Assembly: GCA_964620535.1 (NCBI GenBank)
Contig: CAZUHN010000237.1
Coordinates: 1-60,509 of the forward strand
Direction: 5' to 3'
Source of the DNA: an uncultured Nitrospinaceae bacterium
GTDB lineage: Bacteria; UBA8248
Length of the DNA stretch: 60,509 nucleotides
Part shown: positions 1 to 60,509 of the stretch, one piece after another
How positions within the stretch are numbered: the first letter of the stretch is position 1
How the letters are laid out: each line of letters begins with the position of its first letter
The notes under the pieces: model-generated
Told to the model about the DNA's origin: nothing
Databases searched by the model: none
Seen by the model: only the letters and a program-made list of their open reading frames with translations
Position numbers and translations under genes: made by a program

Positions 1-381
1 AAAGGCTACCGGGGGCTGCACAAGCTGTTGCTCTGGAAAGACGGGCTCGAGCGGTGCGTGGGGTGCAAGCTGTGCTCGGCGGCCTGCCCGGCGGACTGCA
101 TCTACGTCGAGTCGGAGGAGAACGAATCGGCGGCGCCCGTCTCCAAGGGAGAGCGGTACGCGAGCGTTTACGAGATCAACGAGCTTCGGTGCATCTTTTG
201 CGGCTACTGCGAGGAGGCCTGTCCGGTCGGGGCGATCGTGCTCGGGAGCGAGTACGAATTTTGCCAGGACGATCGGGACAAGTTCCTGTGCACGAAAGAG
301 AACCTGTTGGTGAAGCGCTCGGACGAGGTTCCCGAGCTGCAGACCCGGTATGACGAAAAGATGCTCCTCACCTATGTATAG
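1..381 (+). CDS. nuoI: NADH-quinone oxidoreductase subunit I (NuoI), 5' end outside window
   Basis: Frame 1 is open from the window edge. It carries two CxxCxxCxxxCP 4Fe-4S motifs (CVGCKLCSAACP and CIFCGYCEEACP) typical of NuoI/TYKY, and is followed directly by nuoJKLMN. Confidence 0.93.
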   Translation, partial: KGYRGLHKLLLWKDGLERCVGCKLCSAACPADCIYVESEENESAAPVSKGERYASVYEINELRCIFCGYCEEACPVGAIVLGSEYEFCQDDRDKFLCTKENLLVKRSDEVPELQTRYDEKMLLTYV

Positions 382-405
382 CTGTGGGCGGAACACTGGA
401 GCTCG

Positions 406-945
406 TTGCCCGAGGGAGTCTTTGTAGTGGAAGGGTCGTTGGCATTTTACATTTTGGCCGCGGTGACCGTCGGAGGGGCGGTTGCCGTGGTGTCCCTGCC
501 GAATCCCCTCTACAGCGTCCTTTCCCTGATCCTGGCCTTTCTCGGGTTGGCGGGTCTCTACCTCACCCTCAACGCCCAGTTTATCGCCACGGTCCAGGTC
601 ATCATTTACGCTGGCGCCATCATGGTGCTTTTCCTGTTCGTGGTGATGCTCCTCAATCTGGGCCGCGAGGAGCGGCAGCCGCTCCAACTTCCCTTCCAAA
701 AAATACTCGGGGTGGTGGCCGGGCTGGCCATCTTCGCCGCGATCTTGAACGCCGCCGTCGTGAACTTCTCTCCGACCGGAGAGAAGGGTCTTTTCCCGGC
801 CGAGCGGATCGACGAACTCGGAAATACCGAGATCCTGGGCAAGTTGCTCTTCACGCAGTACCTCCTGCCCTTCCAGGCGATGGGGGTACTGCTGTTTGTC
901 GGCATCATCGGAGCGGTCGCGTTGGCGCGGCGGCGCACGAACTAA
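406..945 (+). CDS. nuoJ: NADH-quinone oxidoreductase subunit J (copy 1)
   Basis: 179-aa hydrophobic protein with NuoJ-like sequence (NPLYSVLSLILAF...QVIIYAGAIMVLFLFVVML). It sits between nuoI and nuoK. TTG start. Confidence 0.9.
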   Translation: MPEGVFVVEGSLAFYILAAVTVGGAVAVVSLPNPLYSVLSLILAFLGLAGLYLTLNAQFIATVQVIIYAGAIMVLFLFVVMLLNLGREERQPLQLPFQKILGVVAGLAIFAAILNAAVVNFSPTGEKGLFPAERIDELGNTEILGKLLFTQYLLPFQAMGVLLFVGIIGAVALARRRTN

Positions 946-972
946 GGGAAAAATCAGAGAGGCAGGTGCGGA

Positions 973-1275
973 GTGGCCTCGCTTTCGAATTACATTTTTT
1001 TAAGCGCGCTGCTTTTTTCGATCGGAGTGGTGGGCGTCATTGTCCGCCGCAATGCGATTGTGGTTTTCATGTCCATCGAGCTCATGCTGAACGGGGCGAA
1101 CCTCGCGTTCGTCTCCTATTCGCGCTTCTTGGAGTCGATGGACGGGCAGATCATCGTCTTTTTCGTAATGGCGGTAGCGGCCACCGAAGCGGCGGTGGGG
1201 CTGGCCATTGTCGTTCTCATATACCGGAACCGTGAATCCACAAACGTGGACGAAATCAACCTTTTGAAACTGTAG
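973..1275 (+). CDS. nuoK: NADH-quinone oxidoreductase subunit K (copy 1)
   Basis: 100-aa three-TM protein with the [20 protein letters not shown] and [14 protein letters not shown] signatures of NuoK. Confidence 0.93.
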
Positions 1276-1277
1276 CC

Positions 1278-3188
1278 ATGGACGAACTGCATCTTATATT
1301 ACTGTTTCCGCTCGCCGGGCTGGCGATGAACCTCCTCCTCGGCTGGAGGTTCAGGGAAAGATTCGCCGGCGGGGTTGCCTCCGCCGCCATGGGGGGCGCT
1401 TTTCTTTCGGCGATATTCGGATTTTTCCGCCTCTTGGACCTGCCCGCTTCGTCACGGCTTCTCCAGGCAACGCTGTTCGAGTGGATACCGATCGGCCAAT
1501 TTCAGGTAAAGGTGTCGTTTGCGCTCGATCCGCTCGCCTCGATTATGACCCTCGTGGTGACCGGGGTGGGTTTTCTGATCCACGTTTATTCGATGGGGTA
1601 CATGCACGGCGACAGGGGGGTGGTCAGGTACTTCATCTTCCTGAACCTTTTCTCTCTGTCCATGCTCATCCTCGTACTGGCGGACAATTTCCTGGTTCTC
1701 TTCGTCGGCTGGGAGGCGGTGGGCCTTTGCAGTTATTTGCTCATCGGTTTCTGGTACGAGCGCGCCGCCGCGGCGGAGGCCGGAAAGAAAGCGTTTATTG
1801 TAAACCGGGTGGGAGATTTTTGTTTCCTCATTGGCTTGTTTCTCATTTATGAATATCTCGGGACGCTTGAGTTTTCCCGGGTGCTCGAAAGCGCCCCGGC
1901 CGTCCTCGGTGCGGGAAGTGCCGCCACCACCACGATTTGCCTCCTCCTTCTTGCGGGAGCGACGGGCAAGAGCGCTCAGATTCCCCTTTACGTCTGGTTG
2001 CCGGACGCCATGGAGGGCCCCAGCCCAGTGAGCGCCCTCATCCACGCGGCCACCATGGTCACCGCCGGGGTCTACATGGTGGCCCGCACCTATGTGCTTT
2101 TCGATCTTTCTCCCTTCGCGATGAATACGATGGCGACCGTCGGCGCCCTCACTCTCCTCCTGGGTGCTTCGATTGCCCTTGTCCAGAATGACATCAAGCG
2201 CGTGCTGGCCTACAGCACCATCAGTCAGCTCGGCTACATGTTCCTCGCGTGCGGGGTTGGCGCCTATGGCTCCGCCATCTTCCACTTGATGACCCACGCC
2301 TTCTTCAAGGCGCTGCTCTTTCTCGGAGCGGGAAGCGTCATTCACGCGCTAGGCGGAGAGCAGGATATCCGGAAGATGGGCGGGCTTCGCGCGGGTCTTC
2401 CCGCCACGAGTTGGACCTTCACTGCCGGGGCCCTGGCCATTGCCGGGATATTCCCCTTTGCCGGATTCTTCAGTAAGGATGAGATTCTGTTTGCCGCGAT
2501 GAGCTCGGATAACGGGAATTTTCTCTACTGGCTGGCGGGGGCGGTGGGCTCGTTGATGACGGCTTTTTATATGTTCCGGCTCGTGTTTAAGACATTCCAC
2601 GGAAGATGCACGCTCTCCATGGAGGAACAACAAAACCTCCACGATTCACCCGCCATCATGACGGTGCCTCTCAAAGTATTGGCTGCTTTCTCGATAGTGG
2701 GGGGATGGGTGGGGATACCCCTGGTTTCGGGCGCGAATGTGTTCGCGGATTTTCTCGCGACATCCTTCGGCGGCCCGGTGGAGGCGCATCACGAGGGCGT
2801 GCTCGAAGCGGCGATGATTCTCGTATCGCTCGTGATCGCCTTTTTAGGGATATATCTTGCGTACAACTTCTACATCATGAACGCCGACGCGGGCGAGGCG
2901 TACGCCCGGCGCTGGCCCCGGTTGTATCGCATCGTGTTGAACAAATTCTATGTGGACGAAGCCTACGACTTCCTTATCGTTCAACCAGTAAAGCGGTTTT
3001 CCCTGTACCTTTGGAGAGGGATTGACGACGGCGTTGTGGATACGGCGGTGAACAGCGCGGGCAATTTGGTCTCCTCGGTGGGGGGCGCGTTTCGCCGCCT
3101 CCAGACCGGTTACGTGAAGAGCTATGCCGTGACGATGCTCGTGGGAGTCATGGCGATCGTCTTGTTTCTAACCACCCGGGTGAAGTAG
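1278..3188 (+). CDS. nuoL: NADH-quinone oxidoreductase subunit L (copy 1)
   Basis: 636 aa. Contains the antiporter-like core (GKSAQIPLYVWLPDAMEGPSPVSALIHAATMVTAGVY) and a C-terminal lateral-helix region of ordinary length. Confidence 0.95.
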   Translation: MDELHLILLFPLAGLAMNLLLGWRFRERFAGGVASAAMGGAFLSAIFGFFRLLDLPASSRLLQATLFEWIPIGQFQVKVSFALDPLASIMTLVVTGVGFLIHVYSMGYMHGDRGVVRYFIFLNLFSLSMLILVLADNFLVLFVGWEAVGLCSYLLIGFWYERAAAAEAGKKAFIVNRVGDFCFLIGLFLIYEYLGTLEFSRVLESAPAVLGAGSAATTTICLLLLAGATGKSAQIPLYVWLPDAMEGPSPVSALIHAATMVTAGVYMVARTYVLFDLSPFAMNTMATVGALTLLLGASIALVQNDIKRVLAYSTISQLGYMFLACGVGAYGSAIFHLMTHAFFKALLFLGAGSVIHALGGEQDIRKMGGLRAGLPATSWTFTAGALAIAGIFPFAGFFSKDEILFAAMSSDNGNFLYWLAGAVGSLMTAFYMFRLVFKTFHGRCTLSMEEQQNLHDSPAIMTVPLKVLAAFSIVGGWVGIPLVSGANVFADFLATSFGGPVEAHHEGVLEAAMILVSLVIAFLGIYLAYNFYIMNADAGEAYARRWPRLYRIVLNKFYVDEAYDFLIVQPVKRFSLYLWRGIDDGVVDTAVNSAGNLVSSVGGAFRRLQTGYVKSYAVTMLVGVMAIVLFLTTRVK

Positions 3189-3217
3189 CCGCGGATCGGT
3201 GAGGAGGAAAAAGCACC

Positions 3218-4792
3218 GTGAATATTTCTATAATCACCTGGATGGTGTTTCTGCCTCTCGCGGGAGGGTTGCTCCTCGCCGTCGCGGGCGAGGAGGATGA
3301 GGCGGGCCGCCGGCGCGAGCGCGTCATCTCGCTCGCCGTCTCCCTCATCACCTTTGTTCTCTCCCTCGGCCTGTATTACGGCTTCCGGGCCGACTACGCG
3401 GGGATGCAGTTCGTCGAAAGATTCGACTGGATCCCCCGGTTTGGTATCGCCTACAAGGTGGGGATTGACGGAATCAGCCTCCCGCTCGTCCTGCTCACCA
3501 CCTTCCTCACCCCGGTTGCGATACTCTCTTCCTGGCAGGATATTCAAAAACACGTCCGCATTTATCACATGGCCATTCTCTTCCTCGAAACCGGCATGCT
3601 CGGGGTGTTCGTCGCTCTCGATTTCTTCCTTTTCTACGTTTTCTGGGAGGCGATGCTCATTCCGATGTACCTGATAATCGGGGTGTGGGGGGGGGCAAAA
3701 CGCATCTACGCCGCCGTGAAGTTTTTCCTCTACACCATGGCGGGAAGCGTGCTGATGCTGGTTGCCATTTTATGGCTGTATTTCGCGAACGGCGCGGCCA
3801 CCTTCGATATCCTGACGTATTTGGAAAGGCCGGTTCACGCCTCTTTGCAGGGCTGGCTCTTCGTCGCCTTCGCCCTTTCGTTTGCGATCAAGGTGCCAAT
3901 GTTTCCCTTCCACACCTGGCTGCCCGATGCGCATGTGGAGGCGCCGACGGCGGGAAGCGTCATCCTGGCCGGCGTGTTGCTAAAAATGGGTACGTACGGG
4001 TTCATGCGTCTGGCCATGCCGCTCTTCCCCGCCGCGGCCAGGGCTTTCGCCCCTCTTATCTTGATCCTAGCGGTCATCGGGATCATTTACGGGGCGCTGG
4101 TGGCCATGATCCAGGAGGATGTCAAGAAACTTGTGGCGTATTCCTCGGTGAGCCATCTGGGGTTTGTGATGCTGGGTCTTTTTTCCTTTAATCTGCTCGG
4201 CGCGGAAGGGGGGTTGATCCAAATGGTGAATCACGGAATCAGCACCGGTGCCCTCTTCCTCATCGTCGGGATGATCTACAGTAGGCGGCATACGCGCCTC
4301 ATCGAGGATTTCGGCGGACTCGCCCGGGTGATGCCCGCATTTTCGGTCTTTTTCGTGTTGGCCGCCCTCAGCAGCATCGGGTTGCCGGGCTTAAACGGTT
4401 TTGTGGGAGAGTTCACGATTCTCCTGGGCGCCTTCCAGAGCCGGCCCGTATTCGCCGTCCTGGCCACGGCGGGGGTGGTGCTGGCCGCGGTGTATATGCT
4501 CTGGATGCTTCAGCGGGTTCTCTTCGGCGGGGAGGCCTCGCGGGTGAACCGAATGCTGCCCGATCTGGGCGTGCGCGAGTGGGTGGTGATATTTCCGATG
4601 GTGGCGCTCATGTTCTGGATTGGCCTTTATCCGAAGCCTATTTTTCGCGTAATGGAACCGTCCGTCCAAGCCTGGCTTCGGCAGGTGAACCGGCGGGTCC
4701 TCCGCGTGGAGATGCCCGTGGCAGCCCCGGCGGCGAACATCGCAAATGTTGCCATTTCCGCGCGGATCGGTTCTGAAGGAAAGCGGCCGTGA
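3218..4792 (+). CDS. nuoM: NADH-quinone oxidoreductase subunit M (copy 1)
   Basis: 524 aa with the NuoM signature [43 protein letters not shown] start preceded by GAGGAGG. Confidence 0.95.
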
Positions 4793-6267
4793 CGCTCACC
4801 TTTCCCCTCATCGATTGGCCGGTGATCTTTCCCGTCATACTGGTGGTGATTGGCGGGGTTCTCGTCTTGGCGTGGGACACTTTCTTCCGCGGAGATGCGC
4901 GCTCCCTTGTCATAACCCTATCGCTCGGAACGCTCGGAGCCGCGATGGGAGTGACCATTTTCGCCCGCCCAGTGAACGAAACCGCTCTTTCCCTCGGGGG
5001 TTTGTATCTCTTCGATGGATTCACCCAGTTTGTCTTCTTTTTGATTCTGCTTTCGAGCTTTATCTCGATCTTGGTTTCTGCGTCCCAGCCCGAACTGGAG
5101 AAGGCCCCCCCCGGCGAGTACTACTGCCTCATTCTTTTCGCCACCTGCGGGATGATGCTGATGGCGGCGACCCGGAACATGCTCATGGTGTTCATCGGCC
5201 TCGAACTCTTCTCGATATCGCTCTACGTTCTTGCCGGGTATCTGCGCTCGCGGCTACAAGGAAACGAAGCCGCGTTGAAGTACTTTCTGTTGGGGTCATT
5301 CGCGTCCGGGTTTCTCCTTTACGGAATGGCGCTCATCTACGGGACGACGGGCACTGTCGATATCATGAAGGCGGCCGAGCACCTTGCCCAGAATCCCGCC
5401 TCCCGCAGCTTGGCGTTTTTGCTGGGGGTGGGATTCGTTGTGATGGGCCTGGGTTTCAAAGTGGCGGCGGTCCCTTTTTATATGTGGACGCCGGACGTGT
5501 ACGAAGGATCCCCGACCTCGGTGACGGCGTTCATGTCGGTGGGGCCGAAGGCGGCGGCGTTCGCGGCGTTTTTCCGCCTCGTCATCTCGACCGCCCCCCA
5601 CATCGGCGCCGAGATCGGCGCGGTGCTTTGGACGATGGCGGCCCTCACCATGACGGTGGCGAACGTAGTTGCCATATGGCAGTCGAACATCAAGCGGATG
5701 TTGGCGTACTCAAGCATTTCCCACGCGGGGTATCTGCTCGTCGCGCTCGTGGCCGCGAAGGACGGGGGCGACCTGGCGACGGGCGGATTTCTGTACTACA
5801 TGCTCGTCTATTTGTTCATGAATCTGGGGGCTTTTTGCGTTGTGGTGGCGACGGGCGCGGGGGGGAGGGAGCGGGTGGAAATCGAAGAATACGCCGGGAT
5901 GGGCTATACGTGCCCCGGCCTCGCTTTCGCGATGGCGATTTTCATGGTCTCCCTCGCGGGGCTTCCTCCCACGGGCGGGTTTGTCGCCAAATTTTACGTT
6001 TTCAGCGCCGCGGTAAAGGCGGGCCACGTTGCCCTCGTCGTCATCGCCGTTCTCAATAGTGTGATTGCGGTTTACTTCTATCTCCGCATTGTGGTCGTGA
6101 TGTACATGCGGGAGGCCTCTGCGGGGGCGGCCGCTGTAGTGCTGGGCCGGACCCGGCCTTACGCCATCGCCACACTCGTAATCGGGGTGGTGGCCACCCT
6201 GAATTTGGGAATATTTCCGGCTAAATTTATGGAGATCGCCCAGCGCTCGGCGGACCTTTTGAACTAG
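4789..6267 (+). CDS. nuoN: NADH-quinone oxidoreductase subunit N (copy 1)
   Basis: 492 aa with the NuoN signature [37 protein letters not shown] start overlaps the nuoM stop by 4 nt. Confidence 0.94.
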
Positions 6268-6333
6268 GGCGGGGGGGATGGTTTTTTCCCGGGGGCCCGT
6301 GCTATAAAGTTCCCGGCAGTTGGGGACTTTCCT

Positions 6334-6358
6334 GAGCCGCCTCGTTGCGGGGCGGCTC
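6334..6358 (+). terminator. Candidate stem-loop terminator between the two nuo operons
   Basis: GAGCCGCC (6334-6341) pairs with GGCGGCTC (6351-6358) across a 9-nt loop, followed by only TT. The weak U-tract makes this tentative. Confidence 0.3.
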
Positions 6359-6453
6359 TTGCTTGCTGGCCCCGTCTTATATTGCTCCCTTTTTGAAGTG
6401 GCGAAGGGCTCGGCTCTGGCCGTATACCGTTTTGAGGCGAGGTTTCGGGGGAT

Positions 6454-6846
6454 ATGGAATTCGTTTCCGGATTTTTCCGTGAATATCAAGCAATAAATAG
6501 CTACGTTCCCCTTTTTATTTTCACCTTGGTCGCTATCGGATTTGCGGGCGTAACTCTCCTTGTCGCCCTTTTGATTCGCCCGAACCGGCCGGATCCAGAG
6601 AAGAATTCCCCCTATGAATGCGGCATTCCGCCTCTTACCGAGGCGCACGAGCGTTTTTCCATTCGGTTCTATCTTTTGGGAATCCTTTTTCTTCTCTTCG
6701 ATGTAGAGGCTGCATTTCTTTTCCCTTGGGCCGTGCGGTACGACGCGCTTGGGCTTTTCGGCTTCATCGAAATGATGCTGTTCATTTTTATCCTTCTGAT
6801 TGGTTTCTTTTACGCATGGCGGAAGGGGGCGCTGGAATGGGCATAG
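6454..6846 (+). CDS. nuoA: NADH-quinone oxidoreductase subunit A (copy 2 operon)
   Basis: 130 aa with NSPYECG and [15 protein letters not shown] motifs typical of NuoA/ND3. Confidence 0.94.
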
Positions 6847-7313
6847 TTGAAGGAAAATTCAGCGATAATTTCTTAACCACCAAGCTGGATAGCCTAGTGG
6901 CGTGGGCACGAAAGAGCGCCCTTTGGCCGATGACTTTCGGCCTCGCCTGCTGCGCCATCGAAATGATGGCCTCGGGCGCCTCGCGTTACGATTTTGATCG
7001 ATTTGGCGTTATTTTTCGGGCCACCCCTCGGCAATCCGACGTAATGATCGTGGCCGGAACGGTGACCCATAAAATGGGGTCAGTTTTGCGGAAAGTGTAC
7101 GACCAGATGCCCGAGCCAAGATGGGTCATATCCATGGGCAACTGTTCGACATGCGGAGGTCCTTATCCGAACTATGCTGTCGTGCAAGGCGTCGATGAAC
7201 TGGTGCCGGTGGATGTCTATGTGTCTGGTTGCCCGCCGCGTCCCGAATCTTTGATGTGGGGTGTGATGCAGCTTCAGAAGAAAATTGAACAGGAAAAATT
7301 CATCCGCGCATAA
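6837..7313 (+). CDS. nuoB: NADH-quinone oxidoreductase subunit B (copy 2 operon)
   Basis: Within ORF 6618..7313, the ATG at 6837 gives MGIVEGKF...[15 protein letters not shown]...MGNCSTCGG...SGCPPRPE, which supplies the N2 cluster cysteines. It overlaps the nuoA stop by 10 nt. Confidence 0.93.
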
Positions 7314-7335
7314 AGGTGCGGCAAGAAGAGTAACG

Positions 7336-7920
7336 ATGGAAGAAACCGCCAAAACGAAGGGGAATACAGAAGGCGACTCTGATACAGAGGCGCCCGAGGC
7401 CCCAAAAGAATTTCCCGGAAAAGATCTGGGAGATCTGATAGACAGGGAGTTTCCGGGAGCCATACTCGAAGAGTCGGCCTTCAAAGATCTTGAAGACGAG
7501 GTAACCTTCATTCTTAAAATTGACGCTTGGCGGAAAGTCGCTGTCTTCATGAGGGATCATCCATCATCCAAATTTGTTCTTCTAACTGACCTCACCGCAG
7601 CTCATTATCCCGAAGAGGAAGAACCATTTCAGATCATCTGCCAAATGGTCAGCCTTGAGCACAATCGCAGCCTTCGATTGAAGGTGAAAATAAAAGAGGG
7701 AGTTTCGGTTCCCTCGCTCTCGGGAATTTGGTCCAGCGCAAATTGGATGGAGCGCGAAATTTGGGATTTGTACGGCATTCCTTTTCAGGATCACCCGGAC
7801 CTCCGCCGGATCTTGTTGCCGAGGGACTGGGGGGGGCACCCGCTTCGCAAGGATTATCCACTCGAGGGCCGCAGAGAGCGTGTGTACGAAAAGCCCAAGC
7901 GCAAGGAAATCGGGGAATAG
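7336..7920 (+). CDS. nuoC: NADH-quinone oxidoreductase subunit C (copy 2 operon)
   Basis: NuoC/30-kDa motifs WSSANWMEREIWDLYGIPFQDHPDLRRILLP. I chose the ATG at 7336, just after the nuoB stop; the ORF track starts at 7285. It has an acidic N-terminal extension. Confidence 0.9.
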   Translation: MEETAKTKGNTEGDSDTEAPEAPKEFPGKDLGDLIDREFPGAILEESAFKDLEDEVTFILKIDAWRKVAVFMRDHPSSKFVLLTDLTAAHYPEEEEPFQIICQMVSLEHNRSLRLKVKIKEGVSVPSLSGIWSSANWMEREIWDLYGIPFQDHPDLRRILLPRDWGGHPLRKDYPLEGRRERVYEKPKRKEIGE

Positions 7921-7993
7921 AGGCTGGCTCCATTCCGAGAAGGAGCAAGGCCATGGGAATGAAGAAGCCGTTACAGTTGGAGAATTAAGCGAT

Positions 7994-9136
7994 ATGTTCG
8001 AAGTAGAGTCCCCTCCCCGGGTGGAAAAATCGAGCATCCTCCCCGGGACCGAGGATCTGGTTGTCAATATGGGGCCGCAGCACCCGAGCACACACGGGGT
8101 GCTACGGGTGATCCTCAAGCTGGACGGCGAGACGGTGACCGATTGTGACGTCGACATCGGGTACCTTCACCGCGGGACTGAAAAGATCGGCGAGAACATC
8201 ACCTATACGATGTTCATTCCCTACACGGATCGGCTTGACTACATCGCTGCGCCATTGAACAACTTGGCATGGGTAACCGCGGTCGAAAAGTTTTTTGACT
8301 GGGAGATCCCGCTGCGCGCGGAATTTGTGCGATCCATGGTGGGGGAGTTCTCACGAATTGCGAGCCACCTTCTATGGCTTGCGACCCACGCCCTGGACAT
8401 CGGTGCGATGACGGTTTTCCTTTGGTGCTTCCGCGAGCGCGAAATGGTTCTCGACATATTTGAAACCGCATTCGGCGCACGCCTTACAGTAAATGCATTC
8501 CGGCTCGGAGGCCTGGAGCAGGACGTACCGAAAAAATTTCTCGATCTTGCGCGGGAGTTCATCGAAATTTTTCCCGACCGCATCAAGGATTATGAGACGC
8601 TTCTAACGGATAACCGCATCTGGATGAAGCGGACCCGCGGTGTGGGCTACATTTCGGCCGAGGATGCCCTCGACCTTGGCTTAACCGGTCCTCCCTTGCG
8701 GGCCAGCGGCGTGAATTGGGATCTTCGCCGCGTTCGGCCCTACGCGGCTTACCCATATTTGGACTTCGTTGTCCCCGTCGGGCAAAATGGGGACGTTTAC
8801 GATCGGTATTTGGTCCGAATCGAAGAGATGCGGCAAAGCACGCGGATCATTGAGCAATGCCTGAATATGCTTCCGAGCGGTCCTGTGAGCTGCAAAACTC
8901 CACGCACAATTAAGCCTCCACCAGGTGAGATTTATCACAGCATCGAAAATCCCAAAGGAGAGTTCGGTTTCTATATCGTGAGTGACGGCACCGAATCGCC
9001 CTACCGGGTACGCATCCGCCCTCCGTCGTTTCTTAACCTTGCCGCTCTCAAAAAGATGGCCGTTGGCGGACTGGTGGCCGACGTGGTTGCCGTCATCGGT
9101 AGCCTTGACATTGTCCTGGGGGAGTGCGACCGCTAA
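7994..9136 (+). CDS. nuoD: NADH-quinone oxidoreductase subunit D (copy 2 operon)
   Basis: NuoD/49-kDa signatures NMGPQHPSTHGVLR and the C-terminal SLDIVLGECDR. I chose the ATG at 7994 (MFEVESPP), downstream of the nuoC stop. Confidence 0.93.
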   Translation: MFEVESPPRVEKSSILPGTEDLVVNMGPQHPSTHGVLRVILKLDGETVTDCDVDIGYLHRGTEKIGENITYTMFIPYTDRLDYIAAPLNNLAWVTAVEKFFDWEIPLRAEFVRSMVGEFSRIASHLLWLATHALDIGAMTVFLWCFREREMVLDIFETAFGARLTVNAFRLGGLEQDVPKKFLDLAREFIEIFPDRIKDYETLLTDNRIWMKRTRGVGYISAEDALDLGLTGPPLRASGVNWDLRRVRPYAAYPYLDFVVPVGQNGDVYDRYLVRIEEMRQSTRIIEQCLNMLPSGPVSCKTPRTIKPPPGEIYHSIENPKGEFGFYIVSDGTESPYRVRIRPPSFLNLAALKKMAVGGLVADVVAVIGSLDIVLGECDR

Positions 9137-9181
9137 TTATGGACGCAATCGCCTGTCGGTTATTTGTAATTTGGTGCATTC

Positions 9182-10240
9182 GTGAGGTGGTTGCTTGACC
9201 CGGCCGGATTGTTCGACAGGAAAAACCTTTTGGCGGAATGGCACAAAGGTAGAGAGGGGTTCGGTCCTTTGGACATAATATTTGAAATCGTCATCGCCAC
9301 AATAAAGATCGCTGTCGTCCTCGGCGTAGTATCTCTCGTTGTGGCGTACCTTACTTATTTGGAACGGAAAGTCATCGCGCACATACAGATGCGTATGGGG
9401 CCTATGCGGGTAGGCTGGCACGGCCTTCTCCAGCCGATCGCTGATGGACTCAAACTATTCCTAAAAGAAGATATTATTCCGGACAAGGCGGATCGAATCG
9501 TCTTTATTCTTGCGCCCATTATGGTTCTCGTTCCTGCCTTTGTGGTCTATTCGGTTCTTCCCTTTAGCGAAACTTTTTATATCACTCAGGTAAACATCGG
9601 ATTGTTACTTATCATTTCGGTGAGTTCGCTCGGTGTTTTCGGGATCGTAATGGCCGGTTGGGCTTCCAACAGCAAGTACAGTCTTTTGGGCGCCATGCGG
9701 AGCGCGGCGCAAATGCTGAGCTACGAAATTTTCCTCGGATTTTCACTAATCGGACCCCTGATGATCGCTGGCACCCTGAACATGCAGGAGATCGTCAAGG
9801 CCCAAAGCGATGTTTGGTTCATCGTGTATCAACCGCTTGCATTCATTGTTTTTTTTGTAGCCTCTCTTGCGGAGACGAACCGCGTACCATTCGATTTGCC
9901 CGAGGCGGAAACGGAATTAGTCGCTGGATTTCACACCGAATATAGCGGAATGAAATTCGCTTTCTTCTTTTTGGCTGAGTATGCCAACATCATGGTGGTT
10001 GCAACGGTGGGCGTAGCTCTTTTTTTTGGCGGCTGGCAGGGCATCGCGGGAATACCGCTACCCGGATTCGTTTGGTATGTTCTCAAACTGTTCGCGTTGA
10101 TATTTTTGTTTATATGGTTGCGCGCTACCCTTCCGCGCTATCGGTATGACCAGCTCATGGCAATGGGCTGGAAGTTCATGTTTCCCCTTGTTATGGCGAA
10201 CATTTTCCTGACCGGTTTGGTGAAATACCTCTTTCTTTAA
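9182..10240 (+). CDS. nuoH: NADH-quinone oxidoreductase subunit H (copy 2 operon)
   Basis: 352 aa with [34 protein letters not shown] and [27 protein letters not shown]. It follows nuoD after a 45-nt gap, so no nuoEFG lies between them. Confidence 0.94.
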
Positions 10241-10261
10241 CTTTAAGAGGAGACGAACATC

Positions 10262-10771
10262 TTGGAGTTGCCCTTCTTTTACTTATTCTCGACAGGAATT
10301 GTGATCGCTTCGCTATTGATGGTGACGCGCGCCAACGTCATACACGCGGGTCTATTGTTGGTTCTCACATTCTTGTTCCTAGCGGGATTGTACGTTCTTA
10401 TGGGGGCGGAGTTTCTCGCTGCGCTACAGATACTTATTTACGCCGGTGGAATTATGGTTCTGTACCTTTTTTCTGTCATGCTTATGAATATCGATGTGGC
10501 GAGGCGCCTTCGGAAATGGCATCGGCAGAGCTTCGCAGCTCTTGCGGTGACAGTCGTTCTTGCCATAGAGGTTTGGATTGTTCTTGGAGATGGAAATTTT
10601 CCCGCACAGAAAAGCCCTTCCGGGACACTCGGCGCCACTCCCGGAAATGTCGAGGCTCTCGGAAACGTTCTTTACACAAAGTTCTTGTTCCCTTTTGAAG
10701 TCGTTTCGATTTTATTGCTCGCGGCGATGATCGGCGCGATCGTCCTGGCGAAGCGGACGATAGAGCGCTAG
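10262..10771 (+). CDS. nuoJ: NADH-quinone oxidoreductase subunit J (copy 2)
   Basis: 169 aa, paralogous to 406..945 ([21 protein letters not shown]). It starts 21 nt after the nuoH stop, so no nuoI lies between them. TTG start preceded by AAGAGGAG. Confidence 0.9.
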
Positions 10772-10790
10772 AAATCGGAGGAAAGAGTCG

Positions 10791-11093
10791 ATGGTGCCGC
10801 TTTCCCATTATTTGGCACTGGGGGCAATCCTATTTCTGATCGGTGCGGGAGGGGTGTTGATGCGCCGAAACGCGATCATCATCCTGATGAGCATAGAACT
10901 GATTTTGAATGCGGTTAACGTTACTTTCGTGGGCTTCTCGCGCCAACTCGGGGACCTGACGGGTCAGGTATTCGCCATATTCGTCATCGCGGTAGCGGCG
11001 GCTGAGGCGGCCGTAGGGCTGGCCATCCTGGTAACGCTCAACCGGGATCGGTCCACGGTGAACGTGGACGAAGTGAACCTTCTCAAGTGGTAG
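10791..11093 (+). CDS. nuoK: NADH-quinone oxidoreductase subunit K (copy 2)
   Basis: 100 aa with [20 protein letters not shown] and [14 protein letters not shown]. Confidence 0.93.
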
Positions 11094-11100
11094 AAAAGGC

Positions 11101-13173
11101 ATGATTTCGTACATCTGGCTCGTCCCGCTTTTGCCGGCGATCGGCGTTCTCATCAACGGATTTTTGGGGGCGAAGTACACGCGTGAAAAGGCGGGCCACA
11201 TTGCCTGCCTGATGACGGGCCTTTCATTTCTCGTTGCGCTTTTAATCAGTTTCGAGATGATTTTTGGCGAAGGGGGCAGCCATACGGTTCATCTCTGGAG
11301 CTGGATCGCAGCGGGTGATTTGAATGTATCGGTAAGCCTGCTCGTTGACCCCCTGAGCACAATTATGCTCCTCGTGGTGACGGGGGTGGGCTTCGTCATC
11401 CACGTCTACTCGCTGGGCTATATGCACGGAGATCCCGGCTACCCCCGGTTTTTCACCTACCTGAACCTATTCATGCTCTCCATGCTCATCCTCATTTTGG
11501 CGGACAACTTTCTCCTCATGTTCGTCGGTTGGGAAGGGGTTGGCCTTTGCAGCTATTTGTTGATCGGATTCTGGTACGAGAAACAATCGGCCTCTGACGC
11601 AGGCAAGAAGGCCTTCATCGTGAATCGGGTGGGGGACGCGGGTTTCCTCCTTGGCATGTTCCTTATCTGGGTTCTGACGGGAAGCCTGACCTACAGTGAA
11701 GTATTTAAAGAGGCGCCCCAACTTTCGGCGGCGGGAGCGAGCGCCATTGGGCTTTTTCTCTTCATCGGCGCAATGGGGAAAAGCGCGCAAATTCCGCTTT
11801 ATGTCTGGCTCCCGGACGCGATGGAGGGCCCCACGCCGGTGAGCGCTCTGATCCATGCGGCCACCATGGTCACCGCTGGGGTCTACATGGTGGCGCGCTC
11901 AAGCCATATCTACGTCATGGGGGGCGCCATCCCCCTTGATTTCCTGGGGCTCGAAATCCCATCGGTGCTCGAAGTCATCGCCGTGGTGGGTGCCCTCACG
12001 GCTTTGATGGCCGCTACGATCGGTCTCGTCCAAAATGATATCAAGCGCGTCTTGGCCTATAGCACGGTGAGCCAGCTCGGCTTCATGTTCATGGCCCTCG
12101 GCGTGGGCGCCTTCACGGCCGGCATCTTCCACCTCATGACCCATGCCTTTTTCAAGGGACTTCTCTTTCTCGGAAGTGGAAGCGTCATTCACGCCCTGCA
12201 TCACGCCCCCGTGGACCAACAGCAAGACATGCGCTATATGGGTGGGCTTCGCACGAAGATGCCCGTTACCTACTGGACCTTCGTGATAGGTGCGGTCGCG
12301 ATTGCGGGGGTCCCGCCGCTGGCTGGATTCTGGAGCAAGGATGAGATTCTCGCCAATGCGTTTTTCACCGGCCATTTTCCCATCTGGGCCATCGGAACCG
12401 TCGCCGCCTTCATGACCGCTTTTTATATGTTCCGGCTCATTTTCATGACTTTCCACGGGGAGATGCGCGTGGACCATCACGCCCGTGAGTATATTCATGA
12501 ATCACCCGCATCCATGACAGTGCCCCTCGTGATATTAGCTATCCTCAGCGTCATTGGAGGAATCATTCCGGGATTTCCGCCTGAGGGGGGGTGGATCCAT
12601 GGGTTTCTCGAACCCTCTCTCGCTACCCTGGGAGGTGGACACGCCGCGGCCGACCCGCGGATCATTTTCGTTTCCACTGCGGCGGAAGGGACGAATGGCG
12701 GAGGTCATGGAGGACCGGCTGCGCCTTTGCTTGTCGTGCTCGCCATCGCAGTTGCTCTCGGGGGCATCGCACTGGCCTGGCATATGTATATTCGAAGGCC
12801 CGCCACTCCAGATTTCCTCGCGGCCCAATTTCCCGGGTTGTACCGGATCTTCCTAAACAAATACTACGTAGATGAGTTCTATCAGACCTACATCGTCGAG
12901 CCCATCTACCGTCTCATGAATTTTCTTTGGGACTTTGACGCCAAGGTAGTCGATGGCGCGGTCAACGGGAGCAGTCTTATTACGGTGGTAACCTCTCGTT
13001 TTTCGGGAATTTTCGATCTTCAGACGGTAGACGGCGCCGTGAACGGAACCGGGTCGGTCGTCCGATTTTTCTCGCAGGCGCTGAAATTCATACAGTCCGG
13101 CATGGTACAAAACTATGTTTTCTTTATGTTGATCGGTTTATTTTTGATGCTCAGCGGCTACCTTTTCCGCTAG
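11101..13173 (+). CDS. nuoL: NADH-quinone oxidoreductase subunit L (copy 2), with extended C-terminal region
   Basis: 690 aa with core GKSAQIPLYVWLPDAMEGPTPVSALIHAATMVTAGVY. It is 54 aa longer than copy 1, owing to a Gly/His-rich loop insertion and a 26-residue tandem duplication in the lateral-helix segment. Confidence 0.94.
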   Translation: MISYIWLVPLLPAIGVLINGFLGAKYTREKAGHIACLMTGLSFLVALLISFEMIFGEGGSHTVHLWSWIAAGDLNVSVSLLVDPLSTIMLLVVTGVGFVIHVYSLGYMHGDPGYPRFFTYLNLFMLSMLILILADNFLLMFVGWEGVGLCSYLLIGFWYEKQSASDAGKKAFIVNRVGDAGFLLGMFLIWVLTGSLTYSEVFKEAPQLSAAGASAIGLFLFIGAMGKSAQIPLYVWLPDAMEGPTPVSALIHAATMVTAGVYMVARSSHIYVMGGAIPLDFLGLEIPSVLEVIAVVGALTALMAATIGLVQNDIKRVLAYSTVSQLGFMFMALGVGAFTAGIFHLMTHAFFKGLLFLGSGSVIHALHHAPVDQQQDMRYMGGLRTKMPVTYWTFVIGAVAIAGVPPLAGFWSKDEILANAFFTGHFPIWAIGTVAAFMTAFYMFRLIFMTFHGEMRVDHHAREYIHESPASMTVPLVILAILSVIGGIIPGFPPEGGWIHGFLEPSLATLGGGHAAADPRIIFVSTAAEGTNGGGHGGPAAPLLVVLAIAVALGGIALAWHMYIRRPATPDFLAAQFPGLYRIFLNKYYVDEFYQTYIVEPIYRLMNFLWDFDAKVVDGAVNGSSLITVVTSRFSGIFDLQTVDGAVNGTGSVVRFFSQALKFIQSGMVQNYVFFMLIGLFLMLSGYLFR

Positions 13174-13195
13174 CGGACGGTATTCGGAGGTTTCT

Positions 13196-14785
13196 ATGGG
13201 CAACATCATGGAATTTCCCCTCCTCACGTTGATCACTTTTCTCCCTCTTTTGGGAGGAGTGATCTTGATGCTCTTTTTTAAGAAAGAGCACACAAAGGCC
13301 ATCAAGTCCTTTGCGACAATCGTCGTCTTGGTGGACTTTTTCCTTTCCATTCCTCTTTGGACAAATTTTGATACATCGGAGGCGGGATTCCAATTCTTAG
13401 AGAAAGCGATCTGGATTCCGGCCATCGGTGTGAATTATCTGATTGCAGTGGACGGAATCAGCGTTCTCCTTGTTCTTCTGACGACGCTGACCATGGTCGT
13501 CTCGGTGGTCTGTTCTTATTCCGCGATCAAAGAGCGGGAGAAAGAATATTACGTTTGCATGTTGTTCCTCGCAACGGGAATGATCGGTACATTCGTCTCC
13601 CTTGACCTATTTCTTTTCTACGTATTCTTCGAAATTACCCTTGTTCCGATGTATTTCTTGATTGGAATCTGGGGAGGAACCCGGAAGCTCTACGCCGCAA
13701 TAAAGTTCTTTCTCTACACGCTGTTCGGAAGCGTGCTCATGTTGTTGGGAATCTTGGCTCTGTATTTCTTCAATTTAAAATCGGGGACGGGTCAATTCAC
13801 CTTTAGTCTCCTTGAACTTTATGATGTCGGGCCGAAAATTCCGCTGGAAGTTCAAAATTGGATTTTCTTGGCTTTCTTCGTCGGGTTTGCGATCAAAGTG
13901 CCAATGTTTCCCTTCCACACTTGGCTGCCTGACGCCCACGTAGAGGCCCCCACGGCGGGCAGCGTAATTTTGGCGGGCGTTCTTTTGAAAATGGGAACTT
14001 ACGGTTTTGTCCGCTTCATGCTTCCATTGCTTCCCCAGGCGAGCCAATTTTTTGTCCCCTTCATGGTTCTGCTGGCGATCATCGGAATCATTTATGGCGC
14101 GTTGGTCGCCATGGCCCAGACAGACGTCAAGAAGCTTGTGGCTTACTCGTCGGTTAGCCATCTGGGATTTGTCATGCTGGGCGTTTTTGCTTTGAACCAG
14201 CAGGGCATCCTTGGCGGCCAACTTCAGATGGTCAATCATGGAATAAGCACCGGGGCGCTCTTCCTTCTGGTTGGAATCATTTACGAACGGCGGCACACCC
14301 GCGAGATCACCGATTTCGGCGGACTTTCGAAACAAGTTCCCATTTATTCGACCATATTTGCCATAACCATGCTGAGCAGCATCGGCCTGCCGGGCCTCAA
14401 CGGATTTGTGGGAGAGTTTTTGATTCTGATTGGTGTTTTCAAGGTAAGCAGCCTCTACGCAGCCTTCGCTGTGATTGGAATCATTCTGGGCGCCGCCTAC
14501 ATGCTCTGGCTGTTTCAAAGGATGTTCTTCGGGGTGTTGGAAAATCCGGAGAACCAGAGGCTGACAGACTGTAACAAGCGCGAGGTAGTCTACATGCTGC
14601 CTCTTATATTGTTGATGTTCTGGATCGGTCTATATCCGAAGCCCTTCCTGGATCGCATGGAGAAAAGTGTGAGCAAGGTGGTTCGGATGGTGAATGTGGC
14701 CCAGGCGCCGCAAGGAAAGCGGGTGAGTGCCATTCCGAATCCGGTGGCGTTCCTTAAGGCAAAAGAGGCGCGCCTGGCGCGCTAG
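13196..14785 (+). CDS. nuoM: NADH-quinone oxidoreductase subunit M (copy 2)
   Basis: 529 aa with [40 protein letters not shown], matching copy 1 in this motif. Confidence 0.95.
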   Translation: MGNIMEFPLLTLITFLPLLGGVILMLFFKKEHTKAIKSFATIVVLVDFFLSIPLWTNFDTSEAGFQFLEKAIWIPAIGVNYLIAVDGISVLLVLLTTLTMVVSVVCSYSAIKEREKEYYVCMLFLATGMIGTFVSLDLFLFYVFFEITLVPMYFLIGIWGGTRKLYAAIKFFLYTLFGSVLMLLGILALYFFNLKSGTGQFTFSLLELYDVGPKIPLEVQNWIFLAFFVGFAIKVPMFPFHTWLPDAHVEAPTAGSVILAGVLLKMGTYGFVRFMLPLLPQASQFFVPFMVLLAIIGIIYGALVAMAQTDVKKLVAYSSVSHLGFVMLGVFALNQQGILGGQLQMVNHGISTGALFLLVGIIYERRHTREITDFGGLSKQVPIYSTIFAITMLSSIGLPGLNGFVGEFLILIGVFKVSSLYAAFAVIGIILGAAYMLWLFQRMFFGVLENPENQRLTDCNKREVVYMLPLILLMFWIGLYPKPFLDRMEKSVSKVVRMVNVAQAPQGKRVSAIPNPVAFLKAKEARLAR

Positions 14786-14794
14786 GAATATGCG

Positions 14795-16312
14795 TTGGAG
14801 CCAGGTTTGATGGACATTGTTTTTCCGGACATTTCTTTTTGGCTGGCGGCACCCGAGATCGGGCTTGCTGTCCTAATCGGTATCGTCTTGATTGCGGACC
14901 TTTTTACCCCCCTCGAGAACAAGGCAGCGATGGGCGTCCTGAGCCTGGTCGGCGTCATCCTCCTCGTTTTCGTGAGTTTCTGGCAGTGGGGCGAGGGCAT
15001 GCGGACCACCTTCAGCGGCTTCTATGTGGTGGACAACTTCAGCGTTTTCGTGAAGGTCGTCATCCTTGCCGCCACGGCGCTTTCGATCTCTCTTTCTCTG
15101 CAATACGTGAAAGTCGAGAGAATCAACTACGGCGAGTTCTACGGATTGATCCTTTTCTCGGTGTTCGGGATGCTCGTGATGGCTTCGGGAAATGATCTCA
15201 TCTCGATCTATCTTGGCATTGAGACCATGAGTTTAAGCATCTATGTCCTCGTCGGGTTCATTCGCCATGATCCTCTGAGCCGGGAGGCATCATTAAAATA
15301 TTTCCTGATGGGCGCATTTGCCTCTGGAATCGTTTTGTACGGAATGGCGCTGACGTACGGTATGACAGGCACCACATCACTGGCCGGGATTTCCGAGTCG
15401 CTCTCGGGCGCGGGAGGAGGGGAAATCTCTTCGAATCCTGTCATGATTTTCGCTCTCATTCTTCTTGTGGCGGGTTTCGCGTTTAAGCTTGCTCTTGCTC
15501 CGTTCCATATGTGGCTTCCTGATGCGTATACAGGTGCCCCTACGACAATTACGGCCTTTATGTCGGTTGCCGTGAAGGCCGCCGCGTCCGCGGCATTGAT
15601 TCGTCTTTTTTTCATCGGACTCCAGGTACTGGCACCCAGGTGGAACTTCCTACTATGGCTGCTCGCTGCCTCCACCATGATCTGGGGAAATGTCGCCGCC
15701 ATTGCCCAAACCAGTCTCAAACGGATGCTTGCTTATTCGAGCATTGCCCATGTGGGTTACTTATTGTTGGGTGTGGTAGCGGCCATGACCATCAATGACG
15801 ACGGGAAGGTGGTTTTTAGCAATGAAGGGGTTAGCGCCGTCCTTTTCTATCTGTTGGTATACATGTTCACCAATCTGGGCGCATTCGGGATGCTCATTCT
15901 AATTTGCCGGGAGGGCTATCGGGGGGACAACATCGAGGACTGGCGAGGAGTCGGGCAGGCCCACCCTATCGTCGGACTTTCTTTCGTTGTGTTTTTGCTT
16001 TCATTGGCGGGAATACCTCCCACGGCGGGATTTGTGGGAAAACTAATCCTTTTTGCAGCCGCCATTCAAAACCAATACTATTGGCTTGCCGTGATTGGGA
16101 TACTTTCGAGCGCCGTCTCGATTTACTACTACGGCCACATCATGCGGGTGATGTACATGAACCCGAGGACTACGAGCCAGCCCCCAATTGAATTTTCGAA
16201 ATCCCCCTCTCTTCTGCTCACCCTATTACTATTGGTCATCGCCACCATTGCGCTCGGAATTTTTCCGGGCAGCTTTATCGAAGCGGCTCGAGGATCTGTT
16301 CTGGGCATCTGA
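14795..16312 (+). CDS. nuoN: NADH-quinone oxidoreductase subunit N (copy 2)
   Basis: 505 aa with FKLALAPFHMWLPDAYTGAPTTITAFMSVAVKAA. The start is either the TTG at 14795 or the ATG at 14810. Confidence 0.93.
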   Translation: MEPGLMDIVFPDISFWLAAPEIGLAVLIGIVLIADLFTPLENKAAMGVLSLVGVILLVFVSFWQWGEGMRTTFSGFYVVDNFSVFVKVVILAATALSISLSLQYVKVERINYGEFYGLILFSVFGMLVMASGNDLISIYLGIETMSLSIYVLVGFIRHDPLSREASLKYFLMGAFASGIVLYGMALTYGMTGTTSLAGISESLSGAGGGEISSNPVMIFALILLVAGFAFKLALAPFHMWLPDAYTGAPTTITAFMSVAVKAAASAALIRLFFIGLQVLAPRWNFLLWLLAASTMIWGNVAAIAQTSLKRMLAYSSIAHVGYLLLGVVAAMTINDDGKVVFSNEGVSAVLFYLLVYMFTNLGAFGMLILICREGYRGDNIEDWRGVGQAHPIVGLSFVVFLLSLAGIPPTAGFVGKLILFAAAIQNQYYWLAVIGILSSAVSIYYYGHIMRVMYMNPRTTSQPPIEFSKSPSLLLTLLLLVIATIALGIFPGSFIEAARGSVLGI

Positions 16313-16628
16313 TCTTTCCAAGGATTCATAAGCTTTCCCCATTCCATCAATTAATTTCCCTCCAATCCATTAATTTTTCTGGTAACCACCAAAATTCATT
16401 GACGTATCAATTGTTATGAAGGGAATCCTGCCCTGGCTTAAGAAAAACCAAACTGACAAATTGTCTCAATAATTTCTTGAATTCCTGAAATTGTGTGAAT
16501 GGGTTTCCTTAATATCACTTTATTATTTGAGTTTATACCGTTATATTAATATGGGGAATCGGGTGTAAAGCTTTGTTTTTATGCTTTTAACATTTTATTT
16601 GTATTATTTGAGCACTTTTATAAACGTT

Positions 16629-16644
16629 TGGCATGTCATGTGCG
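16629..16644 (+). promoter_or_regulatory. Sigma-54-like -24/-12 element (tentative)
   Basis: TGGCATGTCATGTGCG has GG and GC at the canonical 12-nt register of TGGCAC-N5-TTGC. It lies in an AT-rich spacer, and the -12 half is GTGC rather than TTGC. Confidence 0.2.
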
Positions 16645-16790
16645 TATATTTAGGTGTCAGGGAACGTCTGAGAATGCCGATAAGAACGGCAGAAAGAAAA
16701 ACAGCTTTTTGTTTAGCTGAAGCCCTCGGTGTTCTTGAGGGAATAGACCAGGAAGGGAGGAGAACCTGGGATTATAATAATTGCCTGCTA

Positions 16791-16818
16791 AGGCGGCTTT
16801 TCCTTAGAAAAGCCGTTT
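16791..16818 (+). terminator. Stem-loop, terminator-like
   Basis: CGGCTTTT (16794-16801) pairs with AAAAGCCG (16808-16815) across the 6-nt loop CCTTAG, followed by TTT. Confidence 0.3.
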
Positions 16819-17060
16819 GCCCCCCGGTGGCCGGTTGCGAAACTCACTCGATGCCGGTCCACTGCATCCCACCAAATGCCCGCAGGGTGACCTGATAGGG
16901 CCCTTTACTTTTTGTCAAAAACAATAAATTGACACTCCTTCTGATCGGATGGAGGTGCAACCTGTTTCAGTTGATAGATAAGCGGCCGAGGGATTCAGGA
17001 TCACACGGAGAAAAACGTATCGTAGCGGAAACTTGCATTGAATTTATTTCGAAAAAAATA

Positions 17061-17642
17061 TCAAGAAAGAAGCCTTTCGATCAGAGCAATTACCTCCCCT
17101 AGGCGCTCCACACGGTAATCACATGAGGGTCCTGGATCGGGTGCAAGGTGAACAGAAATCATTCTCGCCTCTGTGGCGGCCATCATGTCATATCGACCGT
17201 CACCGATAAAAATGCACATCTCTGGTGGCACATCGATTGCCTTTGCACCTGCCAAGACATGCCGGACATCAGGTTTCCAGTGGCCGATGTCCCTCGTGAT
17301 AATTTTATCGATGGATAGCCTGGTCCGTTGAAGCATAAAAGATATGTGTCGCATTGCGTTATTTGTCACCACACCGAAAGGAACATTTTTTGTTGCCAAG
17401 AATTCAAGCAGCTCCACCGCTCCTTCGTTAGCTTCGGCGCGCTCCGCCGCCGCTCGTTCGTGGCGCTCCAGAACCATGGCAATTTGATGCGCGCGATACG
17501 AGGGAGCGGTTGTCAGGAAATCAAGAATCGACACCGAGTCCGTATCGAAATTCATTTCCCGTTTCATGGCCGGCCAGTCGATGACCGGCTTAACAAGAGT
17601 TCCATCAAAATCCAAGAGAACACCATGAAAGATTTTTTCCAA
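17061..17642 (-). CDS. HAD-superfamily hydrolase (phosphatase-like)
   Basis: All four HAD motifs are present: LLDFDGTLV (DxDxT), VVTNN, KPD and GDGRYD. Confidence 0.85.
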   Translation of the reverse strand: MEKIFHGVLLDFDGTLVKPVIDWPAMKREMNFDTDSVSILDFLTTAPSYRAHQIAMVLERHERAAAERAEANEGAVELLEFLATKNVPFGVVTNNAMRHISFMLQRTRLSIDKIITRDIGHWKPDVRHVLAGAKAIDVPPEMCIFIGDGRYDMMAATEARMISVHLAPDPGPSCDYRVERLGEVIALIERLLS

Positions 17643-17654
17643 TCCATTGTCCTT

Positions 17655-18662
17655 TCAGAGCACCTTGCTGATTTCATCAGCATCGAACCGTGGAAGCGGA
17701 AATCGTTTCCCACTTTGGAGAATGGTTACGCCTTCGGCGGGAGGCAGGAGAGTTCCGATCCGGATTCCCAGGCCACCCGCCTCTTCGAGGATCCCCCGAA
17801 GGAAGTTTTCGTTTTCCGGCGGAACGGCGAGTAGAAGCGCCCCCGAGGTGATGACCCCCAAAGGATCAATGCCGAGGGCCGAACAAATGGCCGCTCCCTC
17901 CTGCGAAATTGGAACGGCGTCTTTCTCTACGAGGGCGCCCAGCCGAGCCGCTTCGGCCAACTCGTGCACCCCAGTGGCCAGACCGCCTTCCGTCGGATCG
18001 TGCATTGCGTTGACGAAGCCGGTTTCCGCCGCTGCGAGAGCAAGGCGAACTACGCTGATTCCCGGATCCGTTAAATAGTTTTCCGCTCGATGGATTAAAT
18101 CGGAACCAAGAGTCGGGATGAGTTCTTCCCGCTTCGCCGCTGCCAGGACGGCTGTTCCTTCTACCGGAATTGCACGGGTAAGTAAGATAACGTCACCTGG
18201 TTGGGCACTGTCTCCGCGGACGAGGCGTTCCTTATTTACCTCCCCAAGCATTTGACCGCAGAGAACGGGCCGGGTGAGACCTTGGGTGATCTCTGTGTGT
18301 CCGCCACATAGGGTGATACCAAGATCCTCGCAGGCGCTTCGAACGTCGGCCCAAATAGTTTCCACCATCTTCTCGTCAGCAAGATTTTCAGGAAGAAGAA
18401 GAGTCATCAGAAACCAAAAGGGTTGTGTGCCCATACATGCGATGTCGTTTGCGTTTACGTGCACTGCATACCACCCGATTCGACCTTCGACGAAAGTGAC
18501 GGGGTCGGATTTCGCGACCAGGTAACGATCTCCCAAATCGATGACGGCTGCGTCCTCTCCAACGCGCGGGCCGATGATCAGGCGTGGGTGTCCTTCAAGC
18601 TTCATTAACATTTTTCCGAGCATTTCTGCGGGAAGTTTTCCGACGGGAAGAAAGGTCTTCAC
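17655..18662 (-). CDS. AIR synthase-related protein (PurM/HypE/SelD superfamily)
   Basis: 335 aa with GEDAAVIDLGDRYLVAKSDP, NANDIACMG, GGHTE and DPTEGGLA, the typical PurM-fold ATP-binding motifs. There is no N-terminal Cys/Sec-Gly-x-Lys motif. It sits 12 nt upstream of the HAD gene. Confidence 0.8.
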   Translation of the reverse strand: MKTFLPVGKLPAEMLGKMLMKLEGHPRLIIGPRVGEDAAVIDLGDRYLVAKSDPVTFVEGRIGWYAVHVNANDIACMGTQPFWFLMTLLLPENLADEKMVETIWADVRSACEDLGITLCGGHTEITQGLTRPVLCGQMLGEVNKERLVRGDSAQPGDVILLTRAIPVEGTAVLAAAKREELIPTLGSDLIHRAENYLTDPGISVVRLALAAAETGFVNAMHDPTEGGLATGVHELAEAARLGALVEKDAVPISQEGAAICSALGIDPLGVITSGALLLAVPPENENFLRGILEEAGGLGIRIGTLLPPAEGVTILQSGKRFPLPRFDADEISKVL

Positions 18663-18816
18663 TGTGTCTCCACTTCACGTTTGGGAGCGTACCAAGTCTA
18701 ACAATACAGCTCCTCCTGGACAAAATGATGCGGATGGACCGGCCTAGGCTGTTTATTCCTTGCGCCAATCAATTTGAATTTGAAACGGGTTTTTCTCAAT
18801 TCATTTTCGCAGGGCC

Positions 18817-18845
18817 TTGACGCGTCTAATAGGCCATTTTAGAAT
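18817..18845 (+). promoter_or_regulatory. Sigma-70-like promoter upstream of tRNA-Phe
   Basis: TTGACG (18817-18822), a 17-nt spacer, then TAGAAT (18840-18845), about 85 nt upstream of the tRNA. Confidence 0.45.
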
Positions 18846-18932
18846 CGATTCCTTTTCTGGGGATGGATTTTGTTAAGTATGTGAAAGGTTTTGGCAGCGG
18901 TTCGTGAGAATATCAATTCACTTTCCCATCAT

Positions 18933-19008
<76 letters not shown>

Positions 19009-19445
19009 GTCGAATCGCCCACCCCTCGTCGTCTCCGGATAATGCAGTATTTCTTGTGCATCGCCCGCCCGGTCATCTATATGACAGAATGGGGAATGCG
19101 AAATCGGTGGATGGCTGCGGGGATGTGCCGCCGCTGTCTGCCGCCTGGGGGTTCGCGTACCGGGCGGCCGATTTTCAATCACCCAGAAGTCGCTTTGGGC
19201 ACTCGAAATTCTGGCCGCGTTGGGGTTTTGCTGCGATTAGAGCGTTATCCCGGTGAAGAACTGGCACGATGGAATCTGACGCGCCCTCCCAATATTGGTC
19301 CATTTCGTGAGATGATTTCTGGTCGCTTGGATTTGCCTCCCCCTTTCGGGTCCGGCCTCTATGCGACCCTTCCGGCTGCACCCCTCAAGGAAGAGGTCAA
19401 AGGGCTCTGGCCTCGCGGGAACGCCATGCGAGCCCTTATGCTGGA

Positions 19446-20720
19446 TTGATAGAATTTTTCACCTGGTTGTTTCCCCTTTGCGAGTCGAGATCCTTGGCAC
19501 GTCTATTTGAGAACGATTCCCTCGAGTTGATCGGCCGCTGGGGCGTGGAAGTCCCGGCATTTGAGGTGGCCGAGAGCCCGGAGGAGGTCGCCGCCGCCCT
19601 GGAGCGCCTGGGGGGAAGGGTCGTCCTCAAGGCGCTCGTTCCGGTGGGAGGGCGGGGCAAGGCGGGCGCGGTGAAGCTCGTCTCCTCGCCGGAAGAAGCA
19701 CGCGAAGAGGGCGGCCGCATCCTCGGCCTCACGGTTCACCGCTTTCCCGTCAAACGCCTCCTCGTGATGGAGGCGCTGGAGATCCGGCGCGAATTTTTCC
19801 TCTCCATCACCTTCGACCCCAAGCACAAGAGTCCCCTCGTCCTCTTCAGCGCCGAGGGAGGGATCGACATCGAAGAGCTCGTGGCGGACCACCCCGAAAA
19901 GATCTTCGAGTTTCCGGTGGACATCACCCGGGGGCTCGAGGCCCGCCGCGGGTCGGACCTCGCCGGGCGCGCCGGGCTAGCGGAGGATGCTTCCCTTCTC
20001 TGCGGTCGGGCGATGCAGGGTCTCTACGAGCTGTTCCGGGCGTGCGACTGCCGGATGGTGGAGGTGAACCCGCTGGCCGAACTCGCGGGCGGGCGCCTCG
20101 TGGCGGGCTCGGGGGTGGTTAATCTGGACGAGCAGGCCCTGCACCGCCATCCGGACCTGGAAAAACTCGTGAGAGAGGAGGAGGGGAACGGCTGGCGGCC
20201 CCTGACGCCCCTCGAGCGCGAGATGCGCGAGATCGACGCCATCGACCCCCACAGCGGGGCCATCCGCTTCGGCGAAATGGAGGGCGACATCGCCTTCATG
20301 GTGACGGGGGGCGGGTACGGCCTCGCGAGCCTCGGCCAGTTCCTCGAGGAAGGGGGCCGGCCGGCCTGCACCTTCGATATCACCCCGGGGCGCTACGAGG
20401 AGAAGATGTACCGGGCCGTCAAGGCGGTTCTCTCCCAGCCGGGGCTCCGGGGGCTGGTTCTGGCCGGGAATGTGAGCAATTTCACCCGGGTGGATATCAA
20501 GGTGGCGGGGGTGGTCCGCGGCCTCAAGGAAGCGGGCCTCGATTTCAACAAAATTCCCGTCGTCATCCGCTACGCCGGACCCGGGATCGAGGAGGCGCGC
20601 CGGATGATCGCCGAGGTGCCCGGGGTGGAGTGGCACGAGGCGGACTTCTCCCTCGAAGCGGTCTGCAGGCGCATCGTGGACCTCGCCTATCGGCGCGGAG
20701 AAGGAAAGGAGCGTGCGTGA
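19446..20720 (+). CDS. Succinyl-CoA synthetase beta-subunit-like protein (ATP-grasp, ADP-forming acyl-CoA synthetase family)
   Basis: VVLKALVPVGGRGKAGAVKLV matches the SucC ATP-grasp motif. The remainder is divergent (FMVTGGGYGLASL instead of CMVNGAGLAMGT). The in-frame TTG at 19494 (MARLFENDSLELIGRWGV) is an alternative start. Confidence 0.8.
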   Translation: MIEFFTWLFPLCESRSLARLFENDSLELIGRWGVEVPAFEVAESPEEVAAALERLGGRVVLKALVPVGGRGKAGAVKLVSSPEEAREEGGRILGLTVHRFPVKRLLVMEALEIRREFFLSITFDPKHKSPLVLFSAEGGIDIEELVADHPEKIFEFPVDITRGLEARRGSDLAGRAGLAEDASLLCGRAMQGLYELFRACDCRMVEVNPLAELAGGRLVAGSGVVNLDEQALHRHPDLEKLVREEEGNGWRPLTPLEREMREIDAIDPHSGAIRFGEMEGDIAFMVTGGGYGLASLGQFLEEGGRPACTFDITPGRYEEKMYRAVKAVLSQPGLRGLVLAGNVSNFTRVDIKVAGVVRGLKEAGLDFNKIPVVIRYAGPGIEEARRMIAEVPGVEWHEADFSLEAVCRRIVDLAYRRGEGKERA

Positions 20721-21622
20721 GCATCATACTCGACGGAGCGACCCGCGTTCTCGTCCAGGGGATCACCGGAGCAGAGGCGCGCCGCCTCCTTCCCACCATG
20801 CGCGATTACGGGACGAACGTCGTGGCCGGGGTTTCGCCCGGAAAGGGGGGGCAGAAGGTGGACGGCGTTCCCGTCTTCAGCACAGCGGAGGCCGCCCTTC
20901 GCGAGGTGGAGGTGGACATTTCCGTCCTATTCATCCCGGCGCGCTTCGTGCGCGATGCCGCTCTCGAGGCGATCGGGGCCGGGGTTCCCGCCGTCCATGT
21001 TCTCGCCGAGGGAGTTCCCCACCACGACGCCTGCGAGATCGTCACCCGGGGAAAATCGGCCGGCACCTTCATCATCGGGCCCAACAGCCAGGGGATGGTC
21101 TCTCCGGGCAAGGCCAAGCTGGGGGGGACCGGTGGCGAGGTTCCCGGCCTCATGTTCCGTCCCGGGCCGGTCGGTGTGGTGAGCCGGAGCGGGGGGATGG
21201 GGGCGGAGATCTGCCTCTTCCTCACCCTGGCGGGAATCGGCCAGAGTACCTACGTCGCCATTGGGGGGGACCTCATCATCGGCGCCGCGTTCGTGGAGAT
21301 GCTGGAACTCTTCGAGCGGGACCCCGAAACCGAGTGCGTGGTCATATTCGGCGAGCCGGGCACAGGCCGCGAGGAGGAGGCGGCGGAGTTCATCGCCGCG
21401 GGCGGATTCACGAAGCCGGTGGTGGCCATGATCCCGGGCGAGTTCCTGGAGAACTCTCCGAGCCCCACAAGCCTGGGCCACACTGGGGCTCTCATCGAGC
21501 GCGGGGTGGGCGCCCCCTCGGGGAAAAAGAAACTCCTGCGCGAGGCGGGAGCGGAGATAGCCGAGCACTTTTCCGATATCGTTCCTCTGGTGGCAAAAGC
21601 GCTCGAACGGCGGATCATCTGA
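20717..21622 (+). CDS. Succinyl-CoA synthetase alpha-subunit-like protein (CoA-binding, phosphohistidine subunit)
   Basis: GTG at 20717 overlaps the upstream stop (GTGA) and follows AAGGAAAGGAG. Contains VLVQGITGAEAR, VAGVSPGKGGQKVDGVPVF, SRSGGMGAE and GHTGALI (catalytic His). Confidence 0.85.
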   Translation: MSIILDGATRVLVQGITGAEARRLLPTMRDYGTNVVAGVSPGKGGQKVDGVPVFSTAEAALREVEVDISVLFIPARFVRDAALEAIGAGVPAVHVLAEGVPHHDACEIVTRGKSAGTFIIGPNSQGMVSPGKAKLGGTGGEVPGLMFRPGPVGVVSRSGGMGAEICLFLTLAGIGQSTYVAIGGDLIIGAAFVEMLELFERDPETECVVIFGEPGTGREEEAAEFIAAGGFTKPVVAMIPGEFLENSPSPTSLGHTGALIERGVGAPSGKKKLLREAGAEIAEHFSDIVPLVAKALERRII

Positions 21623-22092
21623 CACTACGGGGCAGAGGATTTTGCCGGGGATGAAGTGAAGGAGGGAGCGGCATCCAAATTATACTGGGCTGCGGTCGTT
21701 TCATATGGATCGTTTAGTGCGAGCAATGAAACTGACAATACCGGCCGGGTCCGGCGAGATCCGTCGGGAAAAATTGTTTTTTCAGACTGCGTAATCAGAT
21801 ATCGGCTCGGCAAAAAAAATTCAGTTCGGGAAAGCACCAACGCCTGCCACATTGTACCAATAGGTTTATTCGCTTTTTAATATAACCTTTTCCAGCCTCC
21901 CGCTAGCAATTTTCCCATCAACAAAATCCCTTGTATTTCAATGAATTGGGCATTTCAGTGTTGATTTTTTCTTATGTATGATGATAGTATTATAATCGTT
22001 GGTCTGAATTAACACACATGATACATAATTGAATGTTACCGCCCGAGGAAGCCAGTAAAGCTCTACAGCATCCCGGGCGAGGGGTTAGTTTA

Positions 22093-22127
22093 CCTTTTGC
22101 CCGAGAGGTTCGGGACGAGGTTTTTTT
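22093..22127 (+). terminator. Terminator/attenuator-like hairpin plus T7 run in the symporter leader
   Basis: An imperfect stem spans 22093-22120 (core CCCGA/TCGGG, outer CCTT/GAGG), followed by TTTTTTT at 22121-22127 and a second T6 run. It lies about 135 nt upstream of the micro-ORF. Confidence 0.3.
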
Positions 22128-22261
22128 CGGCTTTTTTGAATATTAACAGCTCCGGAGGATTGTATTTTCTCGTTTTGGTTAAGCCCTTTCTCCGAGCCGT
22201 CATTCGGGGCCGAGCGTTCCCTGCAACAAAGTTCGTCCGAGAAACGATAGGAGGTGCCGCC

Positions 22262-22345
22262 ATGCCGTTGTGGGTAATTCTTCCTTATTTTGTTTTGCCA
22301 GCAGTACTTCTGGTGATATTCGCTATGATGGGAGGTGATAGCTAA
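22262..22345 (+). CDS. 27-aa single-TM micro-protein, translationally coupled to the symporter
   Basis: AGGAGG (22249-22254) lies 7 nt upstream of the ATG at 22262. The product is MPLWVILPYFVLPAVLLVIFAMMGGDS. Its TAA stop overlaps the symporter ATG (TAATG). Confidence 0.5.
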   Translation: MPLWVILPYFVLPAVLLVIFAMMGGDS

Positions 22346-23802
22346 TGTCTCCACAGGCTTGGTCTTGGATTGGACTCCTTATTTACGTTGCAGCCGTCGC
22401 GTACATCACATATCAGGCAGCTCAGGCGACACGCACCTCCGAGGATTTTTATGTTGGAGGCCGCAGCCTGGGAATCTTTGTAGTCGCCATGACTTATGCC
22501 GCATCCTCGGTGAGCGGAAGCACATTCGTAGGCATTCCCGGGGTCGCCTACCGGTTCGGTTACGGCGTCTACCACCTCTACGGGTCGAGCACGGTCGGTA
22601 TGGTGTTGGGCTGGTGGTTTGTTGCGAGGATGTATCGAGAAGCCGCCGAGCGAACAAACGCGCTCACCCTTCCCGACATCATGGCCAAGCGCTTCAACAG
22701 CAATTTCGTCCGATTGCTTGGCGCGCTCGTCATCATCGTCGGAACCTTTTTCGTCATGGTGGCCCAGTACAAGGCAGTGGGGGTCATCTTCTCCGAGCTC
22801 TTCGGGATGTCGTTCAACACCGCCGTGATCCTCTTTGCGATCATCGTCGCAGTTTATCTGGCGGTCGGCGGGTTCTTGGCCGTCGCATGGACCGACACGC
22901 TCCAGGGCTGCATTATGATTGTCGGCATGCTGTTGATCGTCTTCATTGGTCTCAGCCAGGTGGGTGGTTTAGGGGGGCTGAACGCAAAAGTGGGTGAGGC
23001 CAAACCGGAGATGCTCCAGGTGTTCGGGTGGCTGTCGGGTTATGCGCTAATCGGTGGGAGTCTGTTGCTCATCGTGTTCAATATGGCGGTTCCCTATGTC
23101 AGCGTCCGCTTCATCACCTATCGGAGAGGTCCCGGTGCCGAGCTGAAGGCCGGTATCTTGTCCACGATTTTCAACATGATTTTCTCCCTTGCCATAATTG
23201 TGGGCATGCTGGCGTTCATTCTCCTTCCGGGCCTTAAAGAATTCGACAAGGCTATGCCGCGTTTGATTCTGCACCTCCTCCATCCGGTGGTTGCGGCAAT
23301 TCTCCTGGCCGCTACTGTCTCCGCGATCATGTCTACGGTCGACTCGGGTCTGATCATGGTGGGCCAGTCCTTCGCGCGGGACATCTACCAGGAGTTGATC
23401 GCGGGTGAGGAGGAGGTTTCGGACGCTAGGCTCCTGGTCCTCTCCCGTGTTATCGTGGTGATCGTCGTTATCGTTAGCGCCATTGCCTCGATGTGGGCGC
23501 CGCCAAAATTTCTCACGCTCTTCCTCCTGTTCGGGGCCGGGTTTATGGCGGTCACGTTTTTCCTCTCTCTTACCCTCGGTCTGTGGTGGAAGCGAATGAA
23601 CAGCTATGGCGCAATGGCCGGCATCCTGATTCCCTTTGTAATCTACGTGGGGAACAGGATGTTCGGTTTCGGAGCCTCCGGCTTTAAGCTCTTTGCGGTT
23701 TCCATTTTATGGGGCTTAATCGGCTCGGTCTTGTTGAGTTTGATGACGCCGGCGCAGCCACGTGAGGAGCTTGAGGCTGTATTCGGGAGGGGAAGAGTAT
23801 AA
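22345..23802 (+). CDS. Sodium:solute symporter (SSS) family transporter
   Basis: 485-aa polytopic membrane protein with the SSS-like N-terminus FYVGGRSLGIFVVAMTYAASSVSGSTFVGIPG and about 13 hydrophobic segments. Confidence 0.85.
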   Translation: MSPQAWSWIGLLIYVAAVAYITYQAAQATRTSEDFYVGGRSLGIFVVAMTYAASSVSGSTFVGIPGVAYRFGYGVYHLYGSSTVGMVLGWWFVARMYREAAERTNALTLPDIMAKRFNSNFVRLLGALVIIVGTFFVMVAQYKAVGVIFSELFGMSFNTAVILFAIIVAVYLAVGGFLAVAWTDTLQGCIMIVGMLLIVFIGLSQVGGLGGLNAKVGEAKPEMLQVFGWLSGYALIGGSLLLIVFNMAVPYVSVRFITYRRGPGAELKAGILSTIFNMIFSLAIIVGMLAFILLPGLKEFDKAMPRLILHLLHPVVAAILLAATVSAIMSTVDSGLIMVGQSFARDIYQELIAGEEEVSDARLLVLSRVIVVIVVIVSAIASMWAPPKFLTLFLLFGAGFMAVTFFLSLTLGLWWKRMNSYGAMAGILIPFVIYVGNRMFGFGASGFKLFAVSILWGLIGSVLLSLMTPAQPREELEAVFGRGRV

Positions 23803-23857
23803 GGCAAGAGAAAACGGAAATTGAGCGTGTAGCCGATTGGTTACACCGAAATTGACC

Positions 23858-24388
23858 TCACGGGAGGGCCCTCTGCAGGATCACATCGCGGAGGGCCTTC
23901 TCTTTTTTCCAGCTGAGCCCGTCGTATACGATGTGCTCTCTCTTATTTCGTTTCTTTTCTTCGATAACTAGAAAGGGAAGATGGATCGGGTGTTTTTCAA
24001 GAAAATTTATCAAGGGGGGGAAATAGGTACGAAATTTTAGAACCAGAAGCCTGTCGCAGGCCTTCCGGGCGAGCTCCATCGCCTCCTCTTCGGGCACAGT
24101 GCCTTCCACCACCAGGGCGTCGTCGGCCGGTTCCAGTTCCCCGAAAGCGTATTTTTCCCCCAAAATGCTCCAAAATCCTTTGGTCGAATCGAGGAGAATG
24201 CTCATCCTCACTTTTTTGGGTTTCATGAACATCCGCTTGAGGGCGCAGTCGAAAACGAAGATCCGATAGGGCATATATATTTTCCGGTTCCACCGTGCCC
24301 GGAGTTCTTCTTCGGGGAGGAAGGGGGGGAATTCGGGGGAGGAATCGCCTTCGCTGCATAATGTCGTCACATGTCTTTTTTCCGCCAT
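23858..24388 (-). CDS. Hypothetical protein
   Basis: Open frame downstream of, and co-directional with, the Cld-like gene. I chose the ATG at 24388 (MAEKRHVTT) to avoid overlap with the upstream gene. No motif recognised. Confidence 0.5.
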   Translation of the reverse strand: MAEKRHVTTLCSEGDSSPEFPPFLPEEELRARWNRKIYMPYRIFVFDCALKRMFMKPKKVRMSILLDSTKGFWSILGEKYAFGELEPADDALVVEGTVPEEEAMELARKACDRLLVLKFRTYFPPLINFLEKHPIHLPFLVIEEKKRNKREHIVYDGLSWKKEKALRDVILQRALP

Positions 24389-24477
24389 CGCCGTCTTTCC
24401 GTTCAACCGATTGGAGCCGTAAGGGCGGGAGTGTAACCCTGGCCCCGCGCTGGGACACAGGGTGGCATTCGCCGCGC

Positions 24478-25344
24478 TCAGATTTTGTCGCTCTCCGCGG
24501 CCACAGGCCATTCGGGGACCTGGCCCTCGAAAATCTGGTGCAGATCCTGCGGGCGGACGCGGAGGGAGATGAAAAATTGCCCGAACTCGCCGTACCAGAC
24601 GGTCGCCTCGTCGAAGCGCATTTCGTAGACCAGTTTTTTGAAAACGAGGGGATCGTCAGAAAAAAGGTAAACGCCCCATTCCCAGTCGTCGAACCCGATG
24701 CTTCCGGTGATGATCTGCGTGACTTGTCCGGTGTACTTTCTTCCCACCATTCCATGATCCCGCATCAGCATCTGCCGTTTTTCGATGGGCTCGTTGTACC
24801 AATTCGCTTTTTCGCTCCGGCGCTTGTTCATCGGGTAAAAGCAAAGATAGCGGAGGTCAGGGATGGGCATGAAGAGGCGTCCCTTCATGCGCTCCCGCTG
24901 GCTATCCATTTCGGCACGCCATTTCATTTTCCACTCATCGGTCTCGGGTTGTAGGCCGTCCGCGAGAAGTTGTTCGTGGAGCTTGATGGTCATTTCGTAG
25001 AGTCCGAGCTCCAGAAAGGAGACGTATGAGGTGGTCTCCTCGAGGTGCTCGGCGAGGGAAAGATGATGGAAGCCGATCTCGGCCTCGTTCAGCAGGTCCA
25101 GCGTCGGGCGGAAGTGGAGCAGGAGCAAGTCTCCTTTGTGACCAAGAAGAGAGAAGAGGGCGCTCTCGCCCTCCCTGGGCGGGGAAGTTTGATGAAAGTA
25201 TTCTGCTGCCTCGTCCAGAATTTGTTTTTTCTTTTGTTCATCGAGCCGCTTCCAGGAGGACCAGTTGATGCGGAATATTCCGTGAAGGATAGCCCATCCC
25301 TCCAGTGTTTCGGGAACCACGGCCCTGTGGTTGTCCTGGCTCAC
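24478..25344 (-). CDS. Chlorite dismutase family protein (HemQ/ChdC coproheme decarboxylase-like)
   Basis: FYPMNKRRSEKANWY, RQMLMRDHGMVGRKY, GSIGFDDWEWGVYLFSDDP and EMRFDEATVWYGEFGQFF match the Cld/HemQ fold signatures. No signal peptide. Confidence 0.85.
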   Translation of the reverse strand: MSQDNHRAVVPETLEGWAILHGIFRINWSSWKRLDEQKKKQILDEAAEYFHQTSPPREGESALFSLLGHKGDLLLLHFRPTLDLLNEAEIGFHHLSLAEHLEETTSYVSFLELGLYEMTIKLHEQLLADGLQPETDEWKMKWRAEMDSQRERMKGRLFMPIPDLRYLCFYPMNKRRSEKANWYNEPIEKRQMLMRDHGMVGRKYTGQVTQIITGSIGFDDWEWGVYLFSDDPLVFKKLVYEMRFDEATVWYGEFGQFFISLRVRPQDLHQIFEGQVPEWPVAAESDKI

Positions 25345-25974
25345 GCTTTCATCTCCATAAAAAATTGGGGTGCTCCGGGAAAGCTTTGGGGCTGGAAGGG
25401 TGCTAGGATATTATGACTTCTTTCCTATCCAGCTTACCCGGGAACGACAAAATTCGAGAAATTCATAATCCGGAAGACAATGCATAATAAGAGATGTGTT
25501 GGAAAATTGCATCTCTCGGTTTCGGTACAAAGGACCTCATAGGATGGAGGCGTTATCAGAGAACTATATATTATGGGCGTACGCTTTCGGAAATATTCGA
25601 TGAATGTTGGCGTTAAGAATTAAGATAAAAGTCCAGCCGAAAAAACCCAGCCCAGGCGTCACTCCTCGCCTCTACCCTGTAGTGGAACCATCGACGAAGA
25701 GGCACCCTGTGGAATCGTTTGTTGCCGTTTTTTCTTGGAAAAAGAGTGATATGCTTGACTTCGTTGGCTGGGTATTCTAGGAATTATCTTCAGGAATTTA
25801 CCCACGGATGATTGTTTGAGATAGTCCCTTCGGTACAAACGGGCGGCGATCTCACCGCTCGTTCACACAATTTGGATCGAGTCTTCAAATCAAGGGAAAT
25901 GGAGGATTCCAGCCGGAAGGCCTCCTGGTCAGGAACCTGGAATTCCGGGAAAGCACAAAACGAGAGGATCGAAT

Positions 25975-26709
25975 ATGCGCGGTAAAATCTGGAGTATCTA
26001 TCTCACGGTTGCTGCATTGACCCCTGCACTTGTGGTCCCGGTCTCTGCTTATAAGGAGAGTGGCGTCAAAGGGGGGGGGTCGATTTCAGGAACAATCAAG
26101 TTTGACGGGGCGGTGCCCGCCCTTAAGAAACTTTCGGTCAATAAGGACAAAAAGGTCTGCGACAAAAAACCGATCCATGACGAGAGTCTCGTGGTCAAGG
26201 ACGGCGGCGTACAATGGGCGGTCGTGTCTTTAAAAGGGGTGAAATCGGGGAAGAAGTGGGGCGCATTAAAAAAAGCGGTGATGGATCAAGATGGCTGCCG
26301 TTACAAGCCTCATGTCATTGTCATGAAAGCGGGCGAAAAACTGACTGCCCTGAACTCCGACAAAATTCTGCACAACTTCCATACCCATCCAGGAAAAACG
26401 AAAAACAAGGTGGCGAACGTTGCCCAGCCCAAGTTCAAGAAAAAGCTCCGTCTCTCGAAGCGGTATTTTAAGAAATCAGGGATTATGAAGCTCACATGTG
26501 ATGTGCACGACTGGATGGAGGGCTACATTGTCGTGGCTGACAACCCCTACCACGTGGTGTCGGGCGAAGGAGGAAAATTCAAGATTGCAGATGTGCCGGC
26601 AGGCTCATATACCCTTGAAATCTGGCATCAATCCCTCGGAACGAAGTCGATGAAAGTCGAAGTGAAAGCAGGCGCTGATTACACCGTCGAGGCGACCTTA
26701 AAGAAATAG
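25975..26709 (+). CDS. Secreted cupredoxin-like (amicyanin-type ligand spacing) protein with C-terminal carboxypeptidase-regulatory-like beta-sandwich
   Basis: Signal peptide ending VSA-YK. Candidate type-1 Cu ligands are HNFH and CDVHDWM (C-x2-H-x2-M, as in amicyanin). The C-terminal GKFKIADVPAGSYTLEIWH resembles CarboxypepD_reg. Confidence 0.6.
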   Translation: MRGKIWSIYLTVAALTPALVVPVSAYKESGVKGGGSISGTIKFDGAVPALKKLSVNKDKKVCDKKPIHDESLVVKDGGVQWAVVSLKGVKSGKKWGALKKAVMDQDGCRYKPHVIVMKAGEKLTALNSDKILHNFHTHPGKTKNKVANVAQPKFKKKLRLSKRYFKKSGIMKLTCDVHDWMEGYIVVADNPYHVVSGEGGKFKIADVPAGSYTLEIWHQSLGTKSMKVEVKAGADYTVEATLKK

Positions 26710-26732
26710 CAGTTTTGTAAGATTTCTAATTT

Positions 26733-26766
26733 GAAAAGACGCGGGAATCATCTCCCGCGTCTTTTC
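26733..26766. terminator. Bidirectional intrinsic terminator between convergent genes
   Basis: Perfect 14-bp stem: GAAAAGACGCGGGA (26733-26746) pairs with TCCCGCGTCTTTTC (26753-26766) across the 6-nt loop ATCATC. Its A/T-rich ends give a U-run on either strand. Confidence 0.8.
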
Positions 26767-26782
26767 GCGTTTCAAGAGTGAA

Positions 26783-28027
26783 CTAATTTCTTTTCCTCTC
26801 GGACCGCCTCTTGTTTGCAAGCATGGCAACGGCTTTTCCAATTCGATCTATTTCTCTTTCGGAATTCAAGTAATGGATGGAGGCACGCAACGAAGGCGGA
26901 TTCGAATCGACGGCTCGAAGGACGATACTATCCTTTTTCAACAGAATTCTTAGTGCCTCTTCTGCACTCAAATTTTTTATTCGGAAGGATACCAGCCCGG
27001 ATTGAGCGGGGCCCGGCGGGGAGAGAACTACAGTTCCTTCGCATTCCCTCAAGGTGTTTAGAAACTGGTCAGCCAGCTTTGCGATCCGCCTTTCGATGAA
27101 GCGAAGTCCCGATTTTTGGCAGATATCGATAGCAACCCCGAGGCCGGAAAAAAGAGCGGGACTAATGGTACTTACTTCGAAGCGCCCAGCGTCTGCGCGT
27201 GGCTTAAAGGTCAATGTCTCAAGGCGCTTTATCCGCGCCGACCGGTATCCGGCTGCCGCCTCGCTGATCTTCCTTCTGAGTGCCTGCCGTACAAATACCG
27301 CACCGGTTCCCTGCGGCCCCATAAGCCATTTCTGGCCTGAAATCGTATACACATCCACCCCCAACTTCTTTACATCAACCGGGATCTGCCCTACTGATTG
27401 AGCACCGTCTACGATGAGAAGCGTCCCGGCCTTCTTGCAGAGGCGGCTGATTTTTCTTACTGGAAGGCGCCGGCCTGTAAGCCAAGCCACATGGCTTATG
27501 GATACAGCACGGGTGCGTGGGCCCAAAGAAGTGGCGAGATTTTTCAATAGATCTTCGTCTGAATTCCCTGTTTGCAACAGGTTCACCCGAATATCTCTCC
27601 GGCCGCGCCAAACGAGCCAGGGCAGATAGCCTCCGGGATGTTCCAGATCGCTGACGAGCACCTCATCTCCCCGGTTCCACTCCATCCCGGCGGCGGCGAG
27701 ATTGACTCCTGCCGTGGTGTTATCCACCAAGGCAATTTCCTCCGGCCGGGCGCCAAGAAGGCGCGCCGCGGAGCGGCGAAGGGATGACAGGATTTTGATC
27801 GATTCTTTCCGAATCACATCGTGAAACGGTCCCAGCACTGCTTCACGCTGAAGGACTCGCCCCACCTCGCGAATTACGTTGTGAGGAGAAGGCCCACCCC
27901 CACCCCAGTTTACGTATAATTGCCCTTTGAGCGCGGGTACGCTTTTCCGAATCCGTTTGAGTCTCTCTTCGCTGGACAATGTCGGAAGAACCTCCTCCCT
28001 CAGATGGGTTCGAACACTACAAGGCAA
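26783..28027 (-). CDS. Aminotransferase class V-fold PLP-dependent enzyme (NifS/SufS-like fold, no active-site Cys loop seen)
   Basis: LIVDGAQSVGQIPVDV and YTISGQKWLMGPQGTG supply the PLP-lysine motif, and SLRASIHYLNSEREIDR is the C-terminal signature. It lies 24 nt downstream of selB on the same strand. Confidence 0.8.
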   Translation of the reverse strand: MPCSVRTHLREEVLPTLSSEERLKRIRKSVPALKGQLYVNWGGGGPSPHNVIREVGRVLQREAVLGPFHDVIRKESIKILSSLRRSAARLLGARPEEIALVDNTTAGVNLAAAGMEWNRGDEVLVSDLEHPGGYLPWLVWRGRRDIRVNLLQTGNSDEDLLKNLATSLGPRTRAVSISHVAWLTGRRLPVRKISRLCKKAGTLLIVDGAQSVGQIPVDVKKLGVDVYTISGQKWLMGPQGTGAVFVRQALRRKISEAAAGYRSARIKRLETLTFKPRADAGRFEVSTISPALFSGLGVAIDICQKSGLRFIERRIAKLADQFLNTLRECEGTVVLSPPGPAQSGLVSFRIKNLSAEEALRILLKKDSIVLRAVDSNPPSLRASIHYLNSEREIDRIGKAVAMLANKRRSERKRN

Positions 28028-28051
28028 TTTTTCGCCGAGGAAACCGGCAAT

Positions 28052-29968
28052 CTAATTTCCTTCCCCTTGACTGCGGAGGACACGTTTATCTCCCACACGC
28101 AGTGTGACGCGAACGGTGTCAAAGTATTCCAGGAGCGGAATCGCATGCTTGCGAGTGATGCCGAGAAGATCGCGGAATTCTGCGGCCGTGATCTCCTTTT
28201 TTTCCGTTAGACATGCAACCAACCGGTTCTGTGCCTCTTCAAGTGCTTCTCGGTGATAGACGATGTTATCTTTGAGGCGGATTAATTTGCACTCGTCAAT
28301 GAGTACCTGGAGTATCTGTTGGCCAGAGGTCACTTTTGCTTTGTTTTTGGCGATGGCATCTTCCGGGGAAGGGGGTTGAAAACCTGCTATTCGAAATGTT
28401 TCTTCCAGCGCCCCCTTTACTTTCGTCAGTTCCGCGTCCACCCGTACCTCATGTGAGGAAAGACGTAGATTTGCCCCTTGTTCTGCCACCTGTCCGCTGG
28501 AGATTAGTTCGGCAAGCGCCATGGCGAAGATCCGCTCCCGGTCGGCCTTCGTTTTTCCCCGCACCTCTTCTTTGGCCGCACCGGGTCGAAGGGGATTGGA
28601 TTTGTGGTAATCTCGGAGAAAAGTCAAGATGGATTGTTGAACAATTCCGAAATTCTCTGTCGACAGGGAAAGGCCTGTCTCCTCTTCCACAATGCGAACG
28701 GATCCATCTTCGGCGAGGGCCTGGAGTTGTTTTCTGATTTCCTCTGGAGTCAGGGTAAGGCGGCCTGTGAGCTCTCGGACGGTCGAGCCTGTTGTGCCTG
28801 CGTCTCCCAAAAAGATCTGAAGATGCCCCGCTTCATCCTGTGTGTAAAGATTCTGGAAATGGCTCAAGGCTGATGCGCGCAGGCGGCGGTGTTTGCGGGG
28901 CATGACATCGAGAATTTCTCCCCCGCCAATTGTGACGATGGGCGAATAGCTCCGGATAACGAAGCGATCCCGGGGGAGGGTAGCCACTGGCGATTCCAAG
29001 CGGAGTTGTGCGTATGCGCTCTCTCCAGGCTTAAGAGCATCTTGGCTGATCATATAAACCCGGCCCATCACCTCAGTGGTTCCGGCGTGGAACCGTACTC
29101 GATCGCGCGTTTTGAGGGGGCGCGGCGCATCTTCGAGATGTTCGAGGAATACGTCCAGCATGTAAGAGGGCTTGATATCTCCGGGATGACCAAGCACGTC
29201 CCCGCGTGTGATCTCGGCGTGCTCGATCCCCTGGAGATTTACTGCCGTCCGCAGTCCGGCCCCTGCATTTACTACTGCCTCCCCATGTACTTGAAGGCCT
29301 CGAACGCGGGCCTGAATATTCCGCGGATAGACCTCTACCCGATCCCCCAGTTGAATCTGGCCGCTGAAGAGCGTTCCCGTGATAACTGTTCCGAAACCAC
29401 GCATGACAAATACGCGGTCGATCGGAATTCGGAAAATTCCCGTTTTACTTTTGGGCTCTTCTATTTCGGCGAGCGAGGCAAGCCCTTTGAGCAAGGCTTC
29501 GAGGCCTTCCCCCGTTTGAGAGGACACGGGTATGATAGGCATCTTTTCCAGAAAAGTGCCCTTCACGAAGTCGATTAGGTCTTCTTTGACGAGTTCGGTC
29601 CATTCCGCATCGACGAGGTCAATTTTCGTCAGTGCTATGAGCCCCGTCTTTACGCCGAGGAGTTGGCAGATGGCAAGGTGCTCGCGCGTCTGGGGCATGA
29701 CGCCTTCATCGGCAGCGATGACGAGAATAACGAAATCGATACCTCCCACACCGGCAAGCATGTTCTTAACGAACCGCTCGTGTCCTGGGACATCCACAAT
29801 TCCCGCCCTGACACCGTTGATGTCAAGATGGGAAAATCCGATCTCAATCGTGATGCCACGCTCTTTTTCTTCCTTGAGACGATCTGTGTCGACGCCGGTA
29901 AGAGCTTTTACGAGAGAGGTCTTTCCGTGGTCAATGTGACCGGCCGTACCAATGATGAAGTGTTTCAT
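28052..29968 (-). CDS. selB: Selenocysteine-specific translation elongation factor SelB
   Basis: [19 protein letters not shown] (G1), DVPGHERF (G3), and a long C-terminal winged-helix extension for SECIS binding. I preferred the ATG at 29968 over the ORF-track start at 30046, which would overlap selA by 41 nt. Confidence 0.92.
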
Positions 29969-30005
29969 CAGTTCCAGGAGTCCCGCCGATACCCGTTTCG
30001 GCGTT

Positions 30006-31463
30006 TCATTGGATGAAGGGGTCATTCTCAGAGTGAGAGTTTGCAAGGGCGTGGAGCCCTGCAGCGAGAATATCGATCTCTCCGTCGTTCACGCAGCGCA
30101 TGTCGAGGATAATCCGGTTGTCTTCTATCCGGCATATGATGGGAGGACTGAAATCTCTGAGACGGGCCTCCGTGCGCTTTGCGGAGATTTTTTGCGGCGA
30201 GAGCGAGATCGCAGCGCTTTTCAACTCCGCCAGGGGCATGGCCCCTCCTCCTACTACTGCAATGGAATCGACGATTTTGGCTTGGAGCCTTCCAACGGCT
30301 TCTTCTTCAATTGCACCCATCAAAGATTCGGCCCGTAGAAAGGTGCGTTCTGGTTTTTCTGCGAGCATTCGCAGGGCAGGAATTTCTTCCAATGCGCGTT
30401 CAGGGTCAAAGTAGGCACGGAGGGTGGCTTCGAGAGCCGCCAGGGTAAGTTTGTCCGGGCGCAGGGTGCGCATCAGAGGATGTTTTTTCATCTTATCGAT
30501 TACGCTGGTTTTGCCGACCGCGATTCCCGCCTGAGGCCCGCCTAGGAGCTTGTCGCCCGAAAATGTTACAATGTCCACCCCGGCGTTTATGGAAGTGGCT
30601 ACGGTAGGCTCTGGAGGAAGGTCTGGGAGATTGATAAAGCAGCCGCTTCCCAGGTCTTCCATAACTGGAATGTCTCGCTCGCGGCCGAGAGCGCAAAGAC
30701 TTTCTCTCGAAACTTCTTCGGTGAACCCCAATATTTTGAAATTGCTTGCGTGAACTTTGAGAAGAAGTGCCGTGTCCGGCCCAATGGCGTTTTCGTAGTC
30801 GATGATTCGGGTCTTGTTTGTTGTCCCAACTTCTGCGAGTCGCGCCCCGCTTTGAATCATAATATCGGGAATTCGAAAGGAGCCCCCGATTTCAATTAGC
30901 TCTCCCCGAGATACTACAACGTTTCGGCCTTCGGCCAAGACGAGGATGGCGAACATAACGGCTGCAGCATTATTGTTCACCACTAGGGCGGATTCCGCTC
31001 CAGTTAGTCGCAGGAGGGTCTCTTCGACAATGGCTTCCCGTTTCCCCCGTTGTCCAGTAGAAAGATTATATTCCAGGTTTGAATACCCTTGCGCCACCCG
31101 CGAAAGGGATTCCGCAGATGCATCGGACAGCGGTGCGCGCCCCAGATTGGTGTGGAGGATGACGCCGGTGGCGTTTATTGCGTACCGAAGATTTGGCAGG
31201 CTGTCGGCCAGCAAGCAATTTTTGGCTTCCTGACCAATTTCCTTTATAAGCTTTTCGCGAAGAACTGGTCCCTTTTGGGGTCCATTCATGGGCGAGACTC
31301 CCGCCTGGAGATCTTGGCGATAAATATTGATGGCGTAGCGTGCTGCATCGATGAGCCGTTGGTCGGAAGATCTACCCATTCCGGCGTCCCGGAGTTCGGC
31401 CACTAGCTCGTCAACCGAAGGAAGATAACGGAGCAATTTGGTAGAATTTTCAGGGAGTGACAT
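30006..31463 (-). CDS. selA: L-seryl-tRNA(Sec) selenium transferase SelA
   Basis: 485 aa with INATGVILHTNLGRAPL, NNNAAAV and the PLP-lysine motif VTFSGDKLLGGPQAG, all characteristic of SelA. Confidence 0.93.
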   Translation of the reverse strand: MSLPENSTKLLRYLPSVDELVAELRDAGMGRSSDQRLIDAARYAINIYRQDLQAGVSPMNGPQKGPVLREKLIKEIGQEAKNCLLADSLPNLRYAINATGVILHTNLGRAPLSDASAESLSRVAQGYSNLEYNLSTGQRGKREAIVEETLLRLTGAESALVVNNNAAAVMFAILVLAEGRNVVVSRGELIEIGGSFRIPDIMIQSGARLAEVGTTNKTRIIDYENAIGPDTALLLKVHASNFKILGFTEEVSRESLCALGRERDIPVMEDLGSGCFINLPDLPPEPTVATSINAGVDIVTFSGDKLLGGPQAGIAVGKTSVIDKMKKHPLMRTLRPDKLTLAALEATLRAYFDPERALEEIPALRMLAEKPERTFLRAESLMGAIEEEAVGRLQAKIVDSIAVVGGGAMPLAELKSAAISLSPQKISAKRTEARLRDFSPPIICRIEDNRIILDMRCVNDGEIDILAAGLHALANSHSENDPFIQ

Positions 31464-31732
31464 GGACGAAGATTATCTCCAAAATACGGCATTATTTTCG
31501 AATATACGCAGGGGTATTTCGAAAGGTCAACCAGGAAGGACTGCTGGAAATTACGGCCCTCATAATTATCTCGCCCCCCGGTGAGATTCTGTGGCGGGAA
31601 ACCAAGACGGCGTTGAGGGCCATCCCATGTGATTGCCGAAAATGGCCGAGCCGCGATTTGGTATGGTTTTGATCCGCCGAAAGATTTGGGAGATCAGATG
31701 AATTTGGGTGATATTTCCAGGGAGATTATTTT

Positions 31733-32365
31733 ATGGAGTCGTTATTGAAGCAAATCCTGGAGTTTACTGCCCATCCGGTGATTATTATCTTTGCCTCTGT
31801 TTTTATTTTTTTTCTTCTGGCTTGGCTTGCACTCCCTTTTGCATTATACGGTATTCGGCGCCGCCTTGACCGCATTGTTCAATTGTTAGAGCAGAGTGCG
31901 CAGGTATCTGCCGGAAGAGGGGACGCGTCGGCAGTGCCTCCCGATTCAACGGGTAACGAAAACGTGGCCAGCGCTCTTTTCGTCGATTTACGGAGGGACC
32001 TTATGCGGATAGCCCGTCCCCTTCGTGAGCGGGTATTCGATCAGAAAAATGTTGTCCTGTATTATGAAAGGGGTGGGGGGGATAATGTAGAATTGGTTTT
32101 TCTCTCCCTGCGCGATGAATGGGTTCTCATTTCGTTTCCGATCGAGGAGTTGAGCGTTTCGGTGACTGGTTTCTCTTCCGACCAGTTTCAGAGTCATATT
32201 GCATTGTTTCTCCAAGAGGAGTTCGGTTATTTTTCGGTTCTTAGCCCGGACGGCCGAGAACTCCAGATCCATTTGGAGCCGAGGGAGACCAATAAACTGG
32301 AGTTATTTGTAGGAATAGTGAAGGAGCAGTTAGTGAATTTGGTGGAGAAGGAGTCGGTGAAGTGA
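31733..32365 (+). CDS. Hypothetical membrane-anchored protein
   Basis: 210 aa with one N-terminal TM helix (VIIIFASVFIFFLLAWLALPFALYGI). No motif recognised. Confidence 0.55.
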   Translation: MESLLKQILEFTAHPVIIIFASVFIFFLLAWLALPFALYGIRRRLDRIVQLLEQSAQVSAGRGDASAVPPDSTGNENVASALFVDLRRDLMRIARPLRERVFDQKNVVLYYERGGGDNVELVFLSLRDEWVLISFPIEELSVSVTGFSSDQFQSHIALFLQEEFGYFSVLSPDGRELQIHLEPRETNKLELFVGIVKEQLVNLVEKESVK

Positions 32366-32842
32366 AAGAACTCCTCGGTTTGCTAAAGGAAGTCGATCGT
32401 ATTTTTCGGGACGAGCACACGATACAGCCGTGCGGACGAGTAAGCCCATCTTGACTAAGCTTAAAGGAATATCCCTTCGGTCAGAAGCAAACCGGCGTCG
32501 GCTCGATGCCTTGCGCCAATAGCTGAAGCACCCTGGGGAATCGAGAGGATGAACCCCCGCGCTCTATTTCATCTTTTATTTTGTTGAATTTTCTGTATCG
32601 GGAAGGGAGTTGCCGCCCGAAAGCGGTGAAATGATTCATTCCTGCTGCGGGACCTTCCTTTTTCGTTGATGTTCACGGAAATTTCCGTAAACGCTCATGG
32701 GCGGGCTTTCGCCGGCCGCCGATCTTGACACCCCCGACCCCCGCTGTTAGGTTCGCGCCCGGAAGCGGAAGAATTGTAATTATAGAAAGACTGCGCCGAT
32801 TGCCATAATTGACGTTATTTATATTTTATTGCCTCTTCATTC

Positions 32843-33874
32843 ATGGTTCTCGAAGGTATTCCGCTTTCAGGACATCGGATGACTACTCTCGCCCCACAGC
32901 CCGATCTCTTCGTTCCCGATCCCGACAAACGGGTCGTCCCTTTCATGCGGGACGTATTCACCGTTCCGAAAAGCGGGCGCGAAAAACCCCGTCTCATCGG
33001 TTCGGTTTGTACCGAGTGCGAGGAGTACTTCTTCCCGAAAACGGGCGTCAAAGCGACCTGTGACAACCCCTTCTGCCCGCGAAGCACGAAAGAAACCCTG
33101 TTGAGCGGAAAGGGAAAGCTCCTCTCCGCGACCGTTACGAGATCCTCTGCGGAAGACGAAGAGCGCGCTTCGGCCGTCATTCTCCTTGAAGAAGGGATCA
33201 AGATTAACTCCCACCTCGTGGGCTGGGAGGGTTTTCGGGATCTTCTCGTACCCGGAACTCCTGCCGAGTTGGTTCTCCAGGAAATCGAAGAGAATGACGA
33301 GGGTGCAACCGTGGTGGGATACGCTTTCAGGCTCGTAACGGGAAGGCGGAAGCCAAAATTCCCTGAACTCGAGGAGAAAGGTTCCGAGAGGGGGAAATCG
33401 GCGGAAACGTGTTTCTCTAAATCACAGGAGCGGAAGGTGGAACGGGCGGCGGCGAAAAAAGCTGCGGCGGCCAAGAAGGTCAAAGTCCTCGCCCGGAAAA
33501 AAGCGGCGGCGAAAAAAGCTGCGACGGCCAAGAAAGCTAAAGTCCTCGCCCGGAAAAAAGCGGCGGCGAAAAAAGCCACGGCCAGGAAGGCCAAAGCCCT
33601 CGCGAGGATGAAGGACGCCCAAAAAAGGAAGGACGCGAAAAGAAGGGCTGCGAAAAAGAAAGCGGCCAAAATGCATCTCCCCAAAGCGGCGCGAGGGAAG
33701 GCAAGAGGCCGCCCGCTCCTCTCCAAGGGAAAAGCCAGGAAATCCGTCAAGAAAAATGCCGCCCAGAAAAAACCGGCGGAGAAGACCTCCAAATCCTCCG
33801 TAAGAAAAAAGATCGAAAAGAAGTCCCTCAAGCGAACCTCGCGAAAAAAGAAGGTCATTCGTAGAAAAAGCTGA
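32843..33874 (+). CDS. DUF35-type Zn-ribbon/OB-fold protein fused to a histone-H1-like Lys/Ala-rich repeat tail
   Basis: The N-terminal half has a four-Cys ribbon (CTEC...CDNPFC) followed by the OB-fold pattern SGKGKLLSATV...VILLEEGIKI. The C-terminal ~160 aa is AAKKAAAAKKVKVLARKK-type repeats and a basic tail. Confidence 0.75.
   Translation: MVLEGIPLSGHRMTTLAPQPDLFVPDPDKRVVPFMRDVFTVPKSGREKPRLIGSVCTECEEYFFPKTGVKATCDNPFCPRSTKETLLSGKGKLLSATVTRSSAEDEERASAVILLEEGIKINSHLVGWEGFRDLLVPGTPAELVLQEIEENDEGATVVGYAFRLVTGRRKPKFPELEEKGSERGKSAETCFSKSQERKVERAAAKKAAAAKKVKVLARKKAAAKKAATAKKAKVLARKKAAAKKATARKAKALARMKDAQKRKDAKRRAAKKKAAKMHLPKAARGKARGRPLLSKGKARKSVKKNAAQKKPAEKTSKSSVRKKIEKKSLKRTSRKKKVIRRKS
33446..33613 (+). 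repeat. 57-nt (19-codon) tandem repeat, about 2.9 copies, inside the Lys/Ala tail
   Basis: Copies of GCGGCGGCGAAAAAAGC...AAAGTCCTCGCCCGGAAAAAA begin at 33446, 33503 and 33560. The first two are near-identical and the third has diverged. Confidence 0.85.
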
Positions 33875-33905
33875 TCTCATAACTAACCCTCTTTGGATCG
33901 AACTC

Positions 33906-35072
33906 ATGCGCATTCTTGAAAGCCTCCGGGTAATCGATGCCAGCCAGTTCCTCTCAGGCCCCATCGTTTCTCTCTATCTAGCGGGATACGGCGCGGACGT
34001 CATCAAGGTGGAGCGGCCCGGCGGTGAGGATGCCCGCGCCATTGGGCCCTTCCGCGGTGGTCAAAGTTCCTATTTCATGAGTCTAAACAGGGGAAAGCGA
34101 TCCATTATGGTCGATCTGAAACAACCCCGGGGGGTTGAGGTCTTCAAACGCCTTGCCCGCAAGGCGGATGTTCTCGTCGAAAATTACCTTCCCGGTGTTA
34201 TGGACCGCTTGGGCGTGGGTTACGAAACCCTTCGTACCGAAAACCCAAAACTTATCTACGCCGCTATCTCGGGATTCGGTCAGAGCGGCCCCCAAGCCAG
34301 CCGCCCGGCTTTCGATAGCCTCCTCCAGGCGGCGGGCGGGCTCATATCGGTGACAGGCCCTGTGGGCGGTCCGCCCGTTCGGGTGGGTGTCTCAATTGTA
34401 GACATTTCGAGCGGCCTCTATCTTCTCTCGGGAATTCTCTCCGCCCTTTGGAGCCGTGAGCGCACGGGAGAAGGCGTACGGGTAGACGCTTCCATGCTCG
34501 ATGTGACGGCCAACCTTATGGAAAATCCCGTCTCGCGGCACAGCTTCACCGCCAAAATCCCAGCGCCCGAAGGTCTTTCGCACCCCGTCGTCTCCCCCTT
34601 TTCCGGCTACGCCACCGAGGACGGTCTTATCTTTGTCGCCGTCTCGAACGACAACCGTTTCCGTGTGCTCGTTGAAGCCCTCGGCCGGCCTGAATTGGCG
34701 GAGGACCTCCGCTTCGCCGGGAACAATGACCGCATCAACAACGACGAAGCGCTTCGGCGCATTCTTGAAGATATCCTCACGGCCAAGACCACCGGTGAGT
34801 GGGAAGAAATTCTCATTCCGCAGGGGGTTACGGTGAGCGCCATCAACGATGTCACCCGCCTCAAGGAAAGGTTTCCGGAGGCATTCGTGAACGTGGACCA
34901 TCCCGCCGCCGGTCCCGCGCTCCTGCCGGGTACCCCGCTCAGGTTCAGCAACGCTGAAACGGACTTCTCCTCCCCCTCCCCCCTGGCCGGACAGCACACC
35001 GGCGGAATTCTATCGGAACTCGGATATCGCAGTGAGGAAATCGAAGAAATGCAGCGGGAAGGGGCGGTGTAG
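33906..35072 (+). CDS. Family III CoA-transferase (CaiB/BaiF/formyl-CoA transferase family)
   Basis: LRVIDASQFLSGPIVSLYLAGYGADVIKVERPGGED and the overall length are typical of CoA-transferase family III. Confidence 0.88.
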   Translation: MRILESLRVIDASQFLSGPIVSLYLAGYGADVIKVERPGGEDARAIGPFRGGQSSYFMSLNRGKRSIMVDLKQPRGVEVFKRLARKADVLVENYLPGVMDRLGVGYETLRTENPKLIYAAISGFGQSGPQASRPAFDSLLQAAGGLISVTGPVGGPPVRVGVSIVDISSGLYLLSGILSALWSRERTGEGVRVDASMLDVTANLMENPVSRHSFTAKIPAPEGLSHPVVSPFSGYATEDGLIFVAVSNDNRFRVLVEALGRPELAEDLRFAGNNDRINNDEALRRILEDILTAKTTGEWEEILIPQGVTVSAINDVTRLKERFPEAFVNVDHPAAGPALLPGTPLRFSNAETDFSSPSPLAGQHTGGILSELGYRSEEIEEMQREGAV

Positions 35073-35527
35073 GCGCCACGCGCGCGGAAGCGGCCCAAAG
35101 AAGAGAATCCGCCGGCGGGCTGAAACGGGCGCTTGGACACCCGGCGATTAACCGATATTTCCCAGATAACCTGATGGTACCGTACCAACGTCTGCCCGCG
35201 CGGATGTGCTGAGTCTCTCCTACTTCCTCCCGCCCAGCCTCTTTTCTATCGCCTCCGCCCGCGCCTTGAGCGCGGCGGCCTTGATCGATAAATCCAGGTC
35301 AAAAGATTATTGAAAATTCGCTCATTCAGCATGGACCGGTTTTCGGGGGGAAGGTCAAGGCCATGGCGCCACTCGTGTTCTTCGGCTGGCTTGTTTCGGC
35401 TGTATTTTTCGTCCTCGGATGGCGGATTTGCAAATGAAAGGAAACGGTTAATTCGTAATTCGGGTGACCGGCCGCCCTCCCGGCGCCGGCCGAAATCCAG
35501 TTGGAAATCGGAAAATCACGCTTCACG

Positions 35528-36853
35528 TTACGGAATATACGCCCAGAGGTCGAGCGCTACTGTCGCCCCCGAAACGGGCAGCGGGCAGTTGGCGTATTCG
35601 ACGATGGTATTTGCTGGTGGCTCGGTGCCGAATCTGTCATTCCAGATTTCAGAGCCCAGGCATAGCTCTTCAAAATCCGAAAAAAGAGTCTGGGTCCGGA
35701 CGATGTTGTCAAAACCCGATCCCCCAGCCGCCTGCACGATCTTCTCGGCGTTCCCGAGGATGTACGCCATCTGCTTGCGGATGCCTTTTTCATGCCAAGG
35801 GTAATTCGGATTGACCCGGCACGAATCGGGAAAATGCCCCTTTTCGTCAGCCGCGATGCCGGTGGAGAGGAATACCAGGTTTCCGGCCCTCACGGCGTGC
35901 GGTTCGTGGAGGGGCCATTTGGGAACCCCGCGCGCTTCAATCGTTTCAGATTTTATGCCGCTGTCCCGGGTGAGGGCGACGAAATTGATTTCGATCAGGC
36001 ATCTCTTCCCGCCGAGGCCGTCGGTGGGGGTGATGGTTCGCGCGGGCGGATTATTGGGGAAATACTCCTTCCAAATTTCGTCGAGCCTTCCCACTTCCCG
36101 CATTCCTTCGGCGGTGAGGTACACCTGGGCCTTGACGGTGAGGTCCAACGACGACCCGGCATCCTCCAGAATGATGGAGAGACGGTCGATCGTGAAGCGC
36201 GTTTGCAGCTCGAAATCGCTGCCGTACCAAAAATCCTTGTTCGTCTGGGCGGCGGGCGCGACGCCCTGGTTCCAGTCGGTCGGGATGTCGCCGGAGCAAA
36301 AAACGTAGGGTCCCACACGGATGGCATGACTGTAGCCTGCGGGCGCGTGGGAGATGCGCGGAGAGGTGATGGCCTCCTTCTTCCATTCGCTGTCGTTCGC
36401 GATCGCCACGAATTCGACCATGAAAATGGCGGATTTGACGGGAAGGTTGCTGCAGCGCATTCCGGTCGAGGCGGGTCTTCCGGCCGATTCCGGAATGTAG
36501 GCGTTCCGCACGATCCAGGCGTCCGTTACCGAGCTGATGTGGCCGGTGGGCGTATCCTCGAGAACGCCGAACCGGTCGGTGCGCACCGTATTTTCGAAGG
36601 AAGAGCCGCCCGCCTCCAGGATTTTTTTGATATGGGGATAAGTGTATTCGGTTTGGAGGCGGAGTTCGCTCAACTGGAGATCGGGACACAGCGGATCGCG
36701 CCTGGCTTCCGGAGGCAGGCCGTGTTCGGAAAAGTCCGTCGGGAGTTGTCCGGAGACAAAGACCCAAGGTCCCGCTTTGACGGCGGGCGAATAAGGGGTG
36801 GAAGGCATCGGTATTCCTTTCGGGACGATCGCTTGGCGAATCCGCTTTGCCAT
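35528..36853 (-). CDS. Three-domain RidA/YjgF/UK114-family protein
   Basis: Three RidA-like core motifs lie in one chain: YSPAVKAGPWVFVSGQ, YSHAIRVGPYVFCSGD and PHAVRAGNLVFLSTG. I chose the ATG at 36853, preceded by AAGGAG. Confidence 0.75.
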   Translation of the reverse strand: MAKRIRQAIVPKGIPMPSTPYSPAVKAGPWVFVSGQLPTDFSEHGLPPEARRDPLCPDLQLSELRLQTEYTYPHIKKILEAGGSSFENTVRTDRFGVLEDTPTGHISSVTDAWIVRNAYIPESAGRPASTGMRCSNLPVKSAIFMVEFVAIANDSEWKKEAITSPRISHAPAGYSHAIRVGPYVFCSGDIPTDWNQGVAPAAQTNKDFWYGSDFELQTRFTIDRLSIILEDAGSSLDLTVKAQVYLTAEGMREVGRLDEIWKEYFPNNPPARTITPTDGLGGKRCLIEINFVALTRDSGIKSETIEARGVPKWPLHEPHAVRAGNLVFLSTGIAADEKGHFPDSCRVNPNYPWHEKGIRKQMAYILGNAEKIVQAAGGSGFDNIVRTQTLFSDFEELCLGSEIWNDRFGTEPPANTIVEYANCPLPVSGATVALDLWAYIP

Positions 36854-37019
36854 TTTCTCGCTCTCCTTTGCCGGTCCACGTGGAAATAGGGAGAAAGGCT
36901 TTTCCGCAGCCCCTGCCGGTGCATTGTTCCAGCAGTTTTCTCCCGGCCTACAAATCACAGCGGATGAGGCGGTTCGCCAGCGGGGTCGAAAAACTTCAGC
37001 CTATCTTACTTTTTGAACC

Positions 37020-38309
37020 TCAATCCGCCGGCGCGTAAACCCAGAGATCCGCCATGACGGTGCAGCCTGGCGCCGGCATGGGTGCGGGGACGCGAATCGC
37101 GCCGTAGGGGATCGGATGATCCGGCAGGAACTCCTGCCAAACTTTGTGCACCGGGTAGAACTCACTCAAATCGGTGTGGAATTGGTGCGCGCGCAGGACG
37201 TTGCCGAGCGAAGTGCCGGCCGCTTGGCAGATGCATTGGGCCGCGTTGAGGATGTGGCGCATTTGACTCTGGGGACCTGCGCCGTGATAGGGCATGGCGG
37301 CCCCGACCTCGACGCCCGGTATCGGGCCGTCATCATCGGTGGCCATCAGCGCCGAAAGCAGCAGCAGGTCGCCGGCCCGAACGGCCGGCGGACCGTACGT
37401 CATGCTCGATGGAACGTCGCACAGGATAATTTCTTTCTTGACCGTTCCGGCATCCTTCACGGCCATGACGTTGATCTCGATGATGCCATCGGCCGTCCCG
37501 AATCCGGCTGTCGGAACCACGCTCAGGGCGCACGGATTTTCGCCGAACGCCGCGTTCCAGGTCTCCATGAACGGAGGAACGTCCTGGACGTTCGAGAGGT
37601 AGGCCTGGGCCTTGAGAACGTTCCCCAGGGAGGATCCCGCCGCTTCGAGGGCGGGGCCGATGAGTTCCCGCAGCATAAACTCGGTTTGCAAAATGATCTC
37701 GGTTCCGCCCCAAAGTTGTTTTTCGTGAACGTGCGCCGAGGGGTCTATCCCCGTGCTTCCTCCGTGGTGGGCCATCTGGCCCGCCATGAAGACGTAGTCC
37801 CCCGAGGTCACGGCCGGCACGAATCCCGAGGTGGGGGGTGCCTTCAGTTTCGCCCCCGAAACGCGCTGCACCTTCCGTCCGTCCCCGGGCATGACGGCGA
37901 GCATGGAGGCGTTGATTTCCGCGTCCCGGTGAAGAAGCTTGCTCATCATGACCGATGTGCTTGGTGGGATGAATTTTTTGAAAAACGCGCGCCGGGCGTA
38001 ATGATAGGGGTCGACGGGTTTCCAGGTGGGGTAGTACTGATCCAGCCGGACCGCGTGGGTGGGGTCGGTGCCCGCCTCGGCGAGCAAATCTTGGAAGCGG
38101 TGGAGGATGAAATCGCCCTCGCGGCGGCGCTTCGGGGCGCCGTGGAAAGGAAGCCCCGGTTTACCGAGGACCTCGGGCGCGAGGCCGGTTTCGAAGTTTG
38201 TGGCCTCATGGCCTGTGAGAAACACCCAGTTGCCGCCCTTCATGCCTTGTGCGTAGAAAACGTCCGTACCGGCGATTTTGACGGGAGAAAGCGGTTGCAC
38301 GCGGCTCAT
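37020..38309 (-). CDS. Three-domain RidA/YjgF/UK114-family protein (paralog)
   Basis: Same architecture as the neighbour: GGNWVFLTGH, FVPAVTSGDYVFMAGQ and PPAVRAGDLLLLSAL. 429 aa. Confidence 0.72.
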   Translation of the reverse strand: MSRVQPLSPVKIAGTDVFYAQGMKGGNWVFLTGHEATNFETGLAPEVLGKPGLPFHGAPKRRREGDFILHRFQDLLAEAGTDPTHAVRLDQYYPTWKPVDPYHYARRAFFKKFIPPSTSVMMSKLLHRDAEINASMLAVMPGDGRKVQRVSGAKLKAPPTSGFVPAVTSGDYVFMAGQMAHHGGSTGIDPSAHVHEKQLWGGTEIILQTEFMLRELIGPALEAAGSSLGNVLKAQAYLSNVQDVPPFMETWNAAFGENPCALSVVPTAGFGTADGIIEINVMAVKDAGTVKKEIILCDVPSSMTYGPPAVRAGDLLLLSALMATDDDGPIPGVEVGAAMPYHGAGPQSQMRHILNAAQCICQAAGTSLGNVLRAHQFHTDLSEFYPVHKVWQEFLPDHPIPYGAIRVPAPMPAPGCTVMADLWVYAPAD

Positions 38310-38435
38310 CAGGCACCTCCAGAAAAATTCATGCGGTGAAGTTATGAAATTGGGATGTTGTTGTCTTGAGGGGAGTATAGCAGAGGTCGGTCCCTTGTTG
38401 CCCGGCTTGCCGTGCGAATATTTCGGATCGTGTTT

Positions 38436-39377
38436 TCACTTACACGGCGCGGAGGCGGGCCCATCCTTTCCCCTTTCCTGGCATATGTAGACCCCCAGGA
38501 TGATGATTGCAGCCGTGGCGGCGAGGGGCAGCGTTATTCGCTCTCCGAGGAGGATGAGGGCGAAAATGAGGGTGAGGATCGGGATGAGGAATTGAATGGC
38601 GCTGACCCGCATCACCCCGCCCGAGTTGAGCGCCCAGTACCAGCTCCCGTAGGCCACGATAGAGGACAAAACGGCGAGATAGAGAATGGCCAGCCAGCTT
38701 ACGGCCCCCACCTCCGCCCATTGGGTTTCCTCCGCCCGCCACCACAGGACCGGCAGCAGCACGAGGGTTGCCAGCAGAATCCCCCAGAGCGTGGTGGGCC
38801 AGATATGGTAGGTCTTCGAGAGTCGCGCGCCGGAGATGTAGCTGATCGCAACGATGAGGCAGGAGAGAAGGATAACGAGATCGCCGAGGAGGCTGTGACC
38901 GCCTTCGCCGAAGCCGAGCCGGAAGAAAATTAGGAGAAACTCCCCCGTCAAGGCGAGCGACACCCCCAGCCACCATTGGGCCGAGGGGGCCGCACGGTTC
39001 AGCACCGATTCGGTGATCCCCGCAAAGATGGGGATCGTGGTGACGATGAGCGCCCCGTGGGAAGCGGAGGTGTACTTCAAGCCCACGGAAAAAAGGATGG
39101 GAAAGGCGATATAGCCGCCGAGGGCGGAAAGGGCGAGCAGCCGGAACTCCCGGGCCGTTCCGGGAGGTGAGTAGCCGCTCACCCAGACGATGGGACCGGC
39201 GAGAAGGGCCGCCAAGATGATCCGCAAGGCGCCCACCGCCACCGGGTCCACCTCCACCACGGCAATCTTGGTGACGACGGTGGAACCGCTCCAGATGATC
39301 ATGGTCAGGCACGCCGCGGCCAGTACGGCGAGGCTCTTGCGGACGGCCAGCTCCTCCGAGGGGCGCGTCTCCTTCAT
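38436..39377 (-). CDS. DMT-superfamily (EamA-like) transporter
   Basis: 313 aa with about 10 TM segments in two EamA-like halves (IIWSGSTVVTKIAV... and AISYISGARL...). Confidence 0.82.
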   Translation of the reverse strand: MKETRPSEELAVRKSLAVLAAACLTMIIWSGSTVVTKIAVVEVDPVAVGALRIILAALLAGPIVWVSGYSPPGTAREFRLLALSALGGYIAFPILFSVGLKYTSASHGALIVTTIPIFAGITESVLNRAAPSAQWWLGVSLALTGEFLLIFFRLGFGEGGHSLLGDLVILLSCLIVAISYISGARLSKTYHIWPTTLWGILLATLVLLPVLWWRAEETQWAEVGAVSWLAILYLAVLSSIVAYGSWYWALNSGGVMRVSAIQFLIPILTLIFALILLGERITLPLAATAAIIILGVYICQERGKDGPASAPCK

Positions 39378-39799
39378 TCGGCTGGCTCCGGCGCGCCTCG
39401 GGGTGTTTCGGATTTTTCCGGGATCGAGAGGGGATTCTCCGCCGGACTTTTTTGGGGGTCGGGGCGGGCCTCACCCTTCGGCTTCTTCGGCGCAAAGCGC
39501 CGCCTCCAGCCCGCTGTCTGGCGCCGGGTGATGCCGTAGAGCATGATCCCGCCGCCGGTGACGGAGATCAGAATCAGAACGAATCCCAGCGTCATCGCCC
39601 TTTGGAAAGGGGCCGGGCGCCGCCGGTCGGGCGCGCTGCTTTTTTCGCTCGCGGGGGAAGTCTGTCCCGGGCCGCCCGGCGAGGGGGCGTCCCCTTCCCC
39701 GGGTGGCTCCGCCCCGGGGAGCCAGAAAAAAGGAAGCGCCATCATGCCCGCGACGAAGAACAAGGGTAAGACGAAGCGTGCCAGATAGATGCGGAACAA
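39374..39799 (-). CDS. Hypothetical two-TM membrane protein with a Pro-rich linker
   Basis: Its stop overlaps the DMT start (ATGA). The TTG at 39799 lies 6 nt after GGGAGG. There are two hydrophobic helices. The ORF-track start at 40036 would run into the divergent gene. Confidence 0.45.
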   Translation of the reverse strand: MFRIYLARFVLPLFFVAGMMALPFFWLPGAEPPGEGDAPSPGGPGQTSPASEKSSAPDRRRPAPFQRAMTLGFVLILISVTGGGIMLYGITRRQTAGWRRRFAPKKPKGEARPDPQKSPAENPLSIPEKSETPRGAPEPAE

Positions 39800-40010
39800 G
39801 TCGAACCTCCCGCACTGAATGTAAATCGGCGGTAAGGACGGAGTCCAGCGGCGGGAGGGCCGGCCGGGCGCATTCCGGGCCGCCGGAATAAATCCGAATC
39901 TATCGCATCGGGTGGGCGTATGGCGGCAGCCTCTGGACATTCCCCGGAAAATACCTAAGACTCTGTATGAGATGGAAGGCCCTCTCCTCCGCGCCTTGAA
40001 GGACCTTTTC

Positions 40011-40787
40011 ATGAGCCGGCCCCGTATCGGAATCACCTGCGACCTCTCCGAAAAAAAAACGGCCGACGAACCCCGAAAGCGGGACCTGCATCTTCTGAAA
40101 GGCGCCTACGTCGAGTCCGTGCGCAAGGCGGGCGGAATTCCGCTACTCCTTCCCGTGCTGGATGACCGCCTGGCCGCCCTCTCCTTTCTCGACGCGGTCG
40201 ATGCGCTCATCATCTCCGGTGGGGGCCATGACATCGATCCCCGATCGTACGGTGAGAAGATTCAGCCTGGGTGCGGTCGGTTGAATCCTAAGCGTTCGGA
40301 ATTCGAAATCGCTATTTGCCGGGAAGCGCTTTCCCGTGACATGCCCCTTCTCGGGATCTGCGGCGGGATCCAGGTGCTCAACGTCGCCGCGGGTGGCACC
40401 CTCATCCAGGACACCGGCTCCGAGGTGAAGGATTCTTTTCCGCACCGTCCCTCGGACGAGGAAACCTCCTATACTTTTCACGAGATCGAGGTTTTTCCCT
40501 CGTGTCTTGAGGAAACGATCGGCGCGGGGCCTCACATCGTGAACAGCTCCCACCACCAAGCGGTGAGAGAACTTGCTTCCGGCTTCTGCCTCACCGCCAG
40601 GAGCGCGGACGGGGTCGTCGAGGCCATCGAGTCGAACTCCCACTGCTTCGCCCTCGGCGTTCAATGGCATCCGGAGGCCATGTCCACCTACGGGCTCGGC
40701 CACGCCGTCACCGCGGAGCACCTCCTCGCCCGCCTCGTCGATGAAGCGAGGGACCACGCCCAGGATCCCGCGGGGCGAATGACGTAA
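40011..40787 (+). CDS. Class I glutamine amidotransferase, gamma-glutamyl-GABA hydrolase (PuuD/peptidase C26)-like
   Basis: MSRPRIGITCD, LLGICGGIQVLNVAAGGTL (nucleophile Cys), HHQAV and GVQWHPE are characteristic of C26/GATase1. Confidence 0.85.
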   Translation: MSRPRIGITCDLSEKKTADEPRKRDLHLLKGAYVESVRKAGGIPLLLPVLDDRLAALSFLDAVDALIISGGGHDIDPRSYGEKIQPGCGRLNPKRSEFEIAICREALSRDMPLLGICGGIQVLNVAAGGTLIQDTGSEVKDSFPHRPSDEETSYTFHEIEVFPSCLEETIGAGPHIVNSSHHQAVRELASGFCLTARSADGVVEAIESNSHCFALGVQWHPEAMSTYGLGHAVTAEHLLARLVDEARDHAQDPAGRMT

Positions 40788-40903
40788 CCGTCTCCCCAGC
40801 GGGTTCGGCCGCGGAACTTCTCCAGACAAATCAATCCAGATGATGGCCGCTCTTTTCCGCCCGCGGTTCGCTGTTCCGCCTTTTCGATCGGGGGAAATCG
40901 ATT

Positions 40904-41974
40904 TTGAGGATTGGGATCATCGGTCTTCCCGCAAGCGGCAAGACGACGCTCTTCAACGCGCTGACGGATGGGGCGGCGCGCACCGGCGGCTACGGAGGAG
41001 CGGAGGCCCACGTGGGGGTGGCCAAGATAGATGATCCGCGCGTGGACGCGCTGGCGGAGATTTTCCGGCCGAAGAAGACCATTCATGCCACCGTGGAATT
41101 TGCCGACGTGCCAGGCTTGGGAGAATCCGCTGAGGGCCTCGCCGGTGAGGCGGTCATCCCCCCGCCGCTTCTTGTGGCGGACGCGCTCCTCCTCGTCCTC
41201 CGCGCGTTTGAAGCGCCCGGCATTCCCCATTCCCGCCAGAGCGTGGACCCGGCGCGGGACCTGGAAGATGCCCGGCTGGACCTCGTTCTTCGTGACCTTG
41301 CCGTTACCGAGCGAAGGGTTGAGCGGCTCGAGCGGTTGGTGGCGTTGAAGAAAAACACCGAGGAGGTGGCCGAGTTCAAACTTCTCAAAGTGGTTCAAGG
41401 CGCCTTGGAGGAAGGGCGCCCAGTCCGGGATCTCGATCTGTCCTCGGAGGAAGATGGGCGTCTTCGCGGCTTCGGCTTTCTCTCCGTCAAGCCGCTTCTC
41501 GTCGTGGTGAACGCGGGAGAGGAACGCGTCGGTGAAGTGTGCACAGCCTTCGGCCTTCCCTCCGCGGAGAGCGATACGGCTTCTGTCCTTTGCGCCAAGC
41601 TGGAAGAAGAGATCGTCGGGCTTCCCGAAGAGGATCGGGCGGATTATTTGGTCGGCTACGGCCTGGAGCGCCCGGCCGCCGATCGCGTGGCAAAGGCCTC
41701 TTTCGCGCTATTGGACCTTCGATGTTTCTTCACCACAGGGGAGGATGAGGTTCGGGCTTGGCCTGTCCGCGCGGGTACGGCCGCCCTGAAGGCGGCCGGG
41801 ACGGTTCATTCCGACATGGAGCGGGGTTTCATCCGGGCGGAGGTGATCTCCTGCGAGGAATTCATGGCGGCTGGCTCAATGGCGGAGGCCCGAAAACGAG
41901 GCACCCTTCGGTTGGAGGGAAAAAGTTATGAGATCCAAGACGGCGACATTTTTCGCGTCCGGTTCAACGTTTGA
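40904..41974 (+). CDS. ychF: Redox-regulated ATPase YchF (Obg-like)
   Basis: MRIGIIGLPASGKTTLFNALT (P-loop), a TGS-like C-terminus RAWPVRAGTAALKAAGTVHSDMERGFIRAEV, and the ending IFRVRFNV. Confidence 0.9.
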   Translation: MRIGIIGLPASGKTTLFNALTDGAARTGGYGGAEAHVGVAKIDDPRVDALAEIFRPKKTIHATVEFADVPGLGESAEGLAGEAVIPPPLLVADALLLVLRAFEAPGIPHSRQSVDPARDLEDARLDLVLRDLAVTERRVERLERLVALKKNTEEVAEFKLLKVVQGALEEGRPVRDLDLSSEEDGRLRGFGFLSVKPLLVVVNAGEERVGEVCTAFGLPSAESDTASVLCAKLEEEIVGLPEEDRADYLVGYGLERPAADRVAKASFALLDLRCFFTTGEDEVRAWPVRAGTAALKAAGTVHSDMERGFIRAEVISCEEFMAAGSMAEARKRGTLRLEGKSYEIQDGDIFRVRFNV

Positions 41975-42393
41975 TCCGCACCCCGGGCGCGCGAAGAAAG
42001 CGAGCGGGAAGACGCTTTGCCGGTTTTGCTTAAAATTTTCAGCAGCTTGTAGGCCCGATCGACGAGTTGGGGAAGATTGAAGGGTTTGATCACGAAATCC
42101 TTGGCTCCGACTTCGACGCACCCTTTTGCGAGCTCGGACTTAACTTTGGTGCTGAGGATGATAATCGGCGGCAGGGTCACTTCCATTTCCTTCAGCTTAG
42201 TGAGCACGTCGCTAGTCGACTTGACAGGCATCGAGTTGTCGAGGACTGCCAGATCAAACTGATTTTGTTGAAGGTGGGCGAGCGCCTCGTTCCCGTCGGG
42301 CGCGTTGACCACATCATGACCGTCCCGGATGAAGGACTGTTCGAGGAGTCCGCGCGTGGTGTCATCCTTATCCGCTACAATAATTTTCGACAC
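41926..42393 (-). CDS. Stand-alone response-regulator receiver (CheY-like)
   Basis: IIVADKDD, FDLAVLDNSMP (phospho-acceptor Asp) and DFVIKPF (conserved Lys). Its 3' tail overlaps the ychF 3' end by 49 nt. Confidence 0.8.
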   Translation of the reverse strand: MSKIIVADKDDTTRGLLEQSFIRDGHDVVNAPDGNEALAHLQQNQFDLAVLDNSMPVKSTSDVLTKLKEMEVTLPPIIILSTKVKSELAKGCVEVGAKDFVIKPFNLPQLVDRAYKLLKILSKTGKASSRSLSSRARGADQTLNRTRKMSPSWIS

Positions 42394-42632
42394 CGGGGCG
42401 GCCTCACTGCTTTCCCCCCCTTAGAGTGAACGAGCGTAACGACGATTGGAGGAACACACGTTGATTCGCGCAACTAAAGTCTTTGTAGCCGGGACAAATT
42501 AAAAACAGATTCCTTTTCATTTCGCGACAGTTCCTGAATTCTAGCGGGAAAACGATAAAAGAAGGAACCCATTTCTTGTAAATTTGAAATTCGGGCCCGC
42601 AAATCCCGGAGACCGTCCTTTCACTTGCAAAG

Positions 42633-43793
42633 TTACCTTTCATCGCCGGCCGGCTGGCTTTCCGCCAGTCTCGATACTTTCTCCCGCAGGGTCCTGTGGC
42701 TGCCGCACCCCACAAGGGTTTTTCTTCGATTCTGAACCCGGGCGAGGTGGTCCTTTCCCAAAAAGTTCCGGGCCGGTTCAGCGAATTCGGCTTTCGCGGC
42801 AAGGATTCGCCCCAGAGATTGCTTTTCGGCCCCGGGAGATAGGATTTTGCCCCGGGCGGCCTGGGCGATGCGGGTCCAAGCGCGCTCCCCGACCTCCTCG
42901 CTGTGGCAGATGAGGACGATGTCCGCCCCGGCCAAAACTCCCGAAAGGGCCCCCTCGACCGGGTCTACGATCGCCCCCATGTCCAAGTCGTCTGTGATGG
43001 CGAGTCCCCGGTGGCCCAGCTCCTCACGGAGCAAATCGCGGGAAAACTTGGAGGAAAGGCTGGCCGGGCGTTCGGGGTCGATCTTCGAAAATACGGCGTG
43101 CGCAGTCATGATCCCGGCGGATACGCCGTCCGGCGGGCTCGGGTTAACCGCCTGTCGGAAGGGTGTGAACTCCCGCGTTATAAGGGTTTCCAGGGTGAGA
43201 TCGCTCACGGGCAGGGTTTCGTGCGGATCGGGCGCCATGTCTCCGATGCCGGGAAAGTGTTTGGCCACGGCAGCCACCCCCCCGGCCTGGAGCCCGGCAA
43301 TGGCGGCGGCGCCCATCCCGCCGACAAACGCGGGGTCCTTCCCGTAAGCGCGGTCCCCGATGACGGTACAATTCGGGTTGGTCAGCAGATCGAGGACGGG
43401 CGCCATGTTCATGTTGATGCCCACGCAACGAAGCTCCACGCCGGTGACGCGGGCGGCTTCCCGGACCAGGTCTCGGTCCCCGATTCGGCCGAGGGCGGCG
43501 GCCGGGGGAAACTGCGTGAAATCATCGGAGAGCCGGCCCACGCCCCCCCCCTCTTCGTCGATTGCTATTAGAAGGGGAACCCCCCTCGGGGATTGGGCGG
43601 CGGCGCGCTGGAGCGAATGGGTGAGAAGGAGGGTTTGTTCCGCGTTCTCGATATTTCTTTCAAAGAGGATGACGCCGCCCACCCTTCCCTCGTGGATCCG
43701 CTCCAGCGTCGAGAGAGAGGCCGAGGTTCCGGAAAAGCCCACCATGAGGTGCTGTCCGACGATTTCCTCCGGCGTCCAATCGTTCAGGGTCAT
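42633..43793 (-). CDS. nagZ: Beta-N-acetylhexosaminidase NagZ (GH3)
   Basis: GQHLMVGFSG, IDEEGGGVGRL, KHFPGIGD and AITDDLDMGA are GH3/NagZ motifs. I chose the ATG at 43793 (MTLNDW). Confidence 0.88.
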   Translation of the reverse strand: MTLNDWTPEEIVGQHLMVGFSGTSASLSTLERIHEGRVGGVILFERNIENAEQTLLLTHSLQRAAAQSPRGVPLLIAIDEEGGGVGRLSDDFTQFPPAAALGRIGDRDLVREAARVTGVELRCVGINMNMAPVLDLLTNPNCTVIGDRAYGKDPAFVGGMGAAAIAGLQAGGVAAVAKHFPGIGDMAPDPHETLPVSDLTLETLITREFTPFRQAVNPSPPDGVSAGIMTAHAVFSKIDPERPASLSSKFSRDLLREELGHRGLAITDDLDMGAIVDPVEGALSGVLAGADIVLICHSEEVGERAWTRIAQAARGKILSPGAEKQSLGRILAAKAEFAEPARNFLGKDHLARVQNRRKTLVGCGSHRTLREKVSRLAESQPAGDER

Positions 43794-43818
43794 TGGTTTC
43801 GCCCGCGGGGGGAGGCGT

Positions 43819-44508
43819 TCAACGCATGCGCGTAATGGTGAAGGCTTCCGCCATCGGAAGGCTGACCATCCGGCCGAAGTTGCGGGCTCGATCGCGGACC
43901 CGCTTTTCGGTCCCGGACGGGTTGGTGATCTGGCTTTTGTGCTTTTTGATGGCGGCCATTTTTTTGTTGAAAGTGTACGAGATGTCAACGAAGAAGTTGG
44001 GTTCGAGGCTTTGGCCGTAAAGCAATGTGTTCGTGTGGTGGGTTTTGATGCCGGCATGGGTCAGCTCGGGCAGGAAATGATGGTCTCGAGCGTAGACGAT
44101 GCCCTTGAATGTCGCGTGGCCGACGGCCCGGTGATCGGGGTGTTGGTAGTAGGGGCGGTGGGGGTCGTGGGTAACGATAGTATCGGGCTTGTAGTGGCGG
44201 ATGAGAAAGGCGAGCTGATTGCGGAACGCCCGGTTGTCCTCGAGTTCACCGTCGCGGTGGCGGAGCAAGATAGTTTCCTTCACGCCGAGGTACTTGGAGG
44301 CGGCGAGCTGTTCGGCCTCGCGGAGGCCGGCGAGTTGATATGGCGAGAGGTGGTACTTCTTTGTTCCCTTGTCCCCGTTGGTGCAGAGCACGGTTCGCAC
44401 TAGGGCGCCTTTTCCCACCCAGCAGGCGATGCTCCCGCCCGCCCCGAGCTCTGCGTCATCCGGATGGGCGATGATGACCATGATGTTTTGGAATTCCGCG
44501 GGATTCAA
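43819..44508 (-). CDS. PIG-L/LmbE-family N-acetylglucosaminide deacetylase (MshB/BshB-like)
   Basis: VIIAHPDDAELGAGG and HPDHRAVG are the Zn-binding motifs. The TTG at 44508 overlaps the upstream TGA (TTGA); the ATG at 44484 is an alternative start. Confidence 0.85.
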   Translation of the reverse strand: MNPAEFQNIMVIIAHPDDAELGAGGSIACWVGKGALVRTVLCTNGDKGTKKYHLSPYQLAGLREAEQLAASKYLGVKETILLRHRDGELEDNRAFRNQLAFLIRHYKPDTIVTHDPHRPYYQHPDHRAVGHATFKGIVYARDHHFLPELTHAGIKTHHTNTLLYGQSLEPNFFVDISYTFNKKMAAIKKHKSQITNPSGTEKRVRDRARNFGRMVSLPMAEAFTITRMR

Positions 44509-45896
44509 ATGCCGCTTCCTCCCACGCAGGCAAGAGTCTCGGCGGCGGGGTGCTCCTCGTTGGGAGAGAATCCGGCGTTCAGGAACACGGGCGGGGGGGC
44601 GCTCCGCTGGGGTATCAGGCGCTTCCAGATGGCGAGCTCGCGGGCGGCGACGGCGGCCCACGGGAAGGCCCGGGCGCGCTCGCGGGCTTGTTGCCCCACG
44701 CGCTTGCGCGCGCCCGACGCCTCGAGCATCCAGAGGAGCGCCTCAGTGAAGGCGCCGATGTTCCCGTCGGGAACCAGCTGGCCGCTCACGCCCGTCTCGA
44801 TGGAGTGGGAGAGCCCGCCCACGTCGAAGGCAACCGCGGGAAGGCCGCACGCAGCCGACTCGAGGGCGACCAGGCCGAAGGTCTCATAGCGGGAGGGGAT
44901 GGCCAGGGCGTCGGCCGCCGAGTAATAACGGGGAAGTTCCTCTTGGAGTTTGGCGCCCACGAAGGCGAACTCGCTCACCCCCTTCTCTTGCGCCATGCGC
45001 AGGATGCGCCGTACCTCGGCCCGCTGGAGGGATGAGGTGAAAGCCTCGGGACCGAGGCCGGCCGAGGGGGGGCGCCCGTTTCCGTTGCGCACCGCGCCCC
45101 CGACGTGGATCGCCCGGAGGGGAAGGCCCGGCCGGAGCGCCTTGAGGTGGGCGATGACCTCGATGAGGCGGTCGAGCCCCTTCACCGGCTCGACCCTTCC
45201 CACCGAGAGGATGAGGATATCTTCTTTTTTCACCCCCAGCGCGGCGCGGGCGGCCTCCCTCGGAACGGACGCGAAACGCTCCAGGTCGACCCCGCAGGGC
45301 ACGACGTGGATGCGGCTTTCCTCCGCTTCGAGATCGCCGCGCAGCATCTCGGCCTCGGCGGCGGAGGAGGCGAACAGCGCCTCCGCCTTCTGGGCGAGTC
45401 CGCCTTCGGCGAAGATCCGGCTGCTGGACTCGTGTCCGTTCAGGGAGGGGAGAGATCGGTTTTTCTGCAGGCCCAGGGTGTGGAAGCGGATGGCGAGCGG
45501 AACGCCCCATCTGCGGGCCAGGAGCGAGCCCGCGACCCCGGAGAGCCAATAGTGGGCCGATATAATGTTGTAGCGCGTCCCTTGCCGGGCGGCGAAGGCT
45601 TCGATTCCCTCGGCGAAGGGGCCGGTCAAGGGGAAGAGGTCGTCTTTGTGGAGGTCCCGGCGGGGACCCGCCGGTATCTGGGCCATGCGCGCCCCCGGGG
45701 CGATCTCCATCAGGTCCGGCGCACCCTCCTCGCTCATGCGGGTGAACACGTCTACCCGAGCGCCCTGCCGGGAAAAGGCCCGGGCAAGCTCGCGGACGTA
45801 GACGTTCATCCCCCCCGCCACGTCCCCTCCGAGGGGGGCGAGCGGGTCGGTGTGCATCGAGAGGAGGGCGGCATGGAAGGCCGTATCAGATTTCAT
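44505..45896 (-). CDS. GT4 glycosyltransferase, MshA-like
   Basis: The N-terminus LLSMHTDPLAPLGGDVAGGMNVYVRELARAFSRQGARVDVFTR closely resembles the MshA signature (S-HTSPL--PG-GD-GGMNVY). The C-terminal half has ETFGLVALESAACGLPAVA (the GT4 EX7E region). Confidence 0.85.
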   Translation of the reverse strand: MKSDTAFHAALLSMHTDPLAPLGGDVAGGMNVYVRELARAFSRQGARVDVFTRMSEEGAPDLMEIAPGARMAQIPAGPRRDLHKDDLFPLTGPFAEGIEAFAARQGTRYNIISAHYWLSGVAGSLLARRWGVPLAIRFHTLGLQKNRSLPSLNGHESSSRIFAEGGLAQKAEALFASSAAEAEMLRGDLEAEESRIHVVPCGVDLERFASVPREAARAALGVKKEDILILSVGRVEPVKGLDRLIEVIAHLKALRPGLPLRAIHVGGAVRNGNGRPPSAGLGPEAFTSSLQRAEVRRILRMAQEKGVSEFAFVGAKLQEELPRYYSAADALAIPSRYETFGLVALESAACGLPAVAFDVGGLSHSIETGVSGQLVPDGNIGAFTEALLWMLEASGARKRVGQQARERARAFPWAAVAARELAIWKRLIPQRSAPPPVFLNAGFSPNEEHPAAETLACVGGSGI

Positions 45897-46981
45897 CCCT
45901 CCTCCCGCTTCAGCCGGACCCGCATGATGAACTCGTTTTCCGCTCCGTAGCGGTACTTGTATTTTTCGTCCCCGCGGAGCATGTCGAAGGCCTTCCGGCC
46001 CCTCTGGATGGCTTCCTCGAGGTTCTGGACGATGAGGACGAGTCCGCCGCTGAGCGCGCGCTCTCCCGGGTCGAACCCCGAGTTGTACAGGTAGATTCTG
46101 TCATCGAAATCGAAGGAGAAGTTGACGGCGACGGGGTGATCGTCCACCCGCATGATGGTCAGATCTAGCCAGCCAAGCTTGAGCATCCCGCGCGCCATCT
46201 CCCGGAAGAATCCGCGGCGCCCTTCGTTCCAGAAATCCGCCTTATCCGGATGGCTGAGAGCGTGGAGATGAAAGAAAACCTCGATGTCCTCTTCGAGTTG
46301 GGCGGGGGTAAGGGTGCGATGAAACTCCAGGCCGGGCTCCATGCGCGCCTTGCGCACCTTCCGCCGCATCTCGCGCTCATTGCGGGGGGAGAGCGTGCCG
46401 AGATATTCTTCCACCGAATCAGGAAGGGAGACCACCGGGCACACCTCCTCCCGCGCGACCTCCACTCTTCCTCGGGCAGGACCACTCGCTTCCGAGAGGA
46501 CTCGGACGGTGGGGGAATCTTCCGGGACGCAGTGCAGATCGAGCGCCCGCCAATCGGGCGCTCCGGGCCCTTCCAGGTGGGCGAGCAGCGCCCGCCAGGC
46601 GGCGGGATGGTTGCCTTCGGCGGCGACGATATCGAGATAGTCGGTCACATCCTCCCCCCCGGTGAAGCGGAGCGTGCCGTCTCCGCCGAGGGTCCAAGGA
46701 GCTACGGCGAGAAGGGAGCTGTCTTCCCGGCGCACGGCGCAGATATAGAGGGTGCCCGTTCCGAGGTGGGACCACCAAGCGTGATGCCAGGCGGGATCGA
46801 AAAAGGGATGCCGGGGCGAGGCGTTCTCGAGAAGGGCGTGCCACTCCGGGGCCAGTTGAAGGATGTCCCCGGGCCCCTTGTGAACAGTGACGAGGAGGCC
46901 TCCTTCCACCGGTTCACCCTCCGGGGTGTCGGCTTGTTGGACGGAGGCGGGATTCGGGGCGGGAAGACAGCTTAATTTCAT
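45893..46981 (-). CDS. CelD/FemAB-like GNAT-fold acyltransferase (Acetyltransf_6 type)
   Basis: The C-terminal FDMLRGDEKYKYRYGA and YLYNSGFDP are typical of the CelD/BioF2-like GNAT family. The ATG at 46981 follows GAGGAG. Confidence 0.75.
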   Translation of the reverse strand: MKLSCLPAPNPASVQQADTPEGEPVEGGLLVTVHKGPGDILQLAPEWHALLENASPRHPFFDPAWHHAWWSHLGTGTLYICAVRREDSSLLAVAPWTLGGDGTLRFTGGEDVTDYLDIVAAEGNHPAAWRALLAHLEGPGAPDWRALDLHCVPEDSPTVRVLSEASGPARGRVEVAREEVCPVVSLPDSVEEYLGTLSPRNEREMRRKVRKARMEPGLEFHRTLTPAQLEEDIEVFFHLHALSHPDKADFWNEGRRGFFREMARGMLKLGWLDLTIMRVDDHPVAVNFSFDFDDRIYLYNSGFDPGERALSGGLVLIVQNLEEAIQRGRKAFDMLRGDEKYKYRYGAENEFIMRVRLKREEG

Positions 46982-47097
46982 TCCGGCTCCTCTTGGGACC
47001 TCTTGCTCTATTCGCGTCGGGCTTCGCGGAATCCTCCCGAAAAACCCAAAATAATGAACTGAGGCGCGCGGGTCCGTCAACGCCCCTCCGCCTTCGG

Positions 47098-47607
47098 CTA
47101 CCGCACGAAAACAGCCGAGGGGTGGCCCTCCAGCGGTGGGGGGAGTTCGGACCGCGGAAAACCGAAATAGCGACTGAATTTCAGGGTTTGAAAATGGACG
47201 AATCCCGCCTTGGTTATCCCCCTCCGCGAGGCGGTGTTTTCGGAGTCAACGAAAATCATGGCCCGGCTCAGGTCCAATCCCTGGGCGTATTCCAGCGCGC
47301 TCCGGAGAACGGCAGGATAGAGATTGTTCCCCCGCCAGGGGGCGAGCGTGAAGGCGTCGTACAGGTATATCTCGGCCGGGCCGGGCTGGACACTCATGTT
47401 GATCTCCTCGACCCCGACGATGCCGCGCGCCCCCCAAATGTAGCTTACGATCCCCCCCTCGTGCAGGGCGGCGAAGCACTTCTCTCCTCTTTCGAACCGG
47501 GATGAAGTGAGAAAATCACCCTCAACTTCCGCGATGAGATTGGAGTCGTCCGAGGCGCGGTCCAATACGTGAAGCTCCGTCTCGATGCGGCTTTCGGCCG
47601 GGGGCAT
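47098..47607 (-). CDS. GNAT-family N-acetyltransferase
   Basis: About 170 aa with the GNAT core YLYDAFTLAPWRGNNLYPAVLRSALEYA and ASRRGITKAGF. I chose the ATG at 47607, downstream of the upstream gene's stop. Confidence 0.7.
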   Translation of the reverse strand: MPPAESRIETELHVLDRASDDSNLIAEVEGDFLTSSRFERGEKCFAALHEGGIVSYIWGARGIVGVEEINMSVQPGPAEIYLYDAFTLAPWRGNNLYPAVLRSALEYAQGLDLSRAMIFVDSENTASRRGITKAGFVHFQTLKFSRYFGFPRSELPPPLEGHPSAVFVR

Positions 47608-47675
47608 AGCATTCGATAAAATGTGATCGTAAAGGCATAGTTCGATCTTTCTGAAGAAAAAAGAAAAAAGGAGGC

Positions 47676-48740
47676 TCAATCCGTGATTTCTCCCAGGGCG
47701 GTTTCGAGCGCGTCGAGGTAGGGCGCGAGTCGATCCGCCAGGTCCTCCGTGCCGGGAAGGGCGGCAAGGTGGCACTGGATGTGGGCGAGGGCGGGGGGAA
47801 TGTGGCGCAGGTACCTTGATGTACCGTGGGCCGTCTTCTGATGCGCGAAAGTGCCAATCGCCTTGAGGTTGCGCTGGAGGGCGGTCCAGGAAAGACGGGT
47901 CCGGAAGGTTTCAGCATCCGCAACGGCGGCGATTCCGGTTCGATCTATAAACCGCGTGATGAGCTCTTCGCGGAGGGAATCGGGCAGTGATACGTAGCTG
48001 TCGAAAACCAGAGAAGCGAGGTCGTAGGCGGCGGGACCGAGCCGGGCGTCCTGGAAGTCGAGCACGGTGAGATTGCCCCCTCCCCGTACCATGAGGTTCC
48101 GACTGTGGTAGTCCCGGTGGGTGAGGCGGAAGGGTTGGGAGCAGACAGCGCGGGCGAGGGCGCCGAAGGATTCATCAAAATCGCTTTTCCCGGCCGCCAT
48201 CTCCAATAGTTCGCCGAAGGCGTATTTCTGGGTGTGGTGTAGCTCCCGGACGAAGACGGCCTCGTCGAAGGCGTACCGCAGAGCCAGATGCGGAGAGGCG
48301 GGGTCCGGCGATTCCGCTCCCGCTTGGATGCTCGCCAGAAGGTCCACCGCTTCGAGATAATAGGGGCGAGCCCCTTCCCTTCCCTCCCTCTCCCAGAGCG
48401 CTTCGAGAGAAACCTCTCCCGCATCTTCGAGGAGGAGAACCCCGCAGGCCGGATCCGCCTCATAAAGGTGCGGGACGGGGGCGCCGATGATTTCGAAGTG
48501 GTTTCTAACGTTCAAGAAAGGGAGTTCGCCATCCGCAAAGGGTGCGGCGAGGATCATTCCAACGGAGGTGGGCGGAGCCGCGTCCGGATGATGGAGCCGG
48601 GCGTAGCGCCGGTCCGACGCGTCATCCGCAAGAGGGATGAGATCAGTCACCTCCACCCCGAAACGCGCCCGAACAAGCTTCCGCAGGCAGCCGATTACTT
48701 GGGAGTCGAATATCCCGGTTTCCGTCCCCGCCGGGATCAT
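47676..48740 (-). CDS. Aminoglycoside-phosphotransferase-fold kinase, AmgK (anomeric MurNAc/GlcNAc kinase)-like
   Basis: DDASDRRYARL, LTHRDYHSRNLMV (catalytic loop) and VLDFQDARLGPAAYDLASLV resemble AmgK-type sugar kinases. Confidence 0.72.
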   Translation of the reverse strand: MIPAGTETGIFDSQVIGCLRKLVRARFGVEVTDLIPLADDASDRRYARLHHPDAAPPTSVGMILAAPFADGELPFLNVRNHFEIIGAPVPHLYEADPACGVLLLEDAGEVSLEALWEREGREGARPYYLEAVDLLASIQAGAESPDPASPHLALRYAFDEAVFVRELHHTQKYAFGELLEMAAGKSDFDESFGALARAVCSQPFRLTHRDYHSRNLMVRGGGNLTVLDFQDARLGPAAYDLASLVFDSYVSLPDSLREELITRFIDRTGIAAVADAETFRTRLSWTALQRNLKAIGTFAHQKTAHGTSRYLRHIPPALAHIQCHLAALPGTEDLADRLAPYLDALETALGEITD

Positions 48741-49624
48741 ATTTTTCTCCTTCCCGCATACACACCGGGGGCGCGGGCGAGACAGGACAAGGTTTCGGAG
48801 TAGGTTTTTTCTTCCTTCCGGCGGATTTCAAAGGACCGGGGCCCCGAAAATCCGGCCTCCTCCAGCGATTCCCAAAGCGCGTTCCAGGGAAGGGCTCCCT
48901 CTCCCGGGATCAGGTGGCCGTCCTGTTTGCCGTCGTTGTCGTGCAAGTGGACGGCGGCGGCGAGAGGGACGAGGCGACGGAAGGCGGCGGCGGTCCGAGT
49001 TCCCTCCGTGAGAAGGGCATGGCCGGTGTCGAGGCACGCCCGCACCCGGGGGTGCGCGCACCCTTCCACAAACTGCGCTACGGCCTCCGGTCTTCCCAGC
49101 GGGGCCGGGACGTTTTCGATAGCGAGCACCATGTCCGCTTTCTCGGCGAAGGGGAGCAGCGCTTCCACGCTTTCGCGGAGATTTTCGAGTGCATCCTCCG
49201 ACCCCGATGGTGGCGGGCCGCCCGGATGGAGCACGGCGACCCGGGCGCCGAGGCCGCCGAAGGCCCTCATGGCGGTTTCGGTGCGCGCGACCGCCTCATG
49301 GCGGTGCGCCGAATCGGGGTGGGCAAAGCTGAGCCACTCCCCGGCGCGGGCCCTTTCAAAGTCACGGTAAAAGGGGGCGTGAAAGCTCACCGCTTCAAGG
49401 GAAAGAGAGTCCAGCCACTCCTTCAGCCGGGAAAGAGCCGGCCCTTCGGCCGCGTCGAAGTGGGGGGTCATCGCCCACAGTTCGAGGCGGTGGAAGCCCG
49501 CCTCGGCGACCGCCCGCAGGTGGCCGAAGGCGAGGGGCTCGCGCGCGAAAATGTGGGCGGAGATGCAAAACGGCGAAGTCAATGCGCAACCTTTTGGAGA
49601 AAAAAAGAGGGGGCCGGGCATCAA
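48737..49624 (-). CDS. Xylose-isomerase-like TIM-barrel protein (sugar phosphate isomerase/epimerase family)
   Basis: GFHRLELW, VAVLHPG, LAIENV, DTGHA and HLHDNDG are the typical AP_endonuc_2 / IolE-IolI-like metal-site pattern. Confidence 0.8.
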   Translation of the reverse strand: MMPGPLFFSPKGCALTSPFCISAHIFAREPLAFGHLRAVAEAGFHRLELWAMTPHFDAAEGPALSRLKEWLDSLSLEAVSFHAPFYRDFERARAGEWLSFAHPDSAHRHEAVARTETAMRAFGGLGARVAVLHPGGPPPSGSEDALENLRESVEALLPFAEKADMVLAIENVPAPLGRPEAVAQFVEGCAHPRVRACLDTGHALLTEGTRTAAAFRRLVPLAAAVHLHDNDGKQDGHLIPGEGALPWNALWESLEEAGFSGPRSFEIRRKEEKTYSETLSCLARAPGVYAGRRKI

Positions 49625-49743
49625 GTGGTCAATGACACACCCTTAAAACGCTTGAAATTATACGGCCCGCCCATAGGGCTGGCAATGCAGGGCGAAGGTC
49701 TACCCGAGAAGGCGAGGATGCCGGAATTTCTCCGATGATTTCA

Positions 49744-49773
49744 TTGACATACTCCACTCCTCTTCCCTAATAT
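49744..49773 (+). promoter_or_regulatory. Sigma-70-like promoter upstream of the FadR-type regulator
   Basis: TTGACA (49744-49749), an 18-nt spacer, then TAATAT (49768-49773). Confidence 0.5.
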
Positions 49774-49792
49774 TGGTCTGACCATCAGACCA
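49774..49792. promoter_or_regulatory. FadR/GntR-type palindromic operator
   Basis: In TGGTCTGACCATCAGACCA, TGGTCTGA and TCAGACCA form a perfect 8-bp inverted repeat. The nested TGGTC-T-GACCA fits the TGGT-Nx-ACCA theme of GntR/FadR operators. It lies immediately downstream of the -10. Confidence 0.55.
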
Positions 49793-49969
49793 TCAGGTTC
49801 CTGGCCTCCATCTCGATTGCGCGCTCGAGTTTTTTCCGCGGGTGCATCCGGCGGGTGCACCCCTTTTCCCGGAGGATGCTAGGCGGCGAGGGTGTTTGCC
49901 CGTGCCGCTTCGCTTTTGGATTCGGGTTGTGACGATTCTTGAGATCCAGAAGGTAAGGAGGTTCTCCCC

Positions 49970-50742
49970 TTGCTCCGCCCGGTAAAGCGCACTCGCCTCT
50001 ACGAGGATGTGGTCGCCCAAATCCAGCGCCTCGTTCGAACGAAAAAGCTGCCCCCGGGCGATCGGCTCCCCTCCGAGCGCGAGCTCGCGGCGGCCCTAGG
50101 GATTGGGCGCACCTCAGTCCGCGAGGCGCTCCGGACCTTGGACAGCATGGGCCTCATCGAGGTGCGGAGCGGCCAGGGCGCGTTTCTCTGCAACATCGGC
50201 CTCGACCCTTACCTTGCCACCATCCGGGAAAGCCTCTCCTTTTTGCTCGACGTAAAAGAGGAGTCCCTCGTGGAGCTGTGGGAGGTCCGCCAGGGGCTCG
50301 AGGAGCAGATCGCCCCGCTCGCGGCGCGGCGCCGCGAAGAGCCGCATCTCGCAAAGCTCCGCCGCCTCACCAAAGAGATGGGGAGGGCCTCGACGGCCCG
50401 GACACCGTTGTCCGCTCCGGGATTTCCTTCCACCGTACTCTGGCTGAGGCGGCGGGAAACGCGGTTCTCCTGACGGTTTGGGAGGCCATCGCCGGCCTCA
50501 TTGAAAAGAGCCAGCGCCGCATCGTGGGCATTCCCGGCCAGGCGGTCCAGGCCCTCGCCAAGCACGAGGCCCTGCTTCGCGCCGTCGAAGAGGGGGACGG
50601 CGCGGCGGCGCGGCGCGCCATGCAGGCGCACATGGAGGCCGAGGGGGACCATCTGCGCGTGTCCCTCGCGCTGCAAGGAAAAGAGGAGAAAAACGGGGAG
50701 GGAATGATAGAAAAAGAGAAGAAAGAAGCCAGAACGGCGTAA
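49970..50742 (+). pseudogene. GntR/FadR-family transcriptional regulator interrupted by a frameshift
   Basis: The N-terminal wHTH (LPSERELAAALGIGRTSVREALRTLDSMGLIEVRSGQGAFL) and the start of the FCD domain are in frame 49970. The rest of the FCD domain (ISFHRTLAEAAGNAVLL...ALAKHEALLRAVEEGD...AMQAHM) continues in the frame of ORF 50278..50742. The switch is near the G-runs at 50380-50387. Confidence 0.7.
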
Positions 50743-50839
50743 GGGGCCGCCCGGCGTCCGGGCTCTCCCCGCCGCTTGGCCGCCGAGGGACGATTCGTAT
50801 CCGTTCATCCAAGCCACCCCATCGTGGAAGGAGACAGCG

Positions 50840-52171
50840 ATGCAACAGGGTATTCCGTTGGATTTTCTGCAGAAGGAGCACTACCAGTCGCCCCGGCGCG
50901 TTTACAGCCAGACAGGGAGCGACTGGCAGCGGCGCGTCGACTTCGATCGGCTCCGGAATGACCGCCTCCAGCGCGCCAAGGACATGATGGAAAAGCACGA
51001 CATGGACGCCATCATCATGTTCAAGGGCGAGAACATCCGCTACACCTGCTCGGTCTATCAGGGAAACTGGAAGAACAATATCTTCATCCGCTACGCCGTC
51101 CTTTGCCGAGGGGCGAAGACCCCGGTTCTCTTCGAGACGGCGGGCTCGGACTTGGAGTGCGCCAAGATCGACGCGCCCTGGCTCGAAGGCAACATCCGCC
51201 CGGCCATCACTTGGAAGTGGTCGGAAACGGCTGAGCAGATGATGGTCAACCGCATGGTCGATTCGGTTATCGACGTCCTCAAGGAAGGCAACATTCCCCT
51301 CGACGGGCGGATCGGCATCGACATCATGGACTTCCAGGCTTATTCGGCCTTCACCGAAAAAGGAGTGAACCTCATCAACGCCTGGCCGGCGATGAGCGAG
51401 GCGCGCGTCGTCAAGACCCCCGAGGAGATCGAGCTTCTCAAGATCAGCTCCACCGTGGGTGACACCTGCATGTGGAAAATCCGGCACGAGTGGCTCAAGC
51501 CGGGCATCCGCGAGTGCGACATCACCGCCTGGGTGAACGAGCTGCTCTTCGCGGAGGGATTCGACTTCGTCTACGACATCATCGTTGCCTCGGGCGGGAA
51601 CACCAGCCCGTACCGCCGGTGGCACACCGACAAGATGATCCGCAACGGCGACCTCTTGGTCGTGGATATCAACGCCATCGGCCCCGGCGGCTATTTTGTC
51701 GATTACGTGCGCTGCTTCAAGGTGGGTGGAGACTGGACCAAGCGCGAAAAGAAGCTCTACCGCGAGGTGTACGACTCGATGTACGCCGGCCTGGAGCAAC
51801 TCAAGCCTGGCAAGACCTCGGAGGACGTCGCTTCGAAGTTCCCGCCCTACGCCGACGACAAATACGGCACCGTCACCCTCCAGCAGTTCGCCCACTCCAT
51901 CGGGCTTGACCTTTATGAGGGTATGTGGATCAGCCGGGCCTACAGCCTGGACTATCCGGCCGAGATCAAGGAGAACATGTACTTTGCCATCGAGACCTTC
52001 GCCGGCCATCCCGGCCTCCCGCAGACGGTGCGCCTTGAGGAGAACGTCCTCGTGGGGCCGGACGGCCCGATCGTCTTCACCGGGGCCGAGCACTACGACG
52101 AGTGCATCCAGGATTCGCAGTGGTTCGACTTCTCGGCGAAGTCCCGCGGCGAAGGAAGGGATGACGATTAG
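50840..52171 (+). CDS. M24-family metallohydrolase (creatinase/Xaa-Pro peptidase-like)
   Basis: An N-terminal creatinase/prolidase-like domain (MDAIIMFKGENIRYT) is followed by a pita-bread domain (DLLVVDINAIGPGGYFVDYVR, HSIGLDLYE, FAIETF). Confidence 0.8.
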   Translation: MQQGIPLDFLQKEHYQSPRRVYSQTGSDWQRRVDFDRLRNDRLQRAKDMMEKHDMDAIIMFKGENIRYTCSVYQGNWKNNIFIRYAVLCRGAKTPVLFETAGSDLECAKIDAPWLEGNIRPAITWKWSETAEQMMVNRMVDSVIDVLKEGNIPLDGRIGIDIMDFQAYSAFTEKGVNLINAWPAMSEARVVKTPEEIELLKISSTVGDTCMWKIRHEWLKPGIRECDITAWVNELLFAEGFDFVYDIIVASGGNTSPYRRWHTDKMIRNGDLLVVDINAIGPGGYFVDYVRCFKVGGDWTKREKKLYREVYDSMYAGLEQLKPGKTSEDVASKFPPYADDKYGTVTLQQFAHSIGLDLYEGMWISRAYSLDYPAEIKENMYFAIETFAGHPGLPQTVRLEENVLVGPDGPIVFTGAEHYDECIQDSQWFDFSAKSRGEGRDDD

Positions 52172-52302
52172 CGCAACTTCCCCCGCGACGCCGGCCGGAG
52201 CGCGGGCCGGGGGGGGGAATTTGGACGAGATCTTTCACACCCGATCCCTCGGCGGCGCGGCGCCCCCGCGGGACGGGCCAGCCCCAGGAAGGAGAAAGGG
52301 CG

Positions 52303-53523
52303 ATGAGCGAGCCCTGGAACACCGAGATGTGGTTTACCAGTCCCTGGAACTTCGACGGCGAAGTCCGGAAGCAGGTGAAGTTCGATCCGAACCCCCGGTT
52401 CCACGACGTGACCCTTCGGGACGGGGAGCAGCAAGCCGGAGTCATTTTCAGCAAGGACGACAAAATTAGAATCGCCGAGGCCTTGGCCGAGGTGGGGATC
52501 CACCGCATCGAGGCCGGCATGCCCGTCGTCTCGAAGTCTGACGAGGCGGCCATCCGGGAGATCGTCAAGCGCCTCGAGGGATCGGACACCCAGGTTTTCA
52601 GCTTTGCCCGCTGCATGGCGGACGACGTGAAGCGCTCCCTGGACACCGGCGTGAAGGGAATCGTGATGGAGGTGCCGAGTTCGACCCACATCATCGAGCG
52701 CGCCTACAAATGGGATCTCAACAAGGCCATCGACACCTCGGTGAAGGCCACCCAGTTCGCCAAGGAGAACGGCCTCTACGTCGTCTTCTTCCCCATCGAC
52801 TTCTCGCGCGCCCCGCTCGAATGGGTGCTGGACATGCTGAACAAGGTGGCGATCGAGGGGCACATGGACGCCCTCGCCATCGTGGACACCTTCGGCGGCC
52901 TCGCCCCCCACACCGTCGCCCACCTCATTAAGAAGATGCGCGAGGTGTTCCCGGACACCCCCTTCGAGCCCCACTTCCACGATGACTATGGAATGGGGGT
53001 GGCCAACACCCTCCTGGCAATGGCGGCGGGCTGCCAGGTGGCCCACACCTCGATCTCCGGCCTCGGCGAGCGGGCGGGCAACTGCGCCTACGAAGAGCTC
53101 GCCCTCGCCATGAGGACCATGTACGACGTGGACCCGGGGCTGAAGACGGAAAAGTTCGTCGAGGTCTCGCGGCTTACCCTTCAGATCGCGGGCGTCACAG
53201 TGGCCCCGAACCGCTGCGTTGTCGGGGAGGAGCTCTACGACATCGAGAGCGGCATCATCGTGAGCTGGCTCAAGAACGCGGGCAAGGATTTTCCTACCGA
53301 GCTCGTCCCCTTCTGCGCCGGCCTGGTGGGCCAGCGGGAGCCGCGCCCGGTCATCGGAAAAGGGAGCGGGATCGATTCCATCGCCTGGTTCCTCGAAGAG
53401 CTCGGGATCAAGGCTTCCCAAGAGGAGATGATGGCCCTCCTGCAGGACGTGAAGGAAAAATCCCTGGGCGAGAAGCGTCTCCTCAGCCTGGACGAGTTCA
53501 AGGAGTTGGCCGGGGCGAAGTAA
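52303..53523 (+). CDS. HMGL-like pyruvate carboxyltransferase-domain enzyme (isopropylmalate/homocitrate synthase family)
   Basis: FHDVTLRDGEQQAGVIF, HRIEAGMP, EPHFHDDYGMGVANTLLA and HTSISGLGERAGN are DRE-TIM metallolyase motifs. Confidence 0.85.
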   Translation: MSEPWNTEMWFTSPWNFDGEVRKQVKFDPNPRFHDVTLRDGEQQAGVIFSKDDKIRIAEALAEVGIHRIEAGMPVVSKSDEAAIREIVKRLEGSDTQVFSFARCMADDVKRSLDTGVKGIVMEVPSSTHIIERAYKWDLNKAIDTSVKATQFAKENGLYVVFFPIDFSRAPLEWVLDMLNKVAIEGHMDALAIVDTFGGLAPHTVAHLIKKMREVFPDTPFEPHFHDDYGMGVANTLLAMAAGCQVAHTSISGLGERAGNCAYEELALAMRTMYDVDPGLKTEKFVEVSRLTLQIAGVTVAPNRCVVGEELYDIESGIIVSWLKNAGKDFPTELVPFCAGLVGQREPRPVIGKGSGIDSIAWFLEELGIKASQEEMMALLQDVKEKSLGEKRLLSLDEFKELAGAK

Positions 53524-53550
53524 AAAAACGCTTCGGCGGGGCGCGAAACG

Positions 53551-53580
53551 GGGGGCGGCCGGTGCGCCGCCCCCTTTTTT
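53551..53580 (+). terminator. Rho-independent terminator
   Basis: GGGGGCGG (53551-53558) pairs with CCGCCCCC (53567-53574) across an 8-nt loop, followed by TTTTTT (53575-53580), about 28 nt after the stop of 52303..53523. Confidence 0.8.
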
Positions 53581-53723
53581 CCCCGCCTCTTTCGTATCGG
53601 CCGGAATAAAATGGGAGAATGGCGGGGAAGTGCAATAACCCGGGAAGCCCCGGTGAGCGTGCCGGACCCGGCGGGGGCGGGTTCCCGCCCCGGGCACCGC
53701 GGGGGTGGAGGGAGAGGTGTTCG

Positions 53724-54379
53724 ATGGCAAGGCGCCTGAACTATTGGGGCTGGGGCTTTGAGGGCGAGGCGGCGACGGGTGCCGAGCAGGTGGCGCTCGA
53801 AGCGGAGTGGGCCGGGCGTTTCGGGGTGGATGAATTTCAGGCGGCCCCGCCCCCCGCCCCCGGCGAGATAGACCTGCCCCCCCCCGCGTCCGGATGCCCG
53901 GCTCCGGCGCTAGGCCCAGCCCGGACCGGTTGTTCATCGGGTCGGAGGGGGCGATCGGAATCATCACCGAGGCGTGGATGCGGCTCTAGGACCGGCCCGT
54001 CCATCGCTCTTCGGCCTCGGTGTAGTTCAGGGATTTTTTCGCCGCCGCGGAGGCCGCGCGCGCCATTTCCCAATCTGGTCTGAACCCGGCGAACTGCCGA
54101 CTGTTCGACGCCGAGGAAGCCGGGATCTCGGGCAGCAACGACGGGACGGCCTTCGTCCTCGTGTTGGGCTTCGAGTCGGCGGACCACCCTCTCGGCCCCT
54201 GGATGGGGTGGGCGATCGAATGCTGCGCCGACCACGGAGGCGAGGAGGTCCGGGAGGAGGGCGGAAATGGGGGAGGCGGCCCGCGCGCCGGGGCGGCCGG
54301 CAGATGGTGAGCCGCCAAGCGGGTTTTGGACCTCAAGGGAATCTGGAACCCGGGCGTGCTGATCGACCCGGAGCCGTAA
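53724..54379 (+). pseudogene. Remnant of an FAD-linked oxidase (alkyl-DHAP-synthase/glycolate-oxidase-like) gene
   Basis: Family-typical pieces are scattered over three frames: N-terminal RLNYWGWGFE (frame of 53724), DRLFIGSEGAIGIITEAWMRL followed by TAG, then SQSGLNPANCRLFDAEEAG...VLVLGFES, and the C-terminal LKGIWNPGVLIDPEP-stop. The FAD-binding domain is missing. Confidence 0.65.
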
Positions 54380-54512
54380 CTCCGGGGGAAAGGCTTCTCG
54401 ATCTTCGCCCTTCGAGCCCAATGAAGGTATCATTGCTCAAACTGAAAGCCCGGGCGGAAAGACAGTTCTATGGCCGGGCTGTTCTTCCGGGACCCAAAAT
54501 GGATTTATTGCC

Positions 54513-55547
54513 ATGAAAGCCGCTCTTCTCGAAGCGCCCCGCAGGATGACGGTGGGCTCCCAGCCGGATCCGGCCCTTCCGGCCGGGCACGTCCTCGTGA
54601 AGGCGGCGGCCACCGCCATCTGCGGAACGGACGTCTCCATCTGGGCAGGCAAAATGCCCTCGTGCATGCCCCTGATCCCCGGCCACGAGTGTACCGGTGT
54701 CGTGGAGGATGCGGGCGGGGGCGTCTCCCTTTTAAAAAAAGGCGACCGGGTGCTCCTGAACCCCCTCGTCGCTTGCGGCACATGCCGCTACTGCCAGCGG
54801 GGGTTGATCAACCTGTGCTTGAATGGCGGCCTCCGCGGCCGTGAGGTGCCGGGCACCTTCGCCGAGTACAGCGTCGTCCACGAGACCGAGGCCTTCGTCA
54901 TTCCGGAGAACGTGAGCTTCGGGGGGGCGACGAATCTCGTCGGTCTCGCTACAGTGGTCTATTCCCAGCGCAAGGCGCCCTATATCCCCGGCGGGTGCGT
55001 CGCGATCCTGGGACAGGGGAACACTGGGCTGCTCCACACCCAGTTCGCTAAGGCATCGGGCGCGGCTTCGGTCATCGCCGTAACCCGGAGCAGGTGGAAG
55101 CTCGAGATGGCCCAGAAGATGGGGGCGGACCACATCGTCCCCGCCGGCGAGGAGAGCCCCGTCGAGGCCGTTCTCGGCCTGACAGAGGGCCTGGGCGCCC
55201 AGGTGGTGATTGAGACGGCGGGCTCGGCCGAGACCATGCGCCAGGCGCACGCGATGGTGCGCCCTGGCGGAGCGATCCTCCAATTCGGAATCGGCCCCGC
55301 CGCGGTGGACGGCATGCCCGGCCAAACCTACTACTTCAAGGACCTCACCGTCATCGGATCGCGTGCGTGCCTTGCTGAGGACTTCGAGCGCGCCGTCGAG
55401 ATCGTGGCGAAAGGACTGGTCGACATGGAGCCCATCGTGACCCACCGCTTCCCCCTGGAGGCCATCCAAGAAGGGTTCGAGTTCATCGAGGGCGGCGGGG
55501 ACGGCAGCACCCTGCGGGCGGTGGTGGGTATCAACGAGGCCGCCTGA
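54513..55547 (+). CDS. Zn-dependent alcohol dehydrogenase (MDR family, sorbitol/threonine DH-like)
   Basis: CGTDVSIWAG...PGHECTGVV is the catalytic Zn site, CGTCRYCQRGLINLC the structural Zn site, and ILGQGNTG the Rossmann motif. Confidence 0.88.
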   Translation: MKAALLEAPRRMTVGSQPDPALPAGHVLVKAAATAICGTDVSIWAGKMPSCMPLIPGHECTGVVEDAGGGVSLLKKGDRVLLNPLVACGTCRYCQRGLINLCLNGGLRGREVPGTFAEYSVVHETEAFVIPENVSFGGATNLVGLATVVYSQRKAPYIPGGCVAILGQGNTGLLHTQFAKASGAASVIAVTRSRWKLEMAQKMGADHIVPAGEESPVEAVLGLTEGLGAQVVIETAGSAETMRQAHAMVRPGGAILQFGIGPAAVDGMPGQTYYFKDLTVIGSRACLAEDFERAVEIVAKGLVDMEPIVTHRFPLEAIQEGFEFIEGGGDGSTLRAVVGINEAA

Positions 55548-55586
55548 TTCGGCGAGCGGGTACTTTTGCAAGGGCGGAGAAGGATT

Positions 55587-56438
55587 ATGCCGCATCAATA
55601 TCCCCTGGTGCATATCGATGACGTAAAACCCGAGAACATGGACGCGGACAAGGGCTGGCGCATCAGCCAGTTCCGGCTTCCGATCAGCAAGAAACAGGGC
55701 AGCGCTACAACCGCTTTCCACTCCCGCTTCCTGCTCGGTGCCTCCCACAAAAAGCACCTCCACACGGAATGCGACGAGCTGGTCTACTACATATCGGGCC
55801 GGGGCGTGGCGGGCGCCGGGAAGAGCTGGAAAGAGGTGCGGGGGGGGTCCTTCCGCCTCAACCCCAAGGGGGTGGAGCATTGGTTCTGGAACCGGGGCGG
55901 GGACGAGCCGGTTGAGATGGTGGGCTTTTACCTCGGGGCGGGGAGCGTCGAGGAGACGGGTTACATTTACCGGGGGGACGTGGCGGAAGAGGACGTTTTG
56001 GGTTCTCCGGGGTATTATGAATACCCCATCGGCCATCTGGACGGCGTGAAGCCCGAGAACATGAACGCGGACGAGGGCTGGTGCATCACGGACTTCCGCC
56101 TTCCCCTCAGCAAGCGGGAGGGGTGCGCCTCCACCCTTTTCCGCGCCCGCTTCAAGCCCGGGGCGGTTCACAATAAACACCACCATGCGAACTGCGATGA
56201 GATTTATTGCATAATTAGCGGCCTCGGCCTGGCGGGAGCGGGTGATGACCGGGTCGAGGTGCGCGGCGGGCACTTTCACTTCATCCCCAAGGGGGTGGAG
56301 CACTGGCTGCACAATCTGAGCGGCGCCGAACCCATCGAGGTGGTGGGGGTCTACCTCGGGGCGGAGAGCGTCGAGGAGACGGGTTACGTCTACACCGGGG
56401 ACGTGACGGAAGAGGACATCCAAAGCCGTACCGCGTAA
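55587..56438 (+). CDS. Bicupin protein (two cupin domains from an internal duplication)
   Basis: Two homologous halves: VKPENMDADKGWRISQFRLPISKKQG...HKKHLHTECDELVYYISGRG, and VKPENMNADEGWCITDFRLPLSKREG...HNKHHHANCDEIYCIISGLG. Each is followed by IPKGVEHW-type strands. ATG at 55587. Confidence 0.8.
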   Translation: MPHQYPLVHIDDVKPENMDADKGWRISQFRLPISKKQGSATTAFHSRFLLGASHKKHLHTECDELVYYISGRGVAGAGKSWKEVRGGSFRLNPKGVEHWFWNRGGDEPVEMVGFYLGAGSVEETGYIYRGDVAEEDVLGSPGYYEYPIGHLDGVKPENMNADEGWCITDFRLPLSKREGCASTLFRARFKPGAVHNKHHHANCDEIYCIISGLGLAGAGDDRVEVRGGHFHFIPKGVEHWLHNLSGAEPIEVVGVYLGAESVEETGYVYTGDVTEEDIQSRTA

Positions 56439-56531
56439 CCGGCCGGGCCGGGCACGCGGCAAGCGGCGGGAGACCGGGCGAAAAAGAAAGGCCCGGTAAA
56501 AGTGGAGGAAAACCCGTTGGCCGGCAAGACC

Positions 56532-57575
56532 ATGGAAGCGCTGGTGCTTCTCGAGGCGGATCGTTACGAGATGCAAGAGGTTCCGGTTCCCGGGGTGGAG
56601 CCCGCTGAGGTGCTTTGCCGGGTGGGCGGGGTGGCCATCTGCGGAACGGACCTCGGCATCATCTCGGGCAGGTTCTTCCCCATGTGGCCGCCGGAATGGC
56701 CCTTCATCATCGGGCACGAATGGGCCGGGACGGTCGAGGCCGTGGGGGAAGGGGCGGGAGGTCTGGCGCCGGGGGACAAGGTGGCCGGAAGCTCGGCCGT
56801 GGGCTGTGGCCATTGTCGCAACTGCATGACCGGCCGCTACAACCTCTGTCTCAACTACGGGAACATGGCCTCGGGCCACCGCCAATACGGGATGACGGCC
56901 CCGGGCGCGTACGCGCAGTACATCGCGGTGAACGCGCGATCGGTAATGAAGCTGCCAGCGGATTTCGACCTCGCCGAGGCCTCCCTCATGGACACCGGCG
57001 GAATTGGCCTCCACATCGCCAAGCGGGGCGGGATTTCAGCCGGCCACACCGTGGTAGTGATCGGGCCGGGCTCGATCGGCTCGATCACCTACCAGTGCGC
57101 CCGTGCGCTGGGGGCGGGGCGCGTCATCGTGGTGGGAAGGGGCCACCGCCTCGGCATCGCGGGCGCGCTCGGCTGCGAGACCCTCGACTACACGAAGGGC
57201 GACATTCCCGCTGCCATCGCCGAGGCCACCGAGAACATCGGGCCGGATGTCGTGCTCGAGTGCGTCGGCACCGCCTCGACGATCCAGCAGGCGGTGGGGA
57301 TGGTGAAAAAGGGAGGGCGCGTTGTCATCGGCGGCCTCTCCCCCGAGGACGCCCCGCTCCCGCTGCGCCGGTTCGTCCTCGACGAGATCGAGGTGGTGGG
57401 TTCGCGGGCGGCGCCGAACTGCCTGCCCGAGGTCCTATGCCTGGTCCAGAGCGGGGCGCTCAGGTTAGGCGAGCTCGTCACCCACCGCTTCCCGCTGCGC
57501 TCTTTCACCGAGGCGATGGAGACCTTCCGCGACCGCAAGGGCGGTGCCCTCAAAGTGGTGGTCGAGCCTGAATGA
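56532..57575 (+). CDS. Zn-dependent alcohol dehydrogenase (MDR family), second copy
   Basis: CGTDLGIISG...IGHEWAGTV, CGHCRNCMTGRYNLC and VIGPGSIG. ATG at 56532 (MEALVLLE). Confidence 0.87.
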   Translation: MEALVLLEADRYEMQEVPVPGVEPAEVLCRVGGVAICGTDLGIISGRFFPMWPPEWPFIIGHEWAGTVEAVGEGAGGLAPGDKVAGSSAVGCGHCRNCMTGRYNLCLNYGNMASGHRQYGMTAPGAYAQYIAVNARSVMKLPADFDLAEASLMDTGGIGLHIAKRGGISAGHTVVVIGPGSIGSITYQCARALGAGRVIVVGRGHRLGIAGALGCETLDYTKGDIPAAIAEATENIGPDVVLECVGTASTIQQAVGMVKKGGRVVIGGLSPEDAPLPLRRFVLDEIEVVGSRAAPNCLPEVLCLVQSGALRLGELVTHRFPLRSFTEAMETFRDRKGGALKVVVEPE

Positions 57576-58117
57576 GCGCGGGGGGGAGATCCGGAGGGGG
57601 CGGCCCCCTAACCATCACCATCGACACGAGCGTCATCAACGCGCGGTGCTCCCTCCCGGACATGAACCGGATCGAGCGCTGGCACGCCGAGGGCCGGGTC
57701 GCGCTGCACACCCCGCCGCCTGTCATCCGGGAGGCGCGGACCCACCGGTGCGCGAAGGGAAGGGCCCTCTACGCGGGAAAGGCCGCCGCCTTCCGGAAGG
57801 GCCGCCGCGCTGGACCCTGGAGAGGAAAGGAGGGTGCCCTCGCCCCTAGGGAGGCCGCCGCCGTCCTCTTTCCCCACACCCGTCTCCGCGCCATGACCGA
57901 AAGCCAGCGCCGCGACGCCGAGATACTCTCGGCCCACCACCGGCTCCGGCACGACATCCTCCTCACCCTCAATTCGCGGCATTTCATTCGGGGCAGTCGG
58001 CGGGAGCGGCTGGCCCGGGATTTCGGCATACGGGTCATGACCCCGGCCGAGTTCGTCGCCCTGGCGGGGAGGACGCCGGAGCTTCTGGCGGGGGCAAACG
58101 GCGGCGACTCTGCCTGA
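57572..58117 (+). CDS. Hypothetical protein, weakly PIN-domain-like
   Basis: Its ATG overlaps the ADH stop (ATGA). ITIDTSVINA at the N-terminus and DILLTLNSRHF near the C-terminus resemble the first and last PIN motifs. The central part is Arg/Ala/Gly-rich and of low complexity. Confidence 0.4.
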   Translation: MSAGGRSGGGGPLTITIDTSVINARCSLPDMNRIERWHAEGRVALHTPPPVIREARTHRCAKGRALYAGKAAAFRKGRRAGPWRGKEGALAPREAAAVLFPHTRLRAMTESQRRDAEILSAHHRLRHDILLTLNSRHFIRGSRRERLARDFGIRVMTPAEFVALAGRTPELLAGANGGDSA

Positions 58118-58225
58118 TGCGCGAGAGCGGTTTTTTCCCGCCCCGGGGATGCCATTTCGTACAGGGAAGTGGTATCCTGACGCTGACTAAATTACTCCTA
58201 TTTCTCTGCAAACGGAGATGATTCC

Positions 58226-58774
58226 ATGAAGGTTTCCGAGGCGGCGGCGGGCAAGGTAAAAGAGATCATGGAGGCGAACGGCGGCGGATTCGCTGGAATT
58301 CTCATTTCTTTCGAGGGGGGCTACCGGCTCGACTTGGTGAAAGAAGAGGACGCCGGAAACTACATCAAGATCGAAGACCCCCTCCTCGGCGTCTACACCC
58401 TGCCTGAGCACAGGGAGCGGACCGAGAAGGCGACCGTCGATTACGTCACCGAAGGCGAGACCAGCGGCTTCAAGGTGGCCCGGGAGCGCGCACCCGGGGA
58501 GGATTCCCTCCTCTCCCAGATCCAGGACATCATCGACAACGAGATCAACCCCGCCGTCGCGACGCACGGGGGTTTCATCAACCTGCTCGACGTCGAGGAA
58601 AAGCGCGTCTTCGTCCAGATGGGCGGCGGCTGCGCCGGATGCGGCATGGCGAACGTCACCCTCAAGTCCGGTGTCGAGGCCCGGCTCAAGGAGTTCGACC
58701 CCGAGCTCCAAGTGGTGGACACCACCGACCACGACTCGGGATCGAACCCCTACTACGCCCCCTCGAAGAAATAG
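58226..58774 (+). CDS. nfuA: Fe-S cluster carrier NfuA-like (degenerate A-type domain plus Nfu domain)
   Basis: The C-terminal Nfu domain reads INPAVATHGGFINLLDVEEKRVFVQMGGGCAGCGMANVTLKSGVE and contains the CxxC motif. The N-terminal HesB/IscA-like domain has no Cys ligands. Confidence 0.8.
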   Translation: MKVSEAAAGKVKEIMEANGGGFAGILISFEGGYRLDLVKEEDAGNYIKIEDPLLGVYTLPEHRERTEKATVDYVTEGETSGFKVARERAPGEDSLLSQIQDIIDNEINPAVATHGGFINLLDVEEKRVFVQMGGGCAGCGMANVTLKSGVEARLKEFDPELQVVDTTDHDSGSNPYYAPSKK

Positions 58775-58786
58775 CCCCGCCGGAAA

Positions 58787-60025
58787 TTACTCCGGCCCGA
58801 TGCGGAACCGAAGGCGGTCCAGCGCCGTGCGCAGGGCCGCCTCCACTTTTTCGGGCGCCTCCCCCCGCGCGAAGATGAAGCCGAGGTAGCGGTCCCCCTC
58901 GGGAAGGGGGCGCACCCGCCCGCCGGGGTGGATGGAGACCTCCACCCCCTCGACCCCCTCCACCGCGAGCGCCTCTTCCTCCCCTTCCACCCCGCGGAGA
59001 ATCCCCGCTCCCGGGATGGGAATCATCATGACCCCCGAGGCCCCCTCCACCCATCCGGCGGTGGGGGCTTCCCGTCTCAGGGCCCGGTCGAGGATGAGCC
59101 CTTCGAGCGAAGCGTCCCCCTCGAAGCGGAGGGCCCGGGAGCAGTGCCCCCCGATGGAGCGGGCCGCCACGTCGATCACCCATGCCACGCCCTCGTTCAC
59201 TCGGAGCTCCACGTGCACCGGGCCTTCGCCGATGCCGAGCGCACGGAGGGCGCGCGCGGCGGTTTCTGCGATCGTCCCTTGCGTCTCATCGGGCAGCCGC
59301 GAGGGGGTGACGTAGATCGTCTCCTCGAAGTAGGGTCCCTCCATCGGGTCGGGTTTGTCGAAGAGGGCGAGGACGCGGAGTTTCCTCCCTTCGAAAATCC
59401 CCTCGAGGGCCACTTCTTTACCCGGAATATAGTCCTCGGCCAGGATCATCTCGGCCTCATCCCCCCCTCGCGCGGCCGTCTCGGGCTCGCGCAGGATGGC
59501 CGTGATGCGCCGGAAGGCCGCGGCGAACTCTTCCGGATCGTCCGCCCGGATGACCCCCCGGCTCGCCGCGAGGAAGGTGGGCTTGAGGACGCAGGGGTAG
59601 GGCACCGTCCGTGCCAGCACTTCCGGGCTGTCCTCGACCGAAAGGAGGCGGAACCCGGGCGAGGGCAGGCCGTCCTCCTCCAGAATCTGCCGCGTCTGGT
59701 ACTTGCTTCGGACGGTGAAAGCGGCTTCGACCGGGTTCGACTTGAGGCCCAAAGCCTTCGAGGCCGTCGCCGCGAGGGGAACGGTGTCGTCGTCCACCGC
59801 CACCACCGCCTCGATGGGGTACGCCTCCGCGAACGCCCGGATGGCCCCTGTCGCCCGCTTGGAGGCTTGGAAATCGAGGGTGAGGGCGCTTCCCGGAACC
59901 ACGTTTTCCAGCACGTTGGGCCGGTCCGTCCCCACCGTGACCCGGACCCCGAGCCTTTCCGCCGCCTCCAGAAAGTCGGAGGCCCGGTAGGTGTTCGCCG
60001 TCATGAGGAGGAGGACGCGTTTCAT
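58787..60025 (-). CDS. ATP-grasp domain protein (carboxylate-amine ligase-like)
   Basis: 412 aa. A pre-ATP-grasp Rossmann-like N-terminus (MKRVLLLMTANTYRA) is followed by an ATP-grasp core (YPCVLKP...SRGVIRADD, ILAEDYIPGKEVALEG, GPVHVELRV). Confidence 0.75.
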   Translation of the reverse strand: MKRVLLLMTANTYRASDFLEAAERLGVRVTVGTDRPNVLENVVPGSALTLDFQASKRATGAIRAFAEAYPIEAVVAVDDDTVPLAATASKALGLKSNPVEAAFTVRSKYQTRQILEEDGLPSPGFRLLSVEDSPEVLARTVPYPCVLKPTFLAASRGVIRADDPEEFAAAFRRITAILREPETAARGGDEAEMILAEDYIPGKEVALEGIFEGRKLRVLALFDKPDPMEGPYFEETIYVTPSRLPDETQGTIAETAARALRALGIGEGPVHVELRVNEGVAWVIDVAARSIGGHCSRALRFEGDASLEGLILDRALRREAPTAGWVEGASGVMMIPIPGAGILRGVEGEEEALAVEGVEGVEVSIHPGGRVRPLPEGDRYLGFIFARGEAPEKVEAALRTALDRLRFRIGPE

Positions 60026-60032
60026 TGTTGCC

Positions 60033-60509
60033 CTACCCCGCGTGCCAGCCGCCGTCCACGAGGAGGGAGGTGCCGGTCACGAGGGCGCTCGCCTTCGAGG
60101 CGAGGAAGATGCAGGGCCCGACGAGCTCCTCCATCTTCCCGAAGCGGCCCATCGGGGTGCGCGCGGTGATGGCGTCGTAGACGGGTTTGTCGTCTTTTAA
60201 AACCTGGGTGAGGGGGGTCTCGATGTAGGTGGGGCAGATGGCGTTCACTTGAATATTCTCCTTCGCCCACTCGATGGCGAAGGAGCGCGTGAGGGCGACC
60301 ACCCCTCCCTTGCTCGCGCTGTAGGGGCCGTAGGTCTGCCCGTGCGGGTTCTTGAAGACGGACCAGGCCATGAGGGAGGCGATGTTGACTACCTTGCCGC
60401 CTCCCGCCTTCTTCATCTCGGTCCCCGCCCGGCGGGTGACGAAAAAGTAGCTCTTGAGGTTGAGGTCAAGCACCTTATCCCAGTCCTTCTCCTCAACTTC
60501 GTCGAGGTT
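60033..60509 (-). CDS. Short-chain dehydrogenase/reductase (SDR), N-terminus outside window
   Basis: GKVVNIAS, YSASKGGVVALTR (YxxxK) and IQVNAICPTYIETP. The frame stays open to the window end. Confidence 0.85.
   Translation of the reverse strand, partial: NLDEVEEKDWDKVLDLNLKSYFFVTRRAGTEMKKAGGGKVVNIASLMAWSVFKNPHGQTYGPYSASKGGVVALTRSFAIEWAKENIQVNAICPTYIETPLTQVLKDDKPVYDAITARTPMGRFGKMEELVGPCIFLASKASALVTGTSLLVDGGWHAG

Follow-up and report, generated by a model that had tools for sequence, protein, structure and literature searches.

To our knowledge, every member of the complex I superfamily that has been studied structurally or biochemically has a NuoI homolog between the electron-input site and cluster N2. 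The subunits around this connection vary. In the 2M-type complex I of Chadwick et al. 2018, following the account in PMC9040806, NuoL has a 26-residue insertion in the lateral helix. The same source and PMC12342949 place 2M complexes in chemolithoautotrophs with the reductive TCA cycle, where they are proposed to drive reverse electron flow to ferredoxin. Nitrospina gracilis, from a related marine nitrite-oxidizer lineage, has a second complex I set, NUO-2, with some genes outside the main cluster, for which a role in quinol-to-ferredoxin reverse electron transport has been proposed (Lücker et al. 2013; Kop et al. 2024). The NUO-2 genes are split into nuoACHIJKLMN, nuoEDG, a single nuoB and a single nuoF (PMC3578206; PMC10839748 supplement). 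Here, we describe a complex I operon with the gene set nuoABCDHJKLMN, an arrangement for which our literature search found no describing paper.

This operon (operon 2) lies at 6454–16312 of the 60,509-nt stretch of DNA that was analyzed (the window), and all features given below are on the forward strand. By Pfam and NCBIfam, its ten products are NuoA2-B2-C2-D2-H2-J2-K2-L2-M2-N2 in that order, comprising all of the complex I membrane subunits (NuoA, H, J and K and the antiporter-like L, M and N), and scores for the NCBIfam models of NuoB, D, H, L, M and N are above the cut-offs. The first gene, nuoA2 (6454–6846; Pfam Oxidored_q4), is overlapped at its end by nuoB2 (6837–7313, 158 aa), the start of which we refined to the ATG at 6837. 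These are followed by nuoC2 (7336–7920, 194 aa; Pfam Complex1_30kDa), whose translation has an acidic N-terminal extension and no cysteine motif, and by nuoD2 (7994–9136, 380 aa), assigned by its NuoD model score, conserved motifs and PDB matches, with a start refined to the ATG at 7994. The end of nuoD2 agrees with the initial annotation, which had however started nuoH at a GTG at 9182. The 29 codons upstream of the TTG at 9269 are not conserved in relatives and gene callers give a protein of 323 aa, placing nuoH2 at 9269–10240 (Pfam NADHdh; identical protein P0001). This widens the D–H gap from 45 nt to 132 nt, still with no gene in it. The 21-nt junction between nuoH2 and nuoJ2 (10241–10261), which is the site of nuoI in other complex I operons, was read correctly from the outset as having only a ribosome-binding site (GAGGAG). 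The remaining genes are nuoJ2 (10262–10771, TTG start), nuoK2 (10791–11093), nuoL2 (11101–13173, 690 aa), nuoM2 (13196–14785) and nuoN2 (14810–16312, start refined to ATG 14810), the first two assigned by Pfam and the last three by Pfam and NCBIfam.

Operon 2 holds 10 of the 11 subunits of the set found in complex I without NuoEFG, and I is absent from the cluster. Pfam detects no NuoE, NuoF or NuoG among its products and no Fer4 domain in any of the ten (0/10). When all 60,509 nt of the window were scanned in six frames for the ferredoxin motif Cx2Cx2Cx3C, the matches were the two motifs of a truncated NuoI at 1–381 and one at 9838–9870, which was rejected as a single, out-of-frame match inside nuoH2. 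The initial annotation had described operon 2 as lacking NuoEFG and NuoI, with a ferredoxin motif in none of its products, and both statements stand. The truncated gene is the 3′ part of nuoI1 (1–381, 126 codons; Pfam Fer4 families), with a Cx2Cx2Cx3CP motif for each of the clusters N6a and N6b, and it is the sole ferredoxin-type gene of the window; its full-length ortholog in the related locus L005 has 159 aa. It is followed by nuoJ1 (427–945), nuoK1 (973–1275), nuoL1 (1278–3188), nuoM1 (3218–4792) and nuoN1 (4789–6267), which form the end of a canonical operon 1 (Pfam; gene calls in L001). In relatives, operon 1 is the full 14-gene nuoA-B-C-D-E-F-G-H-I-J-K-L-M-N, in agreement with the earlier reading that the operon directly upstream carries nuoI, and in L005 the C-terminus of NuoG is seen upstream of nuoH1. 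Within the tandem loci, every subunit is duplicated except E, F, G and I, which are present as single copies; E, F and G occur once each in operon 1, and NuoI1 is the lone ferredoxin-motif ORF within about 10 kb (roughly 43 loci).

The A-B-C-D-H-J-K-L-M-N order is repeated in about 40 independent loci, several of them on closed chromosomes (3–5 Mb), and is thus neither a chance pattern nor an assembly error; the loss of a gene between 10240 and 10262 during assembly, a possibility raised by the initial annotation, is thereby ruled out. The H–J gap is 19–35 nt in about 35 relatives, and the 10-gene set lies about 110–200 nt after a canonical nuoA-N operon in almost every related locus. All ten operon 2 genes are under purifying selection (dN/dS of 0–0.36, with 0.08 for nuoA2 when compared to L005, 0.036 for nuoB2, 0.19 for nuoJ2, 0 for nuoK2, 0.17 for nuoM2 and 0.22 for nuoN2), and copy-2 proteins are conserved across the clade at least as well as copy-1 proteins. 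The NuoI-less arrangement is conserved across a deep clade: genomes with the 14+10 tandem span 35% to 69% GC, and their host group, titled Nitrospinota, is probably the GTDB phylum UBA8248. The window itself also contains reductive-TCA-type genes, a citryl-CoA synthetase/ACL-like pair at 19446–21622, as well as a chlorite dismutase gene.

Operon 2 is predicted to have its own sigma-70 extended −10 promoter (6278–6308; ATGGTT, 16 nt, TGCTATAAA). A TTGGTT-N14/15-TGnTATA(A/G) motif is found in 37/39 distinct spacers between nuoN1 and nuoA2, versus 1.2% of shuffled spacers, and lies 12–34 nt past the nuoN1 stop (12–23 nt in 36/37). This conserved motif predicts two transcription units. Folding places an 11-bp GC-rich hairpin (6334–6358) in the 5′ leader of operon 2, which is roughly 145 nt long; the leader as a whole is no more stable than its shuffles (z = 0.36), and it has no match in Rfam.

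The redox and quinone sites of operon 2 are intact. NuoB2 has all four cysteine ligands of N2, including GCPP, with the motifs kept in 46/46 copy-2 NuoB sequences; it scores above the cut-offs of NF005012 and TIGR01957 and is closely similar to mitochondrial PSST (residues 13–158, 229 bits, E 2e-67). NuoD2 (505 bits against TIGR01962, cut-off 459) has the quinone-site motifs GPQHPSTHG (His) and RLDY (Tyr), also kept in 46/46 sequences. Across I-less operons, NuoB2, D2 and H2 retain 98–99.5% of the positions that are near-invariant in NuoI-containing complexes. Because NuoB2 keeps the N2 ligands while the operon has no NuoI, operon 2 alone encodes no path to N2, and the gene content and NuoB2 ligands bear out the initial annotation on this point. 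We considered two other identities. A group 4 membrane-bound [NiFe] hydrogenase (Mbh or FHL) was rejected, as NuoD2 lacks both cysteine pairs and ends in LGECDR rather than DPCxxC; in the PDB, complex I subunits give far stronger matches than those of Mbh and FHL. An Mrp-type cation/proton antiporter was likewise rejected, as the operon has conserved NuoB, C, D and H and the best-scoring models for its antiporter-like subunits are those of NuoL, M and N.

In NuoL2, pairwise and multiple alignments reveal a 26-residue tandem duplication in the lateral helix HL (12934–13011; residues 612–637), in which FDAKVVDGAVNGSSLITVVTSRFSGI is followed by FDLQTVDGAVNG. The duplication occurs in every copy-2-family NuoL and is absent from copy 1. 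It equals the 2M-type insertion in length and place as the latter is given in PMC9040806.

The nearest sequenced relatives of operon 2 are clusters of the nuoABCDHIJKLMN type, namely L168 (from a Nitrospinota class UBA9942 MAG, JGI 3300024259), L169 and L170, which have the same subunit families in the same order (NuoH 60–66% and NuoD 59–62% identical). The HL insertion is also present in L168 and L169, and nuoB was not detected in the L169 cluster, where nuoI is present. Unlike operon 2, all three keep a nuoI of 147–153 aa between nuoH and nuoJ, and in L168 this gene (147 aa) lies in an operon at the same tandem position, after nuoJ1-N1. The L168 MAG has been described as having "all genes twice except nuoEFG" (Kop et al. 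2024). Since these sister lineages keep nuoI between H and J, with L168 in the same tandem position, comparison of gene order indicates that nuoI was lost in the present lineage and that operon 2 is derived from an 11-subunit ancestor. In Phycisphaerae (L055, L056, L063, L072, L081), nuoH adjoins nuoJ as in operon 2, and the HL insertion recurs in NuoL (seen in L055 and L072), but nuoI (254 aa) is retained and moved to the front of the same operon (nuoI-ABCDHJKLMN). Other metagenomic clusters (ACDHJKLMN) are without both nuoB and nuoI, and no ferredoxin-motif ORF was found near them, while L116 is a 14-type operon without I (ABCD-EFG-HJKLMN).

With no nuoI in operon 2, the NuoI part would have to come from another gene. 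The reading that we favor, with a probability of roughly 45%, is that operon 2 encodes a second working complex I-type enzyme that takes NuoI from trans, NuoI1 being the most economical source. Supply in trans is the most likely origin of this subunit and the adjacent NuoI1 the leading candidate, and we infer that NuoI is present in the assembled enzyme and is NuoI1. Operon 2 would provide the quinone module (NuoB2, C2 and D2) and the whole membrane arm (A2, H2 and J2–N2), and its ancestor would have been an 11-subunit, NuoEFG-less complex I with an extended NuoL lateral helix, from which its own nuoI was then deleted. As N2 is carried by NuoB2 and the quinone site of NuoD2 is normal, electron transfer between N2 and a partner in the cytoplasm must still take place in the enzyme. 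The two-cluster connecting subunit would be delivered in trans, as NuoI1, whose canonical operon immediately precedes operon 2 in almost all genomes that have the latter. With NuoI1 alone, a ferredoxin-type 11-subunit enzyme would result, and with NuoI1 together with NuoEFG, a second NADH-linked isoform; given the predicted promoter of operon 2, the cell could vary the ratio of the two enzyme bodies.

In favor of this reading, the 14+10 tandem recurs in about 40 loci, its unduplicated subunits are E, F, G and I alone, and NuoI1 is the one nearby ORF with a ferredoxin motif. The selection on all ten genes, the intact N2 and quinone-site motifs and the retained near-invariant positions of NuoB2, D2 and H2 also support it, as do the L168 operon, which shows that nuoI was simply lost, and the closeness of NuoB2 to PSST, the partner of the NuoI homolog TYKY. 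Counting against it, NuoI1 shares only about 36% identity with its counterparts in the nearest I-containing relatives and is not unusually conserved, the I-less NuoB2, D2 and H2 resemble copy 1 no more than the I-containing relatives do, and nuo genes are often unlinked in this group, as in the ACDHJKLMN clusters, L116 and Nitrospina NUO-2. We see no sign in the sequences of co-adaptation of NuoI1 with operon 2. In L165, an I-less operon occurs by itself: neither the ~7 kb upstream nor the ~4 kb downstream that the locus covers contains a nuo gene or an ORF with a ferredoxin motif, and a weak search of its 2.13-Mb contig found no NuoI1-type protein.

These unlinked genes also keep alive a second, less likely explanation, in which operon 2 is served from an unlinked locus, by a nuoI paralog of its own or by a different two-cluster Fe-S adaptor. 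Such a gene may sit with an alternative electron-input module, and the tandem position would then be inherited synteny with no functional link. The clusters lacking B and I with no ferredoxin-motif ORF nearby, the ABCD-EFG-HJKLMN order of L116, the location of the Phycisphaerae nuoI before nuoA, the scattered NUO-2 genes (PMC3578206; PMC10839748 supplement) and the solitary operon of L165 all fit this explanation. Yet no such gene occurs within 10 kb in about 43 loci or in the 60-kb window, and deletion of a gene is simpler than its relocation out of the middle of an operon.

It is improbable that the enzyme dispenses with NuoI altogether and that a soluble carrier (such as a 2×[4Fe-4S] ferredoxin from the reductive TCA cycle) or a different redox protein docks in the empty NuoI site on NuoB2/NuoD2/NuoH2 and exchanges electrons directly with N2. 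We know of no member of the complex I and group 4 hydrogenase family that works without a NuoI homolog. NuoI is also structural, holding NuoH to the peripheral arm, and the PSST-like NuoB2 with its unrelaxed conserved positions is more in keeping with a permanent protein partner than with an exposed surface. What speaks for such a quinol:ferredoxin enzyme powered by proton-motive force is that N2 and the quinone site are intact despite the absence of nuoI, that L165 has no nuo neighbour, that reductive-TCA-type genes lie nearby, and that NuoL2 has the extended-helix signature, linked in PMC9040806 and PMC12342949 to extra pumping for reverse electron flow to ferredoxin. A more specific and slightly less probable version adds that the extended NuoL helix recruits a fourth pump subunit encoded elsewhere, while a 2×[4Fe-4S] ferredoxin visits the NuoI site transiently. 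Ferredoxin, the reductant for the reductive TCA cycle, would in that event be a substrate that replaces a core subunit, with the extra pump paying the energy cost. Finally, that operon 2 is no redox enzyme but a duplicate undergoing decay, an assembly artefact or an Mrp-like cation/proton antiporter whose quinone module is vestigial, as the missing obligatory electron-transfer subunit might suggest, is very unlikely and largely refuted by its recurrence in about 40 independent assemblies including closed chromosomes, the strong purifying selection on all ten genes, the conservation of copy-2 proteins at least as well as copy 1, the invariant N2 ligands and quinone-site residues, and the above-cut-off NuoB, D, H, L, M and N scores.

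A deep lineage therefore retains, under strong selection, a second complex I body without nuoI. Either one NuoI, perhaps with the whole NADH module, serves two quinone/pump bodies, or electrons reach N2 by an undescribed route. The hosts are poorly known marine and subsurface candidates for chemolithoautotrophy, and the operon 2 enzyme, in which NuoL is of the 2M type, is an obvious candidate for the step that gives them low-potential reductant from high-potential donors. Genome-based reconstructions of metabolism in which complex I is scored by counting genes will misread these loci as well as the ACDHJKLMN clusters.

When compared to the known systems, operon 2 differs from NUO-2 of Nitrospina in that the NUO-2 cluster includes nuoI but neither B nor D, that NUO-2 has unusual E, F and G subunits of its own, and that it is not in tandem with NUO-1. 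The Nitrospira-type 2M complex I, in the accounts of PMC9040806 and PMC12342949, resembles operon 2 in having no NuoEFG, separate NuoC and NuoD, and the NuoL insertion. The 2M clusters carry a second nuoM, whereas operon 2 has a single nuoM and lacks nuoI, and no additional Proton_antipo_M gene was seen in the remainder of the window. We take the 2M clusters to carry nuoI as well. For the sharing of NuoI that we favor, the cyanobacterial NDH-1 isoforms provide a precedent, with complex I subunits supplied in trans from other loci: in NDH-1L and NDH-1MS, one core is shared among alternative paralogous modules. In cyanobacteria, only the distal NdhD/NdhF (and Cup) are swapped and NdhI belongs to the shared core operon set. 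With operon 2, the exchange would be larger than that of NdhD/NdhF: the quinone module and the membrane arm would both be replaced in full, and NuoI, alone or together with EFG, would be common to the two enzymes.

The ten consecutive plus-strand genes at 6454–16312 are assigned by Pfam and NCBIfam to nuoA2, B2, C2, D2, H2, J2, K2, L2, M2, and N2 (operon 2), and neither database places a ferredoxin domain in any of their products. When all six frames of the 60.5-kb window are scanned, the Cx2Cx2Cx3C motif occurs as a pair in the truncated nuoI at 1–381, which belongs to the end of the upstream operon 1 (nuoI1, J1, K1, L1, M1, and N1, 1–6267), while the one further match is a single, out-of-frame chance occurrence inside nuoH2. 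The initial annotation, which described an A-B-C-D-H-J-K-L-M-N operon without NuoI behind an operon that carries one, is borne out by these searches, as is its 21-nt gap between nuoH2 and nuoJ2 (10240/10262, + strand), which contains a GAGGAG ribosome-binding site. Loss of a gene in assembly between 10240 and 10262 is rejected, as about 40 loci have this same junction. The proposed nuoH2 start at 9182 requires correction: the N-terminal extension from GTG 9182 is not conserved, and the conserved start is TTG 9269 (+ strand), which widens the D–H gap from 45 to 132 nt. The starts of nuoB2, nuoD2, and nuoN2 are ATG 6837, ATG 7994, and ATG 14810 (all + strand), respectively.

Relatives of this locus were found by a genome scan with NuoD2, after which their layout was mapped by tblastn. 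About 35 genomes, several of them closed chromosomes of 3–4.5 Mb, share the order H1-I1-J1-K1-L1-M1-N1, a spacer of 110–200 nt, and A2-B2-C2-D2-H2-J2-K2-L2-M2-N2, with an H2–J2 gap of 19–35 nt. Metagenome contigs that extend further upstream show operon 1 to be a canonical 14-gene nuoA-B-C-D-E-F-G-H-I-J-K-L-M-N operon, and the locus is thus a 24-gene tandem in which every subunit but E, F, G, and I is encoded twice. In L005, the closest relative, the C-terminus of NuoG lies upstream of nuoH1. The tandem is also present in a more distant lineage (L166/L167; NuoH2 71% identical; 5.2-Mb chromosome), while a further relative, L165 (NuoH2 61% identical), has a stand-alone operon without nuoI, with neither nuo genes nor a ferredoxin-motif ORF in the flanking sequence of the locus (~7 kb upstream, ~4 kb downstream). 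Identical or near-identical proteins were found in TARA and oxygen-minimum-zone assemblies, and the related locus L031 is the MAG ODZ_NOB7a, which has been put in GTDB phylum UBA8248, formerly within Nitrospinota (PMC11373643).

Downstream of operon 2 (17061–31463), the window encodes HAD hydrolase and AIR-synthase-like genes on the minus strand, tRNA-Phe (18933–19008), a citryl-CoA synthetase/ATP-citrate-lyase-like pair (19446–21622), a sodium:solute symporter, chlorite dismutase (24478–25344), and selB and selA (28052–31463). These neighbors fit a nitrite-oxidizer-like autotroph using the reductive TCA cycle and selenocysteine, and we infer that the host is a UBA8248-type or Nitrospinota-related chemolithoautotroph. 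The GC content of the window is stepped, with 58–60% in operon 1, about 52–54% over operon 2 and ~18 kb beyond it (6001–34000), and 60–68% in the last 25 kb (36001–60509).

Several observations point to a functional operon 2. Against L005, dN/dS ranges from 0 to 0.36 over all ten genes (0.036 for NuoB2 and 0 for NuoK2), and conservation of the copy-2 proteins over the clade equals or exceeds that of copy 1. The ligand motifs of the NuoB2 Fe-S cluster N2 and the quinone-site His/Tyr motifs of NuoD2 are found in all 46 copy-2 sequences. I-less NuoB2, D2, and H2 keep 98–99.5% of the near-invariant positions of NuoI-containing complexes, NuoB2 closely resembles mitochondrial PSST (229 bits, E 2e-67), and NuoD2 matches the complex I 49-kDa subunit far better than it does hydrogenase large subunits. 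GC3 is equal in both copies in genomes spanning 35% to 69% GC, which argues that both are old residents; recent horizontal transfer, as the lower GC of operon 2 relative to operon 1 might suggest, therefore fails as a general explanation, and lower copy-2 GC3 is confined to the lineage of the window and L005. In the window clade, NuoB2 has an extra cysteine three residues past an N2 ligand (GNCSTCGG, a CxxC; 7149–7172). This residue (GNCxTCGG) was rejected as an adaptation to NuoI loss, as the I-less L165 and L166 lack it and certain operons that do have nuoI share it.

The spacer between the two operons appears to contain a promoter. The motif TTGGTT-N14/15-TGnTATA(A/G) occurs 12–34 nt past the nuoN1 stop codon in 37 of 39 distinct nuoN1–nuoA2 spacers (the window and L005–L037, L040, L060, and L085–L089), lying at 12–23 nt in 36 of the 37, and only 1.2% of shuffled spacers match it. 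Because the motif is kept although the remaining spacer is not alignable between lineages, we predict from sequence that operon 2 has its own extended −10 promoter, placed at 6278–6308 in the window, and a leader of 70–150 nt. The leader includes a GC-rich hairpin (6334–6358); it has no Rfam match to a known RNA element, and its overall stability is nothing unusual when compared to shuffles (z = 0.36).

Among relatives with nuoI, the nearest are L168, L169, and L170 (NuoH 60–66% identical), in which a nuoI of 147–153 aa lies between H and J. L168 derives from the UBA9942 MAG, reported to have "all genes twice except nuoEFG" (Kop et al. 2024), and its 11-gene operon occupies the same tandem position as operon 2, behind nuoJ1–N1, but retains nuoI. 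With nuoI retained in these sister operons, and in the same tandem position in L168, absence of the gene is a loss, and operon 2 derives from an 11-subunit, EFG-less ancestor. The cluster preceding the complete 11-gene operon in L168 (1479–7262) consists of nuoJ1-K1-L1-M1-N1 only, preceded by a glutamate-cysteine ligase gene, such that the copy-1 membrane-arm genes are detached from nuoA–I. In a neighbor-joining tree of 2781 concatenated columns, bootstrap support is 100% for the window clade, for L165 with L166, and for a separate clade of A-C-D-H-J-K-L-M-N clusters within the copy-2 family, and only 52–69% for the deeper nodes; the tree fits one or two losses of nuoI inside the window/L165–L166 group. 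The clear separation of the clade lacking both nuoB and nuoI implies at least two separate departures of nuoI from the cluster.

The order of Fe-S subunit genes is indeed fluid in this family. In 16 of 80 metagenome loci, nuoH directly adjoins nuoJ, and at least six of these (nine by a laxer count) are A-C-D-H-J-K-L-M-N clusters without nuoB and nuoI, with no ferredoxin-motif ORF in the locus. Such clusters (L103, 7751–17119; also L100, L105, L119, L136, L098, L120, L122, and L125) have a Pro/Ala/Lys-rich N-terminal extension of NuoC. The locus L116 (3125–16996) has a 14-type nuoABCD-EFG-HJKLMN order in which nuoH is followed by nuoJ, without nuoI despite NuoE, F, and G. In Phycisphaerae, an enlarged nuoI (about 250 aa) is found ahead of nuoA (L055, 7518–8282; also L056, L063, L067, L072, and L081), giving I-A-B-C-D-H-J-K-L-M-N, while in the second complex I of Nitrospina, nuoB and nuoF are isolated genes (PMC3578206; PMC10839748 supplement). 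L170, of the 11-subunit type, has a GltD-like gene (1120–2556; Fer4_20 and pyridine-nucleotide-disulfide oxidoreductase domains) directly 5′ of nuoA, which may be an alternative electron-input module.

We propose that operon 2 encodes the quinone module and membrane arm of a second, functional enzyme, which would descend from an 11-subunit complex I with a NuoL of the 2M type (complex I with a second nuoM), and the best-supported reading is that this enzyme would receive NuoI in trans. The initial annotation suggested borrowing from the adjacent operon, which is reasonable but unproven; we put the probability that NuoI1 serves operon 2 at roughly 45%. In keeping with borrowing, NuoI1 is the only ORF with the 2x[4Fe-4S] motif within about 10 kb in roughly 43 loci, its gene is single-copy in the tandem along with E, F, and G, and the rest of the 60.5-kb window has nothing relevant to electron supply. 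A positive sequence signal for borrowing was not found: NuoI1 and the NuoI proteins of sister operons share only about 36% identity, the I-less NuoB2, D2, and H2 are no closer to copy 1 than in the I-containing sisters, showing no convergence towards it, and NuoI1 shows no extra constraint (81% identity, like NuoD1 and NuoH1). The fluid gene order makes service by an unlinked nuoI or other adaptor a serious rival, if a rather unlikely one. On known chromosomes, no orphan nuoI2 appears among the best 120 protein-database matches, placed by representative sequence only, to the L038 NuoI (which itself groups with copy 1), the L166 NuoI1, and cluster members. The 186-aa NuoI P0254, a lead to a cluster of the type of the second Nitrospina complex I (NUO-2), belongs to an ordinary 14-gene operon. 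An enzyme with no NuoI at all, into which electrons would pass directly at N2, is quite improbable. That operon 2 is not a redox enzyme is scarcely credible.

The ten-gene, I-less operon is hence confirmed and extended. No description of nuoABCDHJKLMN was found in the searchable literature, where the nearest statement is the remark on UBA9942 (Kop et al. 2024). The lateral helix of NuoL2 contains a 26-residue tandem duplication (residues 612–637, nt 12934–13011), reading FDAKVVDGAVNGSSLITVVTSRFSGI then FDLQTVDGAVNG..., and all NuoL proteins of the copy-2 family that were examined have this insertion (those of the window clade, L165, L166, L168, L169, NC10, Phycisphaerae, and the clusters lacking nuoB and nuoI), which is absent from copy 1 and ordinary 14-type operons. 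An insertion of the same length and position is known from the Nitrospira 2M complex I and from Manganitrophus, where it has been interpreted as accommodating a fourth antiporter-like subunit; clusters whose pump genes number only three can have it as well (PMC9040806). Operon 2 shares the insertion with 2M complex I but has a single nuoM, and thus, either another locus may provide a fourth pump subunit as well, or the extended helix may serve a different function.

Follow-up and report, generated by a model that had tools for sequence, protein, structure and literature searches.

An old tandem duplication in the lateral helix of NuoL from a second, partial complex I operon with a single nuoM

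Gene Content of the Two Operons

The window, by which we mean the whole 60.5-kb stretch of DNA that was analysed, carries two consecutive sets of complex I genes on the forward strand. Operon 1, which is cut by the window start and runs in the order I-J-K-L-M-N, comprises the 3' part of nuoI1 (1..381; the 2x[4Fe-4S] subunit, Pfam Fer4 and Fer4_7), nuoJ1 (406..945; Pfam Oxidored_q3, E 3.7e-40), nuoK1 (973..1275; Pfam Oxidored_q2), nuoL1 (1278..3188), nuoM1 (3218..4792; NCBIfam NDH_I_M, 650 bits), and nuoN1 (4789..6267; NCBIfam NDH_I_N, 419 bits). NuoL1 is a canonical NuoL of 636 aa (NCBIfam NuoL, 743 bits) with a single unit in its lateral helix HL, the distance from its YVDE to its LQTG motif being 51 residues. 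The two operons are separated by a gap of 186 bp (6268..6453) in which, at about 6335-6365, there is a hairpin that weakly resembles a terminator and that a consensus scan did not raise above shuffled expectation.

Operon 2 opens with nuoA2 (6454..6846; Pfam Oxidored_q4) and continues on the same strand with nuoB2 (6837..7313; Pfam Oxidored_q6), nuoC2 (7285..7920 as the longest ORF, the true start probably lying later; Pfam Complex1_30kDa, NCBIfam NuoC_fam), nuoD2 (7994..9136; Pfam Complex1_49kDa, with a 380-aa gene call in relatives), nuoH2 (9182..10240; Pfam NADHdh, NCBIfam NuoH), and, after a gap of 21 nt, nuoJ2 (10262..10771; Pfam Oxidored_q3). These are followed by nuoK2 (10791..11093; recognised by BLAST and as an ORF, with Oxidored_q2 in relatives), nuoL2 (11101..13173), nuoM2 (13196..14785; NDH_I_M, 640 bits), which is the sole nuoM of the operon, and the final gene nuoN2 (14795..16312; NDH_I_N, 438 bits vs 144 bits for NDH_I_M). 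The gene content of operon 2, nuoABCDHJKLMN, is that of a second but partial complex I operon, without nuoE, nuoF, nuoG, and nuoI, a point absent from the earlier note on this DNA: nuoD2 is followed by nuoH2 and nuoH2 by nuoJ2, and because there is no room between them, none of these four genes, which belong to a complete 14-subunit NADH:quinone oxidoreductase operon, can be accommodated. The sole NuoI-like ORF in the window is that of nuoI1. The cysteine motifs for Fe-S cluster N2 in the translation of nuoB2 and the quinone-site motifs HPSTHG and RLDY of NuoD2 are intact.

The statement of the earlier note that this operon encodes only L, M, and N among the antiporter-like subunits agrees with the NCBIfam assignments, which name 11101-13173 NuoL, 13196-14785 NuoM, and 14795-16312 NuoN, and we found no antiporter-like ORFs in the window beyond this set other than L1, M1, and N1. 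Extra helices hidden in NuoM2 or NuoN2 are ruled out by the ordinary lengths of both proteins. A small membrane protein encoded after nuoN2 was also considered as a means of filling the space, and rejected: the 104-aa ORF at 16581-16895 is devoid of hydrophobic helices, is conserved no better than the surrounding DNA, and is unlike the post-nuoN ORFs of loci L086 and L088, comparison with which revealed no conserved extra membrane gene after nuoN2.

NuoL2 and Its Duplicated Unit

The product of nuoL2, a protein of 690 aa that contains KVVDGAVNGSSLITVVTSRFSGIFDLQTVDGAVNGTGSVVRFFSQALKFIQSG, scores 749 bits against the NCBIfam NuoL equivalog NF005141 (cut-off 556) and 748 bits against TIGR01974; its homologues carry the Pfam domains Proton_antipo_N and Proton_antipo_M, its PDB matches are NuoL, ND5, and NdhF chains, and its model superimposes on the Paracoccus, E. 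coli, M. smegmatis, and T. elongatus chains with Foldseek TM-scores of 0.68-0.88. The Mrp models reach only 260-311 bits on NuoL2, far under their cut-offs and under its NuoL score, and the surrounding genes are nuo genes and not an MrpB/C/E/F/G set. AlphaFold helices and alignment to the solved chains both place the C-terminal elements TM15 (540-565), HL (587-640 and 651-663), and TM16 (up to 689), the last of which, the anchor helix (13090..13170), bears the motif IQSGMVQNY, common to canonical NuoL (LQTGxVKxYAL). NuoL2 is a "2M-type" long-clamp NuoL: its HL (12859..13089, residues ~587-663; low confidence in the AlphaFold helices) extends over 76 residues from YVDE to IQSG, vs the 51 of NuoL1 and other canonical NuoL proteins, an insertion of about 26 residues.

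The earlier note had described this insertion as a 26-codon tandem duplication, which the translation, the codon positions, and the homologues bear out. VDGAVNG occurs at residues 617-623 and again at 643-649, and the Asp codons are where they had been claimed to be, GAT at 12952 and GAC at 13030, spaced by 78 nt. In the best framing of the repeat, unit 1 is F612-I637, FDAKVVDGAVNG (12934-13011), and unit 2 is F638-F663, FDLQTVDGAVNG (13012-13089), with 10 of 26 residues identical between them. At the DNA level, 12946-13023 and 13024-13101 match at 30 of 78 bases (38%), and because this identity is so low, a DNA-level repeat search of the window did not report the duplication, which is therefore old and not recent. 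Low DNA identity of the units could also be taken to signal a chance resemblance, or an artefact of assembly or sequencing, and yet we give such an origin practically no credence: the frame is intact, an exact 7-residue repeat arises only 31 times when NuoL2 is shuffled 20000 times with its composition preserved, and the double motif, with its spacing of 26 residues, recurs in every one of the 118, out of the 120 best homologues, whose tail is intact and matches the pattern, down to 56% identity, as well as in dozens of GTDB genomes. Its presence in independent assemblies refutes that origin.

As had been proposed, unit 2 (FDLQTVDGAVNGTGSVVRFFSQALKF) can be aligned gap-free with the one unit of NuoL1, and unit 1 (FDAKVVDGAVNGSSLITVVTSRFSGI), which is conserved across phyla, is the net insertion. 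The figure of 26 residues holds for the unit itself, although the interval from YVDE to LQTG or its counterpart differs from that of NuoL1 by 25, owing to an additional upstream residue in NuoL1.

Position within the Lateral Helix

Both copies of the unit align to one and the same segment in NdhF1 of T. elongatus (606-625) and in NuoL of M. smegmatis, which lies between the YFDE motif and TM16, and this agrees with the earlier placement of the insert inside HL. The corresponding residues of E. coli, D563-P564-L565-N566, form the HL kink, where the helix is in contact with NuoM (PMC3274701). A loop had been named as the location that would speak against this placement. AlphaFold instead predicts a continuous helix through the insert (587-640), followed by helices 644-647 and 651-689, with low confidence (pLDDT <50 in the HL regions of NuoL2 and NuoL1, and through residues 620-674 of NuoL2); helices 557-580 and 584-598 were obtained for the NuoL1 control. 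The duplication is present in none of the PDB matches of NuoL2, and to our knowledge there is neither a structure nor a stoichiometry for any enzyme with an extended HL.

Conservation and Distribution

The length of HL is tightly kept: of 88 measurable representatives, 69 have 76 residues and 81 fall within 75-79. Across 16 single-M proteins of numerous phyla unit 1 is as well conserved as unit 2, and the TM16 motif is that of canonical NuoL. Unit 1 is closer to unit 1 of other phyla (42%) than to unit 2 of its own protein (34%), and the duplication is thus older than these lineages. The 26-residue piece of HL, made up of the FDxxVVDGAVNG kink motif and the helix after it, was tandemly duplicated long ago, and both units have since been retained at fixed length with position-specific conservation. 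The double unit as found in NuoL2 also occurs in true L-M-M-N clusters (L026, L041, and L052). There is, in addition, a NuoL with three HL units whose operon holds one M and one N; two further three-unit fragments and one five-unit fragment stem from contigs of <2 kb, and the last of these, with near-identical repeats, may be an assembly artefact.

Among the related loci sampled, an extended HL accompanies a single M and a single N in about 28 species from at least eight phyla, and two M genes in seven, so that the single-M arrangement is the commoner state in these loci. One of the single-M loci is a lone, complete 14-gene nuoA-N operon beside ATP synthase genes, and most are not accompanied by a second L-M-N set within 10 kb. 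The proposal that the locus represents a genetic solution different from that of the 2M enzymes is weakened by this single-M majority and by the precedent of Yu et al. 2022: a long HL without a second nuoM is common across bacterial phyla, and had previously been noted in one paper (PMC9040806). Synteny, which the earlier note had wished to see compared, shows that the tandem order (J)KL1M1N1 then A2...L2M2N2 is kept in relatives to ~76% NuoL identity (L001-L005 and L085); in L086, JKLMN is directly followed by JKL*MN, and several loci of Acidobacteriota, Verrucomicrobiota, and Chloroflexota have a convergent second N-M-L set. In neighbour-joining trees of NuoL cores and of NuoM, whose branches are long, unresolved, and not annotated with support values, the long-clamp proteins are spread widely and the M pair of Anaerolineae appears lineage-specific.

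How Many Antiporter-like Subunits?

The 26-residue HL insertion is tied in the literature to a fourth pump (PMC6606698 and PMC9040806). In canonical enzymes TM16 docks beside ND2, ND4L, and ND6-TMH4 (PMC8762328), which means that HL in its canonical form is long enough to cover both M and N, and for this reason we rejected the idea that the extension merely brings TM16 beyond NuoN, as far as the border of NuoN and NuoK. The extra unit would lengthen the clamp by one antiporter-subunit pitch, ~39 A, and, given that canonical TM16 is already at the NuoN/NuoK/NuoJ corner and that the TM16 motif is unchanged, the simplest geometry would be one with four antiporter-like positions. We put at slightly less than an even chance the reading that the NuoL2 enzyme has four such positions, the fourth being filled without a dedicated second nuoM in the operon. 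It could be occupied by a second copy of the NuoM2 polypeptide or by a paralogue made elsewhere, for which the neighbouring M1 or N1 would be candidates in this genome. Also in favour of four positions are the NuoM contact of the corresponding E. coli kink, the modelling of the insert as helix, the fixed length of HL, and the double unit of true L-M-M-N clusters; the low AlphaFold confidence across the insert and the lack of the duplication in all PDB matches count against them. The enzyme would in any case have to borrow NuoI, together with an electron-input module, and it may represent an isoform of high stoichiometry that is suited to driving electrons in reverse in what is likely a chemolithoautotroph.

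A competing account, which we consider a serious possibility if a somewhat less probable one, takes L2, M2, and N2 as the sole antiporter-like subunits and assigns the extra HL unit some other role: binding of a different partner, for example a further respiratory complex or an accessory protein that has escaped recognition, docking of TM16 further along the arm, or formation of a bulged, reinforced clamp. The two-M operons would then have arisen later, among lineages already equipped with the long helix. The ratio of about 28 single-M to seven two-M loci argues for this account and against a needed fourth subunit, the gene for which the operon would otherwise hold more often, and the complete 14-gene operon beside ATP synthase genes belongs to that majority. 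The three-unit HL with one M and one N likewise counts against four positions. In E. coli, HL accepts short flexible insertions at several sites (PMC3274701), so that slack in HL is not lethal, which weighs against the four-pump reading; Yu et al., for their part, offer an "evolutionary transition" as one reading (PMC9040806). Against three pumps stand the length and sequence of unit 1, too strictly conserved across phyla for slack or a relic, and the unchanged docking motif of TM16. With canonical HL ending at the N/K/J corner (PMC8762328), a further 39 A would probably overshoot toward NuoA/NuoH near the quinone entry, and nuoN2 is not followed by a further conserved membrane gene.

That complex 2 takes its fourth pump specifically from the adjoining upstream operon, as NuoM1 or NuoN1, which the earlier note had favoured, seems to us distinctly improbable. 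The conserved tandem order, the direct succession in L086, the convergent second sets of the other phyla, and the need of operon 2 to take NuoI from elsewhere all speak for such borrowing. However, it cannot be the general answer, since most single-M operons with a long HL have no second set within 10 kb; moreover, the complex of operon 1 itself needs M1 and N1 at 1:1, the gap and its hairpin (weak as the latter is against shuffled expectation) separate the operons, and no sequence feature ties M1 or N1 to L2. Returning to four positions, a more general form of the reading, which we hold to be unlikely though somewhat less so than the borrowing of M1 or N1, treats the number of HL units as a ruler for antiporter-like positions: one nuoM product would fill two adjacent positions, those of L-M-M-N, and three in the case of the three-unit NuoL, and the single-M enzymes would be homomeric precursors from which two-M operons evolved repeatedly by gene duplication. 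If this were true, at least 5 H+ per 2 e- would be pumped by an ordinary-looking three-gene set.

Significance

As far as sequence evidence goes, the case for a fourth pump in 2M complex I depends solely on the HL insertion, and models of reverse electron transport in lithotrophs (those living on nitrite, on manganese, and others) build on the inference drawn from it. Should most NuoL proteins of the long-clamp type be encoded in single-nuoM operons, which some organisms carry as a complete nuoA-N set, one of two conclusions follows: the H+/e- ratio of the enzymes from many "ordinary" complex I operons exceeds the assumed one, or pump number cannot be read from the insertion, in which case the 2M argument requires support of a direct kind.

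Comparison with Known Systems

The 2M class, to which the earlier note had referred, is real: 2M complex I (Chadwick et al. 2018, ISME J 12:2668), as described in the citing papers PMC6606698, PMC9040806, and PMC7117926, combines a lengthened NuoL, with a 26-residue HL insertion, and a second NuoM. The insertion lies at the same site as that of NuoL2, and in the deltaproteobacterial and Thermodesulfobacteriota L-M-M-N clusters it consists of the same double FD..VDGxVNG unit; operon 2 differs in having only one nuoM, L2 being followed only by M2 and N2. The Nitrospira clade of 2M enzymes resembles operon 2 in lacking the NADH-oxidising subunits NuoE and NuoF, but it has nuoI and no nuoH, whereas operon 2 has nuoH and neither nuoG nor nuoI.

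Canonical NuoL, Nqo12, ND5, and NdhF share with NuoL2 the fold, the TM15-HL-TM16 layout, and the TM16 motif, and are distinguished by one HL unit in place of two, the duplication being found in no solved chain matched. Green complex I of rhizobia and Complex_I_3 of Manganitrophaceae are comparable in that more than three pump positions have been inferred from gene content and HL length; in these, however, NuoL is replaced by two MrpD-like subunits, whereas NuoL2 is a single ordinary NuoL. The closest parallel in the combination of an extended-HL NuoL with a cluster devoid of an extra NuoM, which operon 2 displays as well, is provided by Complex_I_1 and Complex_I_2 of "Ca. Manganitrophaceae", where Yu et al. 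2022 (PMC9040806) term the insertion without an extra NuoM curious and leave it unexplained, an "evolutionary transition" being one reading. Those clusters are described there with canonical gene content and order, whereas operon 2 is without E, F, G, and I, and the lineage is a different one, the closest relatives found here being named Nitrospinota or Tectomicrobia.

Complex I Operons of the Window

Both complex I (nuo) gene sets lie on the forward strand within the first 16.3 kb of the window. Operon 1, truncated by the window start, comprises a partial nuoI followed by nuoJ, nuoK, nuoL1 (1278–3188, 636 aa), nuoM1 and nuoN1, and is separated by 186 bp from operon 2 (6454–16312), which reads nuoABCDHJKLMN and includes nuoL2 (11101–13173, 690 aa), nuoM2 (13196–14785), and nuoN2 (14795–16312). 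In each set NCBIfam assigns the large proteins unambiguously to NuoL, NuoM, and NuoN, one of each, and no further antiporter-like ORF was found across the 60.5 kb, which bears out the earlier note's observation that operon 2 carries L, M, and N as its only antiporter-like genes. The genes nuoE, F, and G are absent between nuoD2 and nuoH2 (gap 9137–9181), as is nuoI between nuoH2 (end 10240) and nuoJ2 (start 10262; gap 10241–10261), the sole NuoI-like ORF of the window being the partial nuoI1 at its start. NuoB2 retains the cysteine motifs of cluster N2 and NuoD2 the quinone-site motifs HPSTHG and RLDY; the operon 2 complex must either borrow NuoI or function without clusters N6a and N6b. Between nuoN1 and nuoA2, a GC-rich hairpin (GAGCCGCC...GGCGGCTC) with a T-rich tail (6335–6365) could be a terminator dividing the two operons, its score in a consensus scan not exceeding the shuffled expectation.

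The Duplicated Lateral Helix of NuoL2

The C-terminal stretch of NuoL2 reads ...FDAKVVDGAVNGSSLITVVTSRFSGI-FDLQTVDGAVNGTGSVVRFFSQALKF-IQSG..., with VDGAVNG starting at residues 617 and 643 (Asp codons at 12952 and 13030). The tandem duplication that had been noticed here is confirmed by translation and by the double motif, spaced by 26, which 118 of the top 120 database homologues share; these homologues (identity down to 56%) come from MAGs labelled Nitrospinota, Tectomicrobia, or Entotheonellia. Of 20000 shuffled versions of the protein, 31 contained an exact 7-residue repeat. With the frame set at the FD dipeptide, the two 26-residue units of the lateral (clamp) helix HL occupy 12934–13011 and 13012–13089 on the forward strand and share 10/26 residues, the DNA identity between copies is 30/78 (frame 12946–13023/13024–13101), and DNA repeat finding did not detect the HL duplication; judged from the sequences, it is old. 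A Gly/Ala-rich segment (ATLGGGHAAADPRIIFVSTAAEGTNGGGHGGPAAP; residues ~505–540, 12613–12720) between TM14 and TM15 of NuoL2 is missing from NuoL1 and is coil in the AlphaFold model, with pLDDT <50.

Each unit aligns to one identical segment of the solved chains, between the YFDE motif and TM16 (T. elongatus NdhF1 606–625; M. smegmatis NuoL 574–622), so a single piece of HL has truly been duplicated in tandem; the equivalent position in E. coli, D563-P564-L565-N566, is the kink of the long helix and its closest contact to NuoM (PMC3274701). In an AlphaFold2 model built from 37 sequences, NuoL2 has a continuous helix 587–640 and a further helix 651–689, with short breaks (641–643 and 648–650) at the second VDGAVNG; the NuoL1 control gives helices 557–580, 584–598, and 610–635. 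The proposed location within HL thus holds by alignment, and the models lend weak support to a helix rather than a loop, pLDDT being <50 there in both.

Unit 1 (FDxxVVDGAVNGxxxxTxxxSxxSGxxD) and unit 2 are equally well conserved across 16 single-M long-clamp proteins (NuoL with extended HL, one nuoM) drawn from many phyla, and the TM16 motif LQTGxVQNYAL is that of canonical NuoL. Unit 1 resembles its counterpart in other phyla (42%) more than it does unit 2 of its own protein (34%), also outside the core motif (24% versus 14%), and the duplication therefore predates these lineages, with unit-specific constraints. Such an old duplication, with constraints particular to each unit, argues against a decaying relic; the HL feature of NuoL2 is real, ancient, and conserved.

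Distribution of the Long Clamp

One genome per GTDB species was scanned with a C-terminal alignment, HL length being taken as the YVDE-to-LQTG distance and neighbouring genes typed by BLAST comparison with the subunits encoded in the window. This distance is 51–52 residues in canonical NuoL and 76–79 in long-clamp NuoL. In a sample biased by similarity to the query, so that the ratio is indicative only, a long clamp is followed by exactly one M and one N at ~28 species-level loci, and by the L-M-M-N order at seven (L026, L033, L041, L052, L059, L080, and L082). The single-M loci belong to Acidobacteriota, Thermoanaerobaculia, Verrucomicrobiota, Chloroflexota (Limnocylindria), Aquificota, and Omnitrophota; the clade of the window and deltaproteobacterial MAGs are represented as well. 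When 1.84 billion representatives were searched with a profile, 3705 matched at E<=1e-10; among the measurable proteins of the best 150, HL spans 75–79 residues in 81/88 and exactly 76 in 69/88.

The genomic contexts of database homologues are consistent with this survey. Locus L085 repeats the layout of the window. L086 (GCA_900175145.1, FWWM01000041.1, 2888–15298) has nuoJKLMN with a canonical L directly followed by nuoJKL*MN (L*, long clamp), with no nuoA–I near the double set, which suggests that distal pump modules are interchangeable. L087 has K, L*, M, and N and then unrelated genes, and L088 is a complete nuoA–N operon, including E, F, G, and I, with a long-clamp L, one M, and one N, adjoining ATP synthase genes. 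Many long-clamp operons of Acidobacteriota, Verrucomicrobiota, and Limnocylindria share the order nuoA-C-D-H-J-K-L-M-N (among them L006, L009, L024, L044, L049, L061, L062, L066, and L078), tblastn finding neither nuoB nor nuoI within <=10 kb on each side, less at contig ends; in several of them another N-M-L set lies immediately downstream in convergent orientation.

Three proteins carry three HL units (HL 102–105); P0206 (768 aa; L091 185–2491), the only one whose gene neighbourhood could be read, is again followed by one M and one N. With the five-unit fragment described next, they imply that the 26-residue unit duplicates recurrently. That fragment lies on a 1.9-kb contig, and its five near-identical units could be an artefact of assembly; the multi-unit C-termini recorded are P0206, P0135, P0137, and P0127.

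What the Longer Clamp May Accommodate

Canonical HL links TMH15 with TMH16, "adjacent to ND2 and ND4L" (PMC8762328), and TMH4 of ND6/NuoJ sits against TMH16, NuoK TMH1, and NuoN TMH6 in the E. coli and T. thermophilus enzymes (PMC8762328); since TMH16 docks near ND2/ND4L, a normal HL already spans M and N. Another 26 helical residues (an estimated ~39 Å) with an unchanged anchor motif would fit best with one more antiporter-like subunit under the clamp; without it, HL would have to bulge or extend too far, toward NuoA and NuoH. The reading that we prefer, tentatively and at just short of an even chance, is that the membrane arm of the operon 2 complex would have four antiporter-like positions, the fourth lacking a dedicated operon gene; a second M2 polypeptide, or a paralogue produced elsewhere, would occupy it.

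The main rival, quite possible if somewhat improbable in our judgement, is that there are three pumps only and that the extra HL unit is retained for some other conserved function. That single-M loci predominate, that a complete 14-gene operon stands alone, and that a three-unit NuoL also has one M all favour either this or an M used twice; they speak against a trans-supplied gene as a general requirement. The candidate named in the earlier note, M1 or N1 from the upstream operon, draws on the conserved tandem layout in the window's clade and on the fact that operon 2 must borrow NuoI and the input module anyway; it cannot, however, explain the many long-clamp loci that have no second set, and we consider it unlikely.

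Genomic Setting

The 750 bp after nuoN2 (16313–17060), ~82% identical in close relatives, contain no convincing gene or Rfam match, and a 104-aa ORF there (16581–16895) looks non-coding. Beyond lies tRNA-Phe(GAA) (18933–19008); at about the corresponding place, downstream of HAD/AIRS genes, the close relative L002 carries a phage-type integrase together with other genes, some of which have domains of phage or mobile-element type (18111–19295). The three remaining relatives lack them, and this points to a variable integration hotspot near tRNA-Phe, positions in L002 being only approximately matched. A succinyl-CoA-synthetase-like beta/alpha pair (19446–21654), scoring well below family cut-offs and with a weak ATP-citrate-lyase citrate-binding match, may be a citryl-CoA or related ligase. 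On the reverse strand are a HemQ/chlorite-dismutase-family gene (24478–25344) and selB with selA (28052–31463). Complex I without the NADH module has been proposed to run in reverse in a lithoautotrophic setting (PMC3578206); the synthetase-like pair, the HemQ-family gene, selA/selB, and the Nitrospinota- and Tectomicrobia-named relatives are compatible with lithoautotrophy and do not show it.

Comparison with Known Systems

Foldseek matches NuoL2 to canonical NuoL, ND5, and NdhF chains only, and none of the solved chains compared has the duplication: these have a single HL segment, in contrast to the two units of NuoL2. The 2M complex I named in the earlier note does exist, PMC6606698, PMC9040806, and PMC7117926 describing, with citation of Chadwick et al. 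2018, a second NuoM together with a NuoL lengthened by a 26-residue HL insertion, postulated to span four pump subunits. The single-M arrangement itself is not novel: Yu et al. 2022 (PMC9040806) reported the same mismatch, unexplained there, in one family: Complex_I_1 and Complex_I_2 of "Ca. Manganitrophaceae" resemble operon 2 in having such NuoL insertions without an extra NuoM, and were suggested either to accept extra pumps already or to represent an evolutionary transition. What is new here is the breadth of the single-M long clamp and the three-unit case.

Follow-up and report, generated by a model that had tools for sequence, protein, structure and literature searches.

A DUF35 protein with a polycationic tail, conserved in Nitrospinaceae

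DUF35 proteins of the ChsH2 type (PF12172 plus PF01796) are scaffolds that hold zinc by four Cys and normally assist a thiolase-fold enzyme, whose gene is usually found beside theirs. The DUF35 fold has also been described outside acyl-CoA enzyme complexes, in archaeal Trf, for which a nucleic-acid-binding surface is proposed (PMC6996347). Basic tails comparable to the one described below are known from other protein families. The histone-H1-like tails of PhaF and AlgP of Pseudomonas bind the nucleoid, and the repeat number of algP varies among strains (PMC11894788). CarD of myxobacteria joins an N-terminal domain that binds RNA polymerase and CarG to a DNA-binding tail of HMGA-type AT-hooks (PMC4374960); these AT-hooks were reported to be functionally interchangeable with a histone-H1-like domain, both binding DNA (PMC4374960 and its ref. 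5, Garcia-Heras 2009).

We examined a locus in a window of 60,509 nucleotides (the whole stretch of DNA that was analysed; contig CAZUHN010000237.1 of assembly GCA_964620535.1, an uncultured Nitrospinaceae bacterium) at which a DUF35 domain and a long basic tail are fused in one protein. Proteins of this architecture are called here the tailed family, and DUF35 proteins of ~140 aa canonical.

Gene model and DUF35 domain

The gene, its upstream signal and the antisense reading frame are:

32879..33874, plus strand: tailed DUF35 protein, coding sequence as read from the preferred start, 331 aa
32800..32827, plus strand: promoter-like TTGCCA-16-TATTTT upstream of the tailed gene, from a consensus scan only, 9 of 12 positions matching
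32815..33858, minus strand: antisense ORF of 347 aa, not a gene but a by-product of codon composition

The original prediction began the gene at 32843, and an ORF at 32843..33874 on the plus strand (343 aa) is indeed in the ORF list. We have replaced this start with ATG 32879, probably the actual translation start, because the gene call on record likewise gives 331 aa, an AGGA lies 6 nt 5′ of this ATG, the equivalent position is the start in most homologues, and the promoter-like site at 32800-32827 is placed consistently with a transcript start ~45 nt before it.

An assembly error, a frameshift or reading of the wrong strand might be thought to explain the fusion: low-complexity repeats are prone to assembly errors, in one relative (P0008) the tail is read in a shifted frame, two loci (L056 and L057) have runs of N within the repeat, and there is the long antisense ORF. 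Against this, the same architecture is common to >100 independent assemblies, which rules out an assembly or frameshift artefact, and relatives have no stop after the OB-fold. When eight relatives were compared, substitutions in the plus frame clustered at codon position 3 (e.g., 29/20/99), and this is therefore the coding frame. The longest antisense open stretch ranges from 65 to 342 codons at homologous loci, in differing frames; the antisense ORF, which the original prediction had allowed might be the expressed one, was therefore rejected as a gene. We consider the chance of an artefact negligible.

The N-terminal part of the protein has two features:

32933..33352, plus strand: DUF35 domain, residues 19-158 of the 331-aa protein, comprising an N-terminal strand, a zinc ribbon and an OB-fold
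33008..33076, plus strand: rubredoxin-like zinc ribbon, C44-x2-C47 ... C61-x4-C66 (CTEC...CDNPFC)

A four-Cys ribbon followed by an OB-fold had been predicted here, and the analysis bears this out. C44, C47, C61 and C66 are invariant across 131 aligned sequences, so that the tailed family keeps the four zinc-binding Cys of ChsH2-type scaffolds, and the conserved N-terminal strand of the domain is VVPFMRDVFTVP. The second zinc knuckle is CxxxxC in the tailed family versus CxxC in canonical relatives. Pfam scores for the window protein are below cut-off: PF12172 reaches 16.3 bits (cut-off 23.2), and PF01796 (cut-off 27.1) reaches 22.8 bits when the protein is scanned and 25.9 bits when the genome is. 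Of five relatives tested, four score 27.9-31.4 bits with PF01796. A phmmer search of 1.84 billion representatives yielded full-length matches to canonical DUF35 proteins (E 1e-13 to 1e-10), and profile matches also connect them with the tailed family. AlphaFold models residues 11-160 at pLDDT >90, and the top 19 Foldseek matches in the PDB are DUF35 chains throughout (target TM-scores 0.61-0.74), including BbsA (7PXP), 6ESQ_E, PhlB/MucB, ChsH2, Shy and Trf. Chain E of 6ESQ/6ET9 is the DUF35 protein of the archaeal thiolase/HMG-CoA synthase complex. Because phmmer, AlphaFold and Foldseek agree, DUF35 homology is secure despite the sub-threshold Pfam scores; as judged from sequence and model, the N-terminal domain is a divergent but genuine DUF35 domain.

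The match to Trf brings in one alternative, an RNA or translation factor like this archaeal protein (Sso2509). Such a factor would attach to mRNA, rRNA or the ribosome by its OB-fold/zinc-ribbon cleft and its basic tail. Among the fold matches, Trf (6HTJ) aligns with the lowest rmsd, 2.3 Å, at a target TM-score of 0.74. RNA is also a known ligand of AT-hooks and Lys-rich tails, and one genome of the tailed family has a zinc-ribbon NUDIX hydrolase gene downstream. Trf is itself a DUF35 fold serving translation and may bind RNA (PMC6996347). However, identity to Trf is just 19%, E-values are better for BbsA and the archaeal thiolase/HMG-CoA synthase DUF35, and the N-domain is neutral on average. 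The Trf partner, aIF2-gamma, has to our knowledge no bacterial counterpart in such a role, and we hold this explanation to be quite unlikely.

Mean net charge of the N-domain is +0.25 and mean pI 7.2, like canonical DUF35 proteins; since the two are equal, net charge was discarded as a hint of nucleic-acid binding. The original prediction had also considered that the OB-fold itself might bind nucleic acid; the evidence leans neither way, with a net charge of about 0 for the domain on one side and the precedent of archaeal Trf on the other (PMC6996347).

The N-domain is 60-94% identical across the tailed family. For the same genome pairs, identity is 66-75% for the tailed N-domain, 68-70% for the DUF35 domain fused to HMG-CoA synthase, 59-72% for the CoA-transferase discussed below, and just 38-44% for the standalone DUF35 partner of thiolase. 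This constraint is unusually strong, and the N-domain is therefore probably still a protein-binding module.

The basic tail and its replacement by AT-hooks

The remainder of the protein comprises:

33353..33871, plus strand: polycationic low-complexity tail, residues 159-331 (173 aa)
33446..33603, plus strand: 57-nt (19-codon) tandem repeat, 2.8 copies, TRF score 253, 89% matches
33689..33715, plus strand: degenerate AT-hook-like core ARGKARGRP within the tail, from direct reading of the sequence

The tail passes from a mixed, partly acidic linker through AAKKA..K(V/A)LARKK repeats to a K/R/S-rich end. K makes up 29% of its residues, R 11% and A 22%; the net charge is +59 and the pI 11.8, and AlphaFold pLDDT is <50 apart from one long helix (residues 216-265). 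In length, composition, disorder and repeats it conforms to the histone-H1-like type of the AlgP and PhaF tails. TRF and composition confirm the Lys/Ala repeats built on a 57-nt unit that had been noted from the sequence. Variation in repeat number, suggested at the same time as something to look for, was found: relatives ~90% identical in the domain differ in tail repeat content and in length (319-373 aa). In L022, the nearest relative, TRF picked up no 57-nt repeat, and the near-perfect repeat is therefore specific to the lineage of the window.

Among Pfam and NCBIfam models for H1 (HC2 and hist_H1_lk) and AT-hooks, none matched the window tail significantly. NF038053 gave E 0.081 and 13.2 bits with the window protein (cut-off 80), and a precomputed PF07382 match is carried by two relatives only. 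AT-hooks have an R-G-R-P core between basic residues and usually occur in several copies. The AT-hook-like core has a conserved counterpart, KAARGKTRGRP, in the relatives at ~90% identity, and the window tail has a single degenerate copy (KARGRP); with no Pfam AT_hook match there, ARGKARGRP counts as a motif resemblance only. Several unrelated enzymes of the same genome also have short Lys-rich extensions, and basic tails may be a habit of the lineage and not a device specific to DUF35.

The tailed gene is a single-copy core gene in Nitrospinaceae (39 of 41 genomes, the other two being only 67% and 79% complete). We found it also in two sister families (f2 and f3), and in none of seven genomes of a third (f4). 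The tailed proteins form a single clade (support 100/99) on a long branch away from canonical DUF35 proteins, to whose ~140 aa they add a basic tail; this is present on every complete copy, with 56-184 residues and net charge +14 to +63, and cannot be aligned between genera. The comparisons support a DUF35-tail fusion that is real, ancient and under selection.

In one genus (clade g8, loci L054-L057) the Lys/Ala tail is replaced by three tandem copies of VKRGRGRPRKHP. These contain canonical AT-hooks (KRGRGRPRK, three times), are picked out by PF02178 as three stretches (17.2 bits versus cut-off 17.4), and are encoded by a 69-nt repeat. The clade is nested in the tree among Lys/Ala-tailed lineages. 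The swap from a Lys/Ala tail to AT-hooks therefore points, strongly though indirectly, to selection of the tail for DNA binding. Of the ligands originally envisaged for the tail, nucleic acid thus gains ground, and PHA granules and polyphosphate made by PPK1 are disfavoured: a search of the source genome, which is 93% complete, recovered no PhaC_N (the N-domain of PHA synthase) and no PPK1. We accordingly rejected a tether to PHA granules such as PhaF or PhaM provides, and one to PPK1-made polyphosphate.

Gene neighborhood and candidate partners

Downstream of the tailed gene lie:

33906..35072, plus strand: family III CoA-transferase, 388 aa, SUGCT/YfdE-like, PF02515 382.8 bits over positions 1-366 of 366
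35383..35402, plus strand: terminator-like hairpin and T-run after the CoA-transferase, from a consensus scan only, with a count not above that in shuffled sequence

The PF02515 match agrees with the original assignment of this neighbor, as does the lack of an adjacent thiolase. The best solved relatives of the transferase are succinate-hydroxymethylglutarate CoA-transferase (9BR6, E 1.4e-77) and YfdE (4HL6), and it scores below all NCBIfam equivalog cut-offs. In 31 of 32 loci an orthologue (56-95% identity) comes immediately after the tailed gene. The two genes are 31 nt apart in the window, against a median of 18 nt across loci, and the consensus scan found no plus-strand terminator-like site between them. 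They are predicted to share one operon. On the other flank, selA-selB is equally conserved in Nitrospinaceae although no function obviously connects it with the tailed gene, which makes gene order by itself a weak argument. The upstream gene at 31733-32365, encoding a 210-aa membrane-anchored hypothetical protein, was set aside as a third partner, since it could be detected in some members of the family only and the largest genus lacks it.

Two lineages have the tailed gene without a transferase orthologue. In G013 (family f2) the orthologue is gone, and the zinc-ribbon NUDIX hydrolase gene mentioned above lies downstream instead; G056 (L039) has no transferase match better than 40% identity. 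The transferase is therefore not an obligate partner. Family f4 has no transferase above 45% identity.

The tailed protein might act on its own, as a CarD-like nucleoid-associated or transcription-factor-like protein. On this view its DUF35 domain would have RNA polymerase, some further nucleoid protein or a CoA-type ligand as binding partner, and the CoA-transferase would be no more than a neighbor or a target of regulation. Genomes without the transferase orthologue still carry the tailed protein, at 41-75% identity, it is a single-copy core gene across the order, and the replacement of an H1-like tail by AT-hooks is the CarD pattern (PMC4374960). DUF35 proteins also contribute to the CoA-binding sites of their complexes (summarised in PMC6996347). 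This explanation is possible but doubtful: nearly all Nitrospinaceae keep the tailed gene and the transferase gene 18 nt apart, and f4 is without both the tailed gene and the transferase orthologue. Nor do we know of any DUF35 protein that is a transcription factor.

We examined the neighborhoods of DUF35 genes for thiolases, and found one within 6 kb in 40 of 43 canonical loci versus none of 37 tailed loci. Both SCP-x-type thiolases of these genomes have their own adjacent or fused DUF35. One genome (G005) has a single SCP-x-type thiolase, beside the HMG-CoA synthase-DUF35 fusion, and retains the tailed gene. On this gene content, the partner of the tailed protein is probably not a thiolase. 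The opposing explanation has the protein as a subunit of a thiolase complex encoded remotely, with the two SCP-x-type thiolases or the HMG-CoA synthase/thiolase pair as candidate partners, and the tail as a general solubility, condensate or polyanion device (the polyanion being polyphosphate or acidic lipid) with no specific DNA role. It can draw on the fact that known DUF35 partners are all thiolase-fold enzymes, on the two SCP-x-type thiolases and the HMG-CoA synthase-DUF35 fusion encoded in the genome, on the Lys-rich extensions of its other enzymes, and on the binding of polyphosphate granules by AlgP-type tails (PMC11894788). We consider it very unlikely, since a DUF35 is already provided for each thiolase, G005 keeps the tailed gene with its one SCP-x-type thiolase, no tailed locus adjoins a thiolase, the AT-hook replacement favors nucleic acid over a generic polyanion, and PPK1 and PhaC_N were both unfound.

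A literature search returned no complex of a DUF35 protein with a family III CoA-transferase, and no link between DUF35 and a histone-like tail; the search term for the latter also caught unrelated DUF35xx names.

Proposed role and comparison with known systems

Our preferred explanation, to which we assign a probability of about one half, is a nucleoid-anchored, repurposed DUF35 adaptor with the CoA-transferase as leading candidate partner. The zinc-ribbon/OB-fold module, which clamps thiolase-fold enzymes elsewhere, would here operate outside the thiolase context. The tail, disordered and polycationic, is the probable DNA-binding part, contacting minor groove and phosphate backbone without sequence specificity, and would thereby keep the protein and its bound partner on the nucleoid. 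We infer that the likeliest bound partner is the SUGCT/YfdE-like transferase of the same operon. The adaptor could in this way tether an acyl-CoA-metabolising complex, as originally proposed. For a transferase tether we counted the tight, conserved operon (31 of 32 loci) and the joint absence of both genes in f4; against it we counted the two lineages with the tailed protein but without a transferase orthologue.

A bolder version, which would surprise us, is a bacterial chromatin protein of a new class that recruits the dicarboxyl-CoA transferase, and possibly other acyl-CoA enzymes, to the nucleoid and so makes acyl-CoA locally available at DNA. If this were true, local acyl-CoA could drive acylation of Lys-rich nucleoid proteins, the protein's own tail included, and the system would be a bacterial counterpart of the eukaryotic chromatin-bound enzymes that produce acyl-CoA.

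Nitrospinaceae are the main marine nitrite oxidisers, and the tailed DUF35 is a single-copy core gene throughout their order. It would be the first DUF35 protein both without a thiolase-fold partner in its own locus and with a nucleic-acid-binding module. The role of DUF35 would thereby widen from enzyme clamp to nucleoid-anchored adaptor, with family III CoA-transferases as a possible new class of partner. The replacement of an H1-like tail by AT-hooks on one domain amounts to a natural evolutionary experiment that points to DNA as the selected ligand, and the family adds a well-sampled case of bacterial polycationic tails on metabolic proteins.

Among known systems, the DUF35 proteins of the ChsH2 type (BbsA 7PXP, 6ESQ/6ET9 chain E, PhlB/MucB, ChsH2 and Shy) share the ribbon and OB-fold (TM 0.61-0.73). 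The tailed family differs from them in the CxxxxC second knuckle, the long branch, the added tail, and the pairing with a family III CoA-transferase where canonical loci have a thiolase-fold gene. Trf (Sso2509, 6HTJ) is a good structural match, but has no basic tail and works with aIF2-gamma, and the Nitrospinales domain is not notably basic. PhaF and AlgP presumably follow the same logic, a cargo-binding N-domain with a disordered, Lys/Ala-rich nucleoid tail, and their repeats too are variable; their N-domains (phasin and coiled coil), however, are unrelated to DUF35, and their units are KPAA/AAKP, whereas the unit in the window is the 19-residue AAKKA...K(V/A)LARKK. CarD offers the parallel of an H1-like tail and an RGRP AT-hook interchanging on one conserved N-domain, but that domain is of another family, and nothing ties the tailed DUF35 to RNA polymerase. 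The elements are thus known, DUF35 on one side and tails of the PhaF, AlgP and CarD type on the other, and the tailed family combines them.

Gene model and distribution of the fusion

The tailed DUF35 gene lies directly before a family III CoA-transferase gene:

32800-32827: promoter-like site upstream of the tailed DUF35 gene
32843-33874, + strand: ORF of the tailed DUF35 protein (ORF list)
33906-35072, + strand: ORF of a family III CoA-transferase, 388 aa (ORF list)

The original prediction of a tailed ORF on this strand is confirmed in its architecture, with its start at 32843 corrected. The gene probably starts at ATG 32879 and encodes 331 aa (the form used here for residue numbering), because the gene call on record begins there, an AGGA is placed 6 nt before it, the equivalent residue is the start of most homologues, and the promoter-like site precedes it. 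The concern that a minus-strand ORF might be the expressed one can be set aside: the antisense ORF differs in frame and length (65 to 342 codons) from locus to locus, while between-locus substitutions in the + frame fall mostly at codon position 3 (e.g., 29/20/99). The shifted frame of the tail region (33190-33460, + strand, frame +2) is also open and strongly Arg-rich; P0008, a relative of 319 aa and ~90% identity, ends in exactly such shifted, Arg-rich sequence, the cause being either a genuine frameshift or an error of long-read assembly.

A protein search found 116 relatives (205-373 aa, N-domains 62-91% identical), with a basic tail in every one whose sequence was read. The genome scan found 37 Nitrospinota loci with the tailed gene; in all complete copies the tail is 56-184 residues long, carries a net charge of +14 to +63, has a pI of about 11-12 and, according to genus, is enriched in K/A/T, K/A/P or K/V. 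Among the 51 species genomes of Nitrospinota surveyed, the gene is single-copy in 39 of 41 Nitrospinaceae (the two without it are 67% and 79% complete), present at 41-46% identity in two other families (f2 and f3), and found in none of seven genomes of a fourth (f4; 93-100% complete). The fusion is real and selected, and the chance that it is an artefact is negligible. A literature search found no paper describing this architecture.

DUF35 identity and thiolase context

Both Pfam halves score below threshold against the window protein (OB_ChsH2_C, 22.8 bits, cut-off 27.1; zf-ChsH2, 16.3 bits, cut-off 23.2), and the NCBIfam BbsA model aligns end to end over the N-terminal 130 residues, weakly (E 4.6e-6). 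Run without filters, phmmer matched 148 of 1.84 billion representative sequences; apart from a few close relatives, these are ordinary proteins of ~140 aa that align from end to end (E 1e-13 to 1e-4), and those checked carry both DUF35 halves well over the Pfam cut-offs. A single-sequence search reached PhlB and 6ESQ_E at about 1e-5. The AlphaFold model, built from a 131-sequence alignment, has pLDDT >90 over residues 11-160, and Foldseek against the PDB puts only DUF35 chains in its first 19 places (target TM-scores 0.61-0.74): BbsA, the archaeal thiolase/HMG-CoA synthase DUF35, MucB/PhlB, ChsH2, Shy and Trf. The zinc ligands C44, C47, C61 and C66 are all invariant; the second knuckle is CxxxxC in the tailed family and CxxC in canonical relatives. 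The N-terminal part is a genuine DUF35, as first assigned.

Canonical DUF35 proteins clamp onto thiolase-fold enzymes. An SCP-x-type thiolase is directly adjacent in 40 of the 43 non-Nitrospinota DUF35 loci recovered, among them loci from Actinomycetota and Chloroflexota that run CoA-transferase, DUF35, thiolase, hydroxyacyl-CoA dehydrogenase, enoyl-CoA hydratase. For the 37 tailed loci the number of thiolases within 6 kb is zero, which extends the earlier remark that none is adjacent in the window. A subunit of a remote thiolase, with the tail a generic polyanion binder, would have candidates, since two SCP-x-type thiolases are encoded in the window's genome and likewise in each of four out of the five further Nitrospinota genomes checked; every one of these has its own DUF35 partner, a 118-aa standalone protein or a C-terminal fusion on an HMG-CoA-synthase-like protein, and G005, with one such thiolase only, still keeps the tailed gene. 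We consider this reading improbable. Over the same genome pairs, identity is 66-75% for the tailed N-domain, 68-70% for the DUF35 fused to HMG-CoA synthase, 59-72% for the CoA-transferase and 38-44% for the standalone DUF35, a constraint on the N-domain that fits a demanding interaction surface. From this comparison and the lost adjacency, the tailed family has moved out of the thiolase context after the long branch that separates it in the N-domain tree, and tight conservation has followed.

The window's genome holds both thiolase systems (C259:111-2815 in L007, and C171 in L006). In one, a 490-aa HMG-CoA-synthase-like protein with C-terminal DUF35 precedes a thiolase with 84-85% identity across the three other Nitrospinota genomes used for comparison; the arrangement is of the archaeal thiolase/HMG-CoA synthase/DUF35 type, here in a nitrite oxidiser. 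The second thiolase, with the standalone DUF35, adjoins a sigma-54 activator.

The CoA-transferase neighbour

The neighbour is unambiguously the predicted family III CoA-transferase (Pfam, 382.8 bits). Of the 32 loci extending far enough to show its position, 31 have an orthologue (56-95% identical) after the tailed gene. The gap measures 31 nt in the window and, for most Nitrospinaceae, 18 nt, and the sole + strand terminator-like site of a consensus scan comes after the transferase. Family f4, in which the tailed gene is missing, has only paralogue-level transferases (<=45% identity). The closest solved relatives are succinate-hydroxymethylglutarate CoA-transferase (9BR6, E 1.4e-77) and YfdE; its scores fall below all NCBIfam equivalog cut-offs.

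In the reading we favor, at roughly even odds (about 0.5), the tailed DUF35 would be an adaptor anchored on the nucleoid, with the probably co-transcribed CoA-transferase as leading partner candidate. Several observations speak against an obligate partnership: in G013 (family f2) a zinc-ribbon NUDIX gene comes after a short-tailed copy, the best transferase (44% identical) lying 74 kb away; the L039 genome has an island with a helicase at that position, and its best transferase reaches 40% identity; and selA-selB, on the other side, is equally syntenic in Nitrospinaceae with no evident functional tie. An autonomous nucleoid or regulatory protein, CarD-like, would need no such partner and is a tentative second possibility, against which stands the near-constant transferase linkage.

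In the G013 locus, from the deep-branching family f2 (L110, G013:C2:297500-309500), the NUDIX hydrolase gene (6305-6883) takes the place of the transferase after the tailed gene (5666-6229, 187 aa, short tail); a Peptidase_C26 gene further downstream also occurs in some Nitrospinaceae loci. Just downstream of the DUF35/CoA-transferase pair, different genomes share a defence-type insertion hotspot (L002:10362-15161; L039:6749-10932; L001:11543-15456), containing a Type ISP restriction enzyme, genes of unknown kind alongside an SNF2 helicase, and a pair made up of SMC/AAA and Schlafen-AlbA. The stretch between selA and the tailed gene contains a further gene, 31733-32365 (+), whose 210-aa product has a single N-terminal membrane helix and matched no family; many related loci, not all, have a weak homologue (26-41% identity) at this position, deep families included.

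The tail and nucleic acid

Tandem Repeats Finder recovers the 57-nt repeat noted earlier (33446-33603, 2.8 copies, 89% matches). On the suggested check of repeat number, relatives with ~90% identical domains differ in total length (319-373 aa) by units gained or lost in the tail. NCBIfam histone-H1 models give no significant match to the window protein, whose tail has one degenerate KARGRP (33689-33715). The genus g8 (L054-L057; small genomes of 2.0-2.2 Mb) is without the Lys/Ala tail and has instead three tandem copies of VKRGRGRPRKHP, a canonical HMGA-type AT-hook, coded by a 69-nt repeat; Pfam AT_hook finds three stretches at 17.2 bits (cut-off 17.4). In L054, from this small-genome marine clade, the repeat spans 6471-6642 (2.5 copies, 93% matches); the corresponding stretch of L056 and L057 is a run of N/X, masked or unassembled within the repeat.

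In the maximum-likelihood tree of N-domains the tailed family is one clade (support 100/99). The AT-hook group (100/100) is placed among Lys/Ala-tailed lineages and the tail of L058, the deepest branch, is K/R/A/P-rich, so the AT-hooks most likely replaced an older Lys-rich tail. A nucleic-acid role for the tail, as originally predicted, is well supported by such comparative evidence, the g8 tail being the most informative, and we infer binding itself from it; an acyl-CoA complex on DNA is a plausible hypothesis. PHA granules and PPK1-made polyphosphate, also proposed as targets, are less likely than nucleic acid, since neither a PhaC N-domain nor PPK1 was found in the window's own genome (93% complete). 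An RNA or translation factor after the manner of Trf, a DUF35 protein that functions in translation (PMC6996347) and one of the structural matches, is unlikely.

The window's lineage seems prone to polycationic tails. Elsewhere in its genome, Lys/Ala-rich extensions of about 20-60 residues occur on several unrelated proteins (contigs C74, C39, C245, C95 with two genes, C172, C198, C258 and C9), labeled by eye as HisG-like, two cupins, a 2Fe-2S CoxS-like subunit, hydantoinase-B-like, an amidohydrolase, a TIM-barrel protein and a sigma-70 factor; the DUF35 tail is the longest by far.

The tails are comparable to those of PhaF and AlgP, used for riding the nucleoid (PMC11894788). In myxobacterial CarD, HMGA-like and histone-H1-like domains are described as DNA-binding modules of equivalent function (PMC4374960, citing Garcia-Heras 2009), and the same kind of interchange is seen in the tailed DUF35 family.

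Follow-up and report, generated by a model that had tools for sequence, protein, structure and literature searches.

A previously undescribed seven-gene operon of nitrite-oxidiser-like bacteria and its possible N-aminoacyl-glucosaminide product

Operon layout and conservation

The window analysed here is a stretch of 60,509 nucleotides from an uncultured Nitrospinaceae bacterium (assembly GCA_964620535.1, contig CAZUHN010000237.1). Open reading frame and domain calls delimit seven translationally coupled genes on its minus strand (42633-49624), and this bears out the operon, the domains and the three 4-nt start/stop overlaps of a preliminary description of the sequence, at 48737-48740 (ATGA), 45893-45896 (ATGA) and 44505-44508 (TTGA). 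A further 4-nt overlap, unreported there, joins the kinase stop to the GNAT start at 47676-47679 (TTGA). Several starts, initially those of the longest open reading frames, were corrected by means of homologues (GNAT, AT6, PIG-L, GH3 and TIM barrel); AT6 is our short name for the operon's PF13480 (Acetyltransf_6) protein. The features are as follows:

49970-50727, plus strand: gene for a regulator with GntR and FCD domains, divergent from the operon
49744-49773: promoter-like site before the divergent GntR/FCD regulator
49657-49685, minus strand: sigma-70-like promoter upstream of gene 1, TTGCCA-17-TATAAT, 11/12 matches, a consensus match only
48737-49582, minus strand: gene 1, TIM barrel, 281 aa, alternative TTG start at 49624
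47676-48740, minus strand: gene 2, APH-fold kinase, AmgK-like, 354 aa, ATGA start overlapping the gene 1 stop
47098-47679, minus strand: gene 3, small GNAT, 193 aa, TTGA start overlapping the kinase stop
47051-47080, minus strand: weak promoter-like site in the 116-nt GNAT-AT6 gap, 9/12 matches, speculative
45893-46981, minus strand: gene 4, AT6, 362 aa, PF13480 tandem GNAT, putatively of Fem type
44505-45896, minus strand: gene 5, GT4, predicted MshA/SPS type, 463 aa, ATGA start overlapping the AT6 stop
43819-44508, minus strand: gene 6, PIG-L/LmbE zinc deacetylase, 229 aa, TTGA start overlapping the GT4 stop
42633-43793, minus strand: gene 7, GH3 beta-N-acetylhexosaminidase NagZ, 386 aa, homologue-based start

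The region contains five promoter-like sites, where 1.3 +/- 1.1 would be expected. Control of the operon probably lies with the divergent GntR/FCD regulator, whose arrangement is kept in loci L001-L004 of the survey described below. A frameshift near 50380 interrupts the regulator gene in the window; in a tblastn search with an intact 257-aa homologue, aa 1-137 and aa 139-253 fall in different frames. No membrane segments were predicted in any of the seven operon proteins, and in the explanation favoured below the pathway would be soluble and cytoplasmic.

With the AT6 protein as query, 78 species-level loci were retrieved. Co-occurrence of the genes outside this genome, on which the preliminary description had made its reading depend, is clear: all seven are present and colinear in 33 of the 78 loci (at least 33 other species-level genomes, in the same order), and contig ends or frame problems interrupt the block in three more. 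AT6 is followed by a downstream GT4 in the same orientation and order in 66/78 loci; these counts together place the arrangement above chance. Carriers of this previously undescribed operon are nitrite-oxidiser-like bacteria (Nitrospinota and relatives), and the AT6-GT4-PIG-L linkage also occurs in Chloroflexota, Thermodesulfobacteriota, Methylomirabilota and one Nitrospiraceae metagenome-assembled genome.

The conserved core consists of three genes, AT6 then GT4 then PIG-L; PIG-L adjoins the AT6-GT4 pair in only about one-third of core-only loci, partly owing to contig ends. Two divergent Nitrospinota loci (L058 and L059) retain GNAT-AT6-GT4-PIG-L alone, which ties the small GNAT to the core. 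Loci that keep AT6-GT4(-PIG-L) alone have neither NagZ nor the AmgK-like kinase, which are therefore accessory.

Enzymes of the conserved core

The GT4 (signature SMHTDPLAPLGGDVAGGMNVYV...VDVFTR) had been described as very close to MshA. In favour of this, MshA is the best curated full-length model for nine AT6-linked GT4s from several phyla, including that of the window. However, its score against TIGR03449 (MshA) is 302.7 bits, below the equivalog cutoff of 462.5 (the CgMshA control reaches 717 bits), and sucrose-phosphate synthase (SPS) is about equally near. The PDB matches are CgMshA at 216 bits (30-41 % identity) and TeSPS at 198 bits (30-39 %), so that the GT4 is roughly equidistant by identity from MshA and cyanobacterial SPS. 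Because of this similar likeness, the GT4 taken alone would also be compatible with a UDP-glucose donor. Of the 72 AT6-linked GT4s, 70-72 share the CgMshA residues N25, K78, Y110, H133, T134, R154, R231, K236, E316 and E324, and 71-72 share those that reportedly bind the acceptor phosphate. In SPS, the equivalents R105 and R178 bind the phosphate of sucrose-6-phosphate (PMC7264703). Judged by its sequence, the GT4 is predicted to be a retaining glycosyltransferase of MshA/SPS type with a pocket for a small phosphorylated acceptor.

The PIG-L protein carries AHPDD and HPDH motifs and matches PF02585 at 4.3e-31. Its original assignment to the MshB/BshB type was not supported: the best NCBIfam model, BshB1, scores 103 bits against a cutoff of about 182.5, and MshB 48 bits against 224. 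Among solved structures, it is nearer the catabolic archaeal diacetylchitobiose deacetylase (Dac) than MshB or BshB, the best PDB matches being diacetylchitobiose deacetylases at 104-117 bits, compared with 41-53 bits for BshB-type proteins and 40 bits for MshB.

AT6 matches PF13480 at 1.3e-28, and its AF2 model has a pLDDT of 93.8. The top Foldseek PDB matches are Sbb17/Sba18 with streptothrisamine, FemX, FemA and aminoacyl-PG synthases, and every one of the best structural matches depends on aminoacyl-tRNA (E ~1e-12, TM 0.55-0.73, rmsd 4-5 Å). This likeness to Fem-type enzymes is at the level of the fold only (9-18 % identity, TM ~0.6); FemX and Sba18 are the sole profile matches among PDB sequences, at E ~0.3-0.7. 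Secondary matches of the AT6 family (n=58) are to FemAB_like (28 members), FemAB (9) and ATE_C (2). An almost invariant Tyr-Lys motif (Y341 in 50/58 members, K342 in 57/58) has parallels in the catalytic pairs F304-K305 (FemX) and F328-K329 (DhpH-C), K342 being the putative counterpart of K305, and a conserved basic, K/R-rich helix (residues 200-211) parallels the tRNA-binding helix described for the Fem class (PMC12945691). Some relatives are AT6-AT6 tandem fusions, resembling successive Fem steps.

The label of a CelD/FemAB-like GNAT is corrected to a Fem-type tandem GNAT. On its modelled structure, AT6 is a candidate aminoacyl-tRNA-dependent transferase; the enzymes that it matches best attach an amino acid to the amine of an amino sugar. 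As a precedent, Orf11 uses Gly-tRNA to glycylate streptothrisamine, a deacetylated amino sugar (PMC12945691). The earlier question of whether the pathway lacks a Cys ligase is sharpened accordingly, as AT6 offers a concrete candidate that could perform the MshC/BshC step by other chemistry.

Lineage-specific enzymes

The TIM barrel matches PF01261 (AP_endonuc_2) at 4.8e-40. In NCBIfam it comes closest to CbiR phosphodiesterase (58 bits; cutoff 105), with no match to IolE/IolI, and its best PDB match is MJ1311 (3wqo). On the assumed Nfo sequence and ligand numbering, eight of the nine metal ligands of E. coli endonuclease IV align in the TIM barrel, and 40-42 of 42 family members retain them; the ninth position is an invariant His in HAPF. 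The IolE/IolI-like isomerase first proposed was rejected on these two grounds, the missing match and the ligand set, and the idea of a cyclitol conjugate thereby loses its sole in-operon support. Since the metal site is of endonuclease-IV/CbiR type and not IolE/IolI-like, the protein is probably a metal-dependent phosphoesterase. GT4 is linked to two unrelated phosphoesterase-type genes, the TIM barrel here and, in one Methylomirabilota contig, a PF01663 protein whose gene follows that of GT4 at a distance of 2 nt.

The small GNAT is a single-domain protein with weak Pfam matches to Acetyltransf_3 and Acetyltransf_1, and its family comprises 49 clusters, all within this lineage. Foldseek with its AF2 model (pLDDT 93.4) returned generic acetyl-CoA GNATs (VipF, MAB_4324), with MshD (1ozp) at rank 12 and a GlcN N-acetyltransferase at rank 33; there was no Fem-type enzyme among the 50 matches listed. 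The model suggests that it is probably an acetyl-CoA-dependent N-acetyltransferase.

The kinase matches PF01636 at 3.3e-18 and PDB 3csv at 108 bits; its best curated family is AmgK (NF045759), where it scores 119 bits and the cutoff is 550. Gene 7 matches PF00933 at 2e-63 and scores 211 bits against NF003740 (NagZ), above the cutoff of 207, and contains the motif KHFPGIGDMAPDPH. NagZ cleaves beta-linked GlcNAc, so an alpha-linked product would be out of its reach and it would take no direct part in the core reactions. Together with the AmgK-like kinase, it looks like a lineage-specific GlcNAc supply module.

Proposed pathway and alternatives

The preliminary interpretation is partly supported. 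Its sequence of GlcNAc transfer, N-deacetylation and N-acylation fits the conserved core, and we give about an even chance to the proposal that the operon's product is an N-aminoacyl-alpha-D-glucosaminide of a small acceptor, made by the three-step logic of mycothiol and bacillithiol, with a tRNA-dependent AT6. For every substrate of this seven-gene pathway, the assignment is one that we infer. The GT4, given its fold class and phosphate-binding residues, would use UDP-GlcNAc to attach GlcNAc to a phosphorylated acceptor; the PIG-L zinc deacetylase, given its family and motifs, would release the 2-amine; and AT6, given its fold, Tyr-Lys motif and basic helix, would transfer an amino acid from an aminoacyl-tRNA to that amine. 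In this lineage, an MshD-like N-acetylation of the new amino group probably falls to the small GNAT, the TIM barrel probably strips the acceptor phosphate in an MshA2- or SPP-like step, and NagZ with the kinase probably routes GlcNAc from cell-wall turnover through GlcNAc-1-P to UDP-GlcNAc. Alternatively, the kinase might produce the phospho-acceptor.

In the version of the preliminary description, transfer and deacetylation would be the same and AT6 would be acyl-CoA-dependent, giving an N-acyl glucosaminide such as a compatible solute or small glycoconjugate. Pfam does place AT6 in an 'acetyltransferase (GNAT)' family, 5/58 members weakly match Acetyltransf_1, and VipF and the clavulanic-acid tandem GNAT are among its fold matches. 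No dedicated tRNA gene lies nearby, and the annotated neighbourhoods and recurrent neighbour families hold neither an aminoacyl-tRNA synthetase paralogue nor a thiol-handling gene. This reading is nevertheless unlikely, as acetyl-CoA tandem GNATs fit AT6 clearly worse in Foldseek (TM 0.35-0.5, rmsd 7-9 Å), and both the mainly Fem-related secondary matches and the motif and helix shared with the Fem class (PMC12945691) argue for aminoacyl transfer.

A role in peptidoglycan amino-sugar recycling or tailoring appears improbable. NagZ, the kinase and the Dac-like deacetylase would then process muropeptide GlcNAc, and the Fem-type enzyme and GT4 would modify a wall precursor, for instance with a branch amino acid. 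The NagZ score, the kinase's best curated family and the nearest PIG-L structures point in this direction, and classical Fem enzymes target peptidoglycan precursors (PMC12945691). However, the AmgK score is far under its cutoff, the operon has no MurU-like nucleotidyltransferase, and the GT4, of a retaining enzyme family, has an MshA/SPS-type pocket suited to a small phosphorylated acceptor. Recycling, which the preliminary description had offered as its alternative, is best regarded as an accessory supply module, as NagZ and the kinase are absent where the core alone is kept.

An exopolysaccharide or surface glycan cluster, with GT4 as polymer glycosyltransferase and PIG-L as polymer deacetylase, is highly improbable. 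Relatives carry the JGI label 'CelD/BcsL family acetyltransferase involved in cellulose biosynthesis', more distant PF13480 relatives are located in Wzx/Wzy polysaccharide clusters, and one relative at ~32 % identity is translationally coupled to a different GT4 inside a Wzx/Wzy/Wzz cluster. Against this, no biochemical basis for the label was found in the literature, the operon and its conserved neighbourhood encode neither a flippase or polymerase nor a priming transferase or exporter, none of the seven proteins has a predicted membrane segment, the GT4 resembles MshA and SPS and has the phosphate-binding residues, and housekeeping genes surround core-only loci. Finally, the enzymes might be true MshA/MshB or BshA/BshB, in an orthologous pathway to mycothiol or bacillithiol whose ligase is encoded elsewhere in the genome. 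The best models (MshA and BshB1) and the GT4 motifs common to MshA would point to this, but it is the least probable reading given the scores far under cutoffs, the low PIG-L similarity to solved BshB and MshB proteins, and a tight, phylum-spanning AT6 coupling that has no counterpart in msh or bsh loci; a Pfam scan of the 47 ORFs in the window found neither ino1 nor mshC.

The favoured N-aminoacyl-glucosaminide pathway would share its build plan with mycothiol and bacillithiol, which are protective thiols, and its product could possibly be a thiol as well. The difference would lie in the ligase: MshC and BshC are ATP-dependent ligases, and AT6 is proposed as a replacement of a different kind. 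If this is true, the step of the MshC/BshC-type Cys ligase has been taken by a Fem-type aminoacyl transferase.

Operon layout and conservation

The seven minus-strand ORFs at 42633-49624 have the domain content given to them in the preliminary description, as ORF translation and domain models confirmed. The three 4-nt start/stop overlaps claimed there are all present, and a fourth was found at the kinase/GNAT junction. Several starts, at first taken from the longest ORFs, were reset by comparison with homologues. Read 5' to 3', the operon comprises:

start at 49582 or 49624, minus strand: TIM barrel (AP_endonuc_2), homologue-based start
minus strand: APH-fold kinase, best curated family AmgK
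47098-47679, minus strand: small GNAT, homologue-corrected start
45893-46981, minus strand: AT6, the 362-aa PF13480 protein, homologue-corrected start
minus strand: GT4 glycosyltransferase, best curated family MshA
43819-44508, minus strand: PIG-L deacetylase with AHPDD and HPDH motifs, homologue-corrected start
42633-43793, minus strand: GH3 NagZ, homologue-corrected start

The first gene is preceded by a good match to a sigma-70-like promoter, and a GntR/FCD regulator gene is transcribed divergently from the operon. No membrane segment was predicted in any of the seven proteins. Rfam gave no match in or near the operon, and a terminator scan did not rise above background.

To survey conservation, HMMs of the seven proteins were run on six-frame ORFs of 78 species-level loci fetched by AT6.

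Gene content of the 78 loci (gene set: number of loci)
All seven genes, colinear: 33
Seven-gene type, broken by contig ends or frame problems: 3
GNAT-AT6-GT4-PIG-L: 2
AT6-GT4-PIG-L: 9
AT6-GT4-PIG-L-GH3: 1
AT6-GT4 (many end shortly past GT4): 19
AT6 alone: 10
AT6-PIG-L: 1

The operon members do co-occur outside this genome. The evolutionarily stable unit is AT6, followed by GT4 and then often by PIG-L. To this unit the Nitrospinota/Tectomicrobia-type lineage has added the TIM barrel, kinase, GNAT and NagZ, and no version of the cluster other than the Nitrospinota type has the NagZ and kinase genes. Core-only loci were found in Chloroflexota (Chloroflexia, Anaerolineae, Dehalococcoidia and SAR202), Thermodesulfobacteriota, 'Deltaproteobacteria' and one Nitrospiraceae MAG, and the same AT6-GT4 pair is present in Thermomicrobiales-like and Methylomirabilota contigs. 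AT6 relatives form 488 clusters (50% identity) at E <= 1e-30. The closest GT4 and AT6 homologues are from Nitrospinota, from Candidatus Tectomicrobia and from further MAGs of 3-4.5 Mb, and the operon DNA is about 93% identical in a 3.68 Mb MAG chromosome and two ENA contigs. Literature searches on mycothiol or bacillithiol in Nitrospira and Nitrospina, on PF13480, on tRNA dependence together with MshC, on CelD/BcsL and on MJ1311 returned no description of the AT6-GT4-PIG-L set.

All-against-all clustering of the neighbours of core-only loci yielded lineage-specific recurrent families only, with no aminoacyl-tRNA synthetase paralogue, disulfide reductase or inositol gene among them; AzlC, AzlD and MFS proteins, for example, recur beside the core in Chloroflexia. 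A radical-SAM/SPASM protein is encoded upstream of AT6-GT4(-PIG-L) in eight of the fetched loci (L048, L050, L051, L054, L055, L064, L065 and L067), which come from Thermodesulfobacteriota/'Deltaproteobacteria', a Nitrospiraceae MAG (L050) and a further MAG (L048). Seven Anaerolineae-type loci (L044, L060, L073, L075-L077 and L083) carry an AT6 relative without GT4. Directly before it, with a few-base overlap, a conserved protein is encoded that is some 360 aa long and has no Pfam match.

Enzymes of the conserved core

Among curated models, TIGR03449 (MshA) is the best for the GT4 and covers its full length, at 302.7 bits against a cutoff of 462.5. Eight further AT6-linked GT4s from several phyla scored 269-411 bits with this model, and the control, a solved MshA (CgMshA), scored 717. 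TIGR02472, the sucrose-phosphate synthase (SPS) model, gave 94 bits (cutoff 576), and BshA gave 76 bits. Against solved structures, CgMshA (216 bits) and the SPS of Thermosynechococcus (TeSPS, 198 bits) nearly tie, and identity to the MshA and SPS references is 30-41%. Because the internal branches of a neighbor-joining tree with CgMshA and TeSPS as sole references were too short to settle the three-way relation, placement of the GT4 rests on the HMM scores, by which it falls outside the MshA equivalog.

Ten residues of CgMshA (N25, K78, Y110, H133, T134, R154, R231, K236, E316 and E324), which we take to serve acceptor phosphate/inositol and UDP binding, are all found in the GT4. The same ten are kept in 70-72 of 72 AT6-linked GT4s, and most are common to SPS too. 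Four of them, K78, Y110, T134 and R154, reportedly bind the phosphate of inositol-phosphate. These roles were cross-checked by the residue identities and against work on SPS, whose equivalents R105 and R178 bind the phosphate of sucrose-6-phosphate (PMC7264703). Together, the MshA and SPS scores and the kept phosphate residues point to a retaining MshA/SPS-type enzyme acting on a small phosphorylated acceptor. The initial likening of the GT4 to MshA thus holds for the best model and the acceptor-phosphate residues but does not extend to a true MshA. No ino1 was found in a Pfam scan of the 47 ORFs of the window, and the label 'D-inositol-3-phosphate glycosyltransferase' is probably misleading for AT6-linked GT4s. 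Relative to both CgMshA and TeSPS, the GT4 has an insertion of about 20 residues (VRNGNGRPPSAGLGPEAFTSSLQRAEV) at approximately 267-300 (window 44970-45060), which also occurs in aligned Nitrospinota-type homologues.

The next gene product is placed in the PIG-L/LmbE zinc deacetylase superfamily by PF02585 (108.5 bits, cutoff 28.2), and the AHPDD and HPDH zinc/catalytic motifs are present in its translation. Of the NCBIfam models, BshB1 is the best at 103 bits (cutoff 182.5), followed by BshB2 at 80 bits (cutoff 195) and MshB at 48 bits (cutoff 224). Among solved proteins, archaeal diacetylchitobiose deacetylases (Dac) scored 104-117 bits and LnmX 94, compared with 41-53 for BshB-type proteins and 40 for MshB. 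The closeness to Dac and LnmX fits a deacetylase of GlcNAc-O-R and says little about R. Hence the motifs agree with the MshB/BshB type first proposed, but the scores fall short of the BshB1, BshB2 and MshB cutoffs, and Dac is nearer.

The AlphaFold (AF2) model of AT6 (pLDDT 93.8) was compared with solved structures by Foldseek, and the top PDB matches are all aminoacyl-tRNA-dependent transferases (E 1e-12 to 1e-9, TM 0.55-0.73). The best of these are Sbb17/Sba18 with the amino sugar streptothrisamine (9wqx, 9wqw and 9wqy), at 16-18% identity; the others include Weissella FemX, also in peptidyl-RNA complexes, FemX and FemA of S. aureus, and the aminoacyl-phosphatidylglycerol synthase domain of MprF. 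By sequence, a four-sequence AT6 profile gave chance matches only against PDB sequences, and a 58-sequence profile retrieved only FemX and Sba18, both borderline (E ~0.3-0.7). PF13480 is the sole Pfam match of the AT6 in the window, which falls outside PF02388 (FemAB). Within the family, 28 of 58 members cross-match FemAB_like, 9 of 58 match FemAB weakly and 2 of 58 match the Arg-tRNA protein transferase C-domain.

Fem-class enzymes have a catalytic Lys after a Phe (F304-K305 in FemX, F328-K329 in DhpH-C) and a tRNA-binding helix (PMC12945691). A candidate catalytic pair lies in the AT6 motif DFLRGxExYKYRFG, with Y341 kept in 50 of 58 family members and K342 in 57 of 58, and a K/R-rich helix is located at 200-211. 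By its modeled fold, AT6 classes as a Fem-type tandem GNAT, and it is a probably tRNA-dependent transferase that may take the place of MshC. It is rather unlikely that AT6 instead uses acyl-CoA. Proteins of this family carry the name 'CelD/BcsL family acetyltransferase', for which a literature search found no biochemical basis and which is probably misleading, and acetyl-CoA-using tandem GNATs align clearly more poorly to the model. The preliminary description had wondered whether the pathway lacks a Cys ligase. A Pfam scan of the operon genes and of the window's 47 ORFs indeed yielded neither a CysRS-like MshC nor a BshC-family gene, but the Fem-type AT6 is a plausible substitute.

Three long AT6 relatives (P0313, 809 aa; P0385, 895 aa; P0422, 794 aa) contain two PF13480 modules each. 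They were considered as GT4 fusions, a reading that was rejected in favor of AT6-AT6 tandems, which recall consecutive Fem-type additions. At another locus (L087, 5874-8134, plus strand), a more distant PF13480 relative (~32% identity) and a different GT4 show translational coupling in a Wzx/Wzy/Wzz polysaccharide cluster; therefore, the wider family is not confined to an MshA-like context.

Accessory genes and surroundings

The TIM barrel had been described as IolE/IolI-like, and a cyclitol conjugate had been suggested as the product. The IolE/IolI assignment was rejected, as the curated models gave no match at E <= 0.01 and metal ligands of the endonuclease IV type were found instead; the cyclitol idea consequently finds no support. 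The best curated matches are CbiR (58.4 bits, cutoff 105), fructoselysine 3-epimerase (30) and IolO (22), and the closest solved relative is the uncharacterised MJ1311. On the sequence and ligand numbering that we take for E. coli endonuclease IV (Nfo), eight of its nine metal ligands align in the TIM barrel and are near-invariant among 42 family members, and the ninth position corresponds to an invariant His in the motif HAPF. In the ketose epimerases and isomerases of this superfamily, no more than about four metal ligands are known to be retained. Superfamily members have been observed with one to three metals, and His, Asp and Glu ligands are conserved in CbiR (PMC7733943). No cobamide genes were found near the operon, and the scores place the TIM barrel outside CbiR, with the metal-ligand pattern alone in common. 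Given the endonuclease IV-type ligand set and the likeness to CbiR, the protein is probably to be read as a phosphoesterase. In a Methylomirabilota contig (locus L086, 12239-13474, plus strand), a PF01663 type-I phosphodiesterase/nucleotide pyrophosphatase gene lies 2 nt past AT6-GT4. The window has no gene of that kind at this position, and the TIM barrel heads the operon instead. The presence of an unrelated phosphoesterase directly after GT4 supports a dephosphorylation step after glycosylation.

The GH3 protein scores as a member of the NagZ equivalog (NF003740, 211 bits, cutoff 207), and the KHFPGxG...DxH motif was found, with KHFPGIGDMAPDPH present. The kinase is AmgK-like by score and outside the AmgK equivalog (119 bits against a cutoff of 550 and 61 bits against 500), and it also matches the solved structure 3csv. 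A peptidoglycan sugar recycling or tailoring unit, the alternative suggested by these two genes, is improbable. NagZ/AmgK(MurU) salvage would agree with a NagZ above its cutoff and an AmgK-like kinase, but the kinase lies far under the AmgK cutoff, neither MurU nor another nucleotidyltransferase was found in the operon, and both genes are confined to the Nitrospinota-type cluster. For the small GNAT, a fold search with its model gave only ordinary acetyl-CoA GNATs among the 50 matches listed, MshD and a glucosamine N-acetyltransferase with many others, and so could not tell an MshD-like role from GlcN acetylation.

The following genes surround the operon:

49970-50727, plus strand: GntR/FCD regulator
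50840-53523 and 54513-57575, plus strand: M24 peptidase (creatinase/prolidase-like), HMGL-like enzyme, two Zn-ADHs and a bicupin
17655-18662 and 26783-31463, minus strand: SelD-like AIR-synthase-family protein, class-V aminotransferase, SelB and SelA
35528-36958 and 37020-38309, minus strand: two RidA/L-PSP multidomain proteins
1278-16312 and 19446-20720, plus strand, and 24478-25344, minus strand: two complex I runs (several NuoL/M/N-type subunits), an ATP-citrate-lyase-like ATP-grasp subunit and a chlorite-dismutase-like protein
58787-60025, minus strand: ATP-grasp L-amino-acid ligase (ATP-grasp_4 and LAL_C2)

A frameshift near 50380 divides the regulator gene: in an alignment with an intact 257-aa homologue, residues 1-137 and 139-253 of the homologue fall in separate frames, at 95% identity. 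Either the gene is a pseudogene, and the operon could then be derepressed, or the assembly contains an indel. The adjoining M24/HMGL-like/Zn-ADH/bicupin set is syntenic with the operon in L001-L005 (Nitrospinota, Tectomicrobia and related MAGs), and a link to the operon, e.g., in product turnover, is possible. The selenium-related genes of the window represent selenocysteine machinery, and SelA and SelB are also encoded near the operon in L004 and L005. The two RidA/L-PSP proteins (429-476 aa from the longest ORFs) have two to three such domains each, an unusual architecture, and the pair is syntenic in L001 and L002. The complex I, ATP-citrate-lyase and chlorite-dismutase genes fit a Nitrospinota-like nitrite oxidiser with a reductive TCA cycle. 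The L-amino-acid ligase gene is about 9 kb from the operon and has no evident link to it.

Proposed pathway and known systems

The analysis shows how the genes are ordered, translationally coupled and conserved, which fold classes they encode and which motifs are kept; these results suggest a five-step pathway, which we consider the likeliest mechanism and to which we give about an even chance. GT4 would transfer GlcNAc from UDP-GlcNAc to a phosphorylated small acceptor (X-P), giving GlcNAc-alpha-X-P, which would then be dephosphorylated, in the Nitrospinota-type lineage by the TIM barrel. PIG-L would next remove the acetyl group, and AT6 would place an aminoacyl group from aminoacyl-tRNA on the amine of GlcN. 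In the Nitrospinota-type lineage, the small GNAT would complete the sequence by N-acetylation. NagZ and the kinase may feed GlcNAc from wall turnover through GlcNAc-1-P into UDP-GlcNAc; alternatively, the kinase may make X-P. We infer all substrates, the tRNA dependence, the order of the second and third steps and what each of the four accessory genes does. Of the mycothiol-like route first envisaged, the operon is confirmed and the interpretation is supported in part, with no support for the cyclitol or for a true MshA and MshB.

Two further alternatives fare poorly. Exopolysaccharide synthesis would be in keeping with the AT6 relative inside a Wzx/Wzy cluster, but no Wzx/Wzy-type genes lie near the operon, and this reading is very improbable. 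That the genes are orthologous msh or bsh genes is the least credible proposal. The tests run place the operon proteins outside MshA, MshB, BshB, MshC, BshC, AmgK, CbiR and IolE/IolI.

To our knowledge, two GlcN-based redox cofactors are known, mycothiol and bacillithiol. Their ligation steps differ: MshC is a CysRS paralogue, and BshC is still poorly understood. If the five-step pathway is correct, a Fem-type tRNA-dependent ligase tied to an MshA-like GT4 and PIG-L would be a third ligation solution, in poorly studied phyla, and would give Fem-type enzymes a role in primary metabolism beyond cell wall, lipids and antibiotics. It would also point to an abundant, undescribed metabolite, whether a thiol, a different aminoacyl-glucosaminide cofactor or a solute, in carriers that include globally important organisms such as marine nitrite oxidisers. 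It is doubtful that the transferred amino acid is cysteine. We offer only tentatively the idea of a third way to make a low-molecular-weight thiol, one dependent on tRNA, in which AT6 would use Cys-tRNA to form Cys-GlcN-X, N-acetylated by the GNAT in Nitrospinota. Such a compound would be an analogue of mycothiol and bacillithiol, or mycothiol itself made via a non-orthologous ligase. Marine nitrite oxidisers, Tectomicrobia and many Chloroflexota, Thermodesulfobacteriota and Methylomirabilota would then rely on it as their chief redox buffer. The core pathway comprises three to four soluble enzymes that can be expressed in E. coli.

The operon proteins belong to PIG-L, GT4, NagZ and PF13480, with AT6 a Fem-type tandem GNAT by fold, and several known systems can be set beside them. 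Like the AT6 model, FemABX, MurM and the MprF C-domain have a tandem-GNAT fold; their aromatic-Lys catalytic motif has a candidate counterpart in Y341-K342, and AT6 relatives give weak Pfam cross-matches to FemAB and FemAB_like. These enzymes use UDP-MurNAc-pentapeptide, lipid II or a membrane lipid as acceptor, whereas AT6 lacks a membrane domain and its partners are a soluble GT4 and a deacetylase, to which it is coupled. SPS/SPP and similar solute pathways first glycosylate a phosphate ester and afterwards take off its phosphate. SPS shares two acceptor-phosphate basic residues with the GT4, and a linked phosphoesterase-type gene is a further common point, but a deacetylase and a Fem-type transferase would be without a role in sucrose synthesis.

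Mycothiol is made by MshA, MshA2, MshB, MshC and MshD of Actinobacteria. The order proposed for the operon is similar, with a GT4 acting on a phosphorylated acceptor, removal of the phosphate, PIG-L, addition of an amino acid and acetylation by a GNAT. MshA is likewise the best GT4 model, and its acceptor-phosphate residues are kept. In contrast, the GT4 and PIG-L both fall below the equivalog cutoffs, a Fem-type, probably tRNA-dependent AT6 would stand in for the CysRS-like MshC, the GNAT is a single 193-aa domain rather than a tandem as in MshD, and the carriers are Nitrospinota, Tectomicrobia, Chloroflexota and others. Bacillithiol synthesis also proceeds through a GT4 and a PIG-L enzyme before an amino acid is added to GlcN, and BshB1 is the best PIG-L model. 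However, the acceptor of BshA is malate, which is phosphate-free, whereas the operon GT4 keeps a phosphate-binding set; moreover, the operon has no BshC homologue, and its PIG-L is far under the BshB cutoffs. For the fourth step, the closest parallel is found in BD-12/glycylthricin biosynthesis, whose Orf11/Sba18/Sbb17 enzymes are the best structural matches of AT6. Enzymes of this type take an amino acid from its charged tRNA and attach it to the amine that deacetylation has exposed on an amino sugar, as in the conversion of streptothrisamine to glycylthricin by Orf11 with Gly-tRNA (PMC12945691). The BD-12 enzymes are encoded in actinomycete antibiotic clusters and differ from the AT6 system in sugar and aglycone, whereas AT6 genes lie in housekeeping-like contexts in several phyla. 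By analogy, the system may work like mycothiol and bacillithiol synthesis, and also like the late steps of BD-12 streptothricin formation.
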